A stretch of DNA of 63,341 bases, filler included. It is 8 parts of 8 records of this genome, joined end to end, with 100 filler letters (N's around TTAATTAATTAA, not from the genome) between each part and the next. Parts side by side here need not be neighbours in the genome. Positions count along the whole stretch, not along the records: positions 13,977 to 23,345 come from SRR20825010_867; 7 more parts are not named here. One strand, written 5' to 3'. The notes beneath the pieces were generated by a model that was given only the letters and a program-made list of their open reading frames with translations, was not told the DNA's origin and did no database searches. A program made the translations under genes and the position numbers. This document shows positions 1 through 63,341 of this stretch, one piece after another (position 1 is the first letter of the stretch; each line of letters begins with the position of its first letter).

Positions 1-30
1 CCGAGCCCTACATGGACGTATTCACGGGCG
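1..30 (-). repeat. Truncated copy of the structured intergenic repeat core (cut by the window start)
   Basis: Reverse complement CGCCCGTGAATACGTCCATGTAGGGCTCGG resembles the core CACGCTGTAAATACGTCCATGTAAGCTTG at 4747-4775. Confidence 0.7.
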
Positions 31-122
31 CTTTTTGGAAAGGCCCTCCGGCCAGCGCCCGATTGCACAATTCATGACATACCCGCTCCCTGAATCCACG
101 GGAGTAAACAAACGGAGCACTT

Positions 123-1106
123 TTGAACGCCAACGATCACCGACAATTCGACCTACACCCGGTAGACCAACGCCGGCTGACCACCCTCTGCGGCCAGTTT
201 GATGAGCACCTGAAGCACATTGAGCGGCGCATGAACGTCAAAATTGGCCGCCGTGGCCATCATTTCCGGGTGGAAGGTGAAACTGAACACGTGGCAGCCG
301 CTACGGAAGTTGTCCGGCACCTGTATCGGGAAACCGAAGCCAACGATGATATCTCGCCGGACATGGTTCATCTGTTTATCCGCGAGACCGGATTCGAACG
401 GCTGCCGGATGACGTACCTTACAAGGGCGCCGTCACCGTCATCAAAACCCCGAAACTGCAGGCCAAGCCCAGAGGCGAGAACCAGCAGAAATACGTGCAC
501 AACATCCGTACCCACGATGTGAATTTTGGCATTGGCCCCGCCGGTACCGGCAAGACATGGCTGGCGGTGGCGTGCGCGGTTGAGGCACTGAAAGACGAAC
601 AGGTGAAGCGCATCCTGCTGGTCCGGCCGGCCGTGGAAGCCGGCGAAAAACTCGGCTTCCTGCCGGGTGACCTGGCCCAGAAGGTGGACCCTTACCTGCG
701 CCCCCTCTACGACGCCCTCTACGAAATGCTGGGCTTTGATCATGTGACGCGGCTGATCGAAAAAAGCGTGATTGAGATCGCGCCGCTAGCCTTCATGCGC
801 GGCCGCACGCTCAATAATTCGTTCATCATTCTGGATGAGAGCCAGAATACCACCCGCGAACAGATGAAGATGTTCCTGACACGGATCGGGTTTGGTTCCA
901 CTGCCGTGATCACCGGTGACACCACCCAGGTGGATCTTCCCCGCGGGCAGAATTCCGGCCTGATCCATGCGGCCGGTGTGCTGAGCAAGGTGTCCGGTAT
1001 TGGCTTCACACGGTTCGAGGCCCGCGATGTGGTGCGTCACCCATTGGTGCAGCGGATTGTCGAGGCTTACGATTCCTTTGACGACGGGAGCGCTACAGGC
1101 CAGTGA
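123..1106 (+). CDS. phoH: PhoH-like ATPase (YbeZ)
   Basis: GPAGTGKT Walker A, RPAVEAGEKLGFLPG and FMRGRTL motifs; ybeZ-ybeY-ybeX-lnt gene order; TTG start after GGAG. Confidence 0.95.
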   Translation: MNANDHRQFDLHPVDQRRLTTLCGQFDEHLKHIERRMNVKIGRRGHHFRVEGETEHVAAATEVVRHLYRETEANDDISPDMVHLFIRETGFERLPDDVPYKGAVTVIKTPKLQAKPRGENQQKYVHNIRTHDVNFGIGPAGTGKTWLAVACAVEALKDEQVKRILLVRPAVEAGEKLGFLPGDLAQKVDPYLRPLYDALYEMLGFDHVTRLIEKSVIEIAPLAFMRGRTLNNSFIILDESQNTTREQMKMFLTRIGFGSTAVITGDTTQVDLPRGQNSGLIHAAGVLSKVSGIGFTRFEARDVVRHPLVQRIVEAYDSFDDGSATGQ

Positions 1107-1576
1107 GTGAACTGACAGTGGACTTGCAGCGGGCCATCGAGGTACCCGAGGCGCCAGATGACATCGAGTTTGAGCGCTGGGCCCGGGCCGCATGGTTGGG
1201 TGAGAATCCATCCGAGGTGACGATCCGTATCGTTGCCAGTGATGAGAGCGCCGAGCTGAACAGCCAGTATCGCGGGAAATCAGGGCCAACCAATGTACTG
1301 TCCTTCCCATTTGAGGCGCCAGCCGGTATAACGGTTCCGTTGGCCGGTGATCTGATCATTTGTGCCCCGGTTGTTGAAAAAGAAGCAGCCGAGCAGCATA
1401 AAACACTGACGGAACACTGGGCCCATATGGTGGTGCACGGTATGCTGCACCTTCAGGGCTACGACCACATTGAAGACAATGATGCCGAGGTCATGGAAGC
1501 CCTCGAGATCCGGCTGCTTGCGCAGCTCGGGTTCAGCAATCCTTACGAGACAGAGGAAACGGAAAAAGACTCATGA
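1103..1576 (+). CDS. ybeY: rRNA maturation RNase YbeY
   Basis: PTNVLSFP and HGMLHLQGYDH zinc motif. Confidence 0.97.
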   Translation: MSELTVDLQRAIEVPEAPDDIEFERWARAAWLGENPSEVTIRIVASDESAELNSQYRGKSGPTNVLSFPFEAPAGITVPLAGDLIICAPVVEKEAAEQHKTLTEHWAHMVVHGMLHLQGYDHIEDNDAEVMEALEIRLLAQLGFSNPYETEETEKDS

Positions 1577-2424
1577 ACGACGATCAGTCGAGTCGCAGTC
1601 AGGGCAGCAACAAGTCCTGGCTGGAGCGTATATCACAGGCCTTCTCCAGCGGGCCTGAGTCCGTCGAGGACGTGCTGGAAATCCTGCGGGACGCCGAGTC
1701 CCAGGAAATCATCGATACCGATGCCATGAGCATCATCGAAGGTGCCATGCAGGTGATCGACATGCGGGTGGATGAAATCATGATTCCCCGCTCCCAGATG
1801 GTCACCGTCAAGGCATCCCAGGACCCGAAAGAGTTCCTGGGAGAAATCATTTCATCTGCCCACAGCCGCTTCCCGGTCATTGGCGACAGCCAGGACGATG
1901 TGATTGGCGTGCTGCTCGCCAAGGACCTGCTCCCTCTGGCCCTGAACAACGACCTCAACTGGACCCGCATCCGCGAGATTCTTCGCCCTCCCACGTTCGT
2001 ACCGGAGAGCAAGCGCCTGAACCAGCTATTAAAAGAGTTCAAGGAAACCCGCAACCACATGGCCATTGTGGTTGACGAATACGGCGGTACTGCCGGCCTG
2101 ATCACCATTGAGGATGTGCTGGAACAGATCGTGGGAGAAATCGAAGACGAACATGACTTCGACGAGGAAACCCACATCAAGGCCCGCGGCGATGGCACTT
2201 ACGCCGTGAAGGCCGTCACCCCCGTCGACGACTTTAACGAATTCTTCGAAACCGAGCTGGACGAAGAGGAGTTCGACACCATTGGCGGCGTTGTGCTCAA
2301 GGAATTCGGCCATCTGCCCAGACGGGGCGAGTCGGTTGAGTTTGGCGGATTGCAGTTCACCATTGCCAACGCCGATAACCGTGTTATCCGTCTGCTGCAG
2401 GTAACGCGTGGTGATGACCAGTAA
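1573..2424 (+). CDS. corC: Mg/Co homeostasis protein CorC (CBS pair + CorC-HlyC domain)
   Basis: HSRFPVIG and VVDEYGGTAGLITIEDVLEQIVGEIEDEHD motifs. Confidence 0.95.
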   Translation: MNDDQSSRSQGSNKSWLERISQAFSSGPESVEDVLEILRDAESQEIIDTDAMSIIEGAMQVIDMRVDEIMIPRSQMVTVKASQDPKEFLGEIISSAHSRFPVIGDSQDDVIGVLLAKDLLPLALNNDLNWTRIREILRPPTFVPESKRLNQLLKEFKETRNHMAIVVDEYGGTAGLITIEDVLEQIVGEIEDEHDFDEETHIKARGDGTYAVKAVTPVDDFNEFFETELDEEEFDTIGGVVLKEFGHLPRRGESVEFGGLQFTIANADNRVIRLLQVTRGDDQ

Positions 2425-3964
2425 TACAACGGCCCGAACCTCCGAACTGACATCCGCCCTGTCCGAGCACGCCTGGCTACGAGCGGCCACTCTGCTCGTT
2501 GCCGGGGCCTTGCAAACACTCACCTTTTCACCCTTTAACTGGTGGTGGCTGGGGCCGTTGTCGGTCGCGCTGATACTGTTTTGCTGCCTGCCGCTCGCCC
2601 CGCAAAAGCTGTTTCGGGCTGGCTGGCTGGTCGGATTGGGGCTGTTCGGTACGGGCGCAAGCTGGGTCTACATCAGCATCAGTGAACACGGCAATACGTC
2701 CGTTCCACTCGCGATCATACTCACCGTTATTTTTGTGTCGGGACTCGCTCTTTTCCATGGTCTGGCGTTCTGGGCCTGGGGAAAACTTGCCAAAAACAAC
2801 GCGGTCAGGCGGCTGATCCTGTTTCCAGCGGTGTGGATACTCTGTGACTGGGTCCGAGGCTGGCTACTGACAGGATTTCCCTGGCTGTACCTGGGCACCG
2901 CCCACGTTGATGGGCCTCTGGCCGGCTTCGCCCCCTTAACGGGCGTCCACGGGCTTACGTTCTGGGTGGCCGTGACCGGCTGCGCAATTCCAGGCTGTTG
3001 GTGGCTGGTCCGGAAAGCCCGCCATGCCAGCACGGCGCTCATCGCTGGTGTGGTGCTGCTGCCCTGGGTAACCGGCCCGGCCTTTTCCCAGGCACAATGG
3101 ACGACCCTGCAGACAGAACCAACCACGTTTGTCGCGATGCAGGGCAACATTCCCCAGCAAATCAAGTGGGACCCGGACTTCCTCCGGGACCAGATCGTCG
3201 CTTACCTGGAGCTGACTGAAGACCACTGGGATACCGACCTGATTCTGTGGCCGGAAACCGCTATTCCGATTCCCCAGGACCAGGCTGGCAAAATCATCGA
3301 CCACATCGGTGAGGAACTGGGAGAGAGCAGCACACTGATTACCGGCATCCCCTGGTACGGCTTCAGTGACCGCATTGAAGACTTTACGTACCACAACAGC
3401 ATCATGGCCATCGGTAGCGGCGGCGGCATCTACCATAAGCAGAAGCTGGTGCCTTTCGGTGAGTATGTGCCGCTCCAGCAGTGGCTTCGCGGTCTGATCG
3501 GCTTTTTTGACCTGCCCATGTCCAGTTTCAGTCGCGGCCCTGCCAATCAGTCGCCGCTTGAGGCCAATGGCATCAGGATCATGCCGTTTATCTGCTACGA
3601 AGTGGCCTACCCGGACTTCGTCGCCACCAATGCCCGCAACAGTGGCATGCTGCTGACCATCAGCAACGATGGCTGGTTTGGCGATTCCATTGGCCCGCTG
3701 CAACACCTACAGATCGCCCGCATGCGGGCACTGGAAACCGGTCGTTATATGCTGAGGGGCACGAATAATGGTGTAACGGCCATTATTGACGAGAAGGGCC
3801 AGATCACCGAAACCATCCCGCAGTTTGAGCGTGCGGTGATGACAGGTGAGGTCTATGCGGCGAAGGGCAATACGCCCTACATGCAATCCGGGTCCTGGCC
3901 GGTGCTGACGCTGGCGGCGATTCTTATTGTGTTTGTTCGGGAGCGGGTGATTCCGCGGAACTGA
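2414..3964 (+). CDS. lnt: Apolipoprotein N-acyltransferase
   Basis: TM N-terminus, GFPW, WPETA, KQKLVPFGEYVP, ICYE, ISNDGWFG motifs; start may be 2408 or 2414. Confidence 0.96.
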   Translation: MTSNTTARTSELTSALSEHAWLRAATLLVAGALQTLTFSPFNWWWLGPLSVALILFCCLPLAPQKLFRAGWLVGLGLFGTGASWVYISISEHGNTSVPLAIILTVIFVSGLALFHGLAFWAWGKLAKNNAVRRLILFPAVWILCDWVRGWLLTGFPWLYLGTAHVDGPLAGFAPLTGVHGLTFWVAVTGCAIPGCWWLVRKARHASTALIAGVVLLPWVTGPAFSQAQWTTLQTEPTTFVAMQGNIPQQIKWDPDFLRDQIVAYLELTEDHWDTDLILWPETAIPIPQDQAGKIIDHIGEELGESSTLITGIPWYGFSDRIEDFTYHNSIMAIGSGGGIYHKQKLVPFGEYVPLQQWLRGLIGFFDLPMSSFSRGPANQSPLEANGIRIMPFICYEVAYPDFVATNARNSGMLLTISNDGWFGDSIGPLQHLQIARMRALETGRYMLRGTNNGVTAIIDEKGQITETIPQFERAVMTGEVYAAKGNTPYMQSGSWPVLTLAAILIVFVRERVIPRN

Positions 3965-4006
3965 TTTACCCTGGGGGCGGGTTCGCAGCCTGCCTGAATG
4001 GCGCCT

Positions 4007-4099
4007 GGCCACGGGGTGGGGGTCCCTTTTCTTTGGAAAAAGAACTCGCTTTGCTCGGACACCTTTTTCTGGCAGAAAAGGGACCCCCACCCCATGGCC
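4007..4099. repeat. Long palindromic REP/MITE-like hairpin between convergent genes
   Basis: 26-nt arms GGCCACGGGGTGGGGGTCCCTTTTCT and AGAAAAGGGACCCCCACCCCATGGCC (1 mismatch); inner pairing continues through G-T pairs. Confidence 0.8.
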
Positions 4100-4138
4100 G
4101 TTCTGGCTCTGCGCTGGACTCCCCTAATCTTCCTATGG

Positions 4139-4687
4139 CTATTCTGACTTCCGTGGCCAGCGGCTGGTGACGCGTTCGTAGTAGTGGGAGCCGCAGGCGT
4201 CACAGGGTTCCAGATGGCTGGTTGCGGTCAGGCAGCGCATGTGGCTGCAGTTCAGGCATTTGAACATGCCGGCCGTGGCCACTTCGCCGCTGATATACTG
4301 GCTGGGCTCGTGGTTTTCCAGTTTCTGGTTCAGCTCCAGCGTATCCAGTCGGGTCTTATCCGCCACCGAGAACAGCATATCCGCCAACTGGTGCTCGAGC
4401 AGTGAGATATCCAGTTGCAACCATTCCTTCAGACCTTCGCCGGTTTCTTCCACGAAATGCAGCAGGTGTTCGAGGTCCCGCTGCAGATACGCGCCAAGCA
4501 GGTCCGCTTCTTCGCGGGTCATCTCTGCCAGTTCATACTCAAACTCCACCGCCCGCTCGATTTCCTCTTTCAGGGTATCGCGAGTGGTATTCTCCATATC
4601 ACTGAGCCGGGCCTGGACCCGCTCCAGCATGCGGTCGTAGGCCTCGAGAGCCCTGCCTGAGAGATGATTGCGTTCTGGTTCGGTCAT
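4139..4687 (-). CDS. Zinc-ribbon-containing protein (DUF1451-like)
   Basis: Helical N-terminus; YISGEVATAG then CxxC...CxxC at the C-terminus; AGGAG RBS; divergent from leuS. Confidence 0.8.
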   Translation of the reverse strand: MTEPERNHLSGRALEAYDRMLERVQARLSDMENTTRDTLKEEIERAVEFEYELAEMTREEADLLGAYLQRDLEHLLHFVEETGEGLKEWLQLDISLLEHQLADMLFSVADKTRLDTLELNQKLENHEPSQYISGEVATAGMFKCLNCSHMRCLTATSHLEPCDACGSHYYERVTSRWPRKSE

Positions 4688-4725
4688 GACAGCTCCTTAT
4701 ACCGGGTTACAGGTGCCGCGCCGGT

Positions 4726-4821
4726 GTGTCGGTTGCCTTTGCGGGACACGCTGTAAATACGTCCATGTAAGCTTGACTGCAGCATCCATGCTGCAGACAG
4801 TCCCGCAAAGGCAACCGACAC
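4726..4821 (+). repeat. Structured repeat copy A: 22-bp perfect outer stem around conserved core
   Basis: GTGTCGGTTGCCTTTGCGGGAC / GTCCCGCAAAGGCAACCGACAC; inner hairpin TGCAGCATCCATGCTGCA. Confidence 0.85.
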
Positions 4822-4872
4822 CCCGACACCAGACATTGGCAGTTGCCTTGTAAGCCTGACTCCCAGAGTCCG

Positions 4873-4980
4873 GGGCAGAGCGGGTATGGCTGTCCAGGGA
4901 TGTCAAAAACATGGATGTTTTTGTCAAGCGTACAGGGACGTATTTACAGCGTGCCCTGGACAGCCATGCCCGCTCTGCCC
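4873..4980 (-). repeat. Structured repeat copy B (inverted): 27-bp outer stem around the same core
   Basis: Arms 4873-4899 and 4954-4980 (1 non-WC pair); reverse-complement core CACGCTGTAAATACGTCCCTGTACGCTTGACAAAAACATCCATGTTTTTGACA. Confidence 0.85.
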
Positions 4981-5096
4981 TTCACCATAACCCCAAGCAT
5001 GGCACAGTATCGGCAAATTGGCAGACTACCTGTTAAGCCTTGTGTGCGTTAGAATGTCCGGCCGCTTCGCACATCTTTTTTGACACGGTCTGATAA

Positions 5097-7706
<2,610 letters not shown>

Positions 7707-7707
7707 T

Positions 7708-8280
7708 ATGAACCTCCCGGCGAGCCTACCCAAGATACTTCCGGCTGGCCTCGCCCTGTCACTTCTGGTGTCAGGATGCGGGTTTCAGCTACGGGGCGCC
7801 CCGCCGGTGTCGTCCGCATTGCAGCCGCTGGCTGTTGATTGCTCCGGCGATGTGCCAGAACAGCTGTGTGGCTCGGTGAAGGAACAGCTGTCTCTGGGCA
7901 ACATCGACCTTCAGCCCTCCGAAAAAGCCGATTATGTGCTCAGCATCAGCAATTTCCGCCGGGAACGTCGTGCCAGCGCCATCACCGTGCGCGCCGCGGC
8001 TGCCGAGTATACGTTGCGGCAAACGGTCGATATTGAGGTTTTGACCGCCGACAAGGTTCCTCTGATCGCCCCAACCGACTTGAATAGCAGTGAAACCTAT
8101 CGCTACGACGAATCCAATGTGCTGGCCAAGCAACGGGAAGAGGAAGCCCTCCAGGAGCAACTCTATGACCGACTGGCCCAGCAAATTATCTTTCGCCTGG
8201 CGCCCCTTGACCGGGATCGCATAGACCGGCTGAAACAGGAAGCGGAACAGACCCGCGATCAAGACAGTGGCCAACCATGA
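7708..8280 (+). CDS. lptE: LPS-assembly lipoprotein LptE
   Basis: Lipobox VSGC followed by GFQLRG; sits between leuS and holA. Confidence 0.92.
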   Translation: MNLPASLPKILPAGLALSLLVSGCGFQLRGAPPVSSALQPLAVDCSGDVPEQLCGSVKEQLSLGNIDLQPSEKADYVLSISNFRRERRASAITVRAAAAEYTLRQTVDIEVLTADKVPLIAPTDLNSSETYRYDESNVLAKQREEEALQEQLYDRLAQQIIFRLAPLDRDRIDRLKQEAEQTRDQDSGQP

Positions 8281-9284
8281 AGACCCAGGCCCACCAGCTA
8301 CCCCAGCTTCTCCAGAAAGGCTTGTCACCTGTCTACCTGGTGTCAGGCGATGAGCCCCTACTGGTTCAGGAATGCTGCGACCAGATCCGGAAGACTGCGC
8401 GGGAAGCGGGCTATCAGGACCGTGTAACCTTCCACGCCGACCAGCAGCTGGACTGGAACCGCGTGGGCGAGGAGTTTGGTGCGCTATCGCTGTTTGCCGA
8501 AAAACGCCGTATCGAAATACACCTGCCTACCGGCAAATTGGGTGATGGCCGCGCCGTTCTTGAAAGCGTGCTGCAGAATCCTCCTGACGACATTGTGCTG
8601 CTACTGATCAGCGCACGGCTGGATGCCGCCGAAACCCGCCGGAAGTGGTACAAGGAATTGCAGGACAAAGGCGTACACGTGCCGGTATGGCCCATTGATA
8701 CTGATAAATTCCCGGGTTGGCTGCAACAGCGGGCTCGCAACCATGGCCTCAGCCTTACCCGCGGCGCACTGGACATCCTGGCGGAACGCCTCGAGGGCAA
8801 CCTCCTGGCGGCAAGTCAGGAACTGGATCGCCTGGCGTTATTGGGCACCGGCGCCACCATCGACGAAGACACCGTCGAACAGGCTGTTCAGGACAGCTCC
8901 CGCTTCAACGGTTTTGAGCTGGTGACAGAACTCCTCGCGGGCCGGGCCGCCCACGCTCGCAAAATCGTCGGGGTACTGCAGCAGGAAGGCGAGAACCCGC
9001 TGGGATTGCTGGCGGTGCTGACACGGGACCTGAACCTCACCATGGAGCTGAATATCGCTGCGGCCAAACGGGAGAATACTGCCGGCTTCCTCAAGAAGCG
9101 CGGCGTGTTCCAGCCCCAGCGCGCAAAGGCCGTTGAACAAGCGGCGAGACGCCTGAACCGCCACCAGCTCAATACCGCACTGGAACTATGCAGCACCACC
9201 GACAGGGCCGCCAAAGGCTTTGATACGCTCTCCCCCTGGCATTACCTGCAAGACCTGATCACCTTGCTTGCAAGACCCGCCTGA
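8277..9284 (+). CDS. holA: DNA polymerase III delta subunit
   Basis: VYLVSGDEPLL, SLFAEKR, EGNLLAASQE; leuS-lptE-holA gene order. Confidence 0.95.
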   Translation: MKTQAHQLPQLLQKGLSPVYLVSGDEPLLVQECCDQIRKTAREAGYQDRVTFHADQQLDWNRVGEEFGALSLFAEKRRIEIHLPTGKLGDGRAVLESVLQNPPDDIVLLLISARLDAAETRRKWYKELQDKGVHVPVWPIDTDKFPGWLQQRARNHGLSLTRGALDILAERLEGNLLAASQELDRLALLGTGATIDEDTVEQAVQDSSRFNGFELVTELLAGRAAHARKIVGVLQQEGENPLGLLAVLTRDLNLTMELNIAAAKRENTAGFLKKRGVFQPQRAKAVEQAARRLNRHQLNTALELCSTTDRAAKGFDTLSPWHYLQDLITLLARPA

Positions 9285-9371
9285 CTCCGCGAAATGGCCG
9301 TCATCCGGCTTGACAGTTTTCGATATTCAGTAGCATCGTATAGTTGTTAACTGTTAAAGGAGGTGCGTGAT

Positions 9372-9635
9372 ATGAGCTTCCAGGACGAACTGAAAAAACT
9401 GTCCGAAAAGATTAAACAGTACCGTGACGAAGCACGGGTTCAGATGCATCTGGCCCATGAGGACGTGAAAGACGAGTGGGACGATCTGGAGAAGGACTGG
9501 GAACGGTTTCGGAGCAAACTCGATCACATCCTTCACGACGCCGAAGATGCATCAAAAGAGGCTCGAGAGACCGCTCATAAGCTGGGCGAAGATTTGAGAA
9601 AGGGTTACCAGAATCTGCGCAACCGACAGAAGTGA
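9372..9635 (+). CDS. Small charged helical hypothetical protein (87 aa)
   Basis: Strong AAGGAGGT RBS 7 nt before ATG; RDEARVQMHLA...EWDDLE coiled-coil-like pattern. Confidence 0.8.
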   Translation: MSFQDELKKLSEKIKQYRDEARVQMHLAHEDVKDEWDDLEKDWERFRSKLDHILHDAEDASKEARETAHKLGEDLRKGYQNLRNRQK

Positions 9636-9670
9636 AGTGTTAACCAGTTAACATAATGCAACAAATAGCC

Positions 9671-9704
9671 ACACAGAGGCTCTCTCCCTTTGGAGCCTCT
9701 GTGT
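9671..9704 (+). terminator. Hairpin, possible terminator of the small gene
   Basis: ACACAGAGGCTC / GAGCCTCTGTGT 12-bp stem; no U tract. Confidence 0.5.
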
Positions 9705-9823
9705 CATACTTCTCAATTATAAATGAATAAACCGTCATTTTTCTGACCGGCCAGATCTAACCACTTCCTTTCCTGGCCCGATCAGCAAAGGCGCTGTCAC
9801 GCGCTGAGAGGTATAAATGGCCT

Positions 9824-10459
9824 ATGAAAACTAAAAACGTTGTTTTGGTCGCACTGGCGGCCTTGCTTATCCCGTCTCTCGTCATCAGCCAGAACACCCG
9901 CTTCAGTGACCCGGACACCGTTGTAAAAAACGAGTTCTGGGGCAACCTTTATGCCCAAGGCGGCAACTCCTTCTTCTGTGACACACCCTTCAAAAGTAAA
10001 GGCTTTGTCCTTACGGAAGGCTATGTCTACCCTCTGGCAGAAGTTCGCAATGCACTTGGGTGCGGCACCAGCAGCCAATGCGACGATGACGACAGATACC
10101 GGCAGATTGCATCGGACCTTCATAACATGGTCCCCGTGCGCAGTCGCATTGAAATGTCCCGGAGAAACGCGATTTACGAAGAATTGGGCAATGCAAGCAG
10201 CCCGGACGAGTGCGGAATTCGCGAGAGTGCGCAGTTTTTTGAACCCCCGCAAAAGGTAAAAGGCGATATCGCCCGCACGGTTGCCTATATGGTGGACACC
10301 TATGACCTGCCCTGGGCAGGCGCTTCCCGGGTGTTCAAGAGCTGGAATCAGATCGATCCACCGGATGATCGAGAGCTTGTCCGCCATCGCCAGGTGGCCG
10401 ACATTCAAGGTAACGAAAACCCGTTTGTTCTTGATCCAGGCCGGATAGAAAACCTGTAA
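9824..10459 (+). CDS. Secreted endonuclease I (EndA/Vvn) family homologue with degenerate active site
   Basis: Signal peptide; DLHNMVP, FEPP..VKGDIART..YM and IQGNENPFV motifs; the EWEH motif reads TEGY. Confidence 0.85.
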   Translation: MKTKNVVLVALAALLIPSLVISQNTRFSDPDTVVKNEFWGNLYAQGGNSFFCDTPFKSKGFVLTEGYVYPLAEVRNALGCGTSSQCDDDDRYRQIASDLHNMVPVRSRIEMSRRNAIYEELGNASSPDECGIRESAQFFEPPQKVKGDIARTVAYMVDTYDLPWAGASRVFKSWNQIDPPDDRELVRHRQVADIQGNENPFVLDPGRIENL

Positions 10460-10479
10460 GCGAGTATATAGAGCAGCAC

Positions 10480-10510
10480 AAAAAAGGCAGGCCCGCGGGC
10501 CTGCCTTTTT
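10480..10510. terminator. Bidirectional rho-independent terminator
   Basis: AAAAAAGGCAGGCCC-G-CGGGCCTGCCTTTTT between convergent genes. Confidence 0.9.
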
Positions 10511-10526
10511 GTTCACCGCTGACTAC

Positions 10527-12317
10527 TCAGAACTCCTCAGCCGTCAGAGCCATCATTGAGTCGCTACCACTGCGAATGCCCTCAGCCAGTGCGACGGTCT
10601 TCGGCAGCAATCGGTCGAAGTAGAAGCGTGCGCTCTTCACCTTGCCGGTGTAGAAGCCAGAGGTGTCGCCATCGGCCTTCGGTGCCGCCACTTTAACCAT
10701 TTTGGCCCACATATAGCCGAGAGCCGTCAGGCCAAACAGGTCGAGGTAGTCCACGGAGGCCGCGCCCACAGCGTCCGGGTTATCCCCAGCCTGCTTGATC
10801 ACATGCTCAGTCACATCCGACAGGCGCTCAAATGCTGCAGCCAGTGGCTCCAGGTAGGGGCGCAGGTTTTCGTCGCTGCTGTTTTCCTCGATGAAGGTGG
10901 CCACGTCCTCAGCAAATAGCTCATAAAGCTTGCCCTGGCTGCCGACCACTTTCCGACCCATCAGGTCCAGCGCCTGGATGCCGTTCGTGCCTTCGTAGAT
11001 CTGCGTTATGCGGCAGTCGCGAACCAGTTGTTCCTGGCCCCACTCCCGGATAAAGCCGTGACCGCCGAAAACCTGCTGGCCCATGATACAGGCGTCCAGG
11101 CCACGATCGGTCAGGAAAGCCTTCGCTACCGGTGTCAACAGCGCCACCATGCCCTCGGCATGCTTGCGGCGCTCGTCATCGTCGGAATACTTGGCGATAT
11201 CCAGCCACTGAGCAACATAGGTAGAGAACGCGCGCCCTCCTTCCACATACCCTTTCATGGTTAGCAGCATGCGGCGCACATCAGGGTGGACCAGGATCGG
11301 GTCCGCAGCTTTTTCCGGCTGCTGGGCACCCGTGGGAGCTCGGCTCTGGATACGCTCCAGAGCGTATTCACGAGCACTCTGCAGCGATGCTTCAGCAGCA
11401 CCAACACCCTGGATGCCCACGCCCAGACGCTCATAGTTCATCATGGTGAACATGGCGGCCAGTCCCTTGTTCTCCTCGCCAACCAGCCAGCCCCTGGCGC
11501 CGTCGAAGTTCATCACGCAAGTAGCGGACCCCTTGATGCCCATTTTTTTCTCGAGGGAACCGCAGCTCAGGCTATTGCGCTCGCCAAGGGAGCCGTCTTC
11601 GTTGACTGCAAACTTGGGCACCAAAAACAGGGAAATCCCCTTGGGGCCCTTGGGCGCATCCGGCAGCTTCGCCAACACCAGGTGGATGATGTTCTCCGCC
11701 ATGTCGTGCTCGCCCCAAGTAATGAAAATCTTGGTGCCCGTTACACTGAAGGATCCATCGCCATTAGGCTCGGCCTTGGTGCGGATAATCCCCAGATCCG
11801 TGCCCGCATGAGGTTCCGTCAGGTCCATAGCGCCTGACCAGGTACCCGCGTACATATTAGGCAGGTATTTTTCCTTGAGCTCCTGACTGCCATGGGCGTC
11901 CAGGGCCAGGCAGGCGCCCGCCGTCAGCATCGGGGCTAGGCCAAAGGCCATGTTGGCCGCCTGCATCATCTCCTCAAACTGGGCAACCAGAGTTTTTGGC
12001 ATGCCCATACCGCCAAACTCCGGGTTGCCGCCCAGGCCGTTCCAGCCACCCTCAACGATGGTCTGGTAGGCCTCGCGAAACCCCTCGGGTGTGGACACGT
12101 CGCCGTCATTCCACTTACAGCCTTGCTCATCGCCCTCGCGGTTCAGAGGAGCCAGCACACCACTGGTAATCTTACCGGCTTCTTCCAGAATGGCGTCGGC
12201 AGTGTCCGGGTCAACGTTCTCTGCCACTTTGGGCAGAGACGCCCAAAGAGCCGGCGCATCAAATACTTCATTCAGGACAAAGCGCATGTCACGTAAAGGT
12301 GCCTGATAATCAGCCAT
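10527..12317 (-). CDS. Acyl-CoA dehydrogenase (~600-aa type)
   Basis: LTEPHAGTDLG, GTKIFIT, EKKMGIKGS, QVFGGHGFI, IYEGTNGIQALDL; GGAG RBS. Confidence 0.95.
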   Translation of the reverse strand: MADYQAPLRDMRFVLNEVFDAPALWASLPKVAENVDPDTADAILEEAGKITSGVLAPLNREGDEQGCKWNDGDVSTPEGFREAYQTIVEGGWNGLGGNPEFGGMGMPKTLVAQFEEMMQAANMAFGLAPMLTAGACLALDAHGSQELKEKYLPNMYAGTWSGAMDLTEPHAGTDLGIIRTKAEPNGDGSFSVTGTKIFITWGEHDMAENIIHLVLAKLPDAPKGPKGISLFLVPKFAVNEDGSLGERNSLSCGSLEKKMGIKGSATCVMNFDGARGWLVGEENKGLAAMFTMMNYERLGVGIQGVGAAEASLQSAREYALERIQSRAPTGAQQPEKAADPILVHPDVRRMLLTMKGYVEGGRAFSTYVAQWLDIAKYSDDDERRKHAEGMVALLTPVAKAFLTDRGLDACIMGQQVFGGHGFIREWGQEQLVRDCRITQIYEGTNGIQALDLMGRKVVGSQGKLYELFAEDVATFIEENSSDENLRPYLEPLAAAFERLSDVTEHVIKQAGDNPDAVGAASVDYLDLFGLTALGYMWAKMVKVAAPKADGDTSGFYTGKVKSARFYFDRLLPKTVALAEGIRSGSDSMMALTAEEF

Positions 12318-12478
12318 CTCAAAACTCTCCACAATTCAGTCAGTCTGCGAAGTGAACAACGATGGACCTTCGGCCCTGATCACTTCCTCGGCTATGTGTC
12401 CGCACAGGTTATATTTATGGTGGCCTATTCTACCCTATCGGAGCCCCCAACTCATGGAGCACCGGCGGCCATGTCATC

Positions 12479-12511
12479 AAAAAAGCCCGCCTCCTGGGAG
12501 AGCGGGCTTTT
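12479..12511 (-). terminator. Rho-independent terminator
   Basis: AAAAAAGCCCGC...GCGGGCTTTT just downstream of the 12536 stop. Confidence 0.8.
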
Positions 12512-12535
12512 AGAGTTCCGTGAAACCCGCCTTAG

Positions 12536-13876
12536 TTAGAGGGCGAAGGCTTCTTCCGGCATGTCCATCAGGCTGTCTGAGCCCGCCAGCATGCTTTCCG
12601 CATGCCCTTTGGCCCGCGGCAGCATGCGCTTGAAGTAGAAGCGCGCTGTCTGAACCTTGGCGTTATAGAACATTTCCTCGGTGGTACCTTCCACCATCTT
12701 GTCCAGCGCGACCTTGGCCATACGGGCCCAAAGATAGGCGAAAACAGCGTAACCGGAGTACATCAGGTAGTCCACGGAGGCCGCGCCCACTTCTTCGCGG
12801 TTCTTCATGGCGGACATGCCAACCTTGGTGGTCAGTTCGCCCCACTCCTTGTTCATGGCGGCCAACGGCTCAACGAATTCTTTCAACTGCTCGTTGTCGG
12901 CGTTTTCCTTGCAGAACACGTGAACCTGCTTGGTGAAACCTTTCAGGGATTCACCTTGGGTCATCAGTACTTTGCGACCGAGAAGATCCAGCGCCTGAAT
13001 ACCGGTGGTGCCTTCATAGATCATGCCGATACGGGAATCACGAACGTTCTGCTCCATACCCCACTCGGAGATAAACCCGTGACCACCGAATACCTGCATA
13101 CCCAGGTTGGCTGCTTCGTAACCGATCTCGGTCAGGAACGCCTTGGCGATCGGGGTGAGGAAGCCTAGGGCTTCATCAGCCGCTTTGCGATCTTCCTCGG
13201 TCTTACCGCTGTGAACGATATCAGCCTGCTGTGCGGTCAGGTAAATCAGAGCACGGGCGCCTTCTGCAACCGCTTTCTGGCTCAGCAGCATGCGACGAAC
13301 ATCCGGGTGAACGATAATCGGGTCAGCGATACCCTCGGGGTTCTTCGGACCACTCAGCGAGCGCATGGCCAGACGGTCTTTGGCGTAGGCCAGGGAGCCC
13401 TGGAAGCCAAGCTCAGCAGCACCCAGACCCTGGATCGCGGTACCAATACGCGCCGTGTTCATAAAGGTGAACATGCAGTTCAGGCCCCTGTTCTCAGGCC
13501 CGATCAGCCAGCCTTTGGCACCGTCGAAATTCATCACACAAGTGGCGTTGCCGTGAATACCCATCTTGTGCTCGATGGAACCACAGGAAACGGCATTGCG
13601 CTCACCGGAAGAGCCGTCGTCATTCGGCAGAAGCTTGGGCACGATAAACAGGGAAATGCCCTTGGTACCTTCAGGAGCGCCTGGCAGCCGGGCCAGCACA
13701 ATGTGGACGATGTTTTCGGCCATGTCATGCTCACCAGCGGAAATGAAGATCTTGGTGCCGGTGATGCTGTAGGTGCCGTCTGCATTGGGCTCAGCCTTAG
13801 AACGCAGCGTGCCCAGGTCGGAACCGCAATGAGGCTCGGTCAGACACATGGTGCCGGTCCACTCGCCGCTGATCAG
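12536..13876 (-). CDS. Acyl-CoA dehydrogenase paralog (5' truncated by contig end)
   Basis: MCLTEPHCGSDLG, GTKIFIS, IYEGTTGIQALDL; tandem with the 10527 gene. Confidence 0.93.
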   Translation of the reverse strand: MISGEWTGTMCLTEPHCGSDLGTLRSKAEPNADGTYSITGTKIFISAGEHDMAENIVHIVLARLPGAPEGTKGISLFIVPKLLPNDDGSSGERNAVSCGSIEHKMGIHGNATCVMNFDGAKGWLIGPENRGLNCMFTFMNTARIGTAIQGLGAAELGFQGSLAYAKDRLAMRSLSGPKNPEGIADPIIVHPDVRRMLLSQKAVAEGARALIYLTAQQADIVHSGKTEEDRKAADEALGFLTPIAKAFLTEIGYEAANLGMQVFGGHGFISEWGMEQNVRDSRIGMIYEGTTGIQALDLLGRKVLMTQGESLKGFTKQVHVFCKENADNEQLKEFVEPLAAMNKEWGELTTKVGMSAMKNREEVGAASVDYLMYSGYAVFAYLWARMAKVALDKMVEGTTEEMFYNAKVQTARFYFKRMLPRAKGHAESMLAGSDSLMDMPEEAFAL

Positions 13877-13976
13877 NNNNNNNNNNNNNNNNNNNNNNNN
13901 NNNNNNNNNNNNNNNNNNNNTTAATTAATTAANNNNNNNNNNNNNNNNNNNNNNNNNNNNNNNNNNNNNNNNNNNN
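13877..13976. other. Artificial contig spacer
   Basis: 44 N + TTAATTAATTAA + 44 N. Confidence 0.99.
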
Positions 13977-14014
13977 AACCCTACCGATAGCTATCGGTAG
14001 GGTTCCTTTTTTTT
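13977..14014 (+). terminator. Perfect palindrome with U tract (terminator/REP-like)
   Basis: AACCCTACCGATAGCTATCGGTAGGGTT followed by CC and a T run. Confidence 0.75.
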
Positions 14015-14062
14015 GTGCTCTCATTCAATTTGGTAAAAAAGCTCATTGCCGAACAATCAGGT

Positions 14063-15034
14063 TTAATTCAAATTAATTTTATCTATTCTACAAGAATTAT
14101 TGAGATGCGAATTTTCTATAAGGATCAAAAGGTTGTTATCGTCAACAAACATAAATTTAGGTCTCATCCTGAGAGGAGCCACCTTCAACAGATTCATGTT
14201 GTCATCGATGGAATAGCTGTAGAGCTTATAATAATCGTCAGCCGCATAAAGGACGTTATGATCTACAACAAAAGTCTCGAAAGTTTTGCTGGTGTTGTTT
14301 TCATCCAATAACGCATGGATCGTCCACTCTTCCATATTGATGATTTTGATTCCATTTTCCATGAAATTTGGACCTCCTTCAACATAATAGGCCAAACTGG
14401 AATTGGGTATCAAATTCGCTAACGCATCTTCAAATGGCTTGAAAATATGATTAACAATATCACCTTCGTCATCCAGTTCAAATTTGACTAAGCCCGTAGG
14501 CGAAACCACTGTTCCGAAGATACAATTAAGACTTTTGTTGTATTCAATGCTTTTGATAGTGCCTTTGAAAGCAACATCGTATGCTTTTTGCTTTCCGGTA
14601 TTTCTGTCATATGATTTAATGGAGCTGAATGAGATATAATAAATGTATTGTTTGTTTGAGATTATCGGATCATACGAACTCGAAAACCCAAAGTCAATTT
14701 CATTTACCTCCATGTTTTCCAAATTAATTATCTGAAATGAGTCACTACCATTATAGAAATAAAATTCATGCGAATTGTTGGGGTTTCCTACTCCAAAAGC
14801 AAGACCTGTAGAAAGAACTGTTAAAGGTCTTTGCACCAATAATTCATTATTGATGTAATCATATGTCTGAATATATGAATCACTCCACTGATTTTGGAAA
14901 AACAACAATTGACCAGTTCCCGACAGGAGAAAAGCTTCATCAGGATTAAACGTTAGTTCAAAAGGCTCTGGGAGCTCATCTGGTTTACATGAAAACATAA
15001 AAAATGCTATAAGAAACAATGTTTGTACTTTCAT
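14063..15034 (-). CDS. Hypothetical lipoprotein, beta-rich (possibly propeller)
   Basis: Signal peptide ending FMFSC; AT-rich; repeated short beta-strand-like segments. Confidence 0.7.
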   Translation of the reverse strand: MKVQTLFLIAFFMFSCKPDELPEPFELTFNPDEAFLLSGTGQLLFFQNQWSDSYIQTYDYINNELLVQRPLTVLSTGLAFGVGNPNNSHEFYFYNGSDSFQIINLENMEVNEIDFGFSSSYDPIISNKQYIYYISFSSIKSYDRNTGKQKAYDVAFKGTIKSIEYNKSLNCIFGTVVSPTGLVKFELDDEGDIVNHIFKPFEDALANLIPNSSLAYYVEGGPNFMENGIKIINMEEWTIHALLDENNTSKTFETFVVDHNVLYAADDYYKLYSYSIDDNMNLLKVAPLRMRPKFMFVDDNNLLILIENSHLNNSCRIDKINLN

Positions 15035-15343
15035 GTTTTTCTTTATTGATTCATGTTTCCGCCCTGACGCGAGCGTCCGCTTATGTTTTTTTTTGTAATT
15101 TATCTAATTTATGATTATCGGAGAATCTATTTTGTTCCTCCATTTTCTCGCCTTTATTGGTGTTATCACACACTCAATAAGAGGAGTCTCAGCATCTGGG
15201 ATTCCTCTTTTTCTTTCACACCAGTCATCAATCTATCTGCCTGCCCTTCAAATAAAATTTCCTCTTCAAATAGAAGATCGATAGATTGCCCCTTAACCCT
15301 AAAGTTGTTAATTGACTTTTTGTAATTTGTAATTTCCTACGCT

Positions 15344-16591
15344 ATGTATATTCCCGAGATTGAGGATGTAAAAAAAGCTCAAAACAAGCTGAGCAAAGTG
15401 GTGATTCACACTCCGCTGCAGCAAAACCTGAATCTTAGCGATAAGTTCAACGCAAACGTATACCTCAAAAGAGAGGACGCACAGGTGGTGAGGTCCTATA
15501 AAATCCGTGGGGCCTACAACAAGCTCATCTCATTAGATAAAAAGAGTCTGGCAAAAGGTGTCGTCTGTGCCAGCGCAGGAAACCACGCTCAGGGCGTGGC
15601 ATTTTCCTGTCAAAAACTTGGTGTAAAAGGAACAATATTTATGCCTGCCCCTACCCCCAAGCAAAAGCTGCAACAGGTACGCATGTTTGGCAAGGACATG
15701 GTGGACATCATTTTGGGGGGCGATACGTTTGATGACGCCTACCAGGCGGCCCGCCAGTTTTGCGATGAACATGAAAGTACTTTTGTTCATCCATTTGATG
15801 ATGAAAAAGTCATAGAGGGGCAAGCCACCATTGGGCTGGAGCTCTTCAGCGATGCGGATTTCAACATTGATTACCTCTTCATTCCCATTGGAGGAGGCGG
15901 CTTATCTGCAGGCGTTTCGAGCGTACTTCACACCCTGAGCCCAAAGACCAAAATCATCGGTGTGGAACCAGAAGGTGCCCCGGCTATGCTGGAGGCCATT
16001 AAAAAAGGAGAAGTGATCACCCTTGACAAAATTGACAAATTCGTTGACGGAGCAGCCGTGAAGCGTGTTGGAGAATTGACTTTACCACTGTGCAAAAAAT
16101 TTGTTGACGAGATCGCCCTTGTTAACGAAGGCAAGCTTTGCTCCTCGCTTATCAATATGTACAACGAAAGTGGGATTATACTGGAGCCAGCTGGTGCGCT
16201 TTCGGTAGCGGTACTCGATCAATATGCTGATAAAATCAAGGGAAAAAATGTAGTCTGTGTGCTCTCTGGGAGCAACAATGACATCACCCGTACAGAGGAA
16301 ATTCGTGAGAGGTCTTTGTTATATGAAGGACTGATGCACTATTTCATTGTGCGCTTTCCACAACGAGCCGGTGCTTTGAAGGAATTTGTAAGTGAAATTC
16401 TCGGGCCGGAAGATGATATTATTCATTTCGAATACACCAAAAAAAACTCCCGCGAAAAAGGTTCCGCCGTAGTTGGTGTAGAACTTAAAAGCAGGAAGGA
16501 TTTCGACCCGCTGCTTGAAAGAATGAAAGAACACAACTTCTTCGGCGAATACCTCAATCACAAACCGGATTTGTTCAATTACATCGTTTGA
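15344..16591 (+). CDS. ilvA: Threonine ammonia-lyase (short form, one regulatory domain)
   Basis: KRED..VRSYKIRGA PLP lysine, ASAGNHAQG, GGGGL, FPQRAGALKEF. Confidence 0.95.
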   Translation: MYIPEIEDVKKAQNKLSKVVIHTPLQQNLNLSDKFNANVYLKREDAQVVRSYKIRGAYNKLISLDKKSLAKGVVCASAGNHAQGVAFSCQKLGVKGTIFMPAPTPKQKLQQVRMFGKDMVDIILGGDTFDDAYQAARQFCDEHESTFVHPFDDEKVIEGQATIGLELFSDADFNIDYLFIPIGGGGLSAGVSSVLHTLSPKTKIIGVEPEGAPAMLEAIKKGEVITLDKIDKFVDGAAVKRVGELTLPLCKKFVDEIALVNEGKLCSSLINMYNESGIILEPAGALSVAVLDQYADKIKGKNVVCVLSGSNNDITRTEEIRERSLLYEGLMHYFIVRFPQRAGALKEFVSEILGPEDDIIHFEYTKKNSREKGSAVVGVELKSRKDFDPLLERMKEHNFFGEYLNHKPDLFNYIV

Positions 16592-16695
16592 GCAGCGAAA
16601 GAATATTCCAAAATACTTATTAGGATCACCCAGTAGTCTTAAATTCGCAGTTGGATTTCGAAAGAGGAGGGAAAAGCAAAATCAATCGTTTTAAG

Positions 16696-19131
16696 ATGAA
16701 AGTATTAAAATTTGGTGGCACATCAGTCGGATCGGAAGAAGCGATCAGACAAGTAGCCAAAATTGTCATTGGTAAAGCACAAACTGATAAGGTTATTGTC
16801 GTGGTGTCTGCCGTTGGGGGAATCACGGATAAACTGCTTAAAATAGGGGAATTGGCCGAGAACGGAAACCCTGCTTATCAGGACGCCATTCAGGAATTGC
16901 GATCACTGCACGAAACACTCTATAAATCACTCACCAAAGATTCCAAAAGCGAGCAAATCGCCGGCATCATAAGCGAATTGGAAGAAATCTGTCGTGGGGT
17001 TTTTCTTCTTAAGGAACTTACCCCAAGAAGCAGCGACTATATCGTCAGCACAGGCGAGCGACTTTCATCATTTATAATAGCAGCTTTTATCAGCCAAAGC
17101 TTTGCTGATACGGCACTGTTTGATTCCCGTGAAGTTCTCAAAACGGACAAACAGTTTGGCAATGCCAATGTGGACTTTGAAGTTTCCGGAAAACTTGTTT
17201 CAGCACTAAAATTCAAGCAAGTAAATATTTTCCCAGGCTTTATAGCTTCCACACCCGATAATGAAACCATAACGCTTGGTCGTGGAGGGTCAGATTATAC
17301 AGCCGCCATTTTAGCCAAATTGATCAATTCGAGTGATCTGGAAATATGGACCGACGTTGATGGTATCATGACTGCCGATCCACGATTGGTGAAACAAGCG
17401 CATTTCATCGAACATATATCTTACGAAGAGGCACTTGAACTTTCGCATTTTGGCGCAAAGGTGATTTACCCACCAAGTATCCAACCTGCTTTGGAAATCG
17501 GTATACCCATCATCATCAAAAACACATTCAACCCGGAACATCAGGGAACAGAAATCACCAAAGAATGGGACGAGGACAAACAACTCATACGTGGAATCAC
17601 GAGCATAAAAGACATCAGCCTGATCAATCTCTCAGGTGGTGGTATGGTTGGAATTCCCAGTTTCTCCTTTCGCTTATTTAAAGCGCTTTCAGAAAATAAA
17701 ATCAACATCATCCTGATCACTCAGGCGTCATCCGAGCACACCATCACCGTGGGAATTGCCACAAAAGATGCGAAAACGGCTGTAGCATGCCTGAACGCGG
17801 AATTTAAAGCAGAAATTAAGAGCAACTCTATCAACCCAATTGAAGCGGAAGACGACCTATCCATTATAGCGTTGGTTGGTGCCAACATGCGAAATCAGGT
17901 TGGTGTAAGCGGACAAATGTTTAATGTGCTCGGTAGAAATGGGGTTAGCATCAAGGCCATCGCACAAGGTTCATCCGAAAGGAACATATCTGCGGTAATT
18001 ACCCGTGAGGATTTGGACAAGGCACTAAACGTGCTTCACGAGAGCTTCTTCCTGTCCAACATGAAACGTATCAATCTGTTCATCATAGGAACAGGAAATG
18101 TTGGAAAGGCATTCATCAAGCAGCTCACCGGCCAGTTTGCCTATTTAAAAAAGCAACACAACCTCAATATCAAAATCATTGGATTGGCCAACTCCAGAAA
18201 AATGGCTTTCATGAAAGACGGCATTCCACTTTCCAAATGGGAGGAAAAGATGAGTGAGTCAACTGAAAAATTTGACCGTAAGTCGTTTTTCGAATACATG
18301 GAAAACTACAACCTTCGTAATTCCATTTTTGTCGATATCACAGGATCGCCGGAAATAGCAGGTATGTATCCTGATATCCTGAAAGAAAGTGTATCGGTGG
18401 TTACTCCAAACAAGATCGCTGCAACAGGGAGGTTTGAAGATTACCTGGCCTTAAAAGACACCTCCAAGCGATTTGGAAGTCACTTTTTGTTTGAAACCAA
18501 TGTTTGCGCTGGCCTTCCGGTACTTTCTACTTTATCAGATTTAATCAAATCTGGTGATCAGATTCATTCAGTAGAGGCGGTACTTTCGGGCACCCTCAAT
18601 TTCCTTTTCAACGAATACAATGGAAAAGAGAAGTTTGTAGACATAATAAAAAAGGCAAAAGAAATGGGCTACACCGAACCCGATCCTCGTTTGGATCTTT
18701 TCTGTGAGGATGTGAAAAGAAAAATACTTATTCTAATCCGGGAAAGCGGTTATGTGCATGAATTGGATGAAATTTCGCTGGAATCATTCCTGCCACAGAG
18801 CTGCGTGGACAGTACGTCCATTGAAGATTTTTATGCGAAAGTAGAAAAGGAAGAAGCTCACTTTAAAGCCATCTATGAAAAATCAAAGGCGAACAAAGCT
18901 CAATTGAGGGTCGTGGCAAGCTACAAAAACGGAGCAGCCTCAGTTGGCTTAAAAGAAATTTCATCGGAACATCCATTCTTCTATCTCGAAGGAAGCGACA
19001 ACATCGTCCTTTTCTTCACCAATCGCTACAAAGCTCAGCCTTTGGTGATCAAAGGGGCTGGTGCAGGAGCTGATGTTACAGCCTCAGGAATATTTGCAGA
19101 TGTATTACGAATTGCCCAATCGAACTATTGA
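16696..19131 (+). CDS. thrA: Bifunctional aspartokinase / homoserine dehydrogenase I
   Basis: KVLKFGGTS, LGRGGSDY, two ACT domains, GTGNVG, YTEPDPR, GAGADVTA. Confidence 0.97.
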   Translation: MKVLKFGGTSVGSEEAIRQVAKIVIGKAQTDKVIVVVSAVGGITDKLLKIGELAENGNPAYQDAIQELRSLHETLYKSLTKDSKSEQIAGIISELEEICRGVFLLKELTPRSSDYIVSTGERLSSFIIAAFISQSFADTALFDSREVLKTDKQFGNANVDFEVSGKLVSALKFKQVNIFPGFIASTPDNETITLGRGGSDYTAAILAKLINSSDLEIWTDVDGIMTADPRLVKQAHFIEHISYEEALELSHFGAKVIYPPSIQPALEIGIPIIIKNTFNPEHQGTEITKEWDEDKQLIRGITSIKDISLINLSGGGMVGIPSFSFRLFKALSENKINIILITQASSEHTITVGIATKDAKTAVACLNAEFKAEIKSNSINPIEAEDDLSIIALVGANMRNQVGVSGQMFNVLGRNGVSIKAIAQGSSERNISAVITREDLDKALNVLHESFFLSNMKRINLFIIGTGNVGKAFIKQLTGQFAYLKKQHNLNIKIIGLANSRKMAFMKDGIPLSKWEEKMSESTEKFDRKSFFEYMENYNLRNSIFVDITGSPEIAGMYPDILKESVSVVTPNKIAATGRFEDYLALKDTSKRFGSHFLFETNVCAGLPVLSTLSDLIKSGDQIHSVEAVLSGTLNFLFNEYNGKEKFVDIIKKAKEMGYTEPDPRLDLFCEDVKRKILILIRESGYVHELDEISLESFLPQSCVDSTSIEDFYAKVEKEEAHFKAIYEKSKANKAQLRVVASYKNGAASVGLKEISSEHPFFYLEGSDNIVLFFTNRYKAQPLVIKGAGAGADVTASGIFADVLRIAQSNY

Positions 19132-19134
19132 TTT

Positions 19135-20064
19135 ATGAATGAAGTAAAAGTTTTTGCTCCCGCTTCAGTAGCGAATGTTGGCTGTGGTTACGATACCATT
19201 GGTTTCGCCATAGACGGACTTGGAGACGAAATCACCATGTCCAAAAGAAGTGATTCTGCGCTTGTAATTAAAGACATCATTGGTGCTGACCTTCCTATGG
19301 AACCGGAAGAGAACGTGGCATCCATCGCTGTAAAGGCGTTGCTGGATCACCTTGGTTCAAAGCAAGGGTTTGATATTACTATCAAGAAGCTTTTTAAACC
19401 GGGTAGTGGCTTGGGATCCAGTGCATCAAGTGCTGCCGGAGCTGTATTTGCAGCTAATATCCTTTTGGGCGAGCCAATTGAAGAGAAGCAGGACTTGCTT
19501 CAGTTTGCCCTGGAGGGAGAGGCTTTTGCATCGAAGTGCTATCATGCGGACAATGTTGCCCCTTCTTTGATGGGTGGCTTCAACGTGATCAGAAGCTACG
19601 AGCCCGTTTTGGATATCTTTCAAGTAAATGTTCCGTCAGACCTTTGGGTACTGATCGTTTTCCCCGATGTGGTTATCAAAACCGCCGAATCTAAGAAACT
19701 GATACCTACTACACTAAGTATAAAAGATGCCAGAGATCAATGGTCGAATGTAGCAGGTTTAATACAAGCCTTTAATACGCATGATTTTGTATTGTTGAAA
19801 AAATCAGTGACCGATTTGATCGCAGAGCCAGTTCGGAAAGGATTTATACCAGGTTACGATCAGGTAAAAGAACTAGTTTTTGAAAGTGGCAGTGTTGGAT
19901 TCAATATTTCAGGGTCAGGCCCAAGCATGTTTGCCTTTTTTAAGAATGAAAAAGAAATGAACAAGGCAAAGCCTGGAATTCGAAAACTTTACGAAGAAAA
20001 AAACTTACCAGTAATTCTTCATTCATCTAAAATCAACCTTCATGGTTGTGAGATTATAGGGTAA
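19135..20064 (+). CDS. thrB: Homoserine kinase
   Basis: APASVANVGCGYD, PGSGLGSSASSA GHMP motif, HADNVAP, ISGSGPS. Confidence 0.96.
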   Translation: MNEVKVFAPASVANVGCGYDTIGFAIDGLGDEITMSKRSDSALVIKDIIGADLPMEPEENVASIAVKALLDHLGSKQGFDITIKKLFKPGSGLGSSASSAAGAVFAANILLGEPIEEKQDLLQFALEGEAFASKCYHADNVAPSLMGGFNVIRSYEPVLDIFQVNVPSDLWVLIVFPDVVIKTAESKKLIPTTLSIKDARDQWSNVAGLIQAFNTHDFVLLKKSVTDLIAEPVRKGFIPGYDQVKELVFESGSVGFNISGSGPSMFAFFKNEKEMNKAKPGIRKLYEEKNLPVILHSSKINLHGCEIIG

Positions 20065-20091
20065 CAGGGGCTATCAATTCATAACGGAAAC

Positions 20092-21378
20092 ATGAAATTT
20101 TACAGTACAAAGGGAAAAAGTGAAGTAGTGTCTTTCAGAGAAGGTGTCATCAAAGGACTCCCAGATGATAACGGTCTCTTTTTTCCCGAGTTCATTCCTA
20201 AATTGAATCTTGATTTTCTTAAGTCCTTAAAAAACCACACCCTTCCTGAAATCGGAACAGAAGTCATGCGGCATTTCACTCATGAGGACATTCAGGGAGC
20301 TAAGCTGGAGCAAATCATGGGCGAGGTTCTCGATTTTGAGATCCCCGTAAAAAAAATAACCAGCAATATCTCCAGTCTGGAGCTGTTTCATGGTCCTACT
20401 TATGCATTCAAAGACGTTGGGGCTCGTTTTCTTGCGAGATGCCTGGGGTATTTCAATGAATCAGATAATAAGGAGATAACCATTCTTGTAGCCACTTCTG
20501 GAGATACAGGTGGAGCTGTGGCAGCAGGTTTTTATAAAGTTCCCGGTGTTAAAGTAGTCATCCTTTATCCATCTGGAAAAGTAAGTGAACTGCAGGAAAA
20601 GCAATTAACCACCCTTGGTGAGAATATAACCGCATTGGAAATTGATGGCGATTTTGATGATTGTCAGGCCTTGGTGAAAACCGCTTTTCTAGATAAGGAG
20701 ATCAACGCGAAATTATCCTTATCCTCTGCCAATTCGATAAACATTGCACGTTGGCTGCCTCAGTCCATCTATTATTACGAGGCGCTAAAACAGCTTGAGT
20801 CTGATAATCCAGTCGTTATTTCAGTTCCAAGTGGAAACTACGGAAATATCACAGCAGGAATGCTGGCTAAAAAAATGGGTCTACCCATACATCGATTCAT
20901 TGCAGCATCAAATGCAAATGACATTGTGCCAAGGTATATAAAGAACGGTGTTTACGAGATTCAACCGACAGTTGCCACTCTCAGCAACGCCATGGACGTC
21001 AGTAACCCGAGTAATTTCCCTCGAATGATGGAATTGTACAATAAAGACTGGGACGCGGTTAAAAAAGACGTTATTGGCTTTTCTCTTGATGACGCCCACA
21101 CATTAAAAACAATGGCCAATTGCGAGAAAACAACCAAATACATATTGGATCCACATGGAGCGGTTGGTTTTGAAGCGCTCACCCAGATTTTGGATAAAAA
21201 CGAGCAAGGCATTTTCCTTGAAACGGCGCATCCATGCAAATTTATTGACACAGTTGAAAAGGCACTTAACCAAAAAATAAGTCTCCCAACCTTTGTGGAA
21301 GGATTGATGAAAAAAGAGAAAACCTCCTCAAGATTGAATAAGGACTTTCAAGGATTTAAGGCCTATCTGCTAAGCTAA
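20092..21378 (+). CDS. thrC: Threonine synthase
   Basis: LELFHGPTYAFKD, ATSGDTG, SANSINIAR, VPSGNYGN. Confidence 0.97.
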   Translation: MKFYSTKGKSEVVSFREGVIKGLPDDNGLFFPEFIPKLNLDFLKSLKNHTLPEIGTEVMRHFTHEDIQGAKLEQIMGEVLDFEIPVKKITSNISSLELFHGPTYAFKDVGARFLARCLGYFNESDNKEITILVATSGDTGGAVAAGFYKVPGVKVVILYPSGKVSELQEKQLTTLGENITALEIDGDFDDCQALVKTAFLDKEINAKLSLSSANSINIARWLPQSIYYYEALKQLESDNPVVISVPSGNYGNITAGMLAKKMGLPIHRFIAASNANDIVPRYIKNGVYEIQPTVATLSNAMDVSNPSNFPRMMELYNKDWDAVKKDVIGFSLDDAHTLKTMANCEKTTKYILDPHGAVGFEALTQILDKNEQGIFLETAHPCKFIDTVEKALNQKISLPTFVEGLMKKEKTSSRLNKDFQGFKAYLLS

Positions 21379-21606
21379 CAAAACCACCTACCCCTCGTTT
21401 ATTCCATTTTATCTGTAACTTTTGGCTAAGTTTGAAATTCAGCCAGCGTTTTCAGATCAAAATTTCCTCATTTCTCAGGGCAAAAAACACCTAATTATAG
21501 TCTTTTTGAAAAAAAAAGCTGAAGCAAAAACTTTAAGCACAATACTATATTGCCCTTACTTTCAATTAGTTATGAATCTTAACTAACTGGTTACCAGATA
21601 TTTATC

Positions 21607-21636
21607 TTGTTTTTGTGAATTTTTTATTTAACTTTA
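21607..21636 (+). promoter_or_regulatory. Bacteroidota housekeeping promoter (-33/-7) for the small peptide gene
   Basis: TTG-N19-TAACTTTA against consensus TTG-N19-21-TAnnTTTG. Confidence 0.6.
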
Positions 21637-21676
21637 CACCCGTAATCATTTAATAAAGAATCAAACAACCAGTACT

Positions 21677-21853
21677 ATGAAAAAGATTTTAACTGTATTA
21701 AGTATCGCATTTTGCATCGCTGTAATCGCTCCTTCATGTGCCTCTTCTGACGAAAGCTTTGAAGAAATCGTTTTGAACTCCAATCTTGATCAAACAGCAC
21801 CATCAAATGGAGATGGCAGCACAGATCCAGTACCTGGTCCTGGAGGAGATTGA
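21677..21853 (+). CDS. 58-aa lipoprotein/peptide precursor (below the ORF-track cutoff)
   Basis: Hand translation MKKILTVLSIAFCIAVIAPSCASSDESFEEIVLNSNLDQTAPSNGDGSTDPVPGPGGD; signal peptide with lipobox-like APS-C21; own promoter and terminator. Confidence 0.85.
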   Translation: MKKILTVLSIAFCIAVIAPSCASSDESFEEIVLNSNLDQTAPSNGDGSTDPVPGPGGD

Positions 21854-21874
21854 TAAATACTTGAAAGAAAATAG

Positions 21875-21907
21875 AGGCAGGCAAATCATTTGTCTGCCTT
21901 TTTTTTT
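21875..21907 (+). terminator. Rho-independent terminator after the peptide gene
   Basis: AGGCAGGCAAA-TCA-TTTGTCTGCCT followed by a T run. Confidence 0.85.
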
Positions 21908-21937
21908 AGATTTACGGTTAACGTCAACCAAGCGGCT

Positions 21938-23197
21938 ATGCGATTACCTATGTTTATAGGTTTTTTTGTTTTCATTTTTGCAGCATCAAGTGCTGTAAAA
22001 GACGATATTACCCAAATGCATGAGCAAGCGTACAAGCTTCTAAAGACGAATCCTGAAGAAGCAATGATTTTGGCTCTGCAGTCAGAAGAAATATCAAGAA
22101 AGGAAGGCTTACCATACGAGGAATCCAACTCGCTCTTTATTCAGGCTTGGATTTACAAAATGAACGGCGAACCTGGCAAATCCTTTGTGCTGTATTTGAA
22201 AGCACTTCAAGCCATTAAAGAGGATATTCTAATTGAAAAATCAGCCAAACTTTATACAAATCTCCTTATTGGAACTGGGTCTATTCTGAAAGAACATTAT
22301 GCTTATTCAGAGTCTTTGAGCTATTATGACGAGGGAATTTCAGTTGCTCTAAAATATAAATGGGATTCTAAAATTCAAATATTATATCAAGCCAGGGCAG
22401 GTGTATACCAGGAAATGAGTGCCTTAACAGACGCCCTATTAGATGTTCAAACCTCATTTGAATACGCCAAAAAGCTCAAGGATGTCAATGCAATAGTTAG
22501 TGTGCTCAACAACAAAGGCTTGATTGAAGTTGATTTAAAAATGTATGATCAGGCTCTGGTGACCTACCGGGAAATCCTGGAGTTAGATTTGCCTGAGACT
22601 ATTCGAAATGAATACCATGGAAAAGCCTGGCACAACATAGGACACACTTATATGCAAACAGGAAGAGCGACGGAGGCTCTGGAAGCATTTTTGCGTGCGG
22701 CTGAAGTGAAATCTCGATATCCGGATGATGCAAACCAGTTTATTACCTGGACGGACATTGCCGAGAACTACCTCAACCAGGGCAACTTGAAACTGGCAAG
22801 GGAGTATGGTGAAAAAGCAGTTCAAGCGTATGATAGTATGCCTTTGTCTCCTGATAATTACAGACTGTTTGATCTCATGTCAAACATTGCATTCAAACAA
22901 GGTGAGTATAAACTGTCGCGAAGCTATGTCGAACAATACATGGCCGAGAATAAAGAATTTTTGAACCTTCAAGAAGATCTTATCCGCGTAAAAGATCAGT
23001 ATAAAATGGAAATACTTGCCGCCGGCTTTTTTCTGGAAGTCAATTCAGCTAAGAACACCGACTGGTACACCATGTGGCTGACTATCGTAGGATCGGTGTT
23101 CTCGCTGCTCCTCTTGGTTGGTATTGGTGGACAATATTATGTCCGTCGATCAATCAGAGCCTCCATTCGGAAAATACAGGAAGACAGCTTTATTTAA
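21938..23197 (+). CDS. Exported TPR protein with C-terminal TM anchor and ~20-aa tail
   Basis: N-terminal signal peptide; TPR-like segments (LNNKGLI, WHNIGHTY); TM WLTIVGSVFSLLLLVGIG. Confidence 0.85.
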   Translation: MRLPMFIGFFVFIFAASSAVKDDITQMHEQAYKLLKTNPEEAMILALQSEEISRKEGLPYEESNSLFIQAWIYKMNGEPGKSFVLYLKALQAIKEDILIEKSAKLYTNLLIGTGSILKEHYAYSESLSYYDEGISVALKYKWDSKIQILYQARAGVYQEMSALTDALLDVQTSFEYAKKLKDVNAIVSVLNNKGLIEVDLKMYDQALVTYREILELDLPETIRNEYHGKAWHNIGHTYMQTGRATEALEAFLRAAEVKSRYPDDANQFITWTDIAENYLNQGNLKLAREYGEKAVQAYDSMPLSPDNYRLFDLMSNIAFKQGEYKLSRSYVEQYMAENKEFLNLQEDLIRVKDQYKMEILAAGFFLEVNSAKNTDWYTMWLTIVGSVFSLLLLVGIGGQYYVRRSIRASIRKIQEDSFI

Positions 23198-23216
23198 GCT
23201 TCTCCTATTATCACTT

Positions 23217-23345
23217 CTAAATCCATTTCACTTTTTCTTCCATACTTGTTCTTGGTGGAATCGCTGTAGTCGGCTGGTAGTAACCCATATAAAAAAAACC
23301 AATACAAGATTCGTTCGAATCCAAAGGCGTAAACTCACCAAAATA
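23217..23345 (-). CDS. Nitroreductase family protein, C-terminal fragment
   Basis: Hand translation ...LDSNESCIGFFYMGY...PRTSMEEKVKWI*. Confidence 0.65.
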   Translation of the reverse strand, partial: YFGEFTPLDSNESCIGFFYMGYYQPTTAIPPRTSMEEKVKWI

Positions 23346-23445
23346 NNNNNNNNNNNNNNNNNNNNNNNNNNNNNNNNNNNNNNNNNNNNTTAATTAATTA
23401 ANNNNNNNNNNNNNNNNNNNNNNNNNNNNNNNNNNNNNNNNNNNN
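23346..23445. other. Artificial contig spacer
   Basis: N-TTAATTAATTAA-N. Confidence 0.99.
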
Positions 23446-23455
23446 ATTGTTGACG

Positions 23456-24139
23456 ATGGCCCGCAAGACTAACCGACCGAAAGGCCTGTCGAGAGCCGAC
23501 CGCGATCTCTGGGATCATGTCGCGCGCGGTATCGATCCGATCGAGTCGAACCGTTACCGCGGAACGGAGAATGACACCATTAAGGTGCCTTTCTCGGCGA
23601 ATCCCAAGAAAAATGCCACCACAATGGTGCCAAAATCAGCAAAAACAGACCCAAATACACCACCACGCGGCCGTTCTCTCGATCCGGAGGCGCTCAAAAA
23701 AGCGATGGAAAGCTGGCCGAACGCCCATTTTGAACCCAAGGCGACGGAGATTAAGCCGTCGCTGCGCCAGAATGTGCCGGGGCTCGATAAACGGAGCGCC
23801 GAACGCCTCCGCAAGGGCAAGATGGACATCGATGGAAAGCTCGATCTGCATGGCCTCACCCGCGCAGAGGCGCATCGCAGGCTCAGGAGTTTCATCACCG
23901 CCCAGCAGATTCAGGGAAAACGCTGCGTGCTGGTTATTACAGGTAAAGGCTCCTCCCGCCAAAAGACCGACGATGCGCCCTTTATGGCGCCGGAAAAAAT
24001 GGGCATCCTGCGCGAGGCCGTGCCGAAATGGCTGACCGCGCCGGATTTGCGCCATCTGGTTATTGACATCCGGTCCGCACAGCCGAAACATGGGGGCAGC
24101 GGCGCGCTGTATGTCTTGCTCCGGCGCAGCCGCCCCTGA
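23456..24139 (+). CDS. Smr/MutS2 domain protein
   Basis: LDLHGLT, VLVITGKG, HGGSGALYV. Confidence 0.92.
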   Translation: MARKTNRPKGLSRADRDLWDHVARGIDPIESNRYRGTENDTIKVPFSANPKKNATTMVPKSAKTDPNTPPRGRSLDPEALKKAMESWPNAHFEPKATEIKPSLRQNVPGLDKRSAERLRKGKMDIDGKLDLHGLTRAEAHRRLRSFITAQQIQGKRCVLVITGKGSSRQKTDDAPFMAPEKMGILREAVPKWLTAPDLRHLVIDIRSAQPKHGGSGALYVLLRRSRP

Positions 24140-24163
24140 TTTTGAGAGAATAAGGACAGTTTC

Positions 24164-24529
24164 ATGACCCCCTTTGGCCTTCGCGTGCGGACCCTTCGCA
24201 AAAGCCGGGGGATTACGCTTAAAAAAATGGCCGGCGATCTGGATATCAGCTCGGCCTATCTCTCCGCGCTGGAGCATGGCCATCGCGGCCGCCCGTCCTG
24301 GTCCCTCGTCGCGCAGATCTGCGATTATTTCAATATTATCTGGGACGACGCGGAGGAGTTGCAGCGCCTCGCCTCCCTCTCCCACCCGAAGGTGGCGGTG
24401 GATACCAGCGGGCTTAGCCCGACAGCCACGGAATATGCCAACTTGCTGGCCAAGGAAATCCGCGCCCTGCCGGAGGCGCGTCTGAAAGAAATGCTCCGCT
24501 ATCTTAAAAGCAACAGGTCAGAAAAATGA
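24164..24529 (+). CDS. XRE-family HTH transcriptional regulator
   Basis: MTPFG..LR...ISSAYLSALEHGHRGRP. Confidence 0.9.
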   Translation: MTPFGLRVRTLRKSRGITLKKMAGDLDISSAYLSALEHGHRGRPSWSLVAQICDYFNIIWDDAEELQRLASLSHPKVAVDTSGLSPTATEYANLLAKEIRALPEARLKEMLRYLKSNRSEK

Positions 24530-24980
24530 GCGCCGCCCGCTCCGATAAGGGCGTCAAACTCGCGCGCGGGGTGCAGAAACTCCTCCATGACATGGGCTAT
24601 GACAGCCTGATGGAGGTAAACTTGCGCATTCGCCGCCGCGTCGATGTGATGGGCATTAATGAAAAAGGGCGGATTATCATTGTCGAGGTGAAATCCGGCC
24701 CCGCCGACTTCCGCGTGGATGAGAAATGGAGCGACTATCTCGATTTTTGCGATGAGTTCTATTTCGCCGTTGATGCGGACTTCCCGCGTGATCTCCTGCC
24801 CGAAACCCATGGCCTGATCATTGCGGATGGTTTTGGCGGTGCAATCGCCCGCGCCTCCAGCGATTTTAACCTCAACGCCGCGCGGCGGCGCAATGTCACA
24901 CTCCGGTTCGCGCGGATCGCTGCCCGCGGCGGCTCCTTGAAACTGAAAACCCCCTGCAGGAGAAGTATCATGTGCTCTAA
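24526..24980 (+). CDS. mmcB: MmcB-family DNA repair endonuclease, apparently frameshifted near 24925 and reading into the cupin gene
   Basis: RRVDVMG..IIIVEVKS..DFRVDEKW..YLDFCD..YFAV PD-(D/E)xK pattern; an RRLL...stop ending lies in another frame (TAA 24978-24980). Confidence 0.75.
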
Positions 24981-25305
24981 CACCCCCGAAGGAACCGCCC
25001 TCCCCAGTGTCTTTATCGACAACCCCCGCACTCGCGTCACCGAATGGCGTTTTGAAAAGCGCGGCGACGCCACCGGATGGCATACGCACCAGTATGATTA
25101 CGTCGTCGTGCCGCTGTTCGACGGTTTTCTCGAAATCGAGCTGCCGGGCGGAGAAATCACCCGCGCCGAGCTTAAAACCGGCGTCCCCTATTTCCGGGAG
25201 ACCGGCGTCGAGCATAATGTCAAGAACGGCAACGACTTCGAATGCGCCTTTATCGAGGTGGAGTTTTTAACGGTGGACCGAAAGGGTTTTAGGACCAACA
25301 CCTAG
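24970..25305 (+). CDS. Cupin domain protein (BauB-like)
   Basis: Own AGGAG RBS; TGWHTHQYDYVVVP and GVEHNV cupin motifs. Confidence 0.8.
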   Translation: MCSNTPEGTALPSVFIDNPRTRVTEWRFEKRGDATGWHTHQYDYVVVPLFDGFLEIELPGGEITRAELKTGVPYFRETGVEHNVKNGNDFECAFIEVEFLTVDRKGFRTNT

Positions 25306-25484
25306 GTCGAAACAATAGAATCCTGAGTTGAATTCAAACGAAAGATTCGTTCGTAAAAAAACACATCGAACCTGTTTTGTTGCTTTCGTGCAACCCGGCA
25401 TCGGCACCTCGTTAACCATATTGCCGGTTTTCTTGTCACGAAACCACCGTATTTCGCGCATCTCGCATATAAGTAAAATTTTAG

Positions 25485-25500
25485 CCACAGGATGTAGTAT
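25485..25500. promoter_or_regulatory. NrdR-box-like site 1
   Basis: CCACAGGATGTAGTAT against consensus acaCwAtATaTwGtgt. Confidence 0.45.
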
Positions 25501-25508
25501 TTTTGCTG

Positions 25509-25537
25509 TTGACTTGATTGGACCTGCTCGACATGAT
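25509..25537 (+). promoter_or_regulatory. Sigma70 promoter
   Basis: TTGACT-N17-CATGAT. Confidence 0.65.
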
Positions 25538-25560
25538 CCTATGCTACTAGGGGAATTTGC

Positions 25561-25576
25561 CTACTATATGTAGTGC
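25561..25576. promoter_or_regulatory. NrdR-box-like site 2
   Basis: CTACTATATGTAGTGC; core CwAtATrTwG intact. Confidence 0.55.
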
Positions 25577-25984
25577 TTTTTATTCTGAAATGGTCGTATT
25601 TGGCCGAATTTCGGCATGAGAATTTATTAATTACAGAGAAATATGAGAGGGTTATTATAAGGAATTCTCGGTGCAAATTTGAGTACCGCTGCAACGGGTA
25701 ATAAAAAGGGCCACACAAAACCTTACTTGCGATAAGGCAACTGTGTGACCCGTGGTACGGTGAGAAAGCCTCGCCTCACTTAGTGTTCAGCAAGAGATTT
25801 CTACGACTCCGAAACGAAAGAATCTCACATTAATGCGCTCACTTCAAGAGGTAGTTTTATCTATGGAGGCGCTGTTGAAAGCAATATTTTGTTTTCCAGT
25901 GCGCGCATATATTCGACTTCGCTATGGCAAAATCGAATTTGTGAGAGCGCATACTAGATGCAGGTATTGATTCTGCTTGACTTT

Positions 25985-26010
25985 GAGAGAGGGCTTTCGG
26001 GCCCTCTTTC
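25985..26010 (+). terminator. UUCG-loop terminal hairpin / terminator
   Basis: GAGAGAGGGCT-TTCG-GGCCCTCTTTC with two G-U pairs valid on the + strand. Confidence 0.7.
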
Positions 26011-26020
26011 ATACCGCGCT

Positions 26021-27019
26021 TCACCGATACGGATCGTCTTTTGCGAGGTAGTTGGTGACGTAGTCGCTGATGCCGTCCTCTAAACTTCGGAAATTACCGC
26101 CGAAGCCGGCGGTGCGGAGTTTTTGCATATTGGCTTCGGTGAAATACTGGTATTTGTCGCGGATTTGCTCCGGGGTGTCCACGTAATTGATCTTTTCCGG
26201 CTTGTTCGCGGCGGTGAACAGGGCGCTCGCGAGATCCTTGAAGCTGCGCGCCTTGCCGGTGCCGAGGTTGAAGAGGCCGGACACCTTGGGGTTATCGAGC
26301 AGCCAGAGCATCACATCGACGCAATCCTTCACATAGACGAAATCACGGAGCTGTCCGCCGTCCTCATACTCCGGGTTGTGGGACTTGAAGAGGGTGACGG
26401 CCTCGCCCGCCGCGACTTTCGGGTAACTCTGGGCGATCACGCTCTTCATATTGCCCTTGTGATATTCATTCGGGCCGTAAACGTTGAAAAACTTGAGCCC
26501 CGCCCATTGCGGCGGCGTCATGGCGCCCCGGGTGATCTCGCGCGCGACGAACTTGTCGAAGGCATGCTTGCTCCAGCCGTAAAGATTGAGCGGTTGCAGC
26601 TTCTCAAGCGCCGCCTCGCTCTGGTCATCGTCAAACCCCGCCGCCCCGTCGCCATAGGTTGCGGCGGAGGAGGCATAGATAAACGGTATCTTGTTATCGG
26701 TCGCGAAGCGCCAGAGCATTTTTGTCGGGCGGAAGTTACGTTTCAGGATCAAATCGCCGTCCGTCTCGGTGGTGGCGGAGATCGCGCCCATATGGATGAT
26801 TGCCCGCAGGCGGCTGTCATTCCTGTGCAGCCAGCTTTCGAGATCATCGGGGTCGATAAAGTCGGAAATCGTTGATTTTGCGATATTTTTCCATTTTTCG
26901 CCCTGTTCCAGCCAGTCGCAGACGATGATCTTCTCGCCGCGTTCCGAGAGTGCCGCGACAATATTGGAGCCGATAAAGCCCGCGCCGCCGGTCACCAGGA
27001 TCAGATTTCCCAATTTCAC
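26021..27019 (-). CDS. hldD: ADP-L-glycero-D-manno-heptose 6-epimerase
   Basis: [47 protein letters not shown] start overlapping the upstream stop. Confidence 0.95.
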
Positions 27020-27165
27020 GCCTCCTTCTTGGCGGCGAGCAGCCGCGCGATGGTGCCGGTGGTGCTGAACCCCTCTTTGAGGTTCGCCAGATGCACCCGT
27101 CCGCCATAAGCCTCGACAATATCCGCGCCGACAACCGTTTCCTTGGTGTAATCCGCGCCCTTGGT
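27016..27165 (-). CDS. hldE: Heptose-1-phosphate adenylyltransferase C-terminus (HldE/RfaE2), partial
   Basis: Hand translation [23 protein letters not shown]...GFSTT. Confidence 0.85.
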
Positions 27166-27166
27166 G

Positions 27167-27266
27167 NNNNNNNNNNNNNNNNNNNNNNNNNNNNNNNNNN
27201 NNNNNNNNNNTTAATTAATTAANNNNNNNNNNNNNNNNNNNNNNNNNNNNNNNNNNNNNNNNNNNN
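27167..27266. other. Artificial contig spacer
   Basis: N-TTAATTAATTAA-N. Confidence 0.99.
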
Positions 27267-27385
27267 AACTTCTCCACCCTTGTCTTAACAAGCTTTGCTG
27301 GGATAAAGTGTCCAAGCTCGTGAAGTACGATCAAGAGCGATAAACTTAGAAAGAATTGTATGGTCTTTATAACTATAGGGGTCAT
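27267..27385 (-). CDS. rseP: RIP metalloprotease RseP, N-terminal fragment
   Basis: LSLSLLIVLHELGHF (HExGH). Confidence 0.85.
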
Positions 27386-27536
27386 CCGTCGTCTTTTGTT
27401 AAAACGCACAAAAGTAACCTTTTAGGGATTGATAAAAAAACCTCAAATTTTATCCTTTCATGATTTAAGAAAGATTTAGCAACAATAAGTCTCTTTCTCC
27501 TTGAAGAATAGCCAATTGGGGCGTAATTTTGCAACT

Positions 27537-28211
27537 ATGGGATCATTCTTCGCGAAGTACAAAATGTTCGGAATTGTAATGCTGGTACTCTCCGGCGTCA
27601 TCGTCTATCTATTTTACAATGCGTTGCAACCAAAAAAAATGCTCCCTGTCTATCAGCCTTCAATGGTGGATAAATCACTAGTGGACAGCACCTTGCACTA
27701 TACCAAAAAATACCACAAAGTGGCAGATTTTTCTCTGGTGAACCAAAATGGGGAAACTATCACACAGGAAGATTACAAGGACAAAATCTACGTAGCGGAT
27801 TTCTTTTTCACTACCTGTCTCACCATTTGCCCAATAATGACCAAGAATATGGGCGAAGTCCAAGAAGCCATCAAAAACGACCCTAACATCATGCTTCTCT
27901 CCCACTCCGTTACACCACAAATCGATACCGTTGCCCAATTAAAACGGTACGCCTTGGAAAAAGGGGTGATCGATAGCAAATGGAACTTGGTGACCGGTGA
28001 TAAAAAACAGATTTATGAACTTGCCAGAAAATCCTATTTAGCCGTTAAAAATGATGGGGACGGAGGGCCGTTCGATATGATCCATACCGAAAATTTTATT
28101 TTGGTGGACAAGGAAAAACGGATTCGAGGCTTTTATGATGGCACAGATCGGGAAGAAATAGATCGTCTACTTAGCGACATTAAAATACTTGAAGCCAGCT
28201 ACAAAGAATAG
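27537..28211 (+). CDS. SCO1/SenC family copper chaperone
   Basis: FFFTTCLTICP (CxxxC) and HTENFILVD; TAATTTTG -7 box just upstream. Confidence 0.93.
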   Translation: MGSFFAKYKMFGIVMLVLSGVIVYLFYNALQPKKMLPVYQPSMVDKSLVDSTLHYTKKYHKVADFSLVNQNGETITQEDYKDKIYVADFFFTTCLTICPIMTKNMGEVQEAIKNDPNIMLLSHSVTPQIDTVAQLKRYALEKGVIDSKWNLVTGDKKQIYELARKSYLAVKNDGDGGPFDMIHTENFILVDKEKRIRGFYDGTDREEIDRLLSDIKILEASYKE

Positions 28212-28261
28212 TTTCCCATACCTTTCTGCATGAATAGACCTCCTATTTATCCTTTTTTACT

Positions 28262-28296
28262 TATTTTTGGCCTTACTTAAATTTATTCTAAATAAG
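28262..28296 (+). promoter_or_regulatory. -7 promoter box followed by Fur-like inverted repeat upstream of feoAB
   Basis: TATTTTTG then imperfect palindrome CTTACTTAAATTTATTCTAAATAAG. Confidence 0.6.
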
Positions 28297-28300
28297 AACA

Positions 28301-28543
28301 GTGGTGACCGTTGCAGATTTACAATATGGGCAAAAGGGGATAATCAAAGATTTCACCGAACATATACTTCCTATAAAGTTGTTGGAATTGGGGTGCTTAC
28401 CCGGAAACAGTGTGGAGCTTTTGCAAATTGCACCCTTGAACGACCCCATCTATATCAACCTCAGCGGAAGCCATTTGGCAATCAGAAGGTCCTTGGCTGC
28501 GCTTATTGAGCTGGAAATTATTGAAGAAACGCAGGCCAAATGA
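28301..28543 (+). CDS. feoA: Ferrous iron transport protein A
   Basis: KLLELGCLPG..APLNDPIYI..LAIRRS; upstream of feoB. Confidence 0.93.
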   Translation: MVTVADLQYGQKGIIKDFTEHILPIKLLELGCLPGNSVELLQIAPLNDPIYINLSGSHLAIRRSLAALIELEIIEETQAK

Positions 28544-30756
28544 GCAAGAACATCAATGTAGCCTTGATCGGCAACCCTAATACAGGAAAAACCTCAGTTT
28601 TCAATCAACTTACCGGACTCAAGCAAAAAGTAGGGAACTATCCCGGCATAACGGTTGAGAAAAAAGAAGGAATCTGTAAACTTCCAAGGGGCGTAAAGGC
28701 CCATATCCTGGATCTTCCCGGAACCTATAGCCTTAACACTACTTCGTTGGATGAAAGTCTGGTCGTAGAGCTTTTGCTCAATAAAAACGACAAGGACTAT
28801 CCCGATGTTGCCGTAGTAATCAGCGATGTGGAAAACCTAAAAAGGAACCTACTGCTTTTCACCCAGATAAAAGACCTAAAGATTCCAACCATTCTGGTCA
28901 TCAATATGGCGGATCGTATGGACCGTAAGGGCATTTCGTTGGATGTGGAGACCATGGAAAAAAAGCTGGACACCAAGATTGCCCTCGTGAGTACCAGAAA
29001 AAATACCGGAATCGATAGAATTAAGGAGCTCATTGCCGACTATAAGAGCATCTCCTCAAAACCTATCTTGGATACCTCCAGAATTTCCCCGGAATATTTT
29101 GAGCGTCTAAAAAGCACCTTTCCACAAGAAGATCTCTACAAATTGTGGTTGGTGATCACGCAGGATGTCAACTTTATGCCCATCGAGAAAAAACGCATTC
29201 AGGATGCGACCGATTTCTCCACCAAGTCCAAGGACGAACTCAAAAAATTACAGCATAAGGAGACTGTACTCAGATACCAACTCATCAACAATATTTTAAG
29301 GGAAACCTACAAGGTCGATTTTATGGCCGCCAAAGGTCTTCGGGCATCATTGGATAAGATTTTGACCCACAAAGTCTTTGGTTACCTTATTTTCTTTGCC
29401 ATCCTATTGCTTATTTTCCAAGCCATTTTTGAGTGGAGCTCCTACCCCATGGATTTTATTGATGAAAACTTTGCCTTGGCTGCGGAATGGATCAAAAACA
29501 CCTTACCTCCCGGGGTTTTCACCGATTTACTTGCGGAAGGGATAGTGGCCGGTATTGGCGGAATCGTCATTTTTATTCCCCAAATCGCCTTCCTGTTCCT
29601 CTTTATTTCATTGCTGGAAGAATCCGGATATATGAGCCGTGTAGTATTCTTGATGGATAGGCTGATGCGTCCCTTTGGATTGAGCGGGAAGAGCGTCGTC
29701 CCATTGATTTCAGGAAATGCCTGTGCCATTCCGGCCATTATGGCGACACGGACGATAGAAAACTGGAAGGAACGTCTTATTACCATTTTGGTGACACCTT
29801 TTACCACATGCTCTGCCAGGCTGCCTGTTTATTTAATTTTGATAGCGCTTGTAATTCCGGAAGGAAGCTTTTTAGGGTTAAGTTTCCAAGCGTTGACTTT
29901 GATGCTCCTATATCTCATTGGGTTTGGAATGGCTCTTTTATCTGCTATGGTCCTAAATAAGATCCTTAAAATAAAGAGTAGGGCCATTTTTATGATCGAG
30001 ATGCCAACCTATCGCTTGCCCTTGTTAAAAAATGTTGGCTATACCGTGATTGAAAAGACCAAGAGCTTTGTGCTCGGTGCAGGTAAGATTATTTTGGCTA
30101 TATCAATTGTATTATGGTTTTTGGGCTCCAACGGTTATTCTGATGATTTCCAGAATGCCGAAAGTATTGTAGCCGAACGTATCGAGAACGTAGGATTGAG
30201 CACCTACAGCAAAAATTATGTCCAGAACAATATAGATGCCTATCGCACCAACGCAGAAGCCGAAGGTATGGCCGCTGGTGCAATACAGGATTCCATCCAA
30301 ATACTCAGGGAAGAACTTTCCGAAAGAGCCGTTGCACAGGAAATTGCCAGCTACAAATTAGAGCACTCGTACATTGGTCAAGCAGGAAAAGCCTTTGAAC
30401 CACTTGTAAAACCCTTGGGCTACGACTGGAAAATCGGAATAGCCGTTTTGACCTCCTTTGCTGCACGCGAAGTGTTCGTAGGGACCTTGGCTACCATTTA
30501 TAGTGTGGGAAGCGATGAAGAAGAAACCATACAGAACCGAATGGCCGCGGAACTGGATGAAGATGGCGAACCACTGTTCAATTTGGCTTCCGGCATCTCG
30601 TTGATGTTGTTCTATGCCTTTGCCATGCAATGTATGAGCACACTCGCCATTGTAAAAAGAGAGACGAATTCTTGGAAATGGCCCATGATCCAATTGGGCT
30701 TTATGAGCGTTTTTGCGTATATTATGGCGTTGATGGCCTATCAAATATTAAGTTAA
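28540..30756 (+). CDS. feoB: Ferrous iron transport protein B
   Basis: GNPNTGKT, VGNYPGITVE, DLPGTYSL, NMAD, TCSARLPVY, multi-TM C-terminus. Confidence 0.97.
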   Translation: MSKNINVALIGNPNTGKTSVFNQLTGLKQKVGNYPGITVEKKEGICKLPRGVKAHILDLPGTYSLNTTSLDESLVVELLLNKNDKDYPDVAVVISDVENLKRNLLLFTQIKDLKIPTILVINMADRMDRKGISLDVETMEKKLDTKIALVSTRKNTGIDRIKELIADYKSISSKPILDTSRISPEYFERLKSTFPQEDLYKLWLVITQDVNFMPIEKKRIQDATDFSTKSKDELKKLQHKETVLRYQLINNILRETYKVDFMAAKGLRASLDKILTHKVFGYLIFFAILLLIFQAIFEWSSYPMDFIDENFALAAEWIKNTLPPGVFTDLLAEGIVAGIGGIVIFIPQIAFLFLFISLLEESGYMSRVVFLMDRLMRPFGLSGKSVVPLISGNACAIPAIMATRTIENWKERLITILVTPFTTCSARLPVYLILIALVIPEGSFLGLSFQALTLMLLYLIGFGMALLSAMVLNKILKIKSRAIFMIEMPTYRLPLLKNVGYTVIEKTKSFVLGAGKIILAISIVLWFLGSNGYSDDFQNAESIVAERIENVGLSTYSKNYVQNNIDAYRTNAEAEGMAAGAIQDSIQILREELSERAVAQEIASYKLEHSYIGQAGKAFEPLVKPLGYDWKIGIAVLTSFAAREVFVGTLATIYSVGSDEEETIQNRMAAELDEDGEPLFNLASGISLMLFYAFAMQCMSTLAIVKRETNSWKWPMIQLGFMSVFAYIMALMAYQILS

Positions 30757-30763
30757 CCCAATC

Positions 30764-30907
30764 ATGGTTCAACAAATTTTAGCATACGGAACATTGATTA
30801 TTGCAGCAGGTTATTTAGTGTGGAAATTCTTGCTTCCCAAATCACTCTTCGGTAAAGGGAGTAAAGATTCCAATTCCTGCGGAAGCGATAACTGCGGTTG
30901 CAGTTAA
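30764..30907 (+). CDS. FeoB-associated Cys-rich membrane protein (47 aa, not in ORF track)
   Basis: Hand translation MVQQILAYGTLIIAAGYLVWKFLLPKSLFGKGSKDSNSCGSDNCGCS. Confidence 0.85.
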   Translation: MVQQILAYGTLIIAAGYLVWKFLLPKSLFGKGSKDSNSCGSDNCGCS

Positions 30908-30924
30908 CTCCTTTTTAATGCAGT

Positions 30925-30950
30925 TGTCAGGTCGTGCGCAGTCGAGACCT
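30925..30950 (+). repeat. Flavobacterial REP-like element
   Basis: TGTCAGGTCGTGCGCAGTCGAGACCT; second copy at 36262. Confidence 0.6.
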
Positions 30951-31183
30951 TTAGAATAGTAAATGATGATTGAATCATCGACTAAATATTATTACACTGA
31001 ATATCATTATTTCACTACTTTAGTCCATAGGATATTCCCGCTAAGAACACGGAAAGAAATAAACAACTTTTGAACACAAATCTTGTTTGTTTAAACTTCG
31101 ATAAGAATAGTAATAATCTACAAAGTAGTCTGTTCTCTATTTAAAATTATTCCTCAATTCATAGATCTGTTCATAGTCAAGCC

Positions 31184-31627
31184 CTATTCCAAAACTATGG
31201 TTGATGATTGCCTTGCCGCCAAAAGCCAACCCCTATCGCTGGATATCCAAATATTCGTGAATCTCCTTGGTATCCATTGATTTTCATCTGTGGTCATACT
31301 TGGTGGTTGCTGCAACTCCTTTCCCATAACCACGGCAACATTGGCATTAAAGGTTTTTCTCTCGATGATTCGTTTTACCTTGGGAAATTTATGCCCATTT
31401 TCCATTAGTGCAACTATCTCTTTGGGAGTCACTATTTTTCCTTTGGTATTGTTCACAACATAATCAGGAGACCAAATATCCAACAATGCGGCAGTATCCC
31501 CATCGTCCAGCAATTTCGTCCATTTTTTTTCCAATTTTCGAATTTCCATTTCATCCTTCGACTGCCCGTAGGTAAGGCATACCGTCAATAGCAACAGTGC
31601 AAGGGAACTTATCTTTTTCATTGTCAT
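31184..31627 (-). CDS. Secreted NTF2-like (DUF4440) protein
   Basis: Signal peptide; RFTNIW...WLLAARQ NTF2-type C-terminus. Confidence 0.8.
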   Translation of the reverse strand: MTMKKISSLALLLLTVCLTYGQSKDEMEIRKLEKKWTKLLDDGDTAALLDIWSPDYVVNNTKGKIVTPKEIVALMENGHKFPKVKRIIERKTFNANVAVVMGKELQQPPSMTTDENQWIPRRFTNIWISSDRGWLLAARQSSTIVLE

Positions 31628-31680
31628 AAGGTTAAATCCATATTTTGCGTACGTAATTCCAATTATCCATAAAAGATAAA

Positions 31681-32550
31681 TTATTTCCTGAAAGAATCTG
31701 ATATAAAGGTCATAAAGTCGGGCAATATCCCACGCCAATATGTCCAGTCATGGGCACCATTCTGTATTCTGAACTCATGCTCCACACCCTTGGCCTTCAG
31801 CACTGTGTGCAACATCACATTGTTGGGCGACAAATGATCATCATCACCACAGCTTATGTACCATTTTATGTTTTGTTCCGCATCCTTAGGTTGGTTTTCA
31901 AAAAATGATATTACATCATAAGGTTTGTACCAATCCATCAATATCTTTTCACTGACATTCGGATACTTTCCTTTCAGGTATTGGGAATCATATTTTCTTA
32001 CTGCTCCGCTCAATGCGCAGGCCACCGAGAATTCTTCCGGTTGGTGAACGGCATATTGGATCACGGCCGCACCCCCCAAAGAAGCCCCGGCAATGGCCTT
32101 GCTATCCCTATCTTTACGGCATCGATAGTTTTGTTCGATATGTGGAATGAATTCTTTGAAAAAGAAATCCTCAAAATCAAAATCGCCTTCGGGATCATTA
32201 AAATAACTGATTCTCTTTGCTCCATAGTTGGCGTCCGGTGTCACCACTATCATGGGAACTATATCTCCATTTGCGATGGCATTGTCCAAATAATGCTTCA
32301 ATTCCCCATAATAGAGCCAAGACCTATGATCTGGAACCGTGTTTCGAGGTCCCGCTGGATGCAATAGATAAAGAACCGGATAGGTCATATCGGAAGTATC
32401 ATAACCCTGTGGCAAATAAATGGAATAGTGTCGCTCTTTCTTTAGAATGGAGCTTTCAAGCGTCTTAGCTTCGAATACCTTTCCTTGATTTTGGGCATTT
32501 ACTGACAATGTATTCCATAAAATGACCCCTAGAACAATAAAGTATCTCAT
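31681..32550 (-). CDS. Secreted esterase (alpha/beta hydrolase)
   Basis: YPVLYLLH, GASLGG nucleophile elbow, CGDDD, GAHDWTYW. Confidence 0.9.
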   Translation of the reverse strand: MRYFIVLGVILWNTLSVNAQNQGKVFEAKTLESSILKKERHYSIYLPQGYDTSDMTYPVLYLLHPAGPRNTVPDHRSWLYYGELKHYLDNAIANGDIVPMIVVTPDANYGAKRISYFNDPEGDFDFEDFFFKEFIPHIEQNYRCRKDRDSKAIAGASLGGAAVIQYAVHQPEEFSVACALSGAVRKYDSQYLKGKYPNVSEKILMDWYKPYDVISFFENQPKDAEQNIKWYISCGDDDHLSPNNVMLHTVLKAKGVEHEFRIQNGAHDWTYWRGILPDFMTFISDSFRK

Positions 32551-32634
32551 ATTAGTTGGTATAAGTTAATTGTTTGTTTAAAGATAAGAGTGTGTAGTTT
32601 AAATTAATTAATCCAGATCAGCATCCAGATACAT

Positions 32635-33024
32635 TCAATCTGCAATCCTATTGTTCTTGTCAAAAGACATAAAGAAATTGATCCAAATGTTCCTTGAAAT
32701 CCTTAAAATCAAGGGTAGTGCCAAAATCATTACTACCACAATTGCACAATAGGTCGTAATTAAGCTTAAATCAAAAATGAGAAATCCCAACACAAATGTT
32801 GCAATGGCAAAAACAAGGCCCACAGGATAGCTTACATACATAGCACCGTAAAAAAAGGAAGGTTCTATCTTATACTTCGTTTTACAGTGGCTGCATCTTT
32901 CTTTCATTTTCAATGTACTGTGCAATTTATAAGGATTTGGTTCCTCATACATACTTTCATTTTGACAAACAGGACATTTACCAGTAAAAACACTATAGAC
33001 CTTTGTACCTTCAAAAATTTCCAT
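32635..33024 (-). CDS. DUF983 family membrane protein
   Basis: CPVC...CSHC..EPSFFYGAMYVSY plus two TM helices. Confidence 0.85.
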   Translation of the reverse strand: MEIFEGTKVYSVFTGKCPVCQNESMYEEPNPYKLHSTLKMKERCSHCKTKYKIEPSFFYGAMYVSYPVGLVFAIATFVLGFLIFDLSLITTYCAIVVVMILALPLILRISRNIWINFFMSFDKNNRIAD

Positions 33025-33133
33025 GATCAATTTTTAAAAACGCTAACCTTTTTAATTTAAATGACAAAGGTAAAAACGAAACCAATTTTAGTCTTATACA
33101 ATACTCTCCATTATTTGTACATTTAGGACATTT

Positions 33134-34030
33134 ATGTACAATAAACCCATGATTCCAATTTTAAACATATCGGAGTTTGAAAAAAAGATAAGCACAAATG
33201 AGGTGTACAGCAATGAACTGGGAAAGCACCTGATGAACAACAGTGACATAGTCCACACGGCTCATAAACATGATTTTTTCTTATGCGTCCTTTTTACCAA
33301 GGGAAGAGGTACGCATGAAATTGATTTCAACAATTATGACCTTGGCCCAGGGAGTGTGTTTTTCTTAAAACCAGGCCAAACCCATTTATGGAAATTTGAC
33401 AGCGAGCCTGATGGTTTCATATTTTTTCATACCAGGGATTTCTTTGAAATTGGCTTTTCGGATACCAAACTTGAACAATTCCCTTTCTACTTTTCTAATG
33501 AAAACCCACCAAACCTTCACATAAATTTGGATAATCTTGAACAAATCAAGACACGGTTTGCCGAATTGAATTCCGAATACCATAAAAACCTACCCTTTAA
33601 AGAACAAAAGTTACAGGGCTTAATAAGACTAATCTATATTGACCTGTCCCGATTATATTCCTCATATGAATCGCACAAAATTATAGCTTCAACAACCTAT
33701 CTCAACACTCTAAGGAACTTGGAAACCTTGATTCAAAAAAATTATAGCAAGGAAAAAAGGGTACGGTATTACGCGGAAAAACTAAACATCACTACAAAGC
33801 ATTTGAACAGAGTTACCATGGAATCCATTGGCAAGTCACCCTCAGAACTAATCCAAGAACGTTTATTATTGGAAGCCAAGCGACTCTTGGTACATTCAGA
33901 AAATTCCTTGGTAAACATCTCTGACTTTCTGGGATTTAAGGATTATGCCCATTTCTCTAAAGTTTTTAAAGTTAAAACAGGGGCCACACCAACAGATTTT
34001 AGAAAGAAATACAAAAGTTCAGTTTCATGA
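33134..34030 (+). CDS. AraC family transcriptional regulator
   Basis: HKHDFF cupin N-terminus; LGFKDYAHFSKVFK..TG.TP..FR. Confidence 0.93.
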   Translation: MYNKPMIPILNISEFEKKISTNEVYSNELGKHLMNNSDIVHTAHKHDFFLCVLFTKGRGTHEIDFNNYDLGPGSVFFLKPGQTHLWKFDSEPDGFIFFHTRDFFEIGFSDTKLEQFPFYFSNENPPNLHINLDNLEQIKTRFAELNSEYHKNLPFKEQKLQGLIRLIYIDLSRLYSSYESHKIIASTTYLNTLRNLETLIQKNYSKEKRVRYYAEKLNITTKHLNRVTMESIGKSPSELIQERLLLEAKRLLVHSENSLVNISDFLGFKDYAHFSKVFKVKTGATPTDFRKKYKSSVS

Positions 34031-34111
34031 CCTCGCGACTACGTTCTCACATCCTATTTCCAACAACTTATTTTCACAAATCACAATTTTTTAATTTTTT
34101 CCCTCCCTTTT

Positions 34112-34140
34112 TGTAACCTTTCTTAATTTCCTGACTATAT
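34112..34140 (+). promoter_or_regulatory. Candidate ECF-type autoregulatory promoter
   Basis: TGTAACC -35-like element and GACT -10-like element just upstream of the ECF sigma gene. Confidence 0.4.
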
Positions 34141-34168
34141 AAGATAAACGCCAACTAAAAAATAGCAT

Positions 34169-34693
34169 TTGGAAACACTTTCAGATGAAATGATCATGCA
34201 AAAAGTATCCGAAGGCAATTTGGATCTGCTCAATGTACTATTTGACCGTCACCACAAACATGTGTACAATTTTCTGTACAAAATGTCGGGCGATCGCATG
34301 TTGGCCGAAGATCTTACACAAGATGTTTTTTACAAACTGATCAAGTATCGGAACTCATATAACAATGGATCCTTCGTGTCGTGGATGTTTACTATAGCGC
34401 GCAACAGCCTAAAAACATATTACACAAGAAACCATAAGTCGCATGATGATATCGAGGTATTGGCATACCAAGCAGTGGAAGAGGAAAATGATACAAGCGA
34501 GAACAATGCCCATTTGCAATATGCCTTGAGCCAGTTGGATCCTTATGACCGTGAACTGGTGATTTTGAACCGGTACCAAGAAATCAAGTACGATGACCTT
34601 GCCGAAATAATGGGAAGTACCCCAGGAGCCGTAAAAACCAGAGTGTGTAGGATCTTGAAAAAATTGAAGAATATTTATTTAGAAAGTATATAG
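34169..34693 (+). CDS. ECF RNA polymerase sigma factor
   Basis: AEDLTQDVF, SWMFTIARN, region-4 GAVKTR; TTG start. Confidence 0.93.
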   Translation: METLSDEMIMQKVSEGNLDLLNVLFDRHHKHVYNFLYKMSGDRMLAEDLTQDVFYKLIKYRNSYNNGSFVSWMFTIARNSLKTYYTRNHKSHDDIEVLAYQAVEEENDTSENNAHLQYALSQLDPYDRELVILNRYQEIKYDDLAEIMGSTPGAVKTRVCRILKKLKNIYLESI

Positions 34694-34695
34694 CC

Positions 34696-35481
34696 ATGGA
34701 AAAGAATCATGTTTTTCACCAAATACCGGACTATCTGGATGGCAATTTGAACAAATCGGCAGTAGCTGAATTTGAAAAGCACCTTGAACAATGTGCCGAT
34801 TGCCAAAAGGAACTGGAGGAGATGAAGACCTTTTTTAATGTGTTTGAAGAAGAGGTTCCAACACCCTCGGATAGGCTTAAAGCAAAGTTTGAATCTACAC
34901 TTGAACAGCAAAAATTGAACCAGGGGAAAGTAGTTCAACTTGAATCCAAACCATCATCAAATTGGACAGGAAATATTTTGAAAATAGCAGCGAGTATTGC
35001 ACTGTTGGTTGCCGCCTTCCAAATGGGAAGTCTGTTCCAGCAGCGAAAAGTGAACGAAGATATTGCGCAGCTTCAGGACGAGACCAATCAGATGAAGCAA
35101 ACGACCATGCTATCGTTGATGGAGAATCAATCTGCCAGTAAGCGTATTCAAGGTGTGAACTATATCGAGGAATTTGAACAACCCGATGAAGCCATCATCC
35201 AAGCCCTTGCCAACAGATTGCTCTATGATGAAAATGATAATGTTCGGATGACGGCTTTCGAGGCATTGGTCAACTTTACCTCCTCCGAAATCGTAAAAAC
35301 AACTTTTATCGAAGCCTTGGAACAAGAACAAAATCCAAGTATCCAAGTGGCCATCATTCAAGCTTTGGTTCAAATCCAAGAGAAAAAAGCGGCCGAACCC
35401 ATGAAAAAATTATTGGAAAAAGAAGACACACAACCCTTTATCAAAGATCAAATCAAGGCAGTATTGCCAAGTTTAACATAA
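34696..35481 (+). CDS. Anti-sigma factor (zf-HC2, TM, HEAT repeats)
   Basis: HLEQCADC (HxxxCxxC), TM IAASIALLV, HEAT-like DENDNVR. Confidence 0.88.
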   Translation: MEKNHVFHQIPDYLDGNLNKSAVAEFEKHLEQCADCQKELEEMKTFFNVFEEEVPTPSDRLKAKFESTLEQQKLNQGKVVQLESKPSSNWTGNILKIAASIALLVAAFQMGSLFQQRKVNEDIAQLQDETNQMKQTTMLSLMENQSASKRIQGVNYIEEFEQPDEAIIQALANRLLYDENDNVRMTAFEALVNFTSSEIVKTTFIEALEQEQNPSIQVAIIQALVQIQEKKAAEPMKKLLEKEDTQPFIKDQIKAVLPSLT

Positions 35482-35501
35482 ACATCAAAAAAGCGAATAT
35501 C

Positions 35502-36254
35502 ATGAGAAAATTCACATTTATTTTAATGGCACTTTTTGTAGGCGTCATTACCAATGCGCAAAGCGATTACACAAAATCCCTAAACGGAATTCAATGGGTG
35601 AAAATCGAATCCAATGCAGACATTATTTTAAAAACCCATAGCGCCAATGAACTTTTGATCAAATCCGGACCCGAAATTAAAATACCTGAGAGAGCAAAAG
35701 GTCTAAAATTAGTGGGAGAAGGCGGTACCGACAATACCAACATTGGGTTTTCCGTAGTCCAAGATGGCAATACCTTGATTATCCATAACCTAAGAAAGAA
35801 CAAGAAAGGAGAAATATATCTGCCAGCATCACAAAACGTTGCCGTAAAAAGTACGTGGAACGGCGATATTGAAATAGATGGATTTTCCGGGGAAATTGAA
35901 GCGGATGCACAACTTAACGGTAACGTAAAGCTATTAAACGTAAACGGTCCCGTAACCGCGAATTCATTGAACGGCGAGCTGGAAGTCGTTTTCGGAAAAG
36001 TTACACAGGATTCCCCTATTTCGCTATATTCCACCAATGGAGCGGTAGATGTGAGTCTGCCCGCCGATACACCGGCCAATTTAGCCTTGAGCACCCTCAA
36101 CGGAAATGTCTACACCGACTTTGAAGTACAAGCAGAGAACAAAGACGGCCTAAAATCAGTTTTGGGAAGAGATATCAAAGCTTCCATTAACGGAGGTGGT
36201 GTAAAAATCTCCATGAAATCCACCAATGGAAACATGTACCTAAGAAAAAAATAA
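35502..36254 (+). CDS. DUF4097 beta-repeat (adhesin-like) exported protein
   Basis: Signal peptide; repeated (S/T)xNG motifs. Confidence 0.85.
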   Translation: MRKFTFILMALFVGVITNAQSDYTKSLNGIQWVKIESNADIILKTHSANELLIKSGPEIKIPERAKGLKLVGEGGTDNTNIGFSVVQDGNTLIIHNLRKNKKGEIYLPASQNVAVKSTWNGDIEIDGFSGEIEADAQLNGNVKLLNVNGPVTANSLNGELEVVFGKVTQDSPISLYSTNGAVDVSLPADTPANLALSTLNGNVYTDFEVQAENKDGLKSVLGRDIKASINGGGVKISMKSTNGNMYLRKK

Positions 36255-36261
36255 ATCAACC

Positions 36262-36286
36262 TGTCACATCGAGCGCAGTCGAAAGG
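36262..36286 (+). repeat. Flavobacterial REP-like element
   Basis: TGTCACATCGAGCGCAGTCGAAAGG. Confidence 0.6.
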
Positions 36287-36339
36287 CTCAAGATGGCAAA
36301 AACATCAATTACATATTAAAATCAAAAAATCGAACAGTC

Positions 36340-37053
36340 ATGAAAAAATTCATCATCACCGTTTTTGTGGGCTTCGCCACACTATCCTTGGCCGCACAAA
36401 AAATCATTGAAAAAAGCTTCAATTATTCTGGACAATCCATTGACCTGGATGTAAAATTTGCCAAAAACATCGAGGTTAAAACTTGGGATAAATCCACCGT
36501 TTATTTTAAGGCCGACATAAAAACAGAGGACGGTAAATTTATTGACCTCTATAAACTGAATATTGATGAGGGAAGCAGTTCTCTGCATATCAAATCAGAT
36601 GCAAAACCTGTTTTTGAAGCATTCCACGATGAATGGAACAAAAACAACCCCAACAAGGAGAAGCGCTATTACTTTACGCATGACACCTACGAATTCAACT
36701 ATGTGTTGTATGTGCCCAAAGGCGCAACTTTTAAAGTGAGCAGTATAAACGGTGACCTCAAATCTGAAATTATTGAAGGGGATTTTACCGCAGATTTGAT
36801 CAACGGGGACATTGATATTGCCAAATATAACGGCGACATGGACCTACAGACCATCAATGGGGAAATAGATTTGGTGATGAAAAATTCCAGATTGGTCGCA
36901 GAGACCATCCATGGCAGTATCTATGCCGATGAGGGCATGGAACTAACCGTAAGTGACCGATATGTGGGCCAAAAAGTGGAAGGTAGTTTCGACAACGCCA
37001 CGCACCGACTAAAACTGAATACCATAAACGGTAACATGTACCTAAGGCTTTAA
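36340..37053 (+). CDS. DUF4097 beta-repeat exported protein (paralog)
   Basis: Signal peptide; SINGD, LINGD, TINGE, TINGN repeats. Confidence 0.82.
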   Translation: MKKFIITVFVGFATLSLAAQKIIEKSFNYSGQSIDLDVKFAKNIEVKTWDKSTVYFKADIKTEDGKFIDLYKLNIDEGSSSLHIKSDAKPVFEAFHDEWNKNNPNKEKRYYFTHDTYEFNYVLYVPKGATFKVSSINGDLKSEIIEGDFTADLINGDIDIAKYNGDMDLQTINGEIDLVMKNSRLVAETIHGSIYADEGMELTVSDRYVGQKVEGSFDNATHRLKLNTINGNMYLRL

Positions 37054-37056
37054 ATA

Positions 37057-38106
37057 ATGGGTGGTAAAAATGTATTGTTTATTTTGACCTTGGTGGTTTG
37101 TACTATCATGTCTTGCCAAAAAAAGGGAAAAACAAGTCTTGAGGAACAATTTGTATTATCCGTAACAGCAAAGGGTTTTCCTGATAGCACCAAAGTTTAT
37201 CTATACAACAGGGACATTGATAAAAACCTTGATTCCGCCTTTGTGATCAATCAAAGGTTTGAATTTAGTGGAAAAGTGGACTTGCCCTCTTTGTGCTATC
37301 TCAATTTTTATGATAAAGAAAATAACCCACTGGAACCGTACCATTATTTCTTTTTGGAAAATGATTCTATCTTCATAGAAGGGGATTATTCCAATTTTAT
37401 AGATGCAAAGGTGGTCGGTTCTGAGCAATCCGACCTTCTTGCGGCATATTATGCAACTTTAAGGAATACCCCAAAGGAAAACAGAAAATCCAAGCAATTG
37501 GACTTCCTGTTTTCCAATGCCGATAACCAAATGGCACTGAACCAATTGTTATATATTAAAAAAGAAGTGTCCAAGGACAGTTTGTTATTGTTCCATGAGC
37601 GTCTGGATTCCATTAATTCCAGTTCACCAAAAGGACTGGAACTCCTGACTTACGCAAAAACTAGCGACATAAAACCAGGAGATAAATACAGAAACATCGT
37701 TGGATATGATCTTGATGGGGAAGAGCACCAATTGTTCGATTATAAGGGCAAGGTTATTCTTTTGGATTTTTGGGGAACAGGTTGTGTTCCCTGCCGAAAG
37801 CAGAACAAGGAAGAATTTCCAAGATTGATGGAAAAATACAATGAAGAAGATTTTGTGCTCATCAGTTATTCTCTTGACAAGGAGAGAAAATGGTGGGAAA
37901 AAGCCAGTAAAGAGGACAAAATCAATTGGATAAACATATCAGACTTGGTGGGAATGAAAAGCGAAAACGTGCAAAAATATGCTGTTACCGCCATCCCTAA
38001 CTCTTTCTTGATCGACAAAAACGGTACCGTGGTCAAATCTTTTGTTGGATTTTATGAGAGAGAGAACAGTATTGAAAGAGAAATTGACAAATTGCTTGCC
38101 AAATGA
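37057..38106 (+). CDS. TlpA-family thiol-disulfide lipoprotein (DUF4369 + thioredoxin)
   Basis: Lipobox IMSC; LLDFWGTGCVPCR CxxC; AIPNSFLID. Confidence 0.9.
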   Translation: MGGKNVLFILTLVVCTIMSCQKKGKTSLEEQFVLSVTAKGFPDSTKVYLYNRDIDKNLDSAFVINQRFEFSGKVDLPSLCYLNFYDKENNPLEPYHYFFLENDSIFIEGDYSNFIDAKVVGSEQSDLLAAYYATLRNTPKENRKSKQLDFLFSNADNQMALNQLLYIKKEVSKDSLLLFHERLDSINSSSPKGLELLTYAKTSDIKPGDKYRNIVGYDLDGEEHQLFDYKGKVILLDFWGTGCVPCRKQNKEEFPRLMEKYNEEDFVLISYSLDKERKWWEKASKEDKINWINISDLVGMKSENVQKYAVTAIPNSFLIDKNGTVVKSFVGFYERENSIEREIDKLLAK

Positions 38107-38107
38107 T

Positions 38108-38500
38108 TTAAACCAAATTGGAAACAAAGGAATAGAGCAACAAGGCCCATCCCGCTGTCAAAAGCAATCCACCAAGCGGGGTCACCGGGCCCAGAAACTT
38201 TGGTTTATTGCCTTTCGCCGCGCCCAAACAAAGGGCGTATATGCTGAAGGAAAATAATAGGGTCCCGAAAATAAAACAGTTGACTATCCAAGAATCCAGT
38301 GGTTGATCAAAGCTTAAATTAAATCCTAGCACCAATAGCACAATAGCGTGATACATCTGATATTTGACCCCTGTCTCAAAACTTTGCAGCAGTTCGGGGG
38401 TCAATTTCTTTTTAAGCGCGTGTGCGCCGAAAGCACCAAAAATTACTGCTAAAAGTCCATAAAGGGCGCCCATTAATTGGGCCATAAATAGTGTTCCCAT
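38108..38500 (-). CDS. DUF423 family membrane protein
   Basis: GAFGAHAL, YQMYHA, GPVTPLGG. Confidence 0.92.
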   Translation of the reverse strand: MGTLFMAQLMGALYGLLAVIFGAFGAHALKKKLTPELLQSFETGVKYQMYHAIVLLVLGFNLSFDQPLDSWIVNCFIFGTLLFSFSIYALCLGAAKGNKPKFLGPVTPLGGLLLTAGWALLLYSFVSNLV

Positions 38501-38505
38501 ATTTT

Positions 38506-38910
38506 TTAAAGATCTATATGAATTTTGTGATCGGAACTCATCTTAAAGGCACATTCCTTAAACTTGGGCGGACCAAACGTTTTCATCTTGCCTCTGGAAA
38601 AAGCCACCTTTTCCTTTGGAATCCCCAACCAATTGGTATCCAGTTTTCCATTATTGTTCTCATCATGGAAAATGGCCAATGCATACTCGCCAGCAGGAAG
38701 ATCGGTGATATGCATCATCACACTTCCTTGGTGGGCCACTACACTGTTCGTTTTCAATACATGATCAAAGGACAAAAAAGCTTCGTCGGAATCATACACG
38801 GCCACACTCACCTTGCCCTTCGCGGACTCCACATTGTTGACCTGTATGGAAAGTGTATTCTGAGAAATGCCTATTACGGGCAACAACAATAAAAAAATAA
38901 AAGTTTTCAT
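38506..38910 (-). CDS. DUF2141 family protein
   Basis: GEYALAIFHDENNNGKLDTNWLGIPKE, FGPPKF. Confidence 0.9.
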   Translation of the reverse strand: MKTFIFLLLLPVIGISQNTLSIQVNNVESAKGKVSVAVYDSDEAFLSFDHVLKTNSVVAHQGSVMMHITDLPAGEYALAIFHDENNNGKLDTNWLGIPKEKVAFSRGKMKTFGPPKFKECAFKMSSDHKIHIDL

Positions 38911-38912
38911 AT

Positions 38913-39359
38913 CTATTTATTGGTTCCTCTGGCGGTTTCTTGATTGTTCATCAATTCAGTCTGTAAAATTGCAAATAATTCCTCTGTTTTAAGACTGTCC
39001 TGAAGATTTATATACATTTTAAGGGAATCGTGGTGCACCACTTTTATTTTTTGTTGATAGAGGTCGTCCACAAAAACATAGACTTTGGTATTGGTAATGG
39101 AGTCCTTGAAAACTCCCTTTTCCTTTTCCATCCAAGAAAAACCATTAGATCGCTCCATTTCTGGCAATTTCTCCACCCAAACCACACTGTCCAGTTCCGT
39201 TAAAGGTATTTTTTGATAGTAGATCCCTGAATAGATCTTTAGGTTTCCATCCTCAATTTTGTGCCAGTTTTTATAGTGTTCCACAAAGGCGAAAACACAT
39301 AGCGCCACGGTCAGAATGATGAGAACATTCCACAACCAATGTCTTTTTTTTGATTTCAT
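38913..39359 (-). CDS. Hypothetical membrane-anchored protein
   Basis: N-terminal TM; co-oriented with DUF2141, 2-nt gap. Confidence 0.75.
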   Translation of the reverse strand: MKSKKRHWLWNVLIILTVALCVFAFVEHYKNWHKIEDGNLKIYSGIYYQKIPLTELDSVVWVEKLPEMERSNGFSWMEKEKGVFKDSITNTKVYVFVDDLYQQKIKVVHHDSLKMYINLQDSLKTEELFAILQTELMNNQETARGTNK

Positions 39360-39512
39360 AGTATTTCTCGTAATTCCTTGTGTTCAAAAAGAGAGTCGAC
39401 CACAAAGAAACATAATTAATAGAACAACATTGAAATCCATCCAATATTGTGCCCTATCTTTTTATCTTTAAAAAATCAAAACTCGAATTGTTTTCATCAC
39501 CCAAGTAAACCT

Positions 39513-40271
39513 ATGAATTTCAACAACAAAAACGTATTGGTCACAGGTGCCTCGCGAGGTATCGGCAAGGCAACCGCCATGGCATTCGCCAAAAAAGGAG
39601 CCAAAGTGGGCATCAATTATCGTAGTAATGATGAAGTGGCCCATCAAACGTTATCAGAATTACCTGGGGAAGGGCATCAACTTTTTAAAAGAGACATTTC
39701 CCAAAAATCTGAAACGGAAGCTCTTATTGCTGATTTTGTAAAAACCTATGGCCAACTGGACGTTTTAGTGAACAATGCGGGCATTTCTATTTTTCATGAA
39801 ATAGACGAAGTTGATTTTGACCATTGGACGAATGCCTGGGAAAAAACGTTTGAAACCAACTTATTTGCCGTGGCTAATTTATGCTATTGGGGAGCCAAGG
39901 CCATGATGAAAACAGGTGGCGGGCATATTGTAAGCGTATCCTCTCGGGGTGCGTTTCGGGGCGAACCCACCAAACCAGCCTATGGGGCCAGCAAAGCTGC
40001 ATTGAATTCCATGAGTCAGTCCCTCGCCAAGAAATTGGCGCCTCACCACATTTATGTCGGAGTGGTCGCACCTGGATTCACCGAAACCGAAATGGCCAAA
40101 GAGACCCTTACCCCTGCCGAGCGGGAAAACCTGTTGCGCGAATCTCCTTTTAAACGCATGGCACAGCCCGAAGAGGTGGCCCATGCGATATTGTTCCTGG
40201 CATCCTCCGAGGCCGCTTACTCCTCTGGAACCATCATCGATGTTAATGGGGCATCATACCTAAGAAGTTGA
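39513..40271 (+). CDS. SDR family oxidoreductase
   Basis: TGASRGIG, NNAG, YGASK. Confidence 0.93.
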   Translation: MNFNNKNVLVTGASRGIGKATAMAFAKKGAKVGINYRSNDEVAHQTLSELPGEGHQLFKRDISQKSETEALIADFVKTYGQLDVLVNNAGISIFHEIDEVDFDHWTNAWEKTFETNLFAVANLCYWGAKAMMKTGGGHIVSVSSRGAFRGEPTKPAYGASKAALNSMSQSLAKKLAPHHIYVGVVAPGFTETEMAKETLTPAERENLLRESPFKRMAQPEEVAHAILFLASSEAAYSSGTIIDVNGASYLRS

Positions 40272-40275
40272 TTAT

Positions 40276-40752
40276 ATGAAGGCCGCCACCGTAGCACAAC
40301 TCAAAAAAGAACTCAAATTCAAATCGCAGGACGAAGTCCTTGAGCTTTGCCTTCGTTTGGCACGTTTCAAAAAAGAAAACAAGGAACTCCTTACCTATTT
40401 GCTGTTCGAATCAGACAGCGAGGAAGGATACATTGAAACCGTAAAAGAAGAGGTGGATGCCATGTTCGCCGACATCAACGTTAACAGTTATTTCTACATC
40501 AAAAAAAGTGTTCGGAAAATACTTCGCACCATCAAAAAATATATTCGGTATTCAGGAAATAAGGCTACCGAAGTGGAACTGTTGCTTTATTTCTGTGAAA
40601 AGATGAAATCATTCCGTCCTTCCATCAACAGAAATACCACATTGATGAATTTGTATAACCGTCAATTGGAATACATCAAAAAGAAAATACCCGCACTCCA
40701 CGAAGACTTGCAACACGATTACGGGGTAATTCTTGACGAGCTTCATTTTTGA
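40276..40752 (+). CDS. Hypothetical protein
   Basis: Intact 158-aa ORF following the SDR; LCLRLARFKKENKELLTYLLF and LHEDLQHD segments look like a Bacteroidota family. Confidence 0.8.
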   Translation: MKAATVAQLKKELKFKSQDEVLELCLRLARFKKENKELLTYLLFESDSEEGYIETVKEEVDAMFADINVNSYFYIKKSVRKILRTIKKYIRYSGNKATEVELLLYFCEKMKSFRPSINRNTTLMNLYNRQLEYIKKKIPALHEDLQHDYGVILDELHF

Positions 40753-40887
40753 TTGCATAAAAAAACGCATCAAATTCCCTAAAACAACTCAAAATATTCA
40801 AGAGTTTGGATGATTTGATTAAATTTTCTCATCCATATTGAGTAAATTGTGACTTTATTCTAACTACTCATAACCAACCTTGACATC

Positions 40888-41586
40888 ATGAGAATGCCAA
40901 CAACCTCCCTGAAGACATGGACATTACTTTCCATGTTTTTTTCAACCTTATTTATTTGCGCACAAAATGCATCCCCTATTACCATTGACACCAGTTTTTA
41001 CAGCGGCTTTGAATGGCGGAACATTGGCCCGAACCGTGGCGGTAGAAGCTTGGGGGCTTCAGGAAGCCCTTCCCGACCCAACGAATATTATTTTGGAGCC
41101 ACTGGAGGTGGTCTGTGGAAGACCATCGATGGAGGAAATACATGGAAATGTGTAACCGATGGCCAAATTACCAGTTCATCCGTAGGCGCCGTAGCGGTGG
41201 CAGAAACCAACCCAGATGTGGTTTATATCGGAATGGGAGAAACCCAACTGCGTGGAAGCATCACACAAGGTGACGGTGTTTACAAAACGACAGATGGCGG
41301 AAAAACTTGGAAACATCTAGGGCTGGAAGAAACCCAAGCCATTTCAAGGGTTCGCGTAGACCCCACCAATGAAAATATTGTTTACGTTGCCGCTTTGGGA
41401 CACCCTTATGGAGAAAATGAAGAACGTGGCGTTTTTAAATCCATGGATGGAGGCGAAAATTGGAAAAAAGTACTCTATGTCAGCGATAAAGCAGGCGCTG
41501 CAGATTTGATCATTGACCGAAATAATCCCGATGTATTGTACGCCAGCACATGGCAAGTGTACCGTAAAGCATGGAAAATGTGGGGC
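40888..41586 (+). CDS. VPS10/BNR-repeat glycosyl hydrolase-like protein, partial
   Basis: WRNIGP..GGR and repeated KTxDGGxTW Asp boxes. Confidence 0.88.
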
Positions 41587-41686
41587 NNNNNNNNNNNNNN
41601 NNNNNNNNNNNNNNNNNNNNNNNNNNNNNNTTAATTAATTAANNNNNNNNNNNNNNNNNNNNNNNNNNNNNNNNNNNNNNNNNNNN
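41587..41686. other. Artificial contig spacer
   Basis: N-TTAATTAATTAA-N. Confidence 0.99.
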
Positions 41687-42637
41687 TTCCATCGGCAGCG
41701 GCGCGTTGCGGTCCCAGACCTGCATCACGTCCAGACCCAGCCACTTGCGCTTCAGCTCATAATAACGGTGCGACAGGCGCGGATAGGCGGCGACAACGGC
41801 GTTGCGCAGTGCCTCAACCACCTCGGGTTCGACGTCGTTGGACAGGTGGCGGCCGGATTGCGCCGTGGGCATACCGCGCCAGCGATCAAGGATTTCCTTT
41901 TCCTTGGTCTGGGTGTTGTGAACACGGGCAAAGGTGCGGACGTTGTCGGCAAAGACGCGGGCCAGTTCACGGGCGGCGGCCTCACGCTTGGTCCGGTCCT
42001 GATCGGTGAGCAGGTTCAGCGTGCCCTCGATGTTCAGCTCTTCTCCGTCGACGTCAAAGGTCAGCCCGGCGATGGTCTCATCGAACAGCCTTTCCCAAGC
42101 GTCGCCGACGACGCCCAGATCGTGCAGGAACTTTTCCAACTCATCCGACAGCTGATAGGGCTTCATCGCACGCATCCGGTCAAAGGCGCGTTTGTAGCGG
42201 GCGAGATCGGGGTTGCCGGTAAACAGTGCCTCATAGTGGTCGTCGCCAAGGCGGTTGGCCTCGAGCGAGAAAAACACCAGCGGCGTGGTGTAATTGGTGA
42301 TCTTTTCCTGACAATCGGACAGGAACTTGGCGCGCTCGGCGTCGGTGGTCAGCTGGTAGTAGCGCAGGCCGGCAAAGGACATGATGCGTCCCGCGACGGC
42401 GGAGATCCGTTCATTGCGCTGCACCAGCGTCAGAAAGGACGCCGAGTCGAGCGTCTCCAGCTTGCCCTCATAGTCAGCGGCAAAGCTGCGGCACGCCTCT
42501 TCGAGCCAGTCCAGATCGCGCTTGAGTTCCGGCGCGTCGGGAGAGGCGTAAAGATCGGTCAGGTCCCATTCGGGCAGATCGCCCAGGCCCTTGCCCCCGG
42601 CAGTGGCATTGGCATCAAAGACGGGTCGCAGGGTCAT
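41687..42637 (-). CDS. M3 family oligoendopeptidase (PepF-like), 3' truncated
   Basis: LPEWDLTDLY, PYQLSDELE, WDRNAPLP; AAGGAG RBS. Confidence 0.9.
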
Positions 42638-42813
42638 GGGGTTCTCCTTGGTCTGTTTGATCAACAGCTAAGCCGCTGCCCGGGCGGCTTCAACAGTCGA
42701 AACGGGTATGGCGGTGCGGATTTTCGTCGAAAATCCGTCTATGCCGGTTATGGGCGGGGCAAATTGTGCGGGTCACGCGGTGCAGGTCGGCCCGCACCGC
42801 CGCCATGCGGCCG

Positions 42814-43680
42814 TCAGAAACGGCGTTCCAGCGTCAGGTGAACTGCACTGTCTCGTTCGCCATCGGTGACAGCAAACAGGGCACTGGAGTCCGGCTGGAT
42901 CTTGTAGTCCAGCGCCAGCCCGTAGGCGTCATCGGTGGCTTTGTCCGTCAACTCACCAAACGCCAGCACATCAAACCGGGTGGACACCGGAACGACGACG
43001 TCCAGCGCCAGCGCGTCGGGGGTGTCGTTGACGTCCGGGCTCAGGTAGGTGACGCCGACATCCATCTGGCCCACGTCAAACCGCGCGCCCAGTTTGGCGT
43101 TGAATCCCTCATGGGTAAAATCGTCAGACGTCACGGTTTCCACCGCAGCCGCCAGCATCCAGCCCGTGCCCTGATAGGTCAGCGCGACAGAGGCAGAGCG
43201 AAAGTTGCCCTTGTTCGCATCGTGGATCGAAACGGCGACGTCCGTTTGACCGAATGCCTGTTGCCACGACACCCCCCACGGCACCGCCGTGCGGCGCATC
43301 GCTTCGACCGTGGCGTGGGCGCGGGTGTATTCGGCGCGCTCATAGGCCAGATAGGGGGCTGTTCGGGCAAAGACCGACGGCAGCACCTGATCAAAGGCCG
43401 GGCGCACCACACCTGCGCGCCATGTGTCGTCCCAGGCAAAGGCAGCATAGGTTTCGTGCGGTCGCTTGCCGTCAAGCCCGAAGAGATAAGTGCCAATCTC
43501 GAACGTCAGGGGAAAGCGTTGGGTCAAGGGAATGGCCGCCGTGGCGTCGATCACACCAATCCCAGAGCCGCCAGCGATGTCGGTCGTGCCAAGCGCAACC
43601 GTGCCGTCAAAGCTGAAGGATTGCGCTGATGCGACAGCGGGCGACAGAAGGACAAATGAGAGCAGCGCGGGACGGAGCAT
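42814..43680 (-). CDS. Hypothetical outer-membrane beta-barrel (porin-like)
   Basis: Signal peptide, alternating amphipathic strands, terminal Phe (LTLERRF). Confidence 0.65.
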   Translation of the reverse strand: MLRPALLSFVLLSPAVASAQSFSFDGTVALGTTDIAGGSGIGVIDATAAIPLTQRFPLTFEIGTYLFGLDGKRPHETYAAFAWDDTWRAGVVRPAFDQVLPSVFARTAPYLAYERAEYTRAHATVEAMRRTAVPWGVSWQQAFGQTDVAVSIHDANKGNFRSASVALTYQGTGWMLAAAVETVTSDDFTHEGFNAKLGARFDVGQMDVGVTYLSPDVNDTPDALALDVVVPVSTRFDVLAFGELTDKATDDAYGLALDYKIQPDSSALFAVTDGERDSAVHLTLERRF

Positions 43681-43778
43681 GAGTGGCAATACCTTGAATT
43701 TAATGTGCCAAGGGTAGCCACTTAGGCGCTGGCCCTGCCAGTCCGCAATACCGGACCCTGCGGAAACCGCGGTTTGTG

Positions 43779-45371
43779 TCAGCCGTAGGCGGCAAGCAGC
43801 GCATGCAGATCGTCCAATGTGTTGGCTTCTTGGGCGGTTTTGTCATGCCGCCAGCGGGCCATGCGCGGAAACCGCAAGGCAAGGCCGGACTTGTGCCGCG
43901 GGCTTGGCTGGATGCCCTCAAAGGCGATCTCAAAGACATGTTCGGGCCGTACCTGCCGCACCGGGCCAAAGCGTTGCAGGGTGTTCTTGCGCACCCAGCG
44001 GGTGATCGTTTCAAACTCGGCGTCGGTCAGGCCGGAGTAGGCCTTGGTGAATGGCACCAGATCGTTGCCTTGCCAGACCGCAAAGGTGAAGTCGGTGAAC
44101 AGGTTGGCGCGGCGGCCGTGGCCCTGTTGGGCGTAGATCATGACGGCGTCGACGGTTAGCGGATCCAGCTTCCACTTCCACCAGTCGCCTTTCTTGCGGC
44201 CCGACAGATAGGGGCTGTTTTTGCGTTTCAGCATCAGGCCCTCTGCGCGCATGTCACGAGCCTTGGCGCGGGTCTTGGCGAGTTGGGCCCAGTTGTCGAA
44301 CGGCAAGGCGGGGGAGGGACGGATGGGGACGTCCTCTGGCAGGTCGGCCAGCAGCGTTTCCAGTGCCGCGCGGCGGTCGATCAGCGGGCTGTTGCGCAGG
44401 TCTTGGCCGTTGTGTTCCAGTAGGTCATAGGCCAGCAGGATCACGGGGGCCTCGCGCAGCAGTTTCTTGGGCACTGTCTTGCGCCCGATGCGCGGTTGCA
44501 GCGTGTTGAACGGCAGCGGTTGCGTGCCGTCCCACGCGACAATCTCACCGTCCAGCACGGTGCCCGGCGGCAGGAAATCAACGGCGCGGGCAAATTCAGG
44601 GAAACGGTCGGTCATCAGGTCCTCGCCCCGCGACCAGACGTGATGGGCATTGTCGCGCAGGACCAACTGCCCCCGGATGCCGTCCCATTTCCACTCCGCT
44701 TGCCAATCTGCCGGAGCACCCAGCGCGTCAGGTGTGTCATCCAGTTGATGCGCAAGGTAGAACGGATAGGGACGGCTTTGATCGGCGGCGGGGTCGTCGG
44801 CCTCGATCAGGGCGTGAAAGCTGGTGTCGCCGGGTGTCCAACCGCCCATCAGCTTGTGCGCAAGGGTGGCCTCTTGTTGCCCGGTGGCCTGCGCCAACGC
44901 GCGGGTCATCAGCTTTCGGCTGACGCCGATGCGAAACCCGCCGGTGATCAGTTTGTTGAACAGGAACCGTTCTGTTGGGTCCAACTGGTCCCATGCATCA
45001 AGAATGCGGGGTTTGCGCTCCTCCAGCGGGACGTCGTGCAAGGCGCGCAGAATGTCGATCCAGTGGGTCAGGCTGTGGTCAGAGGTCCGCGAAGGCGGCG
45101 GCAGGATCAGGGCCAGAGTTTCGGCCAAATCGCCGACGATCGGATAGGACTCTTCCAGCAGCCAGAGCGGGATTTCAGCGCGCTCTGCCGCCCATGTCCG
45201 CAAGGCAGTGGTCGTGACGGCGCGTTTGGGCCGACGGCCCGTGAACAACGCGATGCACCAGAGTTTGTCGCTGTCGGGTGCGTGGGTAAAGTATTCGGCC
45301 AAAGCCGTTGTTTTGGCCGTGGTTTTGGTGGTCTGGTCGATGGCGGTGAAGAGGGCGGCAAAGCGTTTCAT
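43779..45371 (-). CDS. ATP-dependent DNA ligase
   Basis: EWKWDGIR (KxDG), EGLMLK, WWKWK, LRFPR. Confidence 0.95.
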   Translation of the reverse strand: MKRFAALFTAIDQTTKTTAKTTALAEYFTHAPDSDKLWCIALFTGRRPKRAVTTTALRTWAAERAEIPLWLLEESYPIVGDLAETLALILPPPSRTSDHSLTHWIDILRALHDVPLEERKPRILDAWDQLDPTERFLFNKLITGGFRIGVSRKLMTRALAQATGQQEATLAHKLMGGWTPGDTSFHALIEADDPAADQSRPYPFYLAHQLDDTPDALGAPADWQAEWKWDGIRGQLVLRDNAHHVWSRGEDLMTDRFPEFARAVDFLPPGTVLDGEIVAWDGTQPLPFNTLQPRIGRKTVPKKLLREAPVILLAYDLLEHNGQDLRNSPLIDRRAALETLLADLPEDVPIRPSPALPFDNWAQLAKTRAKARDMRAEGLMLKRKNSPYLSGRKKGDWWKWKLDPLTVDAVMIYAQQGHGRRANLFTDFTFAVWQGNDLVPFTKAYSGLTDAEFETITRWVRKNTLQRFGPVRQVRPEHVFEIAFEGIQPSPRHKSGLALRFPRMARWRHDKTAQEANTLDDLHALLAAYG

Positions 45372-46363
45372 GACGCCTCTTCCTCGGTGCCGAACTCGGT
45401 CGGGACGACTTCGGCGTCATAGCCTTGGGCCTTTAGCCAGCGGGCGAAGATATCCGTGTAACCATGTGTGGTAAATATCTTTTCCGCGCCGGTCGCCTTG
45501 ATCGCCTGATGCAGGCCAGGCCAGTCGGCGTGGTCAGATACGACAAACCCCCGGTCCATGGCCCGGCGACGGCGGATGCCGCGCAGGCGCATCCAGCCGG
45601 ACGCAAACCCGGTAGAGGCTGGACCGAAACGGCGCGCCCATGTGCTGCCAAGTGCCGAAGGCGGAGCAAGGATCAGCGCACCCTTGTGGGACTTGGTGTC
45701 CGTATCGGGTGTGACCGGGATCGTGTCGGGCAGCGCATAGCCCTGCGCGCGCAGGATGGCATTGGTGGCCTCGACCGCGCCGTGGGTCAGGATCGGGCCT
45801 TGGGGGGCCAGAATGGACAGCAGACGCTGCGCCTTGCCCAGCGAATAGGCCCCCAACAGCGACGCGCGGCCCTGCGCGGCGTTGTCGGCCCACCATGCGT
45901 TGATGTCTGCCGCAACTGCGTCCTGCGACGGCCATGTGAAGACGGGCAGGCCAAAGGTGCATTCGGTGATGAAGGCGTGACAGCGCACTGGCTCAAACGG
46001 TTCGGACAGACCGTCAGGCGCGGTCTTGTAGTCACCCGATGCCACCCAGACCTGTCCGCCGACCTCAACCCGGATCTGGGCGGAACCGGGCAGGTGCCCA
46101 GCGGGGTGAAAGGACACGCGCGCGCCGCCGATGGCCTGCGCTGCGCCATAGGCGATACCCTCTGCGGTGATCTCCCCCAGCCGATGACGGATCACCGGCA
46201 GCGCGCCAGTTGTGGCCAGATACGCGCCGTGCCCCGGTCGGGCGTGGTCGGCATGGCCGTGGGTGATCAGCGCGCGGTCTACCGGGCGCCACGGATCAAT
46301 GTAGAAATCCCCGGCGGGGCAATAGATGCCCCGGTCGGTAAAGGTGAGGACCGGCTTTGTCAT
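45368..46363 (-). CDS. Ligase-associated DNA damage response exonuclease (MBL/beta-CASP)
   Basis: THGHADH, FITECTFGLP, YSLGKAQR, SDHADW; overlaps the ligase start. Confidence 0.93.
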   Translation of the reverse strand: MTKPVLTFTDRGIYCPAGDFYIDPWRPVDRALITHGHADHARPGHGAYLATTGALPVIRHRLGEITAEGIAYGAAQAIGGARVSFHPAGHLPGSAQIRVEVGGQVWVASGDYKTAPDGLSEPFEPVRCHAFITECTFGLPVFTWPSQDAVAADINAWWADNAAQGRASLLGAYSLGKAQRLLSILAPQGPILTHGAVEATNAILRAQGYALPDTIPVTPDTDTKSHKGALILAPPSALGSTWARRFGPASTGFASGWMRLRGIRRRRAMDRGFVVSDHADWPGLHQAIKATGAEKIFTTHGYTDIFARWLKAQGYDAEVVPTEFGTEEEAS

Positions 46364-46462
46364 GGTGCAAGGATAGGGGCTTTTTTAGCGCGGACCAGCG
46401 AGGGTGCTCTTGCGCCCCTCCAATGGGGTGCGCAAGGGTGGCGGGAACAGCAGGAGGGGCCC

Positions 46463-47233
46463 ATGGGTTACGCGGATTTCAAGAAACAGGTACTGAGCGG
46501 CGCACCGTTGGCGGGCACCTTTGTCAAGGCACCTTCGATCCCGGTGATCGAGGTGTTGGCCCAGTCGGGGTTGGATTTTGTCTGTCTGGATGCGGAACAC
46601 GCGCCGTTCGACCGGGTGGGGATGGATGCCTGTATTGCCGTGGCGCGGGCGTTGGATTTTCCGATGATGGTACGGGTGGGCGATGCCAGCCCGCGTGAGA
46701 TATTGCAGGCGCTGGATTATGGCGCGGTGGGGGTCATTGTCCCCCATGTCGAATCCGTTGCGCAGGCAGAGGCCGTGGCGCGGTCAGCCCATTTTGGTTT
46801 GGGCGGGCGCGGCTATGCCGGGTCAAGCCGCTGGGCCGGATACAGCACCCGCTCTATGCCGGACGTTCTTGCTCAAAGCCGGGACGAAACCGTGGTGCTG
46901 GCCCAGATCGAGGAACCTGCGGCGGTCGAGGTCTGCGAAGAGATCGCGGCGGTCGAGGGTGTGGACGGGTTGTTTCTGGGCCCGGCGGACCTGTCGGTGG
47001 GCTACGGGCATACCGATATCGACAATGATGAGGTCAAGGCGGCGCTGGCCCGCGTGGGGGCCGCGTGCCGCGCGGTTGGCAAGGGCTATGCCAGCTTTGT
47101 CGGCACAGGGGCTGCGGCGCAGGACTGGGCCGCGCAATATGGCGTCAACATCTTCTGCATCGCCTCTGAACAGACATGGATGCGGCAGGGCGCGGCAGAG
47201 GCGGCCCGGGCGGTTCACGGCATCAGCGATTGA
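46463..47233 (+). CDS. HpcH/HpaI aldolase family protein
   Basis: LDAEHAP, AQIE, VDGLFLGPADL; AGGAGG RBS. Confidence 0.9.
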   Translation: MGYADFKKQVLSGAPLAGTFVKAPSIPVIEVLAQSGLDFVCLDAEHAPFDRVGMDACIAVARALDFPMMVRVGDASPREILQALDYGAVGVIVPHVESVAQAEAVARSAHFGLGGRGYAGSSRWAGYSTRSMPDVLAQSRDETVVLAQIEEPAAVEVCEEIAAVEGVDGLFLGPADLSVGYGHTDIDNDEVKAALARVGAACRAVGKGYASFVGTGAAAQDWAAQYGVNIFCIASEQTWMRQGAAEAARAVHGISD

Positions 47234-47267
47234 GTGAACGGTGCGGCGCGTGGGTGTGTCGGCGGGA

Positions 47268-48230
47268 TCAGGCCCGCAGCGCGGTCTGCGCGCCCGCGCT
47301 GTCGAAATGGGTGACAATCTCTGCCAGGACGCGTTCCCGGATCAGCGGTGCCTCCATCAGGATTTCATGTTCACCTTGGTCGACCATGTCCAGCCGTCCG
47401 TTCGGCCAGCGGGCCATGCGGGCGCGGATGCGGTCGATGTCGACGATCCGTTCATTGGTGCCGCAATAGCAGATGCTGGGCTGCTGGGGGGAGGGCAGGC
47501 GGGCAAGGCGACGCGTTTCTGCCAGAGCCTCATGCAGCCAGTGCAGCGATGGCCCGCCCAGTTGCAGCTCTGGGATCGCCAGCACCTGACGGCGCATATA
47601 GTCCCAGCTTTCGGCGTCGGTGGTCAGCAGGTTTTCCGCAAAGGCGTTAGAGGCGACATAGCTGTCGACACCGGTTCCGGGGGCAAAGAGATGTCCCAGC
47701 CCCACGGTCTTCGACATGCGTGAGATGGCCCATGCGGCGGGGCGCACCGGGTCGGCGATGCGGATGCCCCACATCGGCCCGGTAAAGACACAAGAGGCCA
47801 CGTCAAGCCCGTCATAGACGGCGCGCAACCCGATACAGCCGCCCATGGAATGGGCAATCAGGTGGCGTTGGCCGGGCAGGCCCAGATCATCTGCCAGCCG
47901 CGTCATCGCCGCGACATCGTGCTGATAATCCTCAAACACGCCGACATGGCCCGTGCGGCGTTCACCCAGCATCCGGTCGGCCAACCCCTGGCCGCGCCAG
48001 TCAATGGCCAGCGTGTGATAGCCCGCGTCCGACAGGACACGCGCCACACGGCCATATTTTTCGACATATTCAGTGCGGCCGGGAAAGAGCAGAACCGTGC
48101 CCCGCGCCCCTTGGCTTGCGTAATGCGCGATGCGCACGCGCAACCCGTCCGAGGTGGTCATCCACCAGGCACGGGAGTCAGCCGGACCCTCAGCGAGATC
48201 GGCATGAAAAGGGGCGGGGGAGGCGTTCAT
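47268..48230 (-). CDS. Lysophospholipase-like alpha/beta hydrolase
   Basis: GRTEYVEKY, DWRGQG, AHSMGG, HEILME. Confidence 0.9.
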   Translation of the reverse strand: MNASPAPFHADLAEGPADSRAWWMTTSDGLRVRIAHYASQGARGTVLLFPGRTEYVEKYGRVARVLSDAGYHTLAIDWRGQGLADRMLGERRTGHVGVFEDYQHDVAAMTRLADDLGLPGQRHLIAHSMGGCIGLRAVYDGLDVASCVFTGPMWGIRIADPVRPAAWAISRMSKTVGLGHLFAPGTGVDSYVASNAFAENLLTTDAESWDYMRRQVLAIPELQLGGPSLHWLHEALAETRRLARLPSPQQPSICYCGTNERIVDIDRIRARMARWPNGRLDMVDQGEHEILMEAPLIRERVLAEIVTHFDSAGAQTALRA

Positions 48231-48520
48231 CAGGCCAGAACCTGTGCCAGACGCATGGCGGCGGACATATCGCCCTCGATGGCCAGCTTGCCGGACATGA
48301 AGGCCGATGTCGGATCAAGATCGCCGCTGACGATCGCCTCAAAGGTTTCGGCGCTGGCGGTCAGGGTGACATCCGCGTCTTCCTCGCCGGCATGAGCGCC
48401 GTTTTCGTCGATGATCAGGCTGCCTTCGTCTTCGATGGTCATTTTCGCGGTGCCCTCAAACCCGTTTCCGTCCATTTTTTCATTCAGGGCGGTTACGGCC
48501 GCGTTAACAGTGTCACTCAT
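48230..48520 (-). CDS. SCP2 sterol-binding domain protein
   Basis: DPTSAFMSGKLAIEGDM; GAGG RBS. Confidence 0.9.
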   Translation of the reverse strand: MSDTVNAAVTALNEKMDGNGFEGTAKMTIEDEGSLIIDENGAHAGEEDADVTLTASAETFEAIVSGDLDPTSAFMSGKLAIEGDMSAAMRLAQVLA

Positions 48521-48608
48521 TTTTATTCCTCGGCTTTCTCTCATAAACGTGCGCTGGCCAATCGGCACATTGGCGCTACACTCATCCCAAGTTATGAGGA
48601 CGGCTAAT

Positions 48609-49160
48609 ATGGAATACAAACGTATCCTCGCGGCATTTTGTGCCCTAGTCATGATTTCCCTACCTTCCCTTGGGCGGGCTCAGGACAGGGCAGAGGAGTT
48701 GCTGCAAGAGCTGTCGCAGGCCGAAACCGAGGTGGCCGCGCAGCGTCTTGAGAATCAGATCATTTCTGAGTGGTCAAAGTCCGGTTCGGCCAGCATGGAC
48801 TTGCTGTTGAAGCGCGGGCGCGACGCGCTGGAGGTCAAGGATTCCGCCGCAGCGATCGAACATTTCCACGCGCTCACCGATCATGCGCCGGAATTCGCCG
48901 AAGGCTGGCACGGGTTGGCGCTGGCGTACTTTGAGGCGGAACGGTTTGGTCCGGCGATGGATGCGCTGGAACATGTTTTGGCGTTGAACCCGAACCATTT
49001 TGCCGCGCTGCGCGGGGTCGGGGCGATCAATGAGCAAGTCGGCAAACCGATCCTTGCCTATCGCGCCTTTGAGAAGGTACTTGAACTCAGACCGCATGAC
49101 CCCAACGTTTCACAGGCGATGGAGCGGCTTGAACGTGAGGCCATTGGCATCACACTCTGA
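48609..49160 (+). CDS. Periplasmic TPR protein
   Basis: Signal peptide; APEFAEGW, LALNPNHF TPR motifs; GAGGA RBS. Confidence 0.85.
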   Translation: MEYKRILAAFCALVMISLPSLGRAQDRAEELLQELSQAETEVAAQRLENQIISEWSKSGSASMDLLLKRGRDALEVKDSAAAIEHFHALTDHAPEFAEGWHGLALAYFEAERFGPAMDALEHVLALNPNHFAALRGVGAINEQVGKPILAYRAFEKVLELRPHDPNVSQAMERLEREAIGITL

Positions 49161-49217
49161 TGAGGCGAACGGGCGCTGCTCTGGCTTGGGGCGGGTGCCC
49201 GAAATATAGGCGGCCCC

Positions 49218-50061
49218 ATGGCCCAGAACTCTCGGATCGCGGCCGTCCTTGGCCCGACCAATACAGGCAAGACCCACTATGCCATTGAGCGGATGCTTGG
49301 CTATCGCAGCGGTGTGATCGGTCTGCCGCTGCGTCTGCTGGCGCGCGAGGTATTCGACAAGATCGTGGCTATTCGTGGCCCGTCCGTTGTGGCGCTGGTG
49401 ACGGGCGAGGAACGCATCGTGCCGCCGCGCGCCCAATACTGGGTCTGCACCGTCGAGGCGATGCCCGAGGGGATGGGCCCGGATTTTGTCGCCATCGACG
49501 AGATCCAGCTATGTGCCGATCCTGAACGCGGCCATGTCTTTACCGACCGTCTGCTGCGGATGCGCGGGACCCATGAGACGCTGTTTCTGGGGGCTGATAC
49601 CATGCGTGGGCCGATTTCGGCGCTGGTGCCGGGGGTGGAATACGTCCGCCGCGAACGGATGAGCCAACTGGTCTATACAGGGTCGAAAAAGATCAGCCGA
49701 CTGCCCGCGCGCACCGCGATTGTCGGTTTTTCAGTCGATAACGTCTATGCCATTGCCGAACTTCTGAAACGCCAAAAGGGCGGCGCTGCGGTCGTCATGG
49801 GCGCGCTGTCGCCCCGGACCCGCAATGCGCAGGTCGAGCTGTATCAGAACCGTGAGGTCGATTATCTGGTGGCGACCGATGCCATTGGCATGGGTTTGAA
49901 CCTGGACATCGACCATGTGGCGTTTTCCTCATTGGCCAAATTCGACGGTCGGCGGATGCGCGCGTTGCAGCCCAACGAACTGGCCCAGATCGCCGGGCGC
50001 GCGGGGCGCGGCATGTCGGACGGCACCTTTGGCGTCACCGGCGATGCGGGGCCGTTGCCCG
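49218..50061 (+). CDS. SUV3/MgpS-like SF2 helicase, partial
   Basis: GPTNTGKT, DEIQ, ATDAIGMGLN, QIAGRAGR. Confidence 0.92.
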
Positions 50062-50161
50062 NNNNNNNNNNNNNNNNNNNNNNNNNNNNNNNNNNNNNNN
50101 NNNNNTTAATTAATTAANNNNNNNNNNNNNNNNNNNNNNNNNNNNNNNNNNNNNNNNNNNN
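50062..50161. other. Artificial contig spacer
   Basis: N-TTAATTAATTAA-N. Confidence 0.99.
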
Positions 50162-50284
50162 ATCGGCGATGCCCTGAATTTCCAGCTCGTGCATGCCAAC
50201 GAAATCGGCAATCTGCTTAAAGCTGATCGTGGTGTTGTCCACCAGCCAGACGGCTGTGGCCTTTGCCATGAGCGGTTTTGCCAT
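50162..50284 (-). CDS. trcR: DUF1013 (TrcR-family) protein, N-terminal fragment
   Basis: Hand translation MAKPLMAKATAVWLVDNTTISFKQIADFVGMHELEIQGIAD; AGGAG RBS. Confidence 0.85.
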
Positions 50285-50396
50285 CTCTCGCATCTCCTAA
50301 ACAAATCTCTCCCGTCGCCTGGAAAGGCTGTCCCGGGATTGGGACGGTTTCCGTTGTCGGGGAACTTGGCGCGTATATAGTCGCAGGCAAGACGAA

Positions 50397-51065
50397 ATGA
50401 AAGCGGAAATCATGCGCACCCTCCTGATCTGGCTTTTCTCCGCCACCCTGGCCGTCCCTCTGGCCACCCCTCTGACTGCTGCCGAGGGCGACCGCCCCGG
50501 CGCCTTTGATTACTACGTTCTGGCGCTGAGCTGGTCGCCGACATGGTGCGCGCTCGAAGGCGATGCGCGGCGCTCCGAGCAATGCGAGGACAGCGCCGAC
50601 ACCGGCTGGGTGCTGCATGGTCTGTGGCCGCAATATCATCGCGGCTGGCCGAGCTATTGCCAAAGCGCCGAGCGCCCGCCGTCGCGCGCCCTGACCCGCG
50701 ACATGGCCGACATCATGGGCACTCCCGGTCTCGCCTGGTATCAATGGAAAAAACACGGGCGCTGTTCGGGCCTCTCGGCCCCGGCCTATTTCGCCCTGTC
50801 GCGCGAGGCCTATGACAGGGTCACCCGCCCCGAGGTATTTCGCAAGCTCAAGGACCCGGTGCGCCTGCCCGCGCATGTGGTCGAAGAGGCGTTTCTCAAG
50901 GCAAACTCGACGCTTGAGCGTGACATGATCACCATCACCTGCCGCGCGGGCCGCATTCAGGAGGCCCGCATCTGCCTGTCGAAATCGCTCGACCCGGTGC
51001 CCTGCGGGCGCGACGTGATCCGCGACTGCAGCTTGCAAGACGCGCTCTTCGATCCGATCCGGTGA
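50397..51065 (+). CDS. Periplasmic ribonuclease T2 family
   Basis: YYVLALSWSP, LHGLWPQ, YQWKKHG. Confidence 0.93.
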   Translation: MKAEIMRTLLIWLFSATLAVPLATPLTAAEGDRPGAFDYYVLALSWSPTWCALEGDARRSEQCEDSADTGWVLHGLWPQYHRGWPSYCQSAERPPSRALTRDMADIMGTPGLAWYQWKKHGRCSGLSAPAYFALSREAYDRVTRPEVFRKLKDPVRLPAHVVEEAFLKANSTLERDMITITCRAGRIQEARICLSKSLDPVPCGRDVIRDCSLQDALFDPIR

Positions 51066-51113
51066 CGGCTTTCTTGCAAAGAAAGCCGCCCGAAATCCTT
51101 TCGGGATTTCGCC

Positions 51114-51503
51114 CTAGATCTCGCCCGCCTCTTCCAGAACCTTGCGCGCCACCCGGAAACATTCGAGCCCCTGCGGCACCCCGCAATAGATCGCGATCAC
51201 ATGCACGATGGCGCGGATCTCGTCGCGGCTCACCCCGTTGTTGAGCGCCCCGCGGCAATGGGTTTCCCATTCATGCAGCTTGCCCAGCGCGCCCAGCATG
51301 GCGAGGTTCATCATGCTGCGGGTCTTCGGCTCGATCACCTCATCGCCCCAGCCAAAGCCCCAGCACCACGCCGTCATCGCCTCCTGAAACGGCCGGGTGA
51401 ACCCATCCGCCGCCGCCAGGTTCTTTTCGACATACTCCGCGCCAAGCGTGCCCTTGCGCTGCTCCAACCCCTTGAGGAAAAGATCCTCGTCAAAAACGCT
51501 CAT
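51114..51503 (-). CDS. Carboxymuconolactone decarboxylase family protein
   Basis: RSMMNLAML..H.RGALNNG...IYCGVP. Confidence 0.88.
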   Translation of the reverse strand: MSVFDEDLFLKGLEQRKGTLGAEYVEKNLAAADGFTRPFQEAMTAWCWGFGWGDEVIEPKTRSMMNLAMLGALGKLHEWETHCRGALNNGVSRDEIRAIVHVIAIYCGVPQGLECFRVARKVLEEAGEI

Positions 51504-51548
51504 AGCCCCATCCTTTGTTGCCCTGTCTTTGTTGCCCTGCCCGGCCCG

Positions 51549-53000
51549 TCACCTGACGCGGATCGCCACGTTCTTGGTCTGGACGTAATTCCACAGCGCC
51601 TCGCGGCCCTTCTCCCGTCCATAGCCCGATTTGCCATAGCCGCCAAAGGGTGTTTCGACCCCGCCCGCGAACCATTCATTGACGAAAACCTGACCGGCGC
51701 GGATCTTCTGCGCGGCCCGCGTCGCCCGGTCGAGATCGCGGGTGAACACCCCGCCGACCAGCCCATAGGGCGTGCCATTGGCGATGGCGATGGCCTCGGC
51801 CTCGTCGCGAAAGCTCAGCACCGAGAGCACCGGACCGAACACCTCTTCCTGCGCGATGCTCATCTCCGGGGTCACCCCGCTGAGAACCGTCGGCTCGAGA
51901 AACGCGCCGGGGATGTTCATCTTGCGCCCGCCCGCGGCCAGCGTCGCCCCCTGCCCCTCGGCCGCGGCCACCATATCGGCGGCGCGATCCCGCTGTGCCT
52001 CGCTCACCATGGCGCCCATCGTCGGGCCCATCTCGCCGCGCTCGATCCCCGGCCCGACCGAGAGCGATCTCGCCACGGCCACCGCCCGCTCGATAAGCTC
52101 GTCGCGGCGGCTTTCATGGACGATCACCCGGCTCATGGCGCTACAGACCTGACCCGCGTTGAAATAGATCCCCCAGCGAATGTCATTTTCAAACGCCTCG
52201 AGATCGGCATCCTCATAGACGATCGCCCCGGATTTACCGCCAAGCTCGAGCACACAGGGCACCACATTCTGCGCCGCCGCCGTGGCGATGGCGATGCCGG
52301 TGCGCACCGATCCCGTGAACACGATCTGGCGCACGCCCGGATGCGAAGACAGCGCCGCCCCCGCATCATGCCCCCAGCCGCAGAGGATGTTCACCGCACC
52401 CTTGGGCAGGCCCACCGCCTCGGCCGCATGGGCGAAATAGGCATTGCTGAGCGGCGTCAGCTCGGGCGTCTTGATCACCGCCGTATTGCCGGTGGCCAGC
52501 GCCGCCGACAGCGACCGCGCCGTCATCTCGAGAGGGTAGTTCCACGGGATGATCTGCGCCGACACGCCAAAGGGCTCGTAATGGGTGAAATCGAAATACT
52601 TCGCACCCAGCGGGATCGACCGGCCTTCAACCGTCTCGGCCTGATTGCCGTAATATTCGAAATAGCGCGCCGCGCCTTCCACCTCGATCCGCGCCTCCCA
52701 GAGCGGCTTGCCCTGTTCCAGCGACAGGATCGGCGCGATCTCCTCCACCCGGTCCAGCAGATAGCGCCCCATGGCCTGCACCATGCGCCCCCGCTCCACC
52801 GGCCGCAGCGCGGTGAGCACGCCCGACAGATGCACCCGTTCCGCCGCCGTCACCGCACGGTCCACATCACCGGCATCGGCCAGCGCCTGTTCGGCGAGCA
52901 CCGCGCCAGAGCCGGGGTTGATCACCTCAACCCGCCCCGCGCCGCCATCGACCCATGCGCCCTCGATGTAATTCTGCCAATAGGATTTGATCTCGCTCAT
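51549..53000 (-). CDS. Aldehyde dehydrogenase
   Basis: IIPWNYP, FTGS, LELGGKS, FNAGQVCSA, EEVFGP. Confidence 0.95.
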   Translation of the reverse strand: MSEIKSYWQNYIEGAWVDGGAGRVEVINPGSGAVLAEQALADAGDVDRAVTAAERVHLSGVLTALRPVERGRMVQAMGRYLLDRVEEIAPILSLEQGKPLWEARIEVEGAARYFEYYGNQAETVEGRSIPLGAKYFDFTHYEPFGVSAQIIPWNYPLEMTARSLSAALATGNTAVIKTPELTPLSNAYFAHAAEAVGLPKGAVNILCGWGHDAGAALSSHPGVRQIVFTGSVRTGIAIATAAAQNVVPCVLELGGKSGAIVYEDADLEAFENDIRWGIYFNAGQVCSAMSRVIVHESRRDELIERAVAVARSLSVGPGIERGEMGPTMGAMVSEAQRDRAADMVAAAEGQGATLAAGGRKMNIPGAFLEPTVLSGVTPEMSIAQEEVFGPVLSVLSFRDEAEAIAIANGTPYGLVGGVFTRDLDRATRAAQKIRAGQVFVNEWFAGGVETPFGGYGKSGYGREKGREALWNYVQTKNVAIRVR

Positions 53001-53306
53001 GCGGCGCCCTCTCTGTCACAGCCCCCGGCGCAGCCCTCTGCGCGGCGGCTTGCCTGTCCTTATCGGGGCCAGACCTGCCTGCATTCACGCCCCTGGGCTT
53101 TTACCATGGCGACAGAGCTTGCACGTTTGCGACTCACCTCCATTTTCTCCGGTCTATCCGCCCGGTGGCCCAGATAATCCCCGGCCAAATCCGCGATTTA
53201 CGAGCTCCGCCGCTCTTCGCGATCCTGCCGCATGGACGGTTCGAAATTGCGAAAACAGCCGCGCCCCGCGCTCTTCGCCGCGTAGAGCGCGATATCGGCA
53301 TCCTCC

Positions 53307-53406
53307 NNNNNNNNNNNNNNNNNNNNNNNNNNNNNNNNNNNNNNNNNNNNTTAATTAATTAANNNNNNNNNNNNNNNNNNNNNNNNNNNNNNNNNNNNNN
53401 NNNNNN
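53307..53406. other. Artificial contig spacer
   Basis: N-TTAATTAATTAA-N. Confidence 0.99.
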
Positions 53407-53776
53407 CGGCAATGCCGGAACCCAGACCCTGACCGTCGCTGTGCGGGCCCTGTCCATGCGTGAGCTGAGTTCCACCAACGCCTTCAAATTCGTGATGAAG
53501 GAAATGACGGTGGGCTCCCTCAATGGCGTGATGTTCGCGCTGATCGCGGCTGGTGCCTGTTGGGCCTGGTTCGGTGATCCGAAAATCGCGGCGGTGATGG
53601 GGGCGGCGATGGTGATCAATCTGTTTATCGCGGGTCTTTCCGGCACCCTGATCCCGATCACGCTTGAACGGTTCAAGATCGACCCGGCCGTTGCCTCCAC
53701 AGTGTTCCTCACCACGGTGACGGATGTCGTCGGATTCTTCACCTTTCTCGGGCTCGCGGCACTGTTCCTGATGTAG
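53407..53776 (+). CDS. mgtE: Magnesium transporter MgtE, C-terminal fragment
   Basis: GNAGTQ and DPAVAS..TTVTDVVG. Confidence 0.9.
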
Positions 53777-53783
53777 TAGATCG

Positions 53784-53801
53784 ATTGACGTTTACGTCAA
53801 T
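53784..53801. promoter_or_regulatory. LiuR operator
   Basis: ATTGACGTTTACGTCAAT palindrome upstream of the MerR gene. Confidence 0.85.
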
Positions 53802-53819
53802 TGGTGATTTTCTTTTCAG

Positions 53820-54212
53820 ATGCTTAAGGAAATCACCACGGCGGATCTTGCCCGCGAGTACGATCTGACAACACGGGCGATCCGGCATTATGAGGCCTTG
53901 GGGCTGATTACTCCGACCCGGCGCGGCCGCACGCGGATTTTCAGCCAGCGGGACAAGGTCCGTGTCGGTCTTATTGCGCGGGGGCGAAGGCTTGGCCTCT
54001 CCCTTGAGGAAATCCGCGAAATCATCGACCTTTATGACGCCGAGCGAGGTGAGGAGCGGCAGATCCTGCTGCTTCTCGGCAAGCTCCGGGCGCGGCGGGC
54101 CAAGTTGCAGGAGCAGGTTCGTGAGATGACCCTGATCCTGGACGAACTCGATGCCGTCGAAGCGAGCTGCATTGAGTCGTTGACGGATCTCGCCAAAGAC
54201 GGGAATGATTGA
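53820..54212 (+). CDS. liuR: MerR-family regulator of branched-chain amino acid catabolism
   Basis: LTTRAIRHYE..GLI.P.R, RGRRLGLSLEEI; operator and liu genes adjacent. Confidence 0.85.
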   Translation: MLKEITTADLAREYDLTTRAIRHYEALGLITPTRRGRTRIFSQRDKVRVGLIARGRRLGLSLEEIREIIDLYDAERGEERQILLLLGKLRARRAKLQEQVREMTLILDELDAVEASCIESLTDLAKDGND

Positions 54213-54225
54213 CGTGAACGTCAAT
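54208..54225. promoter_or_regulatory. Second LiuR operator
   Basis: ATTGACGTGAACGTCAAT overlapping the liuR stop. Confidence 0.8.
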
Positions 54226-54234
54226 GAAAGTCCG

Positions 54235-54696
54235 ATGTCCAGATTTCAGACACCCAATCCAGACTATGCCGTCCGTGTGCGGGAAAGCTTCGCGCGGCAG
54301 GCTTTCATGGCACATATCGGCGCCGCGCTTTCCGATGTCGCGCCGGGCCGCTGCGTGATTGATCTTCCCTACAGGGAGGAATTGACCCAGCAGCACGGCT
54401 TCTTTCATGGCGGCATCATCGGCACGCTGGCGGACAATGCCTGCGGCTATGCTGCCTTTACGCTGGCGCCGGCGGATGCCAGCATCCTGACCGTCGAATA
54501 CAAGATGAATATCGTCTCGCCCGGAGATGGGGAGCAGCTGGTTGCCAGGGCTGACGTTGTCAGGCCCGGACGCTCGCTCGTGGTCTGCCGGTGCGACGTT
54601 CTTGCAGTGAAGAACGGCACGGAAAAACTGGCCGCGACCGCGCTTGCCACAATGATGCTCATGCATGGTCGCGAAGACGACCGAAGCGGCAACTGA
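54235..54696 (+). CDS. PaaI family thioesterase
   Basis: [27 protein letters not shown]. Confidence 0.9.
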
Positions 54697-54728
54697 CGCC
54701 GTTAAATTGCAAAGCGGAGGAAACAAGA

Positions 54729-55901
54729 ATGATCCCGAATGATATCCCCTCGCTGAACTACGATCTGGGCGAGACCGCGGACATGCTGCGCGATGCGGTG
54801 CGTTCTTTCTCGGCGGACGAAATTGCGCCGCGTGCGGCGGAGATCGACCGGTCGAACGAGTTCCCGATGGATCTCTGGCCGAAGCTCGGCGCGCTCGGTG
54901 TGCTTGGCGTGACCGTGGACGAGAAATATGGCGGCGCCGGGATGGGCTATCTCGAGCACTCCGTTGCCATGGAAGAGATCAGCCGGGCCTCGGCATCTGT
55001 CGGCCTCAGCTACGGCGCTCACTCCAATCTCTGCGTCAACCAGATCCGGCTGAACGGCACCGAGGAGCAGCGGCAGAAATATCTGCCGAAGCTTATCTCC
55101 GGAGAGCATGTCGGCGCGCTAGCGATGAGCGAGCCCGGAGCTGGCTCTGACGTGGTTTCGATGAAGCTGCGGGCGGAGAAGAAGGGCGACCGTTACGTCC
55201 TGAACGGCACCAAGATGTGGATCACCAATGGTCCCGACGCGGACACGCTGGTGGTTTATGCCAAGACCGATCCGGACGCGCATCAGCACGGCATTACCGC
55301 TTTTCTGGTGGAGAAGGGCTTCAAGGGATTCTCGACGGCGCAGAAGCTGGACAAGCTCGGCATGCGCGGCTCGAACACCTGCGAGCTGGTGTTCGAGGAT
55401 TGCGAGATCCCGGAGGAGAACGTGCTCGGCAAACTGAATGGCGGCGCCCGGGTGCTGATGAGCGGGCTCGATTACGAGCGCGCGGTGTTGGCGGCCGGAT
55501 CGCTCGGCATCATGCAGGCCTGCATGGATATCGTCGTGCCCTACATCCATGAGCGTAAACAGTTCGGCAAGGCGATCGGCGAGTTCCAGCTCATGCAGGG
55601 CAAGATCGCCGACATGTATGTAACGATGAATTCAGCCAAGGCCTACGTCTATACCGTGGCGAAGGCGTGTGACCGGGGCGAGGTCACGCGCAAGGACGCC
55701 GCCGGCGCGATCCTCTATGCTGCGGAGAAGGCGACCTGGATGGCGCTTGAGGCGATCCAGTGCCTCGGCGGCAACGGCTATATCAACGACAATGCGACCG
55801 GGCGTCTGTTGCGGGATGCCAAGCTGTACGAGATCGGCGCCGGCACCAGCGAAATCCGCCGGATGCTGATCGGCCGCGAACTTTTCAAGGAAACTGCCTG
55901 A
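54729..55901 (+). CDS. ivd: Isovaleryl-CoA dehydrogenase (LiuA)
   Basis: [43 protein letters not shown]. Confidence 0.95.
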
Positions 55902-55914
55902 CCGGGAGGGCCAA

Positions 55915-56526
55915 GTGGCCATCGATCATGAAAACGGCCTGATCCATGAGGCTGACGGCAAGCCGCGCTGTTGGTGGTGTGCCGGAGACGATCTCTACCG
56001 TCATTATCACGATACCGAATGGGGGCAGCGGGCGCGGGACGACCGCACGCTGTTCGAGAAGATCTGCCTTGAGGGCTTCCAGTCCGGACTTTCCTGGCTG
56101 ACGATCCTCCGCAAGCGCGAGAATTTCCGCGCGGCCTTTGCCAATTTCGAGATCGAGAAGGTTGCTGCTTTCACCGACGCGGATATCGAGCGCTGTGTGC
56201 AGGATGCGGGGATTGTCCGGCACCGGGGCAAGATCGTCTCGACCATCAACAATGCGAGACGGGCCATCGAGCTGATCGAAAAGGAAGGCTCGCTCTCCGA
56301 CTATGTCTGGAGCTTCAGGGCGGAACATCGCGGGCCGGAGCGGCTCGACTTTGCGACCTTGCAGACCATGGCCACCACACCGGAATCGGCGGCCCTGTCG
56401 AAGGATCTGAAAAAGCGCGGCTGGAGCTTTGTCGGCCCGACCACCTGTTACGCATTCATGCAGGCCATGGGCATGGTCGATGATCATGTCGAGGGTTGTC
56501 ACGTTACTGTCGGGGAGCGACGGTAG
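55915..56526 (+). CDS. tag: DNA-3-methyladenine glycosylase I
   Basis: RC.W, YHDTEWG, LEGFQSGLSW, FVGPTT.YAFMQAMG..DH..C. Confidence 0.93.
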   Translation: MAIDHENGLIHEADGKPRCWWCAGDDLYRHYHDTEWGQRARDDRTLFEKICLEGFQSGLSWLTILRKRENFRAAFANFEIEKVAAFTDADIERCVQDAGIVRHRGKIVSTINNARRAIELIEKEGSLSDYVWSFRAEHRGPERLDFATLQTMATTPESAALSKDLKKRGWSFVGPTTCYAFMQAMGMVDDHVEGCHVTVGERR

Positions 56527-56559
56527 TGCGCGGCCAGCAAGAGCCGGAGGGAGGGTATA

Positions 56560-56961
56560 ATGATCGGAAAGCGCATCTATTCGGGCTCACCATTTGAGGA
56601 AATGGCCGGATATGCCCGTGCCGTTGTCGATGGCGACATGGTCTATGTCTCCGGCACGACGGGCTTCAATCCGGAGAGCATGAGCTTTCCGGATTCGGTG
56701 GAGGAGCAGGCCGAGCTTTGCTTTCAGAATATCCAGCGGGCGCTGATGCAGGCACGCAGCAATCTGGAGAACATGCTCCGGGTTCGGGTCTTCGTCGCCA
56801 GCCGGGAAGAGTTCGACCGGATCAAGCCGATCATCAAGAAATATTGCGATGCCGCCCGCCCGGCCAACACGACAATCATCTGCGACCTTGCCGAGGAACA
56901 GATGCGCGTCGAGGTCGAGGTGACGGCAAAAGCCATCGTACATCATGGTAACGAACGCTGA
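56560..56961 (+). CDS. RidA/YjgF family protein
   Basis: GYARAV, VYVSGTTG, RPANT, VEVEVTA. Confidence 0.9.
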   Translation: MIGKRIYSGSPFEEMAGYARAVVDGDMVYVSGTTGFNPESMSFPDSVEEQAELCFQNIQRALMQARSNLENMLRVRVFVASREEFDRIKPIIKKYCDAARPANTTIICDLAEEQMRVEVEVTAKAIVHHGNER

Positions 56962-56973
56962 GGGAGGCGAGGA

Positions 56974-57648
56974 ATGCCAACGGTTCTGATTACCGGAGCA
57001 AACCGGGGAATTGGTCTGGAACTGGCGCGTGCTTATGCGGCGGATGGATGGTCCGTGATAGGCGCCTGCCGCAACCCGGATGCGGCCACCGATCTCGCGG
57101 CCATCAAGGGTGTCGAGCTTTGCCCGCTGGACGTAACGGATGCGGCAAGCATTACGGCCATGGCGGAACGCTATAAGGGCCGTCCGGTCGATGTCCTGCT
57201 GAATAATGCAGGCATCATCGGCGGGCGTGGCATGCTGGCCGAGATCGATTATGCGGCCTGGGCCGATACGATGGAAACCAACCTGTTCGGGCCGACACGC
57301 ATCGCCGAGGCGATGAAGGATAATGTGCTGTCCAGTGACCGCAAGCAGATGGCCTTCATCAGCTCGAAAATGGGCTCGCTCGCGGAATGCACTGGCGGGT
57401 CCTACATCTACCGGTCCTCCAAGGCTGCGCTCAACATGGCCGTCAGATGCCTGTCGCTGGAATTTGCCGGAAATGGGCTCACCGCCGTGATGTTCCATCC
57501 GGGCCATGTGCGCACCGATATGGGCGGCGCGGCAGCTCCGGTTCTGCCAGTGGAAAGCGCAACCGGCATCAAGTCGGTGATCGACGGGCTGGCTCCGTCG
57601 GACAATGGGCGGTTCTTCAACTACGACGGGACGGAATTGCCGTGGTGA
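56974..57648 (+). CDS. SDR oxidoreductase (C-factor/CsgA-like)
   Basis: TGANRGIG, YRSSK, HPGHVRTDMGG. Confidence 0.9.
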   Translation: MPTVLITGANRGIGLELARAYAADGWSVIGACRNPDAATDLAAIKGVELCPLDVTDAASITAMAERYKGRPVDVLLNNAGIIGGRGMLAEIDYAAWADTMETNLFGPTRIAEAMKDNVLSSDRKQMAFISSKMGSLAECTGGSYIYRSSKAALNMAVRCLSLEFAGNGLTAVMFHPGHVRTDMGGAAAPVLPVESATGIKSVIDGLAPSDNGRFFNYDGTELPW

Positions 57649-57676
57649 CCGGCCACGGAGTTAAGGGAGCAAATCA

Positions 57677-58297
57677 ATGACCGATAACGGCACGGGCGGA
57701 AGTCCAATTATCTTTTATTACGACTATTCCTCACCATTCGCCTATCTGGCGGCACACAAGATCAACGAGCTGGCAAAGCTTTATGACCGGACTGTCGATT
57801 GGCGGCCGACCCTGCTCGGCGCGATCTTCAAGCTGAACGGTAACGCACCCTTGATGGACCAGCCGCTGAAAGGCGCATATTCCCGCCGGGATCTTTCCCG
57901 TTGCGCCCGCCTGATGGGGCTTCCTCTGGAGTTTCCGGAGAGTTTCCCGTTTCTGTCCGTGGCCGCCGCGCGGGCAACCTGGTGGCTGAAGGGCAAGGAC
58001 GAGGCTCTGGCGCAAAAAGTAGCGCTGGCCCTGTTCAATGCGGCTTTTCAGGAGCAGAAACCGATCAACAATGCCGAGGCGGTGATCGAGATTGCTGCTG
58101 CGAACGGTGTGGATCCGGACGAGCTTCGCGCAGCTCTTAACGATGCGAGCGTAAAGGAAAAACTGAAGACCGAGGTCGATGCATCGATAGAGGCCGGAGT
58201 GTGTGGTGCGCCGTTCTTCATTGTCGATGGCGAGCCGTTCTGGGGCGCCGACCGGCTCGATCATGTCGAGCGCTGGCTCAGCACCGGCGGCTGGTAA
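57677..58297 (+). CDS. HCCA isomerase / kappa-GST (DsbA-like) family
   Basis: [26 protein letters not shown]. Confidence 0.88.
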
Positions 58298-58307
58298 GGG
58301 TTCTCCA

Positions 58308-59448
58308 ATGACGGTTATCAAGACCGCCCTCGTGGGCCGGGACGAGACTTTCCAGCGCAATGCGGAGCGTATGCGGACACTTGTCGCGGATCTGCGGGAG
58401 CAGGTCGCCGGCGTCAAGCTGGGGGGCGGTGCCCGCAGTCAGGAACGGCATGTCGGTCGCGGCAAACTGCTGCCGCGTGACCGGGTCCGGACCTTGCTCG
58501 ATCCGGGCGCGCCATGGCTCGAATTTTCCCAGCTTGCAGCCCACGGCATGTATGGCGGGGACATCTCCTCCGGCGGGTTGCTGACCGGTATCGGACGGGT
58601 GATGGGCCAGGAAGTCATGATCATTGCCAATGATGCGACGGTGAAGGGCGGAACCTATTTTCCGATCACCGTGAAGAAGCATCTCCGGGCGCAGGAGATA
58701 GCCTGGGAAAACAGGCTTCCCTGCATCTATCTGGTGGATTCCGGTGGAGCATTTCTGCCCGAACAGGATGACGTCTTTCCGGACCGGGACCATTTCGGGC
58801 GGATTTTCTACAACCAGGCCAACATGTCCGCCGACGGTATTCCGCAGATCGCGGTGGTGATGGGGTCCTGCACGGCGGGCGGCGCCTATGTCCCGGCCAT
58901 GTCGGACGAGAGCATCATCGTCAAGGAACAGGGCACCATTTTTCTCGGCGGCCCGCCGCTGGTGAAGGCGGCAACAGGTGAGGTGGTCAGTGCCGAGGAT
59001 CTGGGCGGCGCCGACGTGCATTCCCGTATCTCCGGCGTGACCGATCATATCGCCCGGGACGATACCCACGCGCTTGGGCTGGCGCGCCGGATCGTCGGCA
59101 ACCTCAATCGTGTGAAGCGCCCGAGCCTCGCCGTGCGCGAGCCGGTCGAGCCGCTTTACCATGCGGAAGAGATCTATGGCGTCGTGCCGGAGGATACCCG
59201 GACGCCCTATGACGTGCGCGAGATCATTGCCCGCATTGTCGACGGATCGGAATTCGATGAGTTCAAACCGCTTTATGGGACAACGCTGGTCACCGGCTTT
59301 GCCCATCTCTGGGGCTATCCGGTCGGGATCATCGCCAATAACGGTATCCTGTTCTCGGAATCCTCCCTCAAGGGCGCTCATTTCATCGAGCTTTGCTGTC
59401 AGCGCGGCATTCCGCTCGTGTTCCTGCAGAACATCACCGGTTTCATGG
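58308..59448 (+). CDS. liuB: Methylcrotonyl-CoA carboxylase beta subunit, partial
   Basis: [35 protein letters not shown]. Confidence 0.9.
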
Positions 59449-59548
59449 NNNNNNNNNNNNNNNNNNNNNNNNNNNNNNNNNNNNNNNNNNNNTTAATTAA
59501 TTAANNNNNNNNNNNNNNNNNNNNNNNNNNNNNNNNNNNNNNNNNNNN
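59449..59548. other. Artificial contig spacer
   Basis: N-TTAATTAATTAA-N. Confidence 0.99.
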
Positions 59549-59549
59549 G

Positions 59550-60254
59550 CGCAGCCCGCTGGCGCGCGACATTGGAGCCGCCACCGGATTTGCGCTCGGG
59601 CTCGCCGCCCGTGCCATTGAGACCGATCGCATGGGACGCCGCGGCATCGTCTGGGTCAGCGATCCGGCCACCCGCGTCGATGGCGGCGGGCTTTTCCCGG
59701 CTGGCCTCGCCCAGTACGGGCTCGACCCGTCATCGATGACGATGGTCGAGCCCGGCGATCTGCAGGGCGCCATGTGGGCGGCCGACGAGGCGGCGGGCTG
59801 CGCCGGGCTGGCGGCGCTGATCTTCCAGATCAAGGGCAATCCGGCGCGCTTCGACATCACCGCCACGCGGCGGCTGATGCTGCGCGCGCGCCAAAGCGGC
59901 GTGCTGGCGCTGACGCTGCGGCAGAGCGGCGAGGAGGAGGCCAGTGCTGCGGCAACGCGCTGGCGGGTGAACACGGGACCATCGGGGGCGGACGACACTC
60001 TTGAACGTGGCGTGGGGGCAATGCGGCTGCTGCTCACGCTGGAACGCAACCGCGCCGGACGGACCGGCCAATGGCTTTTAGCCTGGAACCCCAAAGACAG
60101 AAGTTTCCACCATGCCGCTCCAGATCCAAGATCCCGCGCCAACCCGCCAGCGCATCCTCTCGATCGCCTTCCCGCACCTGCCGACCGACCGGGTGCACCG
60201 GGCCAGATGGGGCAAGTCCTGGATCGCCGGCAGGATTTTGGACGCGCATCCTGA
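59550..60254 (+). CDS. imuA: ImuA translesion synthesis accessory protein, 5' truncated
   Basis: WAADEA, TATRRL, SAAATRWRV; directly upstream of imuB and dnaE2. Confidence 0.85.
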   Translation, partial: RSPLARDIGAATGFALGLAARAIETDRMGRRGIVWVSDPATRVDGGGLFPAGLAQYGLDPSSMTMVEPGDLQGAMWAADEAAGCAGLAALIFQIKGNPARFDITATRRLMLRARQSGVLALTLRQSGEEEASAAATRWRVNTGPSGADDTLERGVGAMRLLLTLERNRAGRTGQWLLAWNPKDRSFHHAAPDPRSRANPPAHPLDRLPAPADRPGAPGQMGQVLDRRQDFGRAS

Positions 60255-61764
60255 AACGCCGCCTGTCGTCGTCACCGATACTCTCAAGAATGCCATCCGC
60301 ATCGTCGCGCTCGATCAGCGCGCCCGTGCCCGTGGCGTGCGCCTGAACCAGACGCTCAGCGACGCCCGTGCGCTGGTGCCCGATCTTGATTGCCATCCTG
60401 CAGACAACGAGGCAAACCGGGCGTTGCTCTTGAAGATCGCCGGCTGGTGCGAGCGCTACACGCCGCTTGTCGCGCTCGGCTCTGACCCCGAGTCCGGGCG
60501 CGATCACGGCCTGTTCATGGACATCACCGGCTGCGCCCATCTGCTCGGCGGCGAACAGGCTCTGGTCGCCGACCTGGAGGCACGGTTGCGCGCGCAGGGC
60601 TTTCATGTTCGGCTCTGCCTCGCCGACACGCCGGGTGCCGCCTGGGCCATGGCCCGCTACGGCCAGGATCGGATCATCGCCGAGGGCGCGCATGCCGAGG
60701 CGGTGCTGCCCTTGACGCTCAGCGGCCTGCGCCTGCCACCGGACATGGTCGTCGCCCTCGGCCGTGTCGGCCTCAAGACCATCGGCTGCATTGCCAGCCT
60801 GCCGCGCGCGCCGCTGGCCGCCCGCTTCGGCGCGCGGCTGATGCAGCGGCTCGATCAGGCCCTGGGTCGCGAGGCGGAGGCGATCTCACCGATCATGCCG
60901 GTGGCGGAGCTTTCCACCGAGCGCCGCTTCGCCGAGCCGGTCACCCACCAGGACGAGATCAGCCATGTGATCGGGGCCCTTGCCGCGGGCATCATCGAGC
61001 CGCTGGAACGCCGCGGCCTCGGCCTGCGCCGCTGCCGGGTCAGGCTGTTTAGGGTCGATGGTCACGTCAGCCAGCTCGATATGCAGACCGCCAGACCGCT
61101 GCGCGATCCCCGCATGATCGCCCGCCTGTTCGCCGAACGCATCGCCGGTCTGCATGATGATCTCGACGCCGGCTTCGGGTTCGACCTGATCCGGCTTGAT
61201 GTGGTCCATGCCGATCCGTTCGAGGGCGCCCAGACCGAGATGATGGCGCATCACGCCGCCGAACAGGGCCATGATGCCCTGGTCGACCGGCTCGGTGCGC
61301 GGCTGGGGCTGGACCGGGTTCAGCGCTTCGTGCTTGCCGACACCCACATTCCCGAACGCAGTTTCGGCCGCCAGCCGGTCGCCCATCTTGGCGCGCCGGG
61401 TTTGGCCGCCCGGAGATCGTCAGCCGGCAATGCCGCGCTGGCGCTTTCACCGGAAGCTCCCGGCGAAATCATCACCCGGCCGTTGATCCTGTTCGACCGG
61501 CCCGAGCTGATGCAGACCATCGCCGAGGTGCCTGACGGTCCGCCGCTCAGGTTTCGCTGGCGCAATGTCTCCTACGAGGTCGCCCGCTCCGAGGGGCCCG
61601 AGCGCATCGCCTGCGAATGGTGGCGCGATGGCCGTGGCGCCCGCACCCGCGATTACTTCCGCGTCGAGGATCGCCAGGGTTACCGCTTCTGGATGTTCCG
61701 CCACGGGCTTTACGGGCGCGAGACCAGCGAGCCCGCCTGGTACATGCACGGGCTCTTCGCATGA
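60112..61764 (+). CDS. imuB: ImuB inactive Y-family polymerase
   Basis: RYTPLVA, DITGCAHLLGGE, GPERIACEWW, RDYFRVED, WYMHGLFA. Confidence 0.93.
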   Translation: MPLQIQDPAPTRQRILSIAFPHLPTDRVHRARWGKSWIAGRILDAHPETPPVVVTDTLKNAIRIVALDQRARARGVRLNQTLSDARALVPDLDCHPADNEANRALLLKIAGWCERYTPLVALGSDPESGRDHGLFMDITGCAHLLGGEQALVADLEARLRAQGFHVRLCLADTPGAAWAMARYGQDRIIAEGAHAEAVLPLTLSGLRLPPDMVVALGRVGLKTIGCIASLPRAPLAARFGARLMQRLDQALGREAEAISPIMPVAELSTERRFAEPVTHQDEISHVIGALAAGIIEPLERRGLGLRRCRVRLFRVDGHVSQLDMQTARPLRDPRMIARLFAERIAGLHDDLDAGFGFDLIRLDVVHADPFEGAQTEMMAHHAAEQGHDALVDRLGARLGLDRVQRFVLADTHIPERSFGRQPVAHLGAPGLAARRSSAGNAALALSPEAPGEIITRPLILFDRPELMQTIAEVPDGPPLRFRWRNVSYEVARSEGPERIACEWWRDGRGARTRDYFRVEDRQGYRFWMFRHGLYGRETSEPAWYMHGLFA

Positions 61765-63341
61765 ACGAGATCTCTCCACCAAATGTGGGCTCGCCCCGCA
61801 TCGGGCCGGCCTATGTCGAACTGGCTGCTGCCAGCAATTTTTCCTTCCTGCGCGGCGCCTCGCATGCCGAGGAACTGGTGGTGCAGGCGTCCCGGTTGGG
61901 CCTCGGCGGCATCGCCATCACCGACCGCAATTCATTGGCCGGCGTGGTACGCGGTCACATGGCGGCGAAGGAGGCGGGACTCGCCTTTGCCACCGGCTGC
62001 CGGCTGGTGTTCATGGACGGAACGCCTGACATCCTGGTCTGGCCTCAGGACCGCGCGGCCTATGCCCATCTCTGCGAGTTGCTGACCACGGGAAAGCGCC
62101 GCGCGCCGAAGGGTGAATGCCATCTAGTGCTCGATGACCTGCTGGCCCATGGCCAGGGCCTGCTGATGGCCGTCGTCGCACCCGCCGCAGCCGCCGGGGC
62201 GGGTCTCGCCTCCGTGCTGGAGCGTTTGCGCGCGGGTTTTCCCGATCATCTATATCTGGCCCTGTCGCGCGCCCATGGCAGCGCCGACCAGCGCCATATG
62301 GCAAGCCTTGCCCGGCTGGCGCGTGAGCATCGCCTGCCGCTGGTGGCGATCGGCGACGTGCTCTACCACGCGCCCGAACGCCGGCCGCTGCAGGACGTGC
62401 TGACCTGCATCCGCGAGGGCAGGACGCTGGCGAGCGTTGGCACAAGGCTTGAGATCAATGCCGAGCGGCACCTGAAGTCGCATGCCGAGATGCTGCATCT
62501 GTTCAGGGACTACGAGGCAGCGGTGGCGCAAGCCGCCACCCTGTTCGGGCGCATCCGGTTTTCGCTCGATGAACTGCGCTATCAGTATCCCGATGCGCCG
62601 CTGTTTGCGGAACTCGGGCCGGAGCCCCTGCCGGCACAGGAGGCGCTGGAAAAGCTCACCGCCATCGGCCTGAAGAAGCGCTATCCGGGTGGCGCGCCGG
62701 ACAAGGTGCTGAAAGCCATCGCCCACGAGACGCAGCTGATCAAAAAACTCGATTACGCGCCCTATTTCCTCACCGTCTATGACATTGTCCGCTTTGCCCG
62801 CTCGCAAAAAATCCTCTGCCAGGGTCGCGGCTCGGCCGCCAATTCGGCTGTGTGCTACTGTCTCGAGATCACCGAGGTCGATCCCGGCAAGGTCGATCTC
62901 CTGTTCGAACGCTTCATTTCCGAGGAACGCAACGAGCCGCCCGACATCGATGTCGATTTCGAGCACGAGCGGCGCGAGGAGGTGATCCAGTACATATACG
63001 CGAAGTATGGACGCGACAGGGCAGGGCTCGCCGCCACCGTCATCACCTACCGCGCCCGCTCGGCGATCCGCGAGGTCGGCAAGGTGTTCGGGCTTTCCGA
63101 CGATGCGATTTCCGCAATCTCCGGCACCAAGTGGGGCGGCTGGTCGCGCGAGGTCGATGCCGAGGACGCGCGCCGGGCAGGTCTCGATCCGTCCGACAAG
63201 CACCTGGCGCAGATGCTCGATCTCGCCTCCCAGATCACCGGTTTCCCGCGCCATCTCTCCCAGCATGTTGGCGGCTTCGTCATCACCCGCGACAAGCTCT
63301 CCTCGCTGATCCCGATCGAGAACGCCGCGATGGAGGACCGC
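61761..63341 (+). CDS. dnaE2: Error-prone DNA polymerase DnaE2 (ImuC), runs off the window
   Basis: ATGA overlap with imuB; SNFSFLRGASH, QGRGSAANS, RNEPPDIDVDFEH, PRHLSQHVGGF. Confidence 0.95.
   Translation, partial: MNEISPPNVGSPRIGPAYVELAAASNFSFLRGASHAEELVVQASRLGLGGIAITDRNSLAGVVRGHMAAKEAGLAFATGCRLVFMDGTPDILVWPQDRAAYAHLCELLTTGKRRAPKGECHLVLDDLLAHGQGLLMAVVAPAAAAGAGLASVLERLRAGFPDHLYLALSRAHGSADQRHMASLARLAREHRLPLVAIGDVLYHAPERRPLQDVLTCIREGRTLASVGTRLEINAERHLKSHAEMLHLFRDYEAAVAQAATLFGRIRFSLDELRYQYPDAPLFAELGPEPLPAQEALEKLTAIGLKKRYPGGAPDKVLKAIAHETQLIKKLDYAPYFLTVYDIVRFARSQKILCQGRGSAANSAVCYCLEITEVDPGKVDLLFERFISEERNEPPDIDVDFEHERREEVIQYIYAKYGRDRAGLAATVITYRARSAIREVGKVFGLSDDAISAISGTKWGGWSREVDAEDARRAGLDPSDKHLAQMLDLASQITGFPRHLSQHVGGFVITRDKLSSLIPIENAAMEDR

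Follow-up and report, generated by a model that had tools for sequence, protein, structure and literature searches.

A conserved small lipoprotein and its neighbouring TPR membrane protein in marine Cytophagales as a candidate envelope ligand-receptor pair

The two genes and their products

The window analyzed here is a stretch of 63,341 nucleotides, filler included, and the features described below lie on its plus strand unless stated otherwise. The first gene of the locus (21677-21853) encodes a small lipoprotein of 58 residues, which an earlier sequence-only reading had picked out as a hidden open reading frame. Its product starts with two lysines (K2K3), followed by a hydrophobic core, the residues I-A-P-S-C21 and then ASSDESFEEIVLNSNLDQTAPSNGDGSTDPVPGPGGD. 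It can be divided into a signal peptide (residues 1-20), a predicted lipidation site at Cys21 (21737-21739), an acidic conserved segment (residues 22-42) and a variable NGD...PGG tail (residues 43-58; 21803-21850). At 40% GC, 58 codons alone mean little; the reading frame is real beyond chance because such an ORF is kept upstream of the second gene in 29/29 assessable cassettes, a count that takes in homologous or analogous upstream ORFs and leaves out two cut loci (L010 and L069). The signal peptide, the acidic segment and the Gly/Pro/Asp tail attributed to the hidden ORF also recur in these upstream ORFs (29/29), and the proposal of a genuine gene with these features is thereby upheld. Databases yielded 35 relatives, with lengths of 42-84 residues and no Pfam family. 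In the alignment of relatives the cysteine is invariant and P55 is the sole invariant residue after it; sequence variation is concentrated in the C-terminal tail.

The tetrad A-P-S-C had been described as lipobox-like. This stands as regards the invariant cysteine, but not as regards position -2, where a proline departs from the PROSITE-type rule, {DERK}(6)-[LIVMFWSTAG](2)-[LIVMFYSTAGCQ]-[AGS]-C. The canonical lipobox is present in 9 of 24 cassette peptides and in 5 of the 35 database relatives. Proline at -2 is the sole cause of the failures, that of the window's peptide included, and all 24 cassette peptides pass once it is allowed. Since its cysteine is invariant, the peptide probably stays lipid-anchored. 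The surface-export signal (LES) is described as CS(D/E)2 in Bacteroides and as K-(D/E)2 or Q-A-(D/E)2 in Capnocytophaga (PMC6222051). The window's peptide (C-A-S-S-D-E) has its acidic residues at +5/+6, as against +3/+4 in the Bacteroides signal, and D/E pairs fall between +2 and +6 after the cysteine among the relatives; the rule is undefined for the Cytophagales. Were these acidic residues to act as an LES, the peptide would be carried to the outside of the cell and out of reach of a receptor in the periplasm.

The second gene (21938-23197, with its ATG at 21938) encodes a TPR membrane protein of 419 residues. An N-terminal signal or anchor (residues 1-22) precedes a TPR superhelix (about 24-322; 22007-22903), a conserved stalk motif (338-365; 22949-23032), a membrane helix (about 377-398; 23066-23131) and a basic tail (399-419) that ends in S-x-hydrophobic. 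Pfam detects TPR families only (TPR_12, 2.3e-17; TPR_2, 3.6e-17), and the structural model (pLDDT 87.3) contains 16 paired helices, or about eight TPRs, and a long helix spanning residues 324 to 417. Foldseek matches are likewise to TPR structures, the best natural ones being structures of LGN/Pins TPR domains whose groove holds a long peptide in extended form (TM-score by target 0.72-0.80). The earlier description of an exported TPR protein holds for the N-terminal export segment, but it had missed the C-terminal membrane helix and the short cytoplasmic tail; a periplasmic location is predicted for the TPR domain. No output, HTH or HisKA/HATPase_c domain was detected by Pfam, and the roughly 21 cytoplasmic residues that follow the membrane helix form a basic tail conserved across relatives. 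The family comprises 156 representatives at E <= 1e-3; among the 150 listed, 124 have 360-460 residues, and 122 of these 124 carry a C-terminal membrane-like segment. A search for fused or longer forms of the protein gave generic TPR matches alone (E >= 7.5e-7).

Conserved non-coding elements around the genes

Upstream of the lipoprotein gene, the alignment of 10 related upstream regions reveals a conserved non-coding element (21529-21604), in which a ACTTTAAG block at about 21529-21544 is followed by a half-site copy at about 21555-21575 and then by the palindrome TAACTAACTGG-TTA-CCAGATATTTA (21580-21604). Mean column identity over the 10 regions is 68%, while their TPR proteins share 31-42% identity with that of the window, and the inverted repeats recur in relatives. 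Judging from these sequence features, the element looks like an operator. A leader or riboswitch was considered and rejected (RNAalifold -5.67 kcal/mol, covariation term +0.49, 1/10 pairs compensatory), and the element is more likely a DNA-level site because RNA covariation is absent from it. Rfam returned nothing credible over 21300-23346 (best E 0.14, all matches far under gathering scores) and no match over three HTH loci. Exact copies of the motif ATAACTAYCTGAT number 13 across 5 genomes, compared with 4 for a reversed control. These sites define no clear regulon in the 5 genomes, given that 2 of the 13 lie at cassettes and most of the other 11 are inside genes.

Promoters of the Bacteroidota follow the consensus TTG/TTTG + TAnnTTTG. 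A promoter-like pair (21607-21636) comes directly after the conserved element, with a -33 TTG (21607-21609) and a -7 TAACTTTA (21629-21636) at a spacing of 19 nt; both columns are conserved in the 10 upstream regions, in line with the suggestion that the small gene has its own promoter. A G+C-rich hairpin with a T-run resembling an intrinsic terminator (21873-21908; 13-bp stem, hairpin at 21873-21901) is predicted between the two genes. A hairpin and T-run are found at this place in 19 of 24 cassettes, although the stems differ in sequence, and the feature agrees with the terminator that had been placed after the small ORF. Just 3' of it lies a conserved motif (21907-21930; TAGATTTACGGTTAACGTCAAC), recurring as TA(G/T)ATTTACGCTTAACG in most close relatives, which may be the -7 box or the leader of the TPR gene. 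Beyond the TPR gene, the 3' end of a convergent gene on the minus strand (23217-23345) is cut by the contig end. Its product shares 57% identity over 42 residues with a neighbour of locus L001 that itself matches Pfam Nitroreductase, and this nitroreductase-family gene is a neighbour outside the module.

Conservation of the pair and predicted binding of its products

The lipoprotein/TPR pair is conserved in marine Cytophagales, a range read from the titles of the matching records; the cultured Marinoscillum furvescens DSM 4134 is among the carriers, with cassettes at two loci. A small upstream lipoprotein ORF was sought beside TPR homologues, and every assessable cassette was found to carry one, with a signal peptide, a cysteine and acidic residues, directly upstream of the TPR gene and on the same strand. 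This pairing persists even where the TPR proteins are no more than about 15-25% identical, and the adjacency, order and strand of the two genes have survived duplications and are the same in four or more distinct genomic settings. Up to four or more diverged cassettes occur per genome; one genome has four complete cassettes, including a tandem pair, with differing tails. The family is narrow (3/301 sampled genomes in the order, 7/401 in the phylum). Searching genome contigs with an alignment recovered relatives, whereas searching with a single sequence recovered none. No published description of such a pair was found in searches of the literature outside subscription journals.

A convergent gene for an XRE-type HTH protein adjoins 8 of the 29 cassettes, all paralogous and belonging to three diverged subfamilies. 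It is absent from the side of the 16 cassettes of the window's own subfamily (0/16), for which an HTH orthologue is encoded elsewhere in the genome, and a regulator gene is missing beside 21/29 cassettes in all. The association of XRE-HTH, TPR and small peptide genes, the build of the precursor, in which leader and N-terminal part are conserved while the C-terminal part varies in the manner of pheromone precursors, and the presence of several cassettes with different tails in one genome might all point to a diffusible quorum signal of the RRNPP kind; neighbouring cells would then use their TPR domains to sense a tail that had been cleaved off and released. We consider this very improbable. The invariant cysteine and its lipobox-like surroundings speak for a product that stays tethered, no conserved gene for a protease, an exporter or an Opp-type importer was found beside the cassette, and the receptor is extracytoplasmic and devoid of an HTH.

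Structural modelling of the complex predicts that the tail binds the TPR groove like a ligand in its receptor, as had been proposed for the C-terminal part of the peptide. Residues 43-57 lie in the groove and are the only peptide residues to touch the TPR protein in the model. The ipSAE values (0.74, 0.76 and 0.75) exceed that of the best control (0.04) by a margin of 0.71, although the controls left out an unrelated TPR protein and a scrambled tail, and for this reason a model bias towards laying disordered acidic peptides in TPR grooves is possible. Contact agreement between runs is at least 81%, and partner pLDDT at least 53. The mark set for the complex score was reached by 51/78 solved complexes and 2/108 mismatched pairs, and 7/44 neighbours drawn blind passed the same test. 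The predicted contacts involve P55 of the peptide and, on the TPR side, include H28, Y32, N191, H232, N233 and T270, which are 90-100% conserved; taken as a set, the residues of the groove show no significant excess of conservation over the rest of the TPR domain (entropy 1.61 vs 1.85, permutation p 0.08). The co-variation anticipated for the tail was detected in weak form: groove and tail distances correlate when the rest of the TPR is controlled for (partial Mantel r 0.33, p 0.003, n=16) and groove charge varies inversely with tail charge (Spearman -0.42, p 0.045, n=23), in tests that ignore phylogeny and deal with poorly alignable tails.

The success of some blind-drawn neighbours and the reliance of binding on a model lend a measure of credit to the notion that the two products do not interact and are merely co-inherited. 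We regard this as the least probable of the explanations considered, since it sits poorly with the score margin over controls and with the retention of adjacency, order and strand in 29/29 cassettes at very low identity and through duplications. The model can also be read in terms of a different partnership, in which the TPR protein would be an escort, retention or sorting factor for a lipoprotein whose real job lies elsewhere (e.g. at the surface or on vesicles), or in which the lipoprotein would be a plug closing the groove to another client. Residues 22-42 are the most conserved part of the mature lipoprotein, yet they fall outside the confident predicted interface; this, the LES-like acidic residues after the cysteine and the frequency of adaptor roles among TPR proteins speak for such a partnership. 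It is nevertheless quite improbable, in that it is hard to see what a fold-less peptide of about 38 residues would do by itself, a dedicated one-to-one chaperone would be unusual for so small a lipoprotein, and the intergenic terminator predicts an excess of peptide over TPR protein, whereas a stoichiometric escort would require the reverse.

A candidate envelope receptor and its known counterparts

The best reading of these data, to which we assign a probability of about one half, is that of a cognate envelope pair made up of a lipid-anchored ligand and a kinase-less periplasmic TPR receptor. Of this reading, the conserved pairing and the gene architecture are shown, whereas binding is a prediction and signalling an inference. 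The small protein would be exported and lipidated on Cys21. About 38 residues would then stay tethered to the membrane, beginning with some 20 that are conserved and acidic and ending in a variable stretch of about 16 (NGD ... P-G-G). The C-terminal helix would hold the TPR protein in the inner membrane, and a helical stalk of about 55 residues is predicted to carry the eight-repeat superhelix in the periplasm. The peptide tail is predicted to extend along the concave TPR groove, placing the NGD aspartate on the invariant N191/H232/N233 cluster and the invariant proline on Y32/N64/F67/I68/W71, and the intergenic hairpin would let the ligand exceed the receptor. The TPR protein resembles the sensor half of Bacteroidota TPR sensor kinases, minus the kinase, and would therefore report ligand occupancy across the membrane, presumably through its conserved stalk, membrane helix and tail. 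Occupancy in turn could depend on the whereabouts of the lipoprotein, which may remain at the periplasmic face or be moved on, or on the condition of the envelope. The report would most likely be received by the XRE-type regulator encoded beside paralogous cassettes.

A more specific version of this scheme, tentative and on the unlikely side, is a trans-envelope system in which a lipid-anchored pro-ligand acts through the kinase-less TPR receptor on an XRE-type repressor of ACTATC/GATAGT repeats, with orthogonal pairs coexisting. The variable tail of the pro-ligand would be its 'address', the stalk, membrane helix and S-x-hydrophobic cytoplasmic tail of the receptor would hold or release the repressor, and the repeats upstream of the cassette would be the target; the whole would constitute a periplasmic counterpart, in Bacteroidota, of RRNPP systems. 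On the other hand, the same pairing and predicted binding apply equally to a structural tether or scaffold without signalling, in which a lipoprotein in the inner leaflet of the outer membrane and a stalked TPR protein in the inner membrane would bridge or space both membranes, or dock another envelope machine. The long helix from 324 to 417, the want of an output domain and the 21/29 cassettes with no adjoining regulator gene are compatible with such a role. We deem it unlikely, because variable tails and up to at least four diverged cassettes per genome suit specificity pairs better than a housekeeping strut, and because the narrow distribution of the family, the conserved cytoplasmic tail and the kinship of the TPR protein with sensor proteins also tell against it.

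Many signalling proteins of the Bacteroidota contain a periplasmic TPR sensor domain, a type of domain for which we know of no ligand. Read as a cognate envelope pair, the present TPR family offers a genetically encoded candidate ligand beside its receptor, together with a binding hypothesis at residue level. The ligand itself belongs to a conserved family, of fewer than 60 residues, that has no family name in Pfam or NCBIfam. The pair suggests lipid-tethered peptides as ligands inside the Gram-negative envelope, and where a genome has several diverged pairs, each might recognize its own partner orthogonally to the others.

Outside its own family, the nearest relatives of the receptor are TPR sensor kinases. 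FimS-type TPR sensor histidine kinases of Bacteroidota have about eight periplasmic TPRs between membrane segments, and the FimS signal is still described as unknown (PMC11053733); FimS is not known to have a ligand or a partner lipoprotein. The present protein shares the TPR block between membrane segments, but its NCBIfam match to FimS is weak (3.5e-6, 25.6 bits vs a cut-off of 600), and it ends after some 21 cytoplasmic residues instead of a HisKA/HATPase part. The next-best TPR matches in the same genomes are TPR-membrane-HisKA_3-HATPase kinases (3/4 checked), and sensor proteins of 631-949 residues are further matches to the C-terminal module of the present protein. As to binding mode, the TPR domains of LGN/Pins, with their NuMA, Inscuteable and Frmpd peptides, likewise combine an eight-repeat superhelix with a long peptide extended along the inner groove; they are eukaryotic and cytoplasmic and share 13-16% sequence identity with the present protein, and the likeness is one of analogy, not kinship. 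BamD, the PilW/PilF pilotins, Tol-Pal/CpoB and LptM were dropped from the comparison, having nothing in common with the pair beyond 'lipoprotein' or 'TPR'; the match to PilW/PilF is weak and of generic TPR kind (3e-6).

In RcsF-IgaA, NlpE-CpxA and PorA-PorY, an inner-membrane protein senses, on its periplasmic side, an exported or lipid-anchored protein of the cell's own, and these systems report on secretion or lipoprotein traffic. PorA-PorY is a precedent within the same phylum, PorA being a self-made periplasmic ligand of the inner-membrane sensor PorY (PMC12152298). The folds of all three systems are unlike those of the present pair, and their sensors have or feed known kinases. The RRNPP receptors of Firmicutes (Rap, NprR, PlcR, PrgX) offer a further comparison, in that a TPR receptor is encoded next to a secreted pro-peptide. 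Such receptors are cytoplasmic, with their TPRs fused to an N-terminal HTH or phosphatase domain, and the peptide is processed, released and re-imported (Opp) before its C-terminal part binds as the ligand inside the cell. Membership of the present pair in this group, to which an analogy had been drawn at the outset, is contradicted by a receptor that is membrane-anchored and predicted to face the periplasm, with neither an HTH nor a phosphatase part, and whose similarity to Rap and NprR is that of generic TPRs (about 1e-6 by sequence, with NprR at rank 33 by structure). The ligand has an invariant lipobox cysteine and is probably never released or re-imported, and the pair resides in Bacteroidota. 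What the two systems do share is a TPR receptor accompanied by a small adjacent gene for an exported peptide, as in 29/29 cassettes, and an XRE-type HTH, here in a separate gene at 8/29 cassettes; this linkage of paralogous cassettes to an XRE HTH strengthens their formal resemblance.

The small gene and its TPR partner

Every feature that the sequence-only reading had described was recovered at its position. The open reading frame at 21677-21853 (+) encodes 58 residues, comprising two lysines, a hydrophobic core, the segment I-A-P-S-C21, an acidic stretch and the tail SNGDGSTDPVPGPGGD; it is a gene, and it escaped only through the length cut-off of that first reading. A peptide profile search returned 35 database proteins of 42-84 residues, all unnamed or 'hypothetical', so the small gene is already called in some public records; neither a Pfam family nor an NCBIfam model was found for these 35 relatives. 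A small ORF was also sought upstream of TPR homologues, drawn from species genomes, extra paralogues in five such genomes, order and phylum genome samples and metagenomes. In 29 of 29 such cassettes, which are all those with upstream DNA (the loci L010 and L069 are cut and were left uncounted), it immediately precedes the TPR gene in the same orientation. All 29 ORFs encode a signal peptide and a single Cys that ends the hydrophobic core and is followed within five positions by D or E; a short hydrophobic-acidic segment then leads into a tail rich in Gly, Asp and Pro. Mere neighbourhood of two genes is a possible explanation, to be weighed with the persistence of the pairing at TPR C-terminal identities as low as 15-20%, through tandem duplication (locus L004) and across at least four differing gene neighbourhoods. 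Four full cassettes, all differing in their tails and two arranged in tandem, occur in one MAG (L004 4118-7820; L009; L028), and at least four diverged ones, three with HTH paralogues, in genome G005. A Marinoscillum-like cassette in a record titled Rickettsiales bacterium (L012) is nearly identical in layout to L007, and the organism label is probably a binning error.

The window contains seven joints (13921-13932, 23347-23401, 27211-27222, 41631-41642, 50106-50117, 53351-53362 and 59493-59504), at which contigs are linked by N-runs plus TTAATTAATTAA, and its pieces vary between 0.37 and 0.68 in GC content, which marks it as a mixed bin or metagenome record in which adjoining pieces need not share one organism. 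The cassette sits on a single contig (13933-23346, about 40% GC) with, in order, a lipoprotein gene on the minus strand, a threonine-dehydratase-like gene, genes for aspartokinase/homoserine dehydrogenase, homoserine kinase and threonine synthase, the small ORF, the TPR gene and, cut by the contig end, the final 42 codons of a nitroreductase-family gene in convergent orientation. The closest relatives are Cyclobacteriaceae MAGs and Marinoscillum, and the threonine synthase shares 77% identity with its counterpart in the related locus L001. Two genes downstream of the L001 cassette lies a gene for a CHAT-domain protein with many TPRs (7078-11106, minus strand), as it does in L002, L003 and L005; these proteins span 1342-1411 residues in the window's subfamily, and the corresponding gene probably lay past the window's contig end.

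Architecture of peptide and candidate receptor

The alignment leaves three invariant peptide positions, M1, C21 and P55. Conservation is good in the signal peptide and in residues 22-42, which in the close subfamily share 66-77% identity with those of the window, and the tail, from the NGD motif to the terminal P-G-G, is variable; the partner TPR proteins at those loci are only 31-42% identical to that of the window. The window lipobox has Pro at -2, and a PROSITE-type lipobox rule is passed by 9 of 24 cassette peptides, all from more distant subfamilies, and by all 24 once Pro at -2 is allowed. Judged from sequence, the invariant Cys at the presumptive cleavage position suits a lipoprotein more than it does a substrate of signal peptidase I; most such substrates in Bacteroidota expose glutamine there (PMC5837995). 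Lipidation would tether the peptide, and a diffusible signal is a possible alternative. The acidic residues after the Cys resemble the Bacteroides surface-export signal (LES), defined as CS(D/E)2 (PMC6222051), but are displaced by one to two positions. These LES-like residues raise the possibility that the receptor would see the lipoprotein only while it is on the periplasmic side, before its export to the surface; such sensing in transit can be likened to that of PorA, which PorY sees on its way out (PMC12152298). A dedicated escort for the lipoprotein is likewise possible.

The partner gene (21938-23197, +) begins at an ATG in frame inside a longer, TTG-started ORF, and all 20 full-length homologues have 391-429 residues. 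Alignment and an AlphaFold model (pLDDT 87.3, pTM 0.74) delineate an N-terminal hydrophobic segment, 16 paired helices and a single long helix (residues 324-417). The long helix holds the most conserved motif of the family, K-D-Q-Y-K-M-E-x-L-A-A-G-F-F, and a membrane segment followed by a basic tail. Since positive charges follow the last helix, we infer from the positive-inside rule that the TPR block is periplasmic and the tail cytoplasmic. This tail (23132-23194, and the C-termini of TPR-protein alignment A3) ends in SFI, SLV, SEV, SSV or GTV, a conserved S-x-hydrophobic terminus that we take to resemble a class I PDZ-type ligand motif.

Pfam detects TPR families only in this protein, and a search for longer fused forms returned none. 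A profile of the C-terminal 105 residues matched 156 representatives among 1.84 billion proteins; the 150 listed comprise 124 of 360-460 residues, 24 shorter fragments and 2 longer proteins, and 122 of the 124 have a membrane-like C-terminal segment. The short form without an output domain is therefore the normal state of the family. A purely structural tether is a possible role for a protein so built, to be considered together with the kinship to sensor proteins described below. The family is rare, occurring in 3 of 301 sampled genomes of the order (five candidates scored per genome) and in 7 of 401 of the phylum, with strong matches in just 2 of the latter.

Outside the family, the best TPR matches in these genomes have 634-825 residues; of four checked, three consist of a TPR block followed by HisKA_3 and HATPase_c, and one has just HATPase_c. 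The weak matches to the C-terminal module at phylum level are also sensor-type proteins (631-949 residues), among them a kinase adjoining a response regulator and one protein whose C-terminus, judged by eye, is SpoIIE-type phosphatase-like. NCBIfam gives a weak match, far under its cut-off (3.5e-6), to the model of the Porphyromonas FimS kinase, described in PMC11053733 as having eight predicted periplasmic TPRs and an unknown signal. Compared with a FimS-type kinase, the sensor half is present and the kinase absent. A spot check of the ORFs beside four of these kinase/phosphatase-type genes (L030, L055, L056 and L062) yielded no convincing small lipoprotein ORF upstream.

Predicted complex and groove-tail co-variation

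Modelling TPR-protein residues 20-378 with peptide residues 21-58 gave complex scores of 0.74, 0.76 and 0.75, and 0.01, 0.00 and 0.04 for three controls, which included neither another TPR protein nor a scrambled tail. Of 78 solved complexes, 51 reach the pass mark, as do 2 of 108 mismatched pairs and 7 of 44 blind-drawn neighbouring genes. Contacts agree by at least 81% across runs, with a partner pLDDT of at least 53, and the confident ones involve peptide residues 43-57 only, all on the concave TPR face. In the model, D46 of the NGD motif rests on K229, H232, N233 and N191, and P53-P55 on F67, I68, W71, N108, I111 and G112, P55 also touching Y32 and N64. Across the family N191 and N233 are invariant and H28, Y32, I68, H232 and T270 at least 90% conserved, and P55 is the only invariant peptide residue besides Met1 and Cys; taken together, the contact residues show no significantly higher conservation than the remaining positions (p 0.08). 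The TPR model finds its best natural structural matches in LGN/Pins domains, whose solved structures hold long extended peptides in this groove, and NprR ranks 33rd. The modelling supports the prediction that the tail binds the TPR groove.

The sequence-only reading had suggested, as a check, looking for a co-varying tail. Over 37 contact positions in 16 pairs from the closer subfamilies, contact-position distance correlates with tail distance when the rest of the TPR domain is controlled for (partial Mantel r 0.33, p 0.003, 5000 permutations), and the net charges of groove and tail are negatively correlated (Spearman -0.42, p 0.045, n = 23). This co-variation is suggestive only, as tails align poorly and relatedness is just partly removed.

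Putative regulatory DNA, the XRE gene and comparison with known systems

The proposed promoter, TTG at 21607-21609 and TAACTTTA at 21629-21636, resembles the Bacteroidota promoter consensus, and both elements are conserved columns among ten related upstream regions. The proposed terminator corresponds to a terminator-like 13-bp hairpin with a T-run at 21873-21908, 3' of the small ORF. A hairpin with T-run separates the two genes in 19 of 24 cassettes, with differing stem sequences, which implies a conserved partial stop that would leave more peptide than receptor transcript, and hence ligand in excess. TA(G/T)ATTTACGCTTAACG recurs right after the hairpin in close relatives. The ~110 nt upstream of the small gene average 68% column identity among ten loci, and this DNA (window 21529-21604; also L001-L005, L009, L011 and L028) is more strongly conserved than the TPR protein. 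It contains one palindrome and a third half-site copy with a common ACTATC/GATAGT core; because RNAalifold finds no covariation in the region, we read it as putative protein-binding DNA. A related half-site, ATAACTAYCTGAT, precedes the small genes of distant subfamilies and is present elsewhere in the genomes in no clear pattern. Directly 5' of terminator-like hairpins, GCGGTG(A/G)A...ACAGAA/ATAGAG occurs in unrelated positions, namely the interval between small gene and hairpin (L006, L007, L012 and L013) and upstream of the HTH gene (L034, L036 and L037).

In 8 of 29 cassettes, from three diverged subfamilies (L021, L022, L023, L025, L039, L064, L065 and L068), an XRE-type HTH gene of 151-166 residues, helical in its C-terminal half, is convergent to the TPR gene and sometimes overlaps its end; four calls rest on Pfam HTH_3, L039 on homology and three on evident similarity in the ORF listing. 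Three such triads, whose HTH paralogues have diverged, occur together in a single genome. No adjacent HTH gene occurs among 16 cassettes of the window's subfamily, where the downstream neighbours are nitroreductase and CHAT-TPR protein genes. Two genomes of this subfamily have a single HTH orthologue (60-61% identical) beside the membrane-protein and acylase-like genes that flank triads elsewhere, an arrangement suggestive of loss of the cassette from the HTH locus or of its transfer elsewhere. Orphan or linked, the HTH gene is preceded by a conserved ~150-nt element (L034 ~1260-1490; L036/L037 ~1260-1450) with a perfect palindrome, TACTATCA-NN-TGATAGTA, two terminator-like hairpins and no Rfam match in these three loci; it may act as an autoregulatory operator or encode a small RNA. 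Upstream of the small gene and divergent from it, the HTH-linked subfamily has a gene for a 144-169-residue lipoprotein with a C-x-x-K-G-C-W-M motif (L022 3147-3638, +; L023 32-517, -; L064 1611-2120, -; L065 1607-2113, -; L068 1501-1935, -), and beyond it genes for a 123-residue membrane protein and an acylase-like protein follow in conserved synteny.

The most plausible account of the pair is that of a tethered ligand whose receptor is a kinase-less periplasmic TPR protein, through which signalling, including a link to the XRE regulator, may proceed. The literature searched, which did not cover subscription journals, yielded no description of such a lipoprotein-TPR cassette. Membership in the RRNPP family is rejected, the defining trait of a cytoplasmic receptor fused to an HTH being absent. 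Of the RRNPP-type analogy drawn from the sequence there remains the pairing of a peptide with a cognate TPR receptor, so that the module would work somewhat like an RRNPP pair; with respect to known systems of this kind, what is new is the location, the presumed tethering of the ligand and the lack of an output domain in the receptor.

Follow-up and report, generated by a model that had tools for sequence, protein, structure and literature searches.

We examined a gap between two genes at nucleotides 25306-26020 of the window (the whole stretch of DNA analysed, 63,341 nucleotides long), which, as the initial annotation had pointed out, is visibly richer in AT than the flanking genes (GC 0.39-0.46, against 0.56-0.61 in the flanks). 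On its left, a single open frame on the + strand (24526-25305) joins an MmcB-like part to a weak cupin part, as judged from Pfam and from synteny with the related loci L001-L004: residues 3-134 match the Pfam MmcB-like family with E 1.7e-43, and the last 125 residues match Cupin_2 with E 8e-4, at 19.5 bits and thus under the cut-off of 27.2. On its right lies a convergent gene for an hldD-type NAD-dependent epimerase (26021-27019, - strand; Pfam Epimerase, E 3.9e-40), whose product shares 87-88% amino acid identity with those of Sneathiella MAGs. The host of the gap is a Sneathiella-like alphaproteobacterium. The gap begins, past the cupin stop codon, with an AT-rich spacer (25306-25377) that showed no homology to the gaps of relatives or to nrdJ upstream regions. 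Further out in the window, two blocks of ~40% GC (14000-23400 and 27170-41600) lie around this core segment of ~58% GC. They encode a fused aspartokinase-homoserine dehydrogenase with thrB and thrC, FeoB, SCO1, an ECF sigma/anti-sigma pair, a DUF4369-redoxin and a sortilin-like protein; no synteny with relatives was found for either block, and they may be islands of foreign origin or the product of a mosaic assembly.

The order of MmcB/cupin gene, gap and convergent hldD is kept in four relatives (L001-L004), and the content of the gap is unrelated from one of them to the next. It consists of AbiD in L001 (2531-3547; PADLOC, E 1.4e-65), a 509-amino acid dCTP-deaminase-type defence protein in L002 (5192-6718; E 2.7e-153), a DUF433/MerR and DUF5615/PIN-like pair in L003 (5028-6070), and DUF1330 with a WYL fragment in L004 (4998-5996); L005 and L007 have almost no insert. 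Since the content differs between relatives and every insert is low in GC, we regard the cupin-hldD gap as a hypervariable slot, often with defence or toxin-antitoxin cargo. Among marine alphaproteobacteria, it illustrates clearly how a defence islet can lie between core genes. An integron cassette, a retron, a type III toxin-antitoxin system and a transposon-derived repeat were each considered for the window's gap and dropped, as there was no sign of an integrase, a reverse transcriptase, tandem repeats or additional copies.

Directly after the spacer, the + strand carries a paralogous copy of the promoter/operator region of nrdJ, the gene of the class II, B12-dependent ribonucleotide reductase (25378-25576; DNA alignment to relatives). 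The block aligns at 73.1% over 193 nt with L081, L084 and L085, at 79.1% over 139 nt with L082 and at 75.7% over 140 nt with L083, and in every one of these loci its homologue sits directly upstream of nrdJ. A DNA search of five relatives' genomes gave a single match, in G003, at another locus and again upstream of nrdJ; a scan of metagenome contigs with a promoter 20-mer gave five loci, four of which are true gap matches. The fifth, L086, was discarded as a chance 21-mer match, which leaves five nrdJ loci out of six found. Within the block lies the sigma70 promoter that the initial annotation had proposed, TTGACT-N17-CATGAT (25509-25537, + strand). Promoter-like sites as such are no commoner than in shuffled sequence (2 found, 1.3 +/- 1.1 expected); when four sequences, nrdJ promoters included, are aligned, none departs from the -35 hexamer, and three of the four share the -10 hexamer, which has one change in L083. 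Judged by this alignment, the promoter is real and homologous to the conserved nrdJ promoter of the relatives; it would be active, and would serve the small gene described below. The homology to nrdJ loci ends at ~25575: the next 120 nt aligned with nrdJ leaders no better than shuffles did (305, 158 and 345 of 500 reached the observed score). Pairing of the gap RNA with the relatives' nrdJ leaders was likewise no better than with shuffles (28, 9 and 66 of 100), and the 3' flanks of nrdJ gave no match to the gap. A decayed nrdJ remnant in the gap was sought and rejected (best tblastn E 0.09 in a 715-nt database).

Two further elements were seen in the promoter copy. TTAACCAT at 25412-25419, which we take to resemble a CtrA half-site, is kept in three of the four aligned sequences, and the arms of a palindrome, GTTGCTTTCGTGCAAC at 25379-25394, are kept in all four; the conservation of the two suggests, at the level of sequence, further regulators of nrdJ. 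At the other end of that gene, the first 120 nt past the nrdJ stop codon in L083 and L085 contain repeated short motifs of the GCGTAAC/CAGTAG type.

According to PMC13584703, the NrdR box spans 16 bp with six key positions (C4, A6, A8, T9, T11 and G13), and NrdR needs two boxes separated by a linker of 15-16 or 26-27 bp. Comparison with these six positions places three NrdR-like boxes in the promoter copy: box 0 (25453-25468), which is decayed and retains four key positions, C4 being lost; box 1 (25485-25500), which retains five, with G at position 6, and is also supported by the alignment; and box 2 (25561-25576), which retains all six. The starts of boxes 0 and 1 lie 32 bp apart, and box 2 follows 76 bp after box 1, the same distance as in relatives. 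The nrdJ promoters of the relatives also have three boxes, a tandem pair complete in all six positions, 31 bp apart and upstream of the -35 element, and a third 76 bp further on. Matches to a complete box occur across the window at the rate expected by chance (15 found, 15.5 expected), so that box 2 derives its weight from its homology to the nrdJ promoter. The gene for NrdR (nrdR) is present in two of the three closest MAGs. We infer from these sequence features that the boxes of 25378-25576 would place the unit under NrdR control.

Similar boxes were noticed at other loci. In the Rhodospirillales-type loci L011, L014, L017-L019, L021, L026, L031, L051, L056, L063, L064, L066, L073 and L076, which had been fetched via hldD, tandem NrdR-like boxes occur mostly at about 3300-3480, and the pair lies mostly ~550-700 nt upstream of hldD, with other offsets in L011 and L031; in L017 it stands between two small divergent ORFs of 166 and 103 amino acids. 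By its sequence, the Rhodospirillales-type pair near hldD may be an unrecognised NrdR target. In the slot cargo of L004, two complete boxes 32 bp apart (5505-5552) lie between the WYL-like ORF and DUF1330; this pair has no sequence similarity to nrdJ promoters.

The initial annotation had read the region from the promoter to the end of the gap as a stand-alone, multi-branch structured RNA of ~465 nt and of unknown class. Its observations of pairing are accurate: the 11 stems it listed are all in place, with 68 Watson-Crick, 6 G-U and 1 A-C pairs on the + strand, so that the non-Watson-Crick pairs are indeed mostly G-U, and the UUCG-capped hairpin belongs to the minimum-energy fold. One of the stems, an 8-bp long-range pair, is present, but at about the level that chance would give in 467 nt (roughly 1.7 expected, by estimate). 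The comparison with dinucleotide shuffles that had been proposed as a check came out in favour of folding for the whole 467 nt, though this was so for either strand (z -4.07 for +, -4.87 for -), and folding therefore gives no strand. The presumed 5' leader by itself (25544-25874, + strand; the start of transcription is placed by inference) gave z -1.73 on the + strand, where 5 of 100 shuffles folded as well, and -2.44 on the - strand.

Strand-mixed z-scores in 70-nt windows place the signal in separate parts of the gap. The stretch 25700-25769 favours the - strand (-5.2, against -1.7 on +), 25840-25909 favours the + strand (-3.5, against -0.7), and 25900-25969 again the - strand (-3.6, against -1.4). 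The + signal at 25840-25909 consists of two hairpins that bury a ribosome-binding site and flank the start codon of the gene described below. On the - strand there is a canonical intrinsic terminator at 25703-25751, with a hairpin at 25708-25751 (dG -25.2 kcal/mol) followed by TTTTT at 25707-25703; it is the sole hairpin-plus-T-run site on that strand of the gap, and it faces hldD. On the + strand, no hairpin-plus-T-run terminator was found between the promoter and the ORF. The GC-rich 11-bp hairpin with the UUCG loop (25985-26010) lies 14 nt past the stop codon of the micro-gene and 10 nt past that of hldD, and no T-run follows it on either strand; in a metagenomic variant, G25987 is changed to A, which turns a G-U into an A-U pair. 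A + strand unit that ends near this hairpin is plausible.

Nor did the region resemble any RNA family searched. Rfam 15 (4227 families) gave no match at the gathering score anywhere in the window, in line with the initial annotation's failure to see a known family, and the single match within 25250-26080 is at chance level (E 2; 13 bits against 60). No copy of 25575-26020 was found in 39 Sneathiellaceae or 401 other sampled alphaproteobacterial genomes, plasmid and phage collections gave no blastn match to the gap, and there is no second copy within the window. Exact-pattern scans with three patterns in viral contigs and with one leader pattern in metagenome contigs gave no matches either. The sequence does not support a large RNA of a new class here: the 3' part contains a micro-protein gene, the leader folds no better than shuffles, the strongest hairpin of the leader is the - strand terminator, and neither a strand preference nor a wider homologue emerged. 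The earlier reading had drawn on the lack of any ORF of 60 amino acids or more in 25574-26020. That statement is correct (the longest frames, of 59 and 55 amino acids, are on the - strand), but it hid a gene of 31 codons. The case takes one supposed new kind of large RNA off the list, and it also shows that "no ORF of 60 amino acids or more" can conceal a real micro-gene.

This gene, of 31 codons plus stop (25875-25970, + strand), was recovered by a ribosome-site-led ORF scan and by a match to the phage protein family phrog_21154. It starts with TTG at 25875 and is open to TGA at 25968-25970; in-frame starts upstream, at ATG 25863 and ATG 25833, would give 35 and 45 amino acids, respectively. 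A Shine-Dalgarno sequence, GGAGG (25865-25869, + strand), precedes the TTG by 5 nt, an arrangement that resembles the AAGGAGG-TTG of the homologue at L100. In each of three sequence contexts, this GGAGG is predicted to be paired with a probability of 0.99 or more; the stem that opposes it lies at 25842-25846. The start codon is 338 nt from the -10 element.

When the 45-amino acid in-frame form (P0002) was searched with phmmer against 1.84 billion proteins, one significant match was returned, the 40-amino acid P0001 (E 3.2e-4), which is encoded on a contig of 21 kb and with which it shares 19 of 25 residues. Both match the phrog_21154 profile (P0002, E 3.7e-6; P0001, E 3.8e-5), against which the core member P0003, a Marinitoga virus protein, scores E 7.9e-28; residues 22-42 of the window protein align with positions 22-42 of the 47 in the profile. 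None of the eight other ORFs of the gap, taken as controls, matched PHROG at E 0.01 or better, and no Pfam match was found for them. In an alignment of 27 family members, V9, Y12, R14, E21 and H26 are invariant, and all five are present in the window protein, as are the near-invariant R16, G18, V23 and R28; position 7, usually V, is F. The protein ends in RCRY, without the S-x-P tail usual in the family. AlphaFold2, run on the 27-sequence alignment, predicted four beta strands in a beta-meander (mean pLDDT 93.4). The micro-protein has a basic character and a hydropathy index of 0.01, and its predicted fold is all-beta.

The family occurs in 6 of 401 sampled alphaproteobacterial genomes, where its members have 26-42 amino acids (n=6; one with a TTG start). 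In five of these six loci (L099-L103; none evident in L104), a strong GGAG-type ribosome-binding site precedes the start, and the homologues' sites lie 2-12 codons before the motif. Another 20 metagenomic members, all of 30-79 amino acids, are all named "hypothetical". Among phage records, one query recovered the family in 55 and another in 7; in many such records the family gene was left unannotated. Several searches with the micro-protein or its model were negative in their own scope: Foldseek against the PDB (nothing at E 0.001 or better), a PDB profile search (chance-level matches only, E 0.005 or worse), the ESM Atlas (scoring 0.84, as expected by chance), a word-index protein search with the 45-amino acid form, protein alignment against viral contigs, and profile searches of 39 Sneathiellaceae genomes, which gave noise only. 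Against BFVD, the best Foldseek rows were uncharacterised phage proteins of 37-44% identity, including the 40-amino acid H0092 of VT2-Sa; lower ranks held HU-like DNA-binding proteins at E 0.14 and weaker, to be taken as leads only. Thus, the phmmer and PHROG matches, the invariant residues, the ribosome-binding sites of the homologues and the mean pLDDT of 93.4 establish 25875-25970 as a real micro-gene.

As to what the protein does, a beta-meander of basic character and the weak rows for HU-like proteins in the structure search allow a guess, based on modelling, that it may bind nucleic acid. In VT2-Sakai (L109, 1141-1287) and Salmonella phage Oslo (L112, 1168-1293), the family gene is downstream of cI and before N, a stretch that is presumably the place where lambda carries rexAB. 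Taken together, the place of the gene between cI and N in lambdoid phages and the defence cargo that relatives carry in this slot suggest that its role is accessory or related to conflict. A type I toxin-antitoxin locus was rejected, the peptide being basic and predicted all-beta with a hydropathy index of 0.01, as opposed to a small hydrophobic membrane peptide; no promoter-like site for an antisense RNA was found on the - strand in 25750-26020.

Contigs from sequencing runs provided relatives of the locus. A metagenome contig of 482 nt is collinear with 25480-25971 at ~85% identity; because it shows the junction between the promoter and the AT-rich sequence in a second lineage, that junction is no assembly artefact. 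The same contig differs from the window by indels of 1 nt and 10 nt, which mark 25575-25860 as non-coding. The part 25601-25852 recurs at 95% identity in a contig of an RNA library, for which DNA carry-over is possible and which, as a contig, gives no strand; two DNA runs carry 25760/25771-25852 at ~99% identity. In these three runs, which come from three studies, the sequence diverges sharply at 25852, ~20 nt before the ribosome-binding site, and one of the three has a different sequence beside the hldD stop codon as well. The divergence at 25852 points to a variable cassette between 25852 and hldD, with the promoter copy and leader as the constant part in the species group. Among the differences listed for a metagenomic contig over 25935-26166, none falls in 25935-25971 (the last 12 codons) and 12 fall in 25972-26019. 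The shares of all five sequencing runs are small (0.04-0.07), and no conclusion on habitat or strain is drawn from them; that the RNA-library contigs leave 25308-25571 uncovered was given no weight as evidence.

We also looked at NrdR-like boxes near family genes elsewhere. In Marinitoga camini virus 2, two complete boxes 32 bp apart lie ~50 nt before the start of the phrog_21154 gene, and the second abuts a TATAAT. Two Lacticaseibacillus phages have a pair, with six and five of the six key positions, 33 bp apart and ~65-115 nt upstream of the family gene. No box pair was found upstream of the family gene in the six alphaproteobacterial loci, in four others (VT2-Sakai, Salmonella phage Oslo, a Ralstonia phage and Azospirillum phage Cd) or in a Helicobacter prophage, and a faecal phage contig has a pair only ~500 nt upstream. 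The background rate can be gauged from the fetched loci, whose 770 kb contain 36 box pairs, many of which belong to true nrdJ promoters. On this sequence evidence, the link between NrdR boxes and phrog_21154 appears to be recurrent, not general. That two phage lineages, unrelated to each other, have such boxes ahead of this family offers a lead to its function and a possible member of the NrdR regulon other than a reductase; our literature search found no description of an NrdR-controlled small RNA or micro-protein. A tentative extension, which we put forward as a doubtful but specific idea, is that the NrdR (deoxynucleotide-sensing) regulon has an accessory arm, so far unrecognised, made up of phrog_21154 micro-proteins. 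The same beta-meander protein of 30-45 amino acids would have been placed under operators of the NrdR type on at least three independent occasions (through an operator of its own in Marinitoga, through the Lacticaseibacillus boxes, and through capture of the host nrdJ promoter), and it would have nucleotide supply, NrdR or the reductase as its target, or would take part in phage-host conflict from within a defence slot.

We consider it somewhat better than an even bet that the gap is a small + strand expression cassette, in which the nrdJ promoter copy leads through a long leader to the phrog_21154 micro-gene. The copy, with its -35, -10 and three boxes, would start a transcript near 25544, which would pass through a leader of ~330 nt into the 31-codon gene and end near 25985-26010. 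With the ribosome-binding site locked in a predicted hairpin, translation would probably be restrained, and, provided that NrdR can still bind the boxes, a shortage of deoxynucleotides would turn the unit on along with ribonucleotide reductase. The other strand of the leader would provide the only canonical terminator for the convergent hldD transcript. In this scheme, transcription and the strand used, the start and end of the transcript, control by NrdR and the action of the protein are put together from the arrangement of the elements. Several features speak against it: the 338 nt between the -10 element and the start codon are long when set beside the ~50 nt in the Marinitoga virus, the tandem pair is decayed (four and five of six positions), so that only the distant box 2 is intact, most lineages checked have no NrdR-like boxes ahead of the family gene, and the window protein ends without the S-x-P tail. 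What is new is the arrangement; its parts, a promoter of the NrdR type and a family of phage micro-genes, are of known kinds. A housekeeping promoter with a nucleotide-sensing operator, copied into a hypervariable slot before a phage-type micro-protein, would be a modest and testable novelty.

The same elements could have gathered by neutral turnover of cargo. The micro-gene, the terminator on the - strand and the copied promoter would then be fragments hitch-hiking at a hotspot of recombination, neither expressed in concert nor serving a function. The unrelated low-GC content of the slot in every close relative is what such turnover would leave, and so are the three metagenomic variants that share 25601/25760-25852 and diverge at 25852, the decay of boxes 0 and 1, the hairpins that favour different strands, and the absence of 25575-26020 from all 39 family genomes and all 401 sampled genomes of the class. 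Yet the micro-ORF is intact, with all invariant residues and a strong ribosome-binding site, the promoter hexamers are identical to those of the relatives' functional nrdJ promoter, and the arrangement from promoter to 3' end is kept in a second lineage at ~85% identity; we therefore rate neutral assembly as unlikely, while giving it more room than the two readings that follow.

One of these is the structured RNA itself, a + strand transcript of ~465 nt with its function in the fold and the small ORF incidental. The z-score of the whole region (-4.07), the excess of G-U over A-C pairs in the listed stems (6 against 1), the indels of 1 and 10 nt that make 25575-25860 non-coding, and the presence of a relative's 25601-25852 in RNA-library contigs (with possible DNA carry-over) would all agree with it. 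The - strand, however, folds as well (z -4.87) and the leader alone reaches -1.73, Rfam gave only the chance-level match (E 2) in the gap and none at the gathering score, the best structured parts are the - strand terminator, the coding region and the end hairpin, and the 3' third belongs to a protein family; we hold this reading to be very improbable. We give equally little credence to a gap that is mainly a - strand feature, in which hldD would have a 3' untranslated region of ~315 nt reaching to the terminator at 25751-25703, and the + promoter would make an antisense RNA that modulates hldD. The sole canonical terminator downstream of hldD does lie at 25751-25703, the hairpin beside the hldD stop codon lacks a T-run, and the + promoter and hldD are convergent. 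On the other hand, 25750-26020 has neither a promoter nor a ribosome-site-led ORF on the - strand, and a conserved + strand micro-gene would be left unexplained. The 55-amino acid - strand frame was rejected as a gene, since in a relative it is broken by two 1-nt insertions and has lost its start; one of six substitutions in it falls at the third codon position.

Several known systems can be compared with the cassette. Large bacterial non-coding RNAs in Rfam include OLE, GOLLD, ROOL, HEARO and raiA. The gap is like them in extending over several hundred nt without a long ORF and with many hairpins; unlike them, it has no covariance-model match, no conserved homologues and no strand-specific folding, and it contains a coding segment. 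With defence and toxin-antitoxin islets between conserved core genes it shares the very slot, since AbiD (L001), the dCTP-deaminase-type protein (L002) and the DUF433/MerR and DUF5615/PIN-like pair (L003) occupy the same cupin-hldD position; the cargo of the window differs in having no Pfam defence match, the PADLOC scan having covered the cargo proteins of four relatives.

The NrdR-repressed reductase promoters (S. coelicolor nrdRJ and E. coli nrdAB, nrdHIEF and nrdDG), as described in PMC13584703 and PMC12051234, are similar in their partially palindromic 16-bp boxes with six conserved positions, placed around a sigma-70-type promoter, and to the nrdJ promoters of relatives the block of the gap is directly homologous. 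In contrast to these promoters, the copy in the gap drives no reductase gene and its tandem pair is decayed; its intact box is 76 bp from box 1, which leaves a linker of 60 bp, outside the 15-16 or 26-27 bp that PMC13584703 gives as shown to bind. The closest counterparts of the micro-gene itself are the phrog_21154 proteins of phages, such as the 42-amino acid proteins of Marinitoga camini virus 1 and 2, H0092 of VT2-Sakai and AMBK_50 of Oslo. The window gene shares with them the invariant V, Y, R, E and H motif, the size class of 26-50 amino acids, a strong ribosome-binding site and an accessory, "moron"-type position. It differs from them in its tail, which lacks S-x-P, and in its long leader, and, with no prophage around, it sits in a slot between core genes of the chromosome behind a promoter borrowed from the host.
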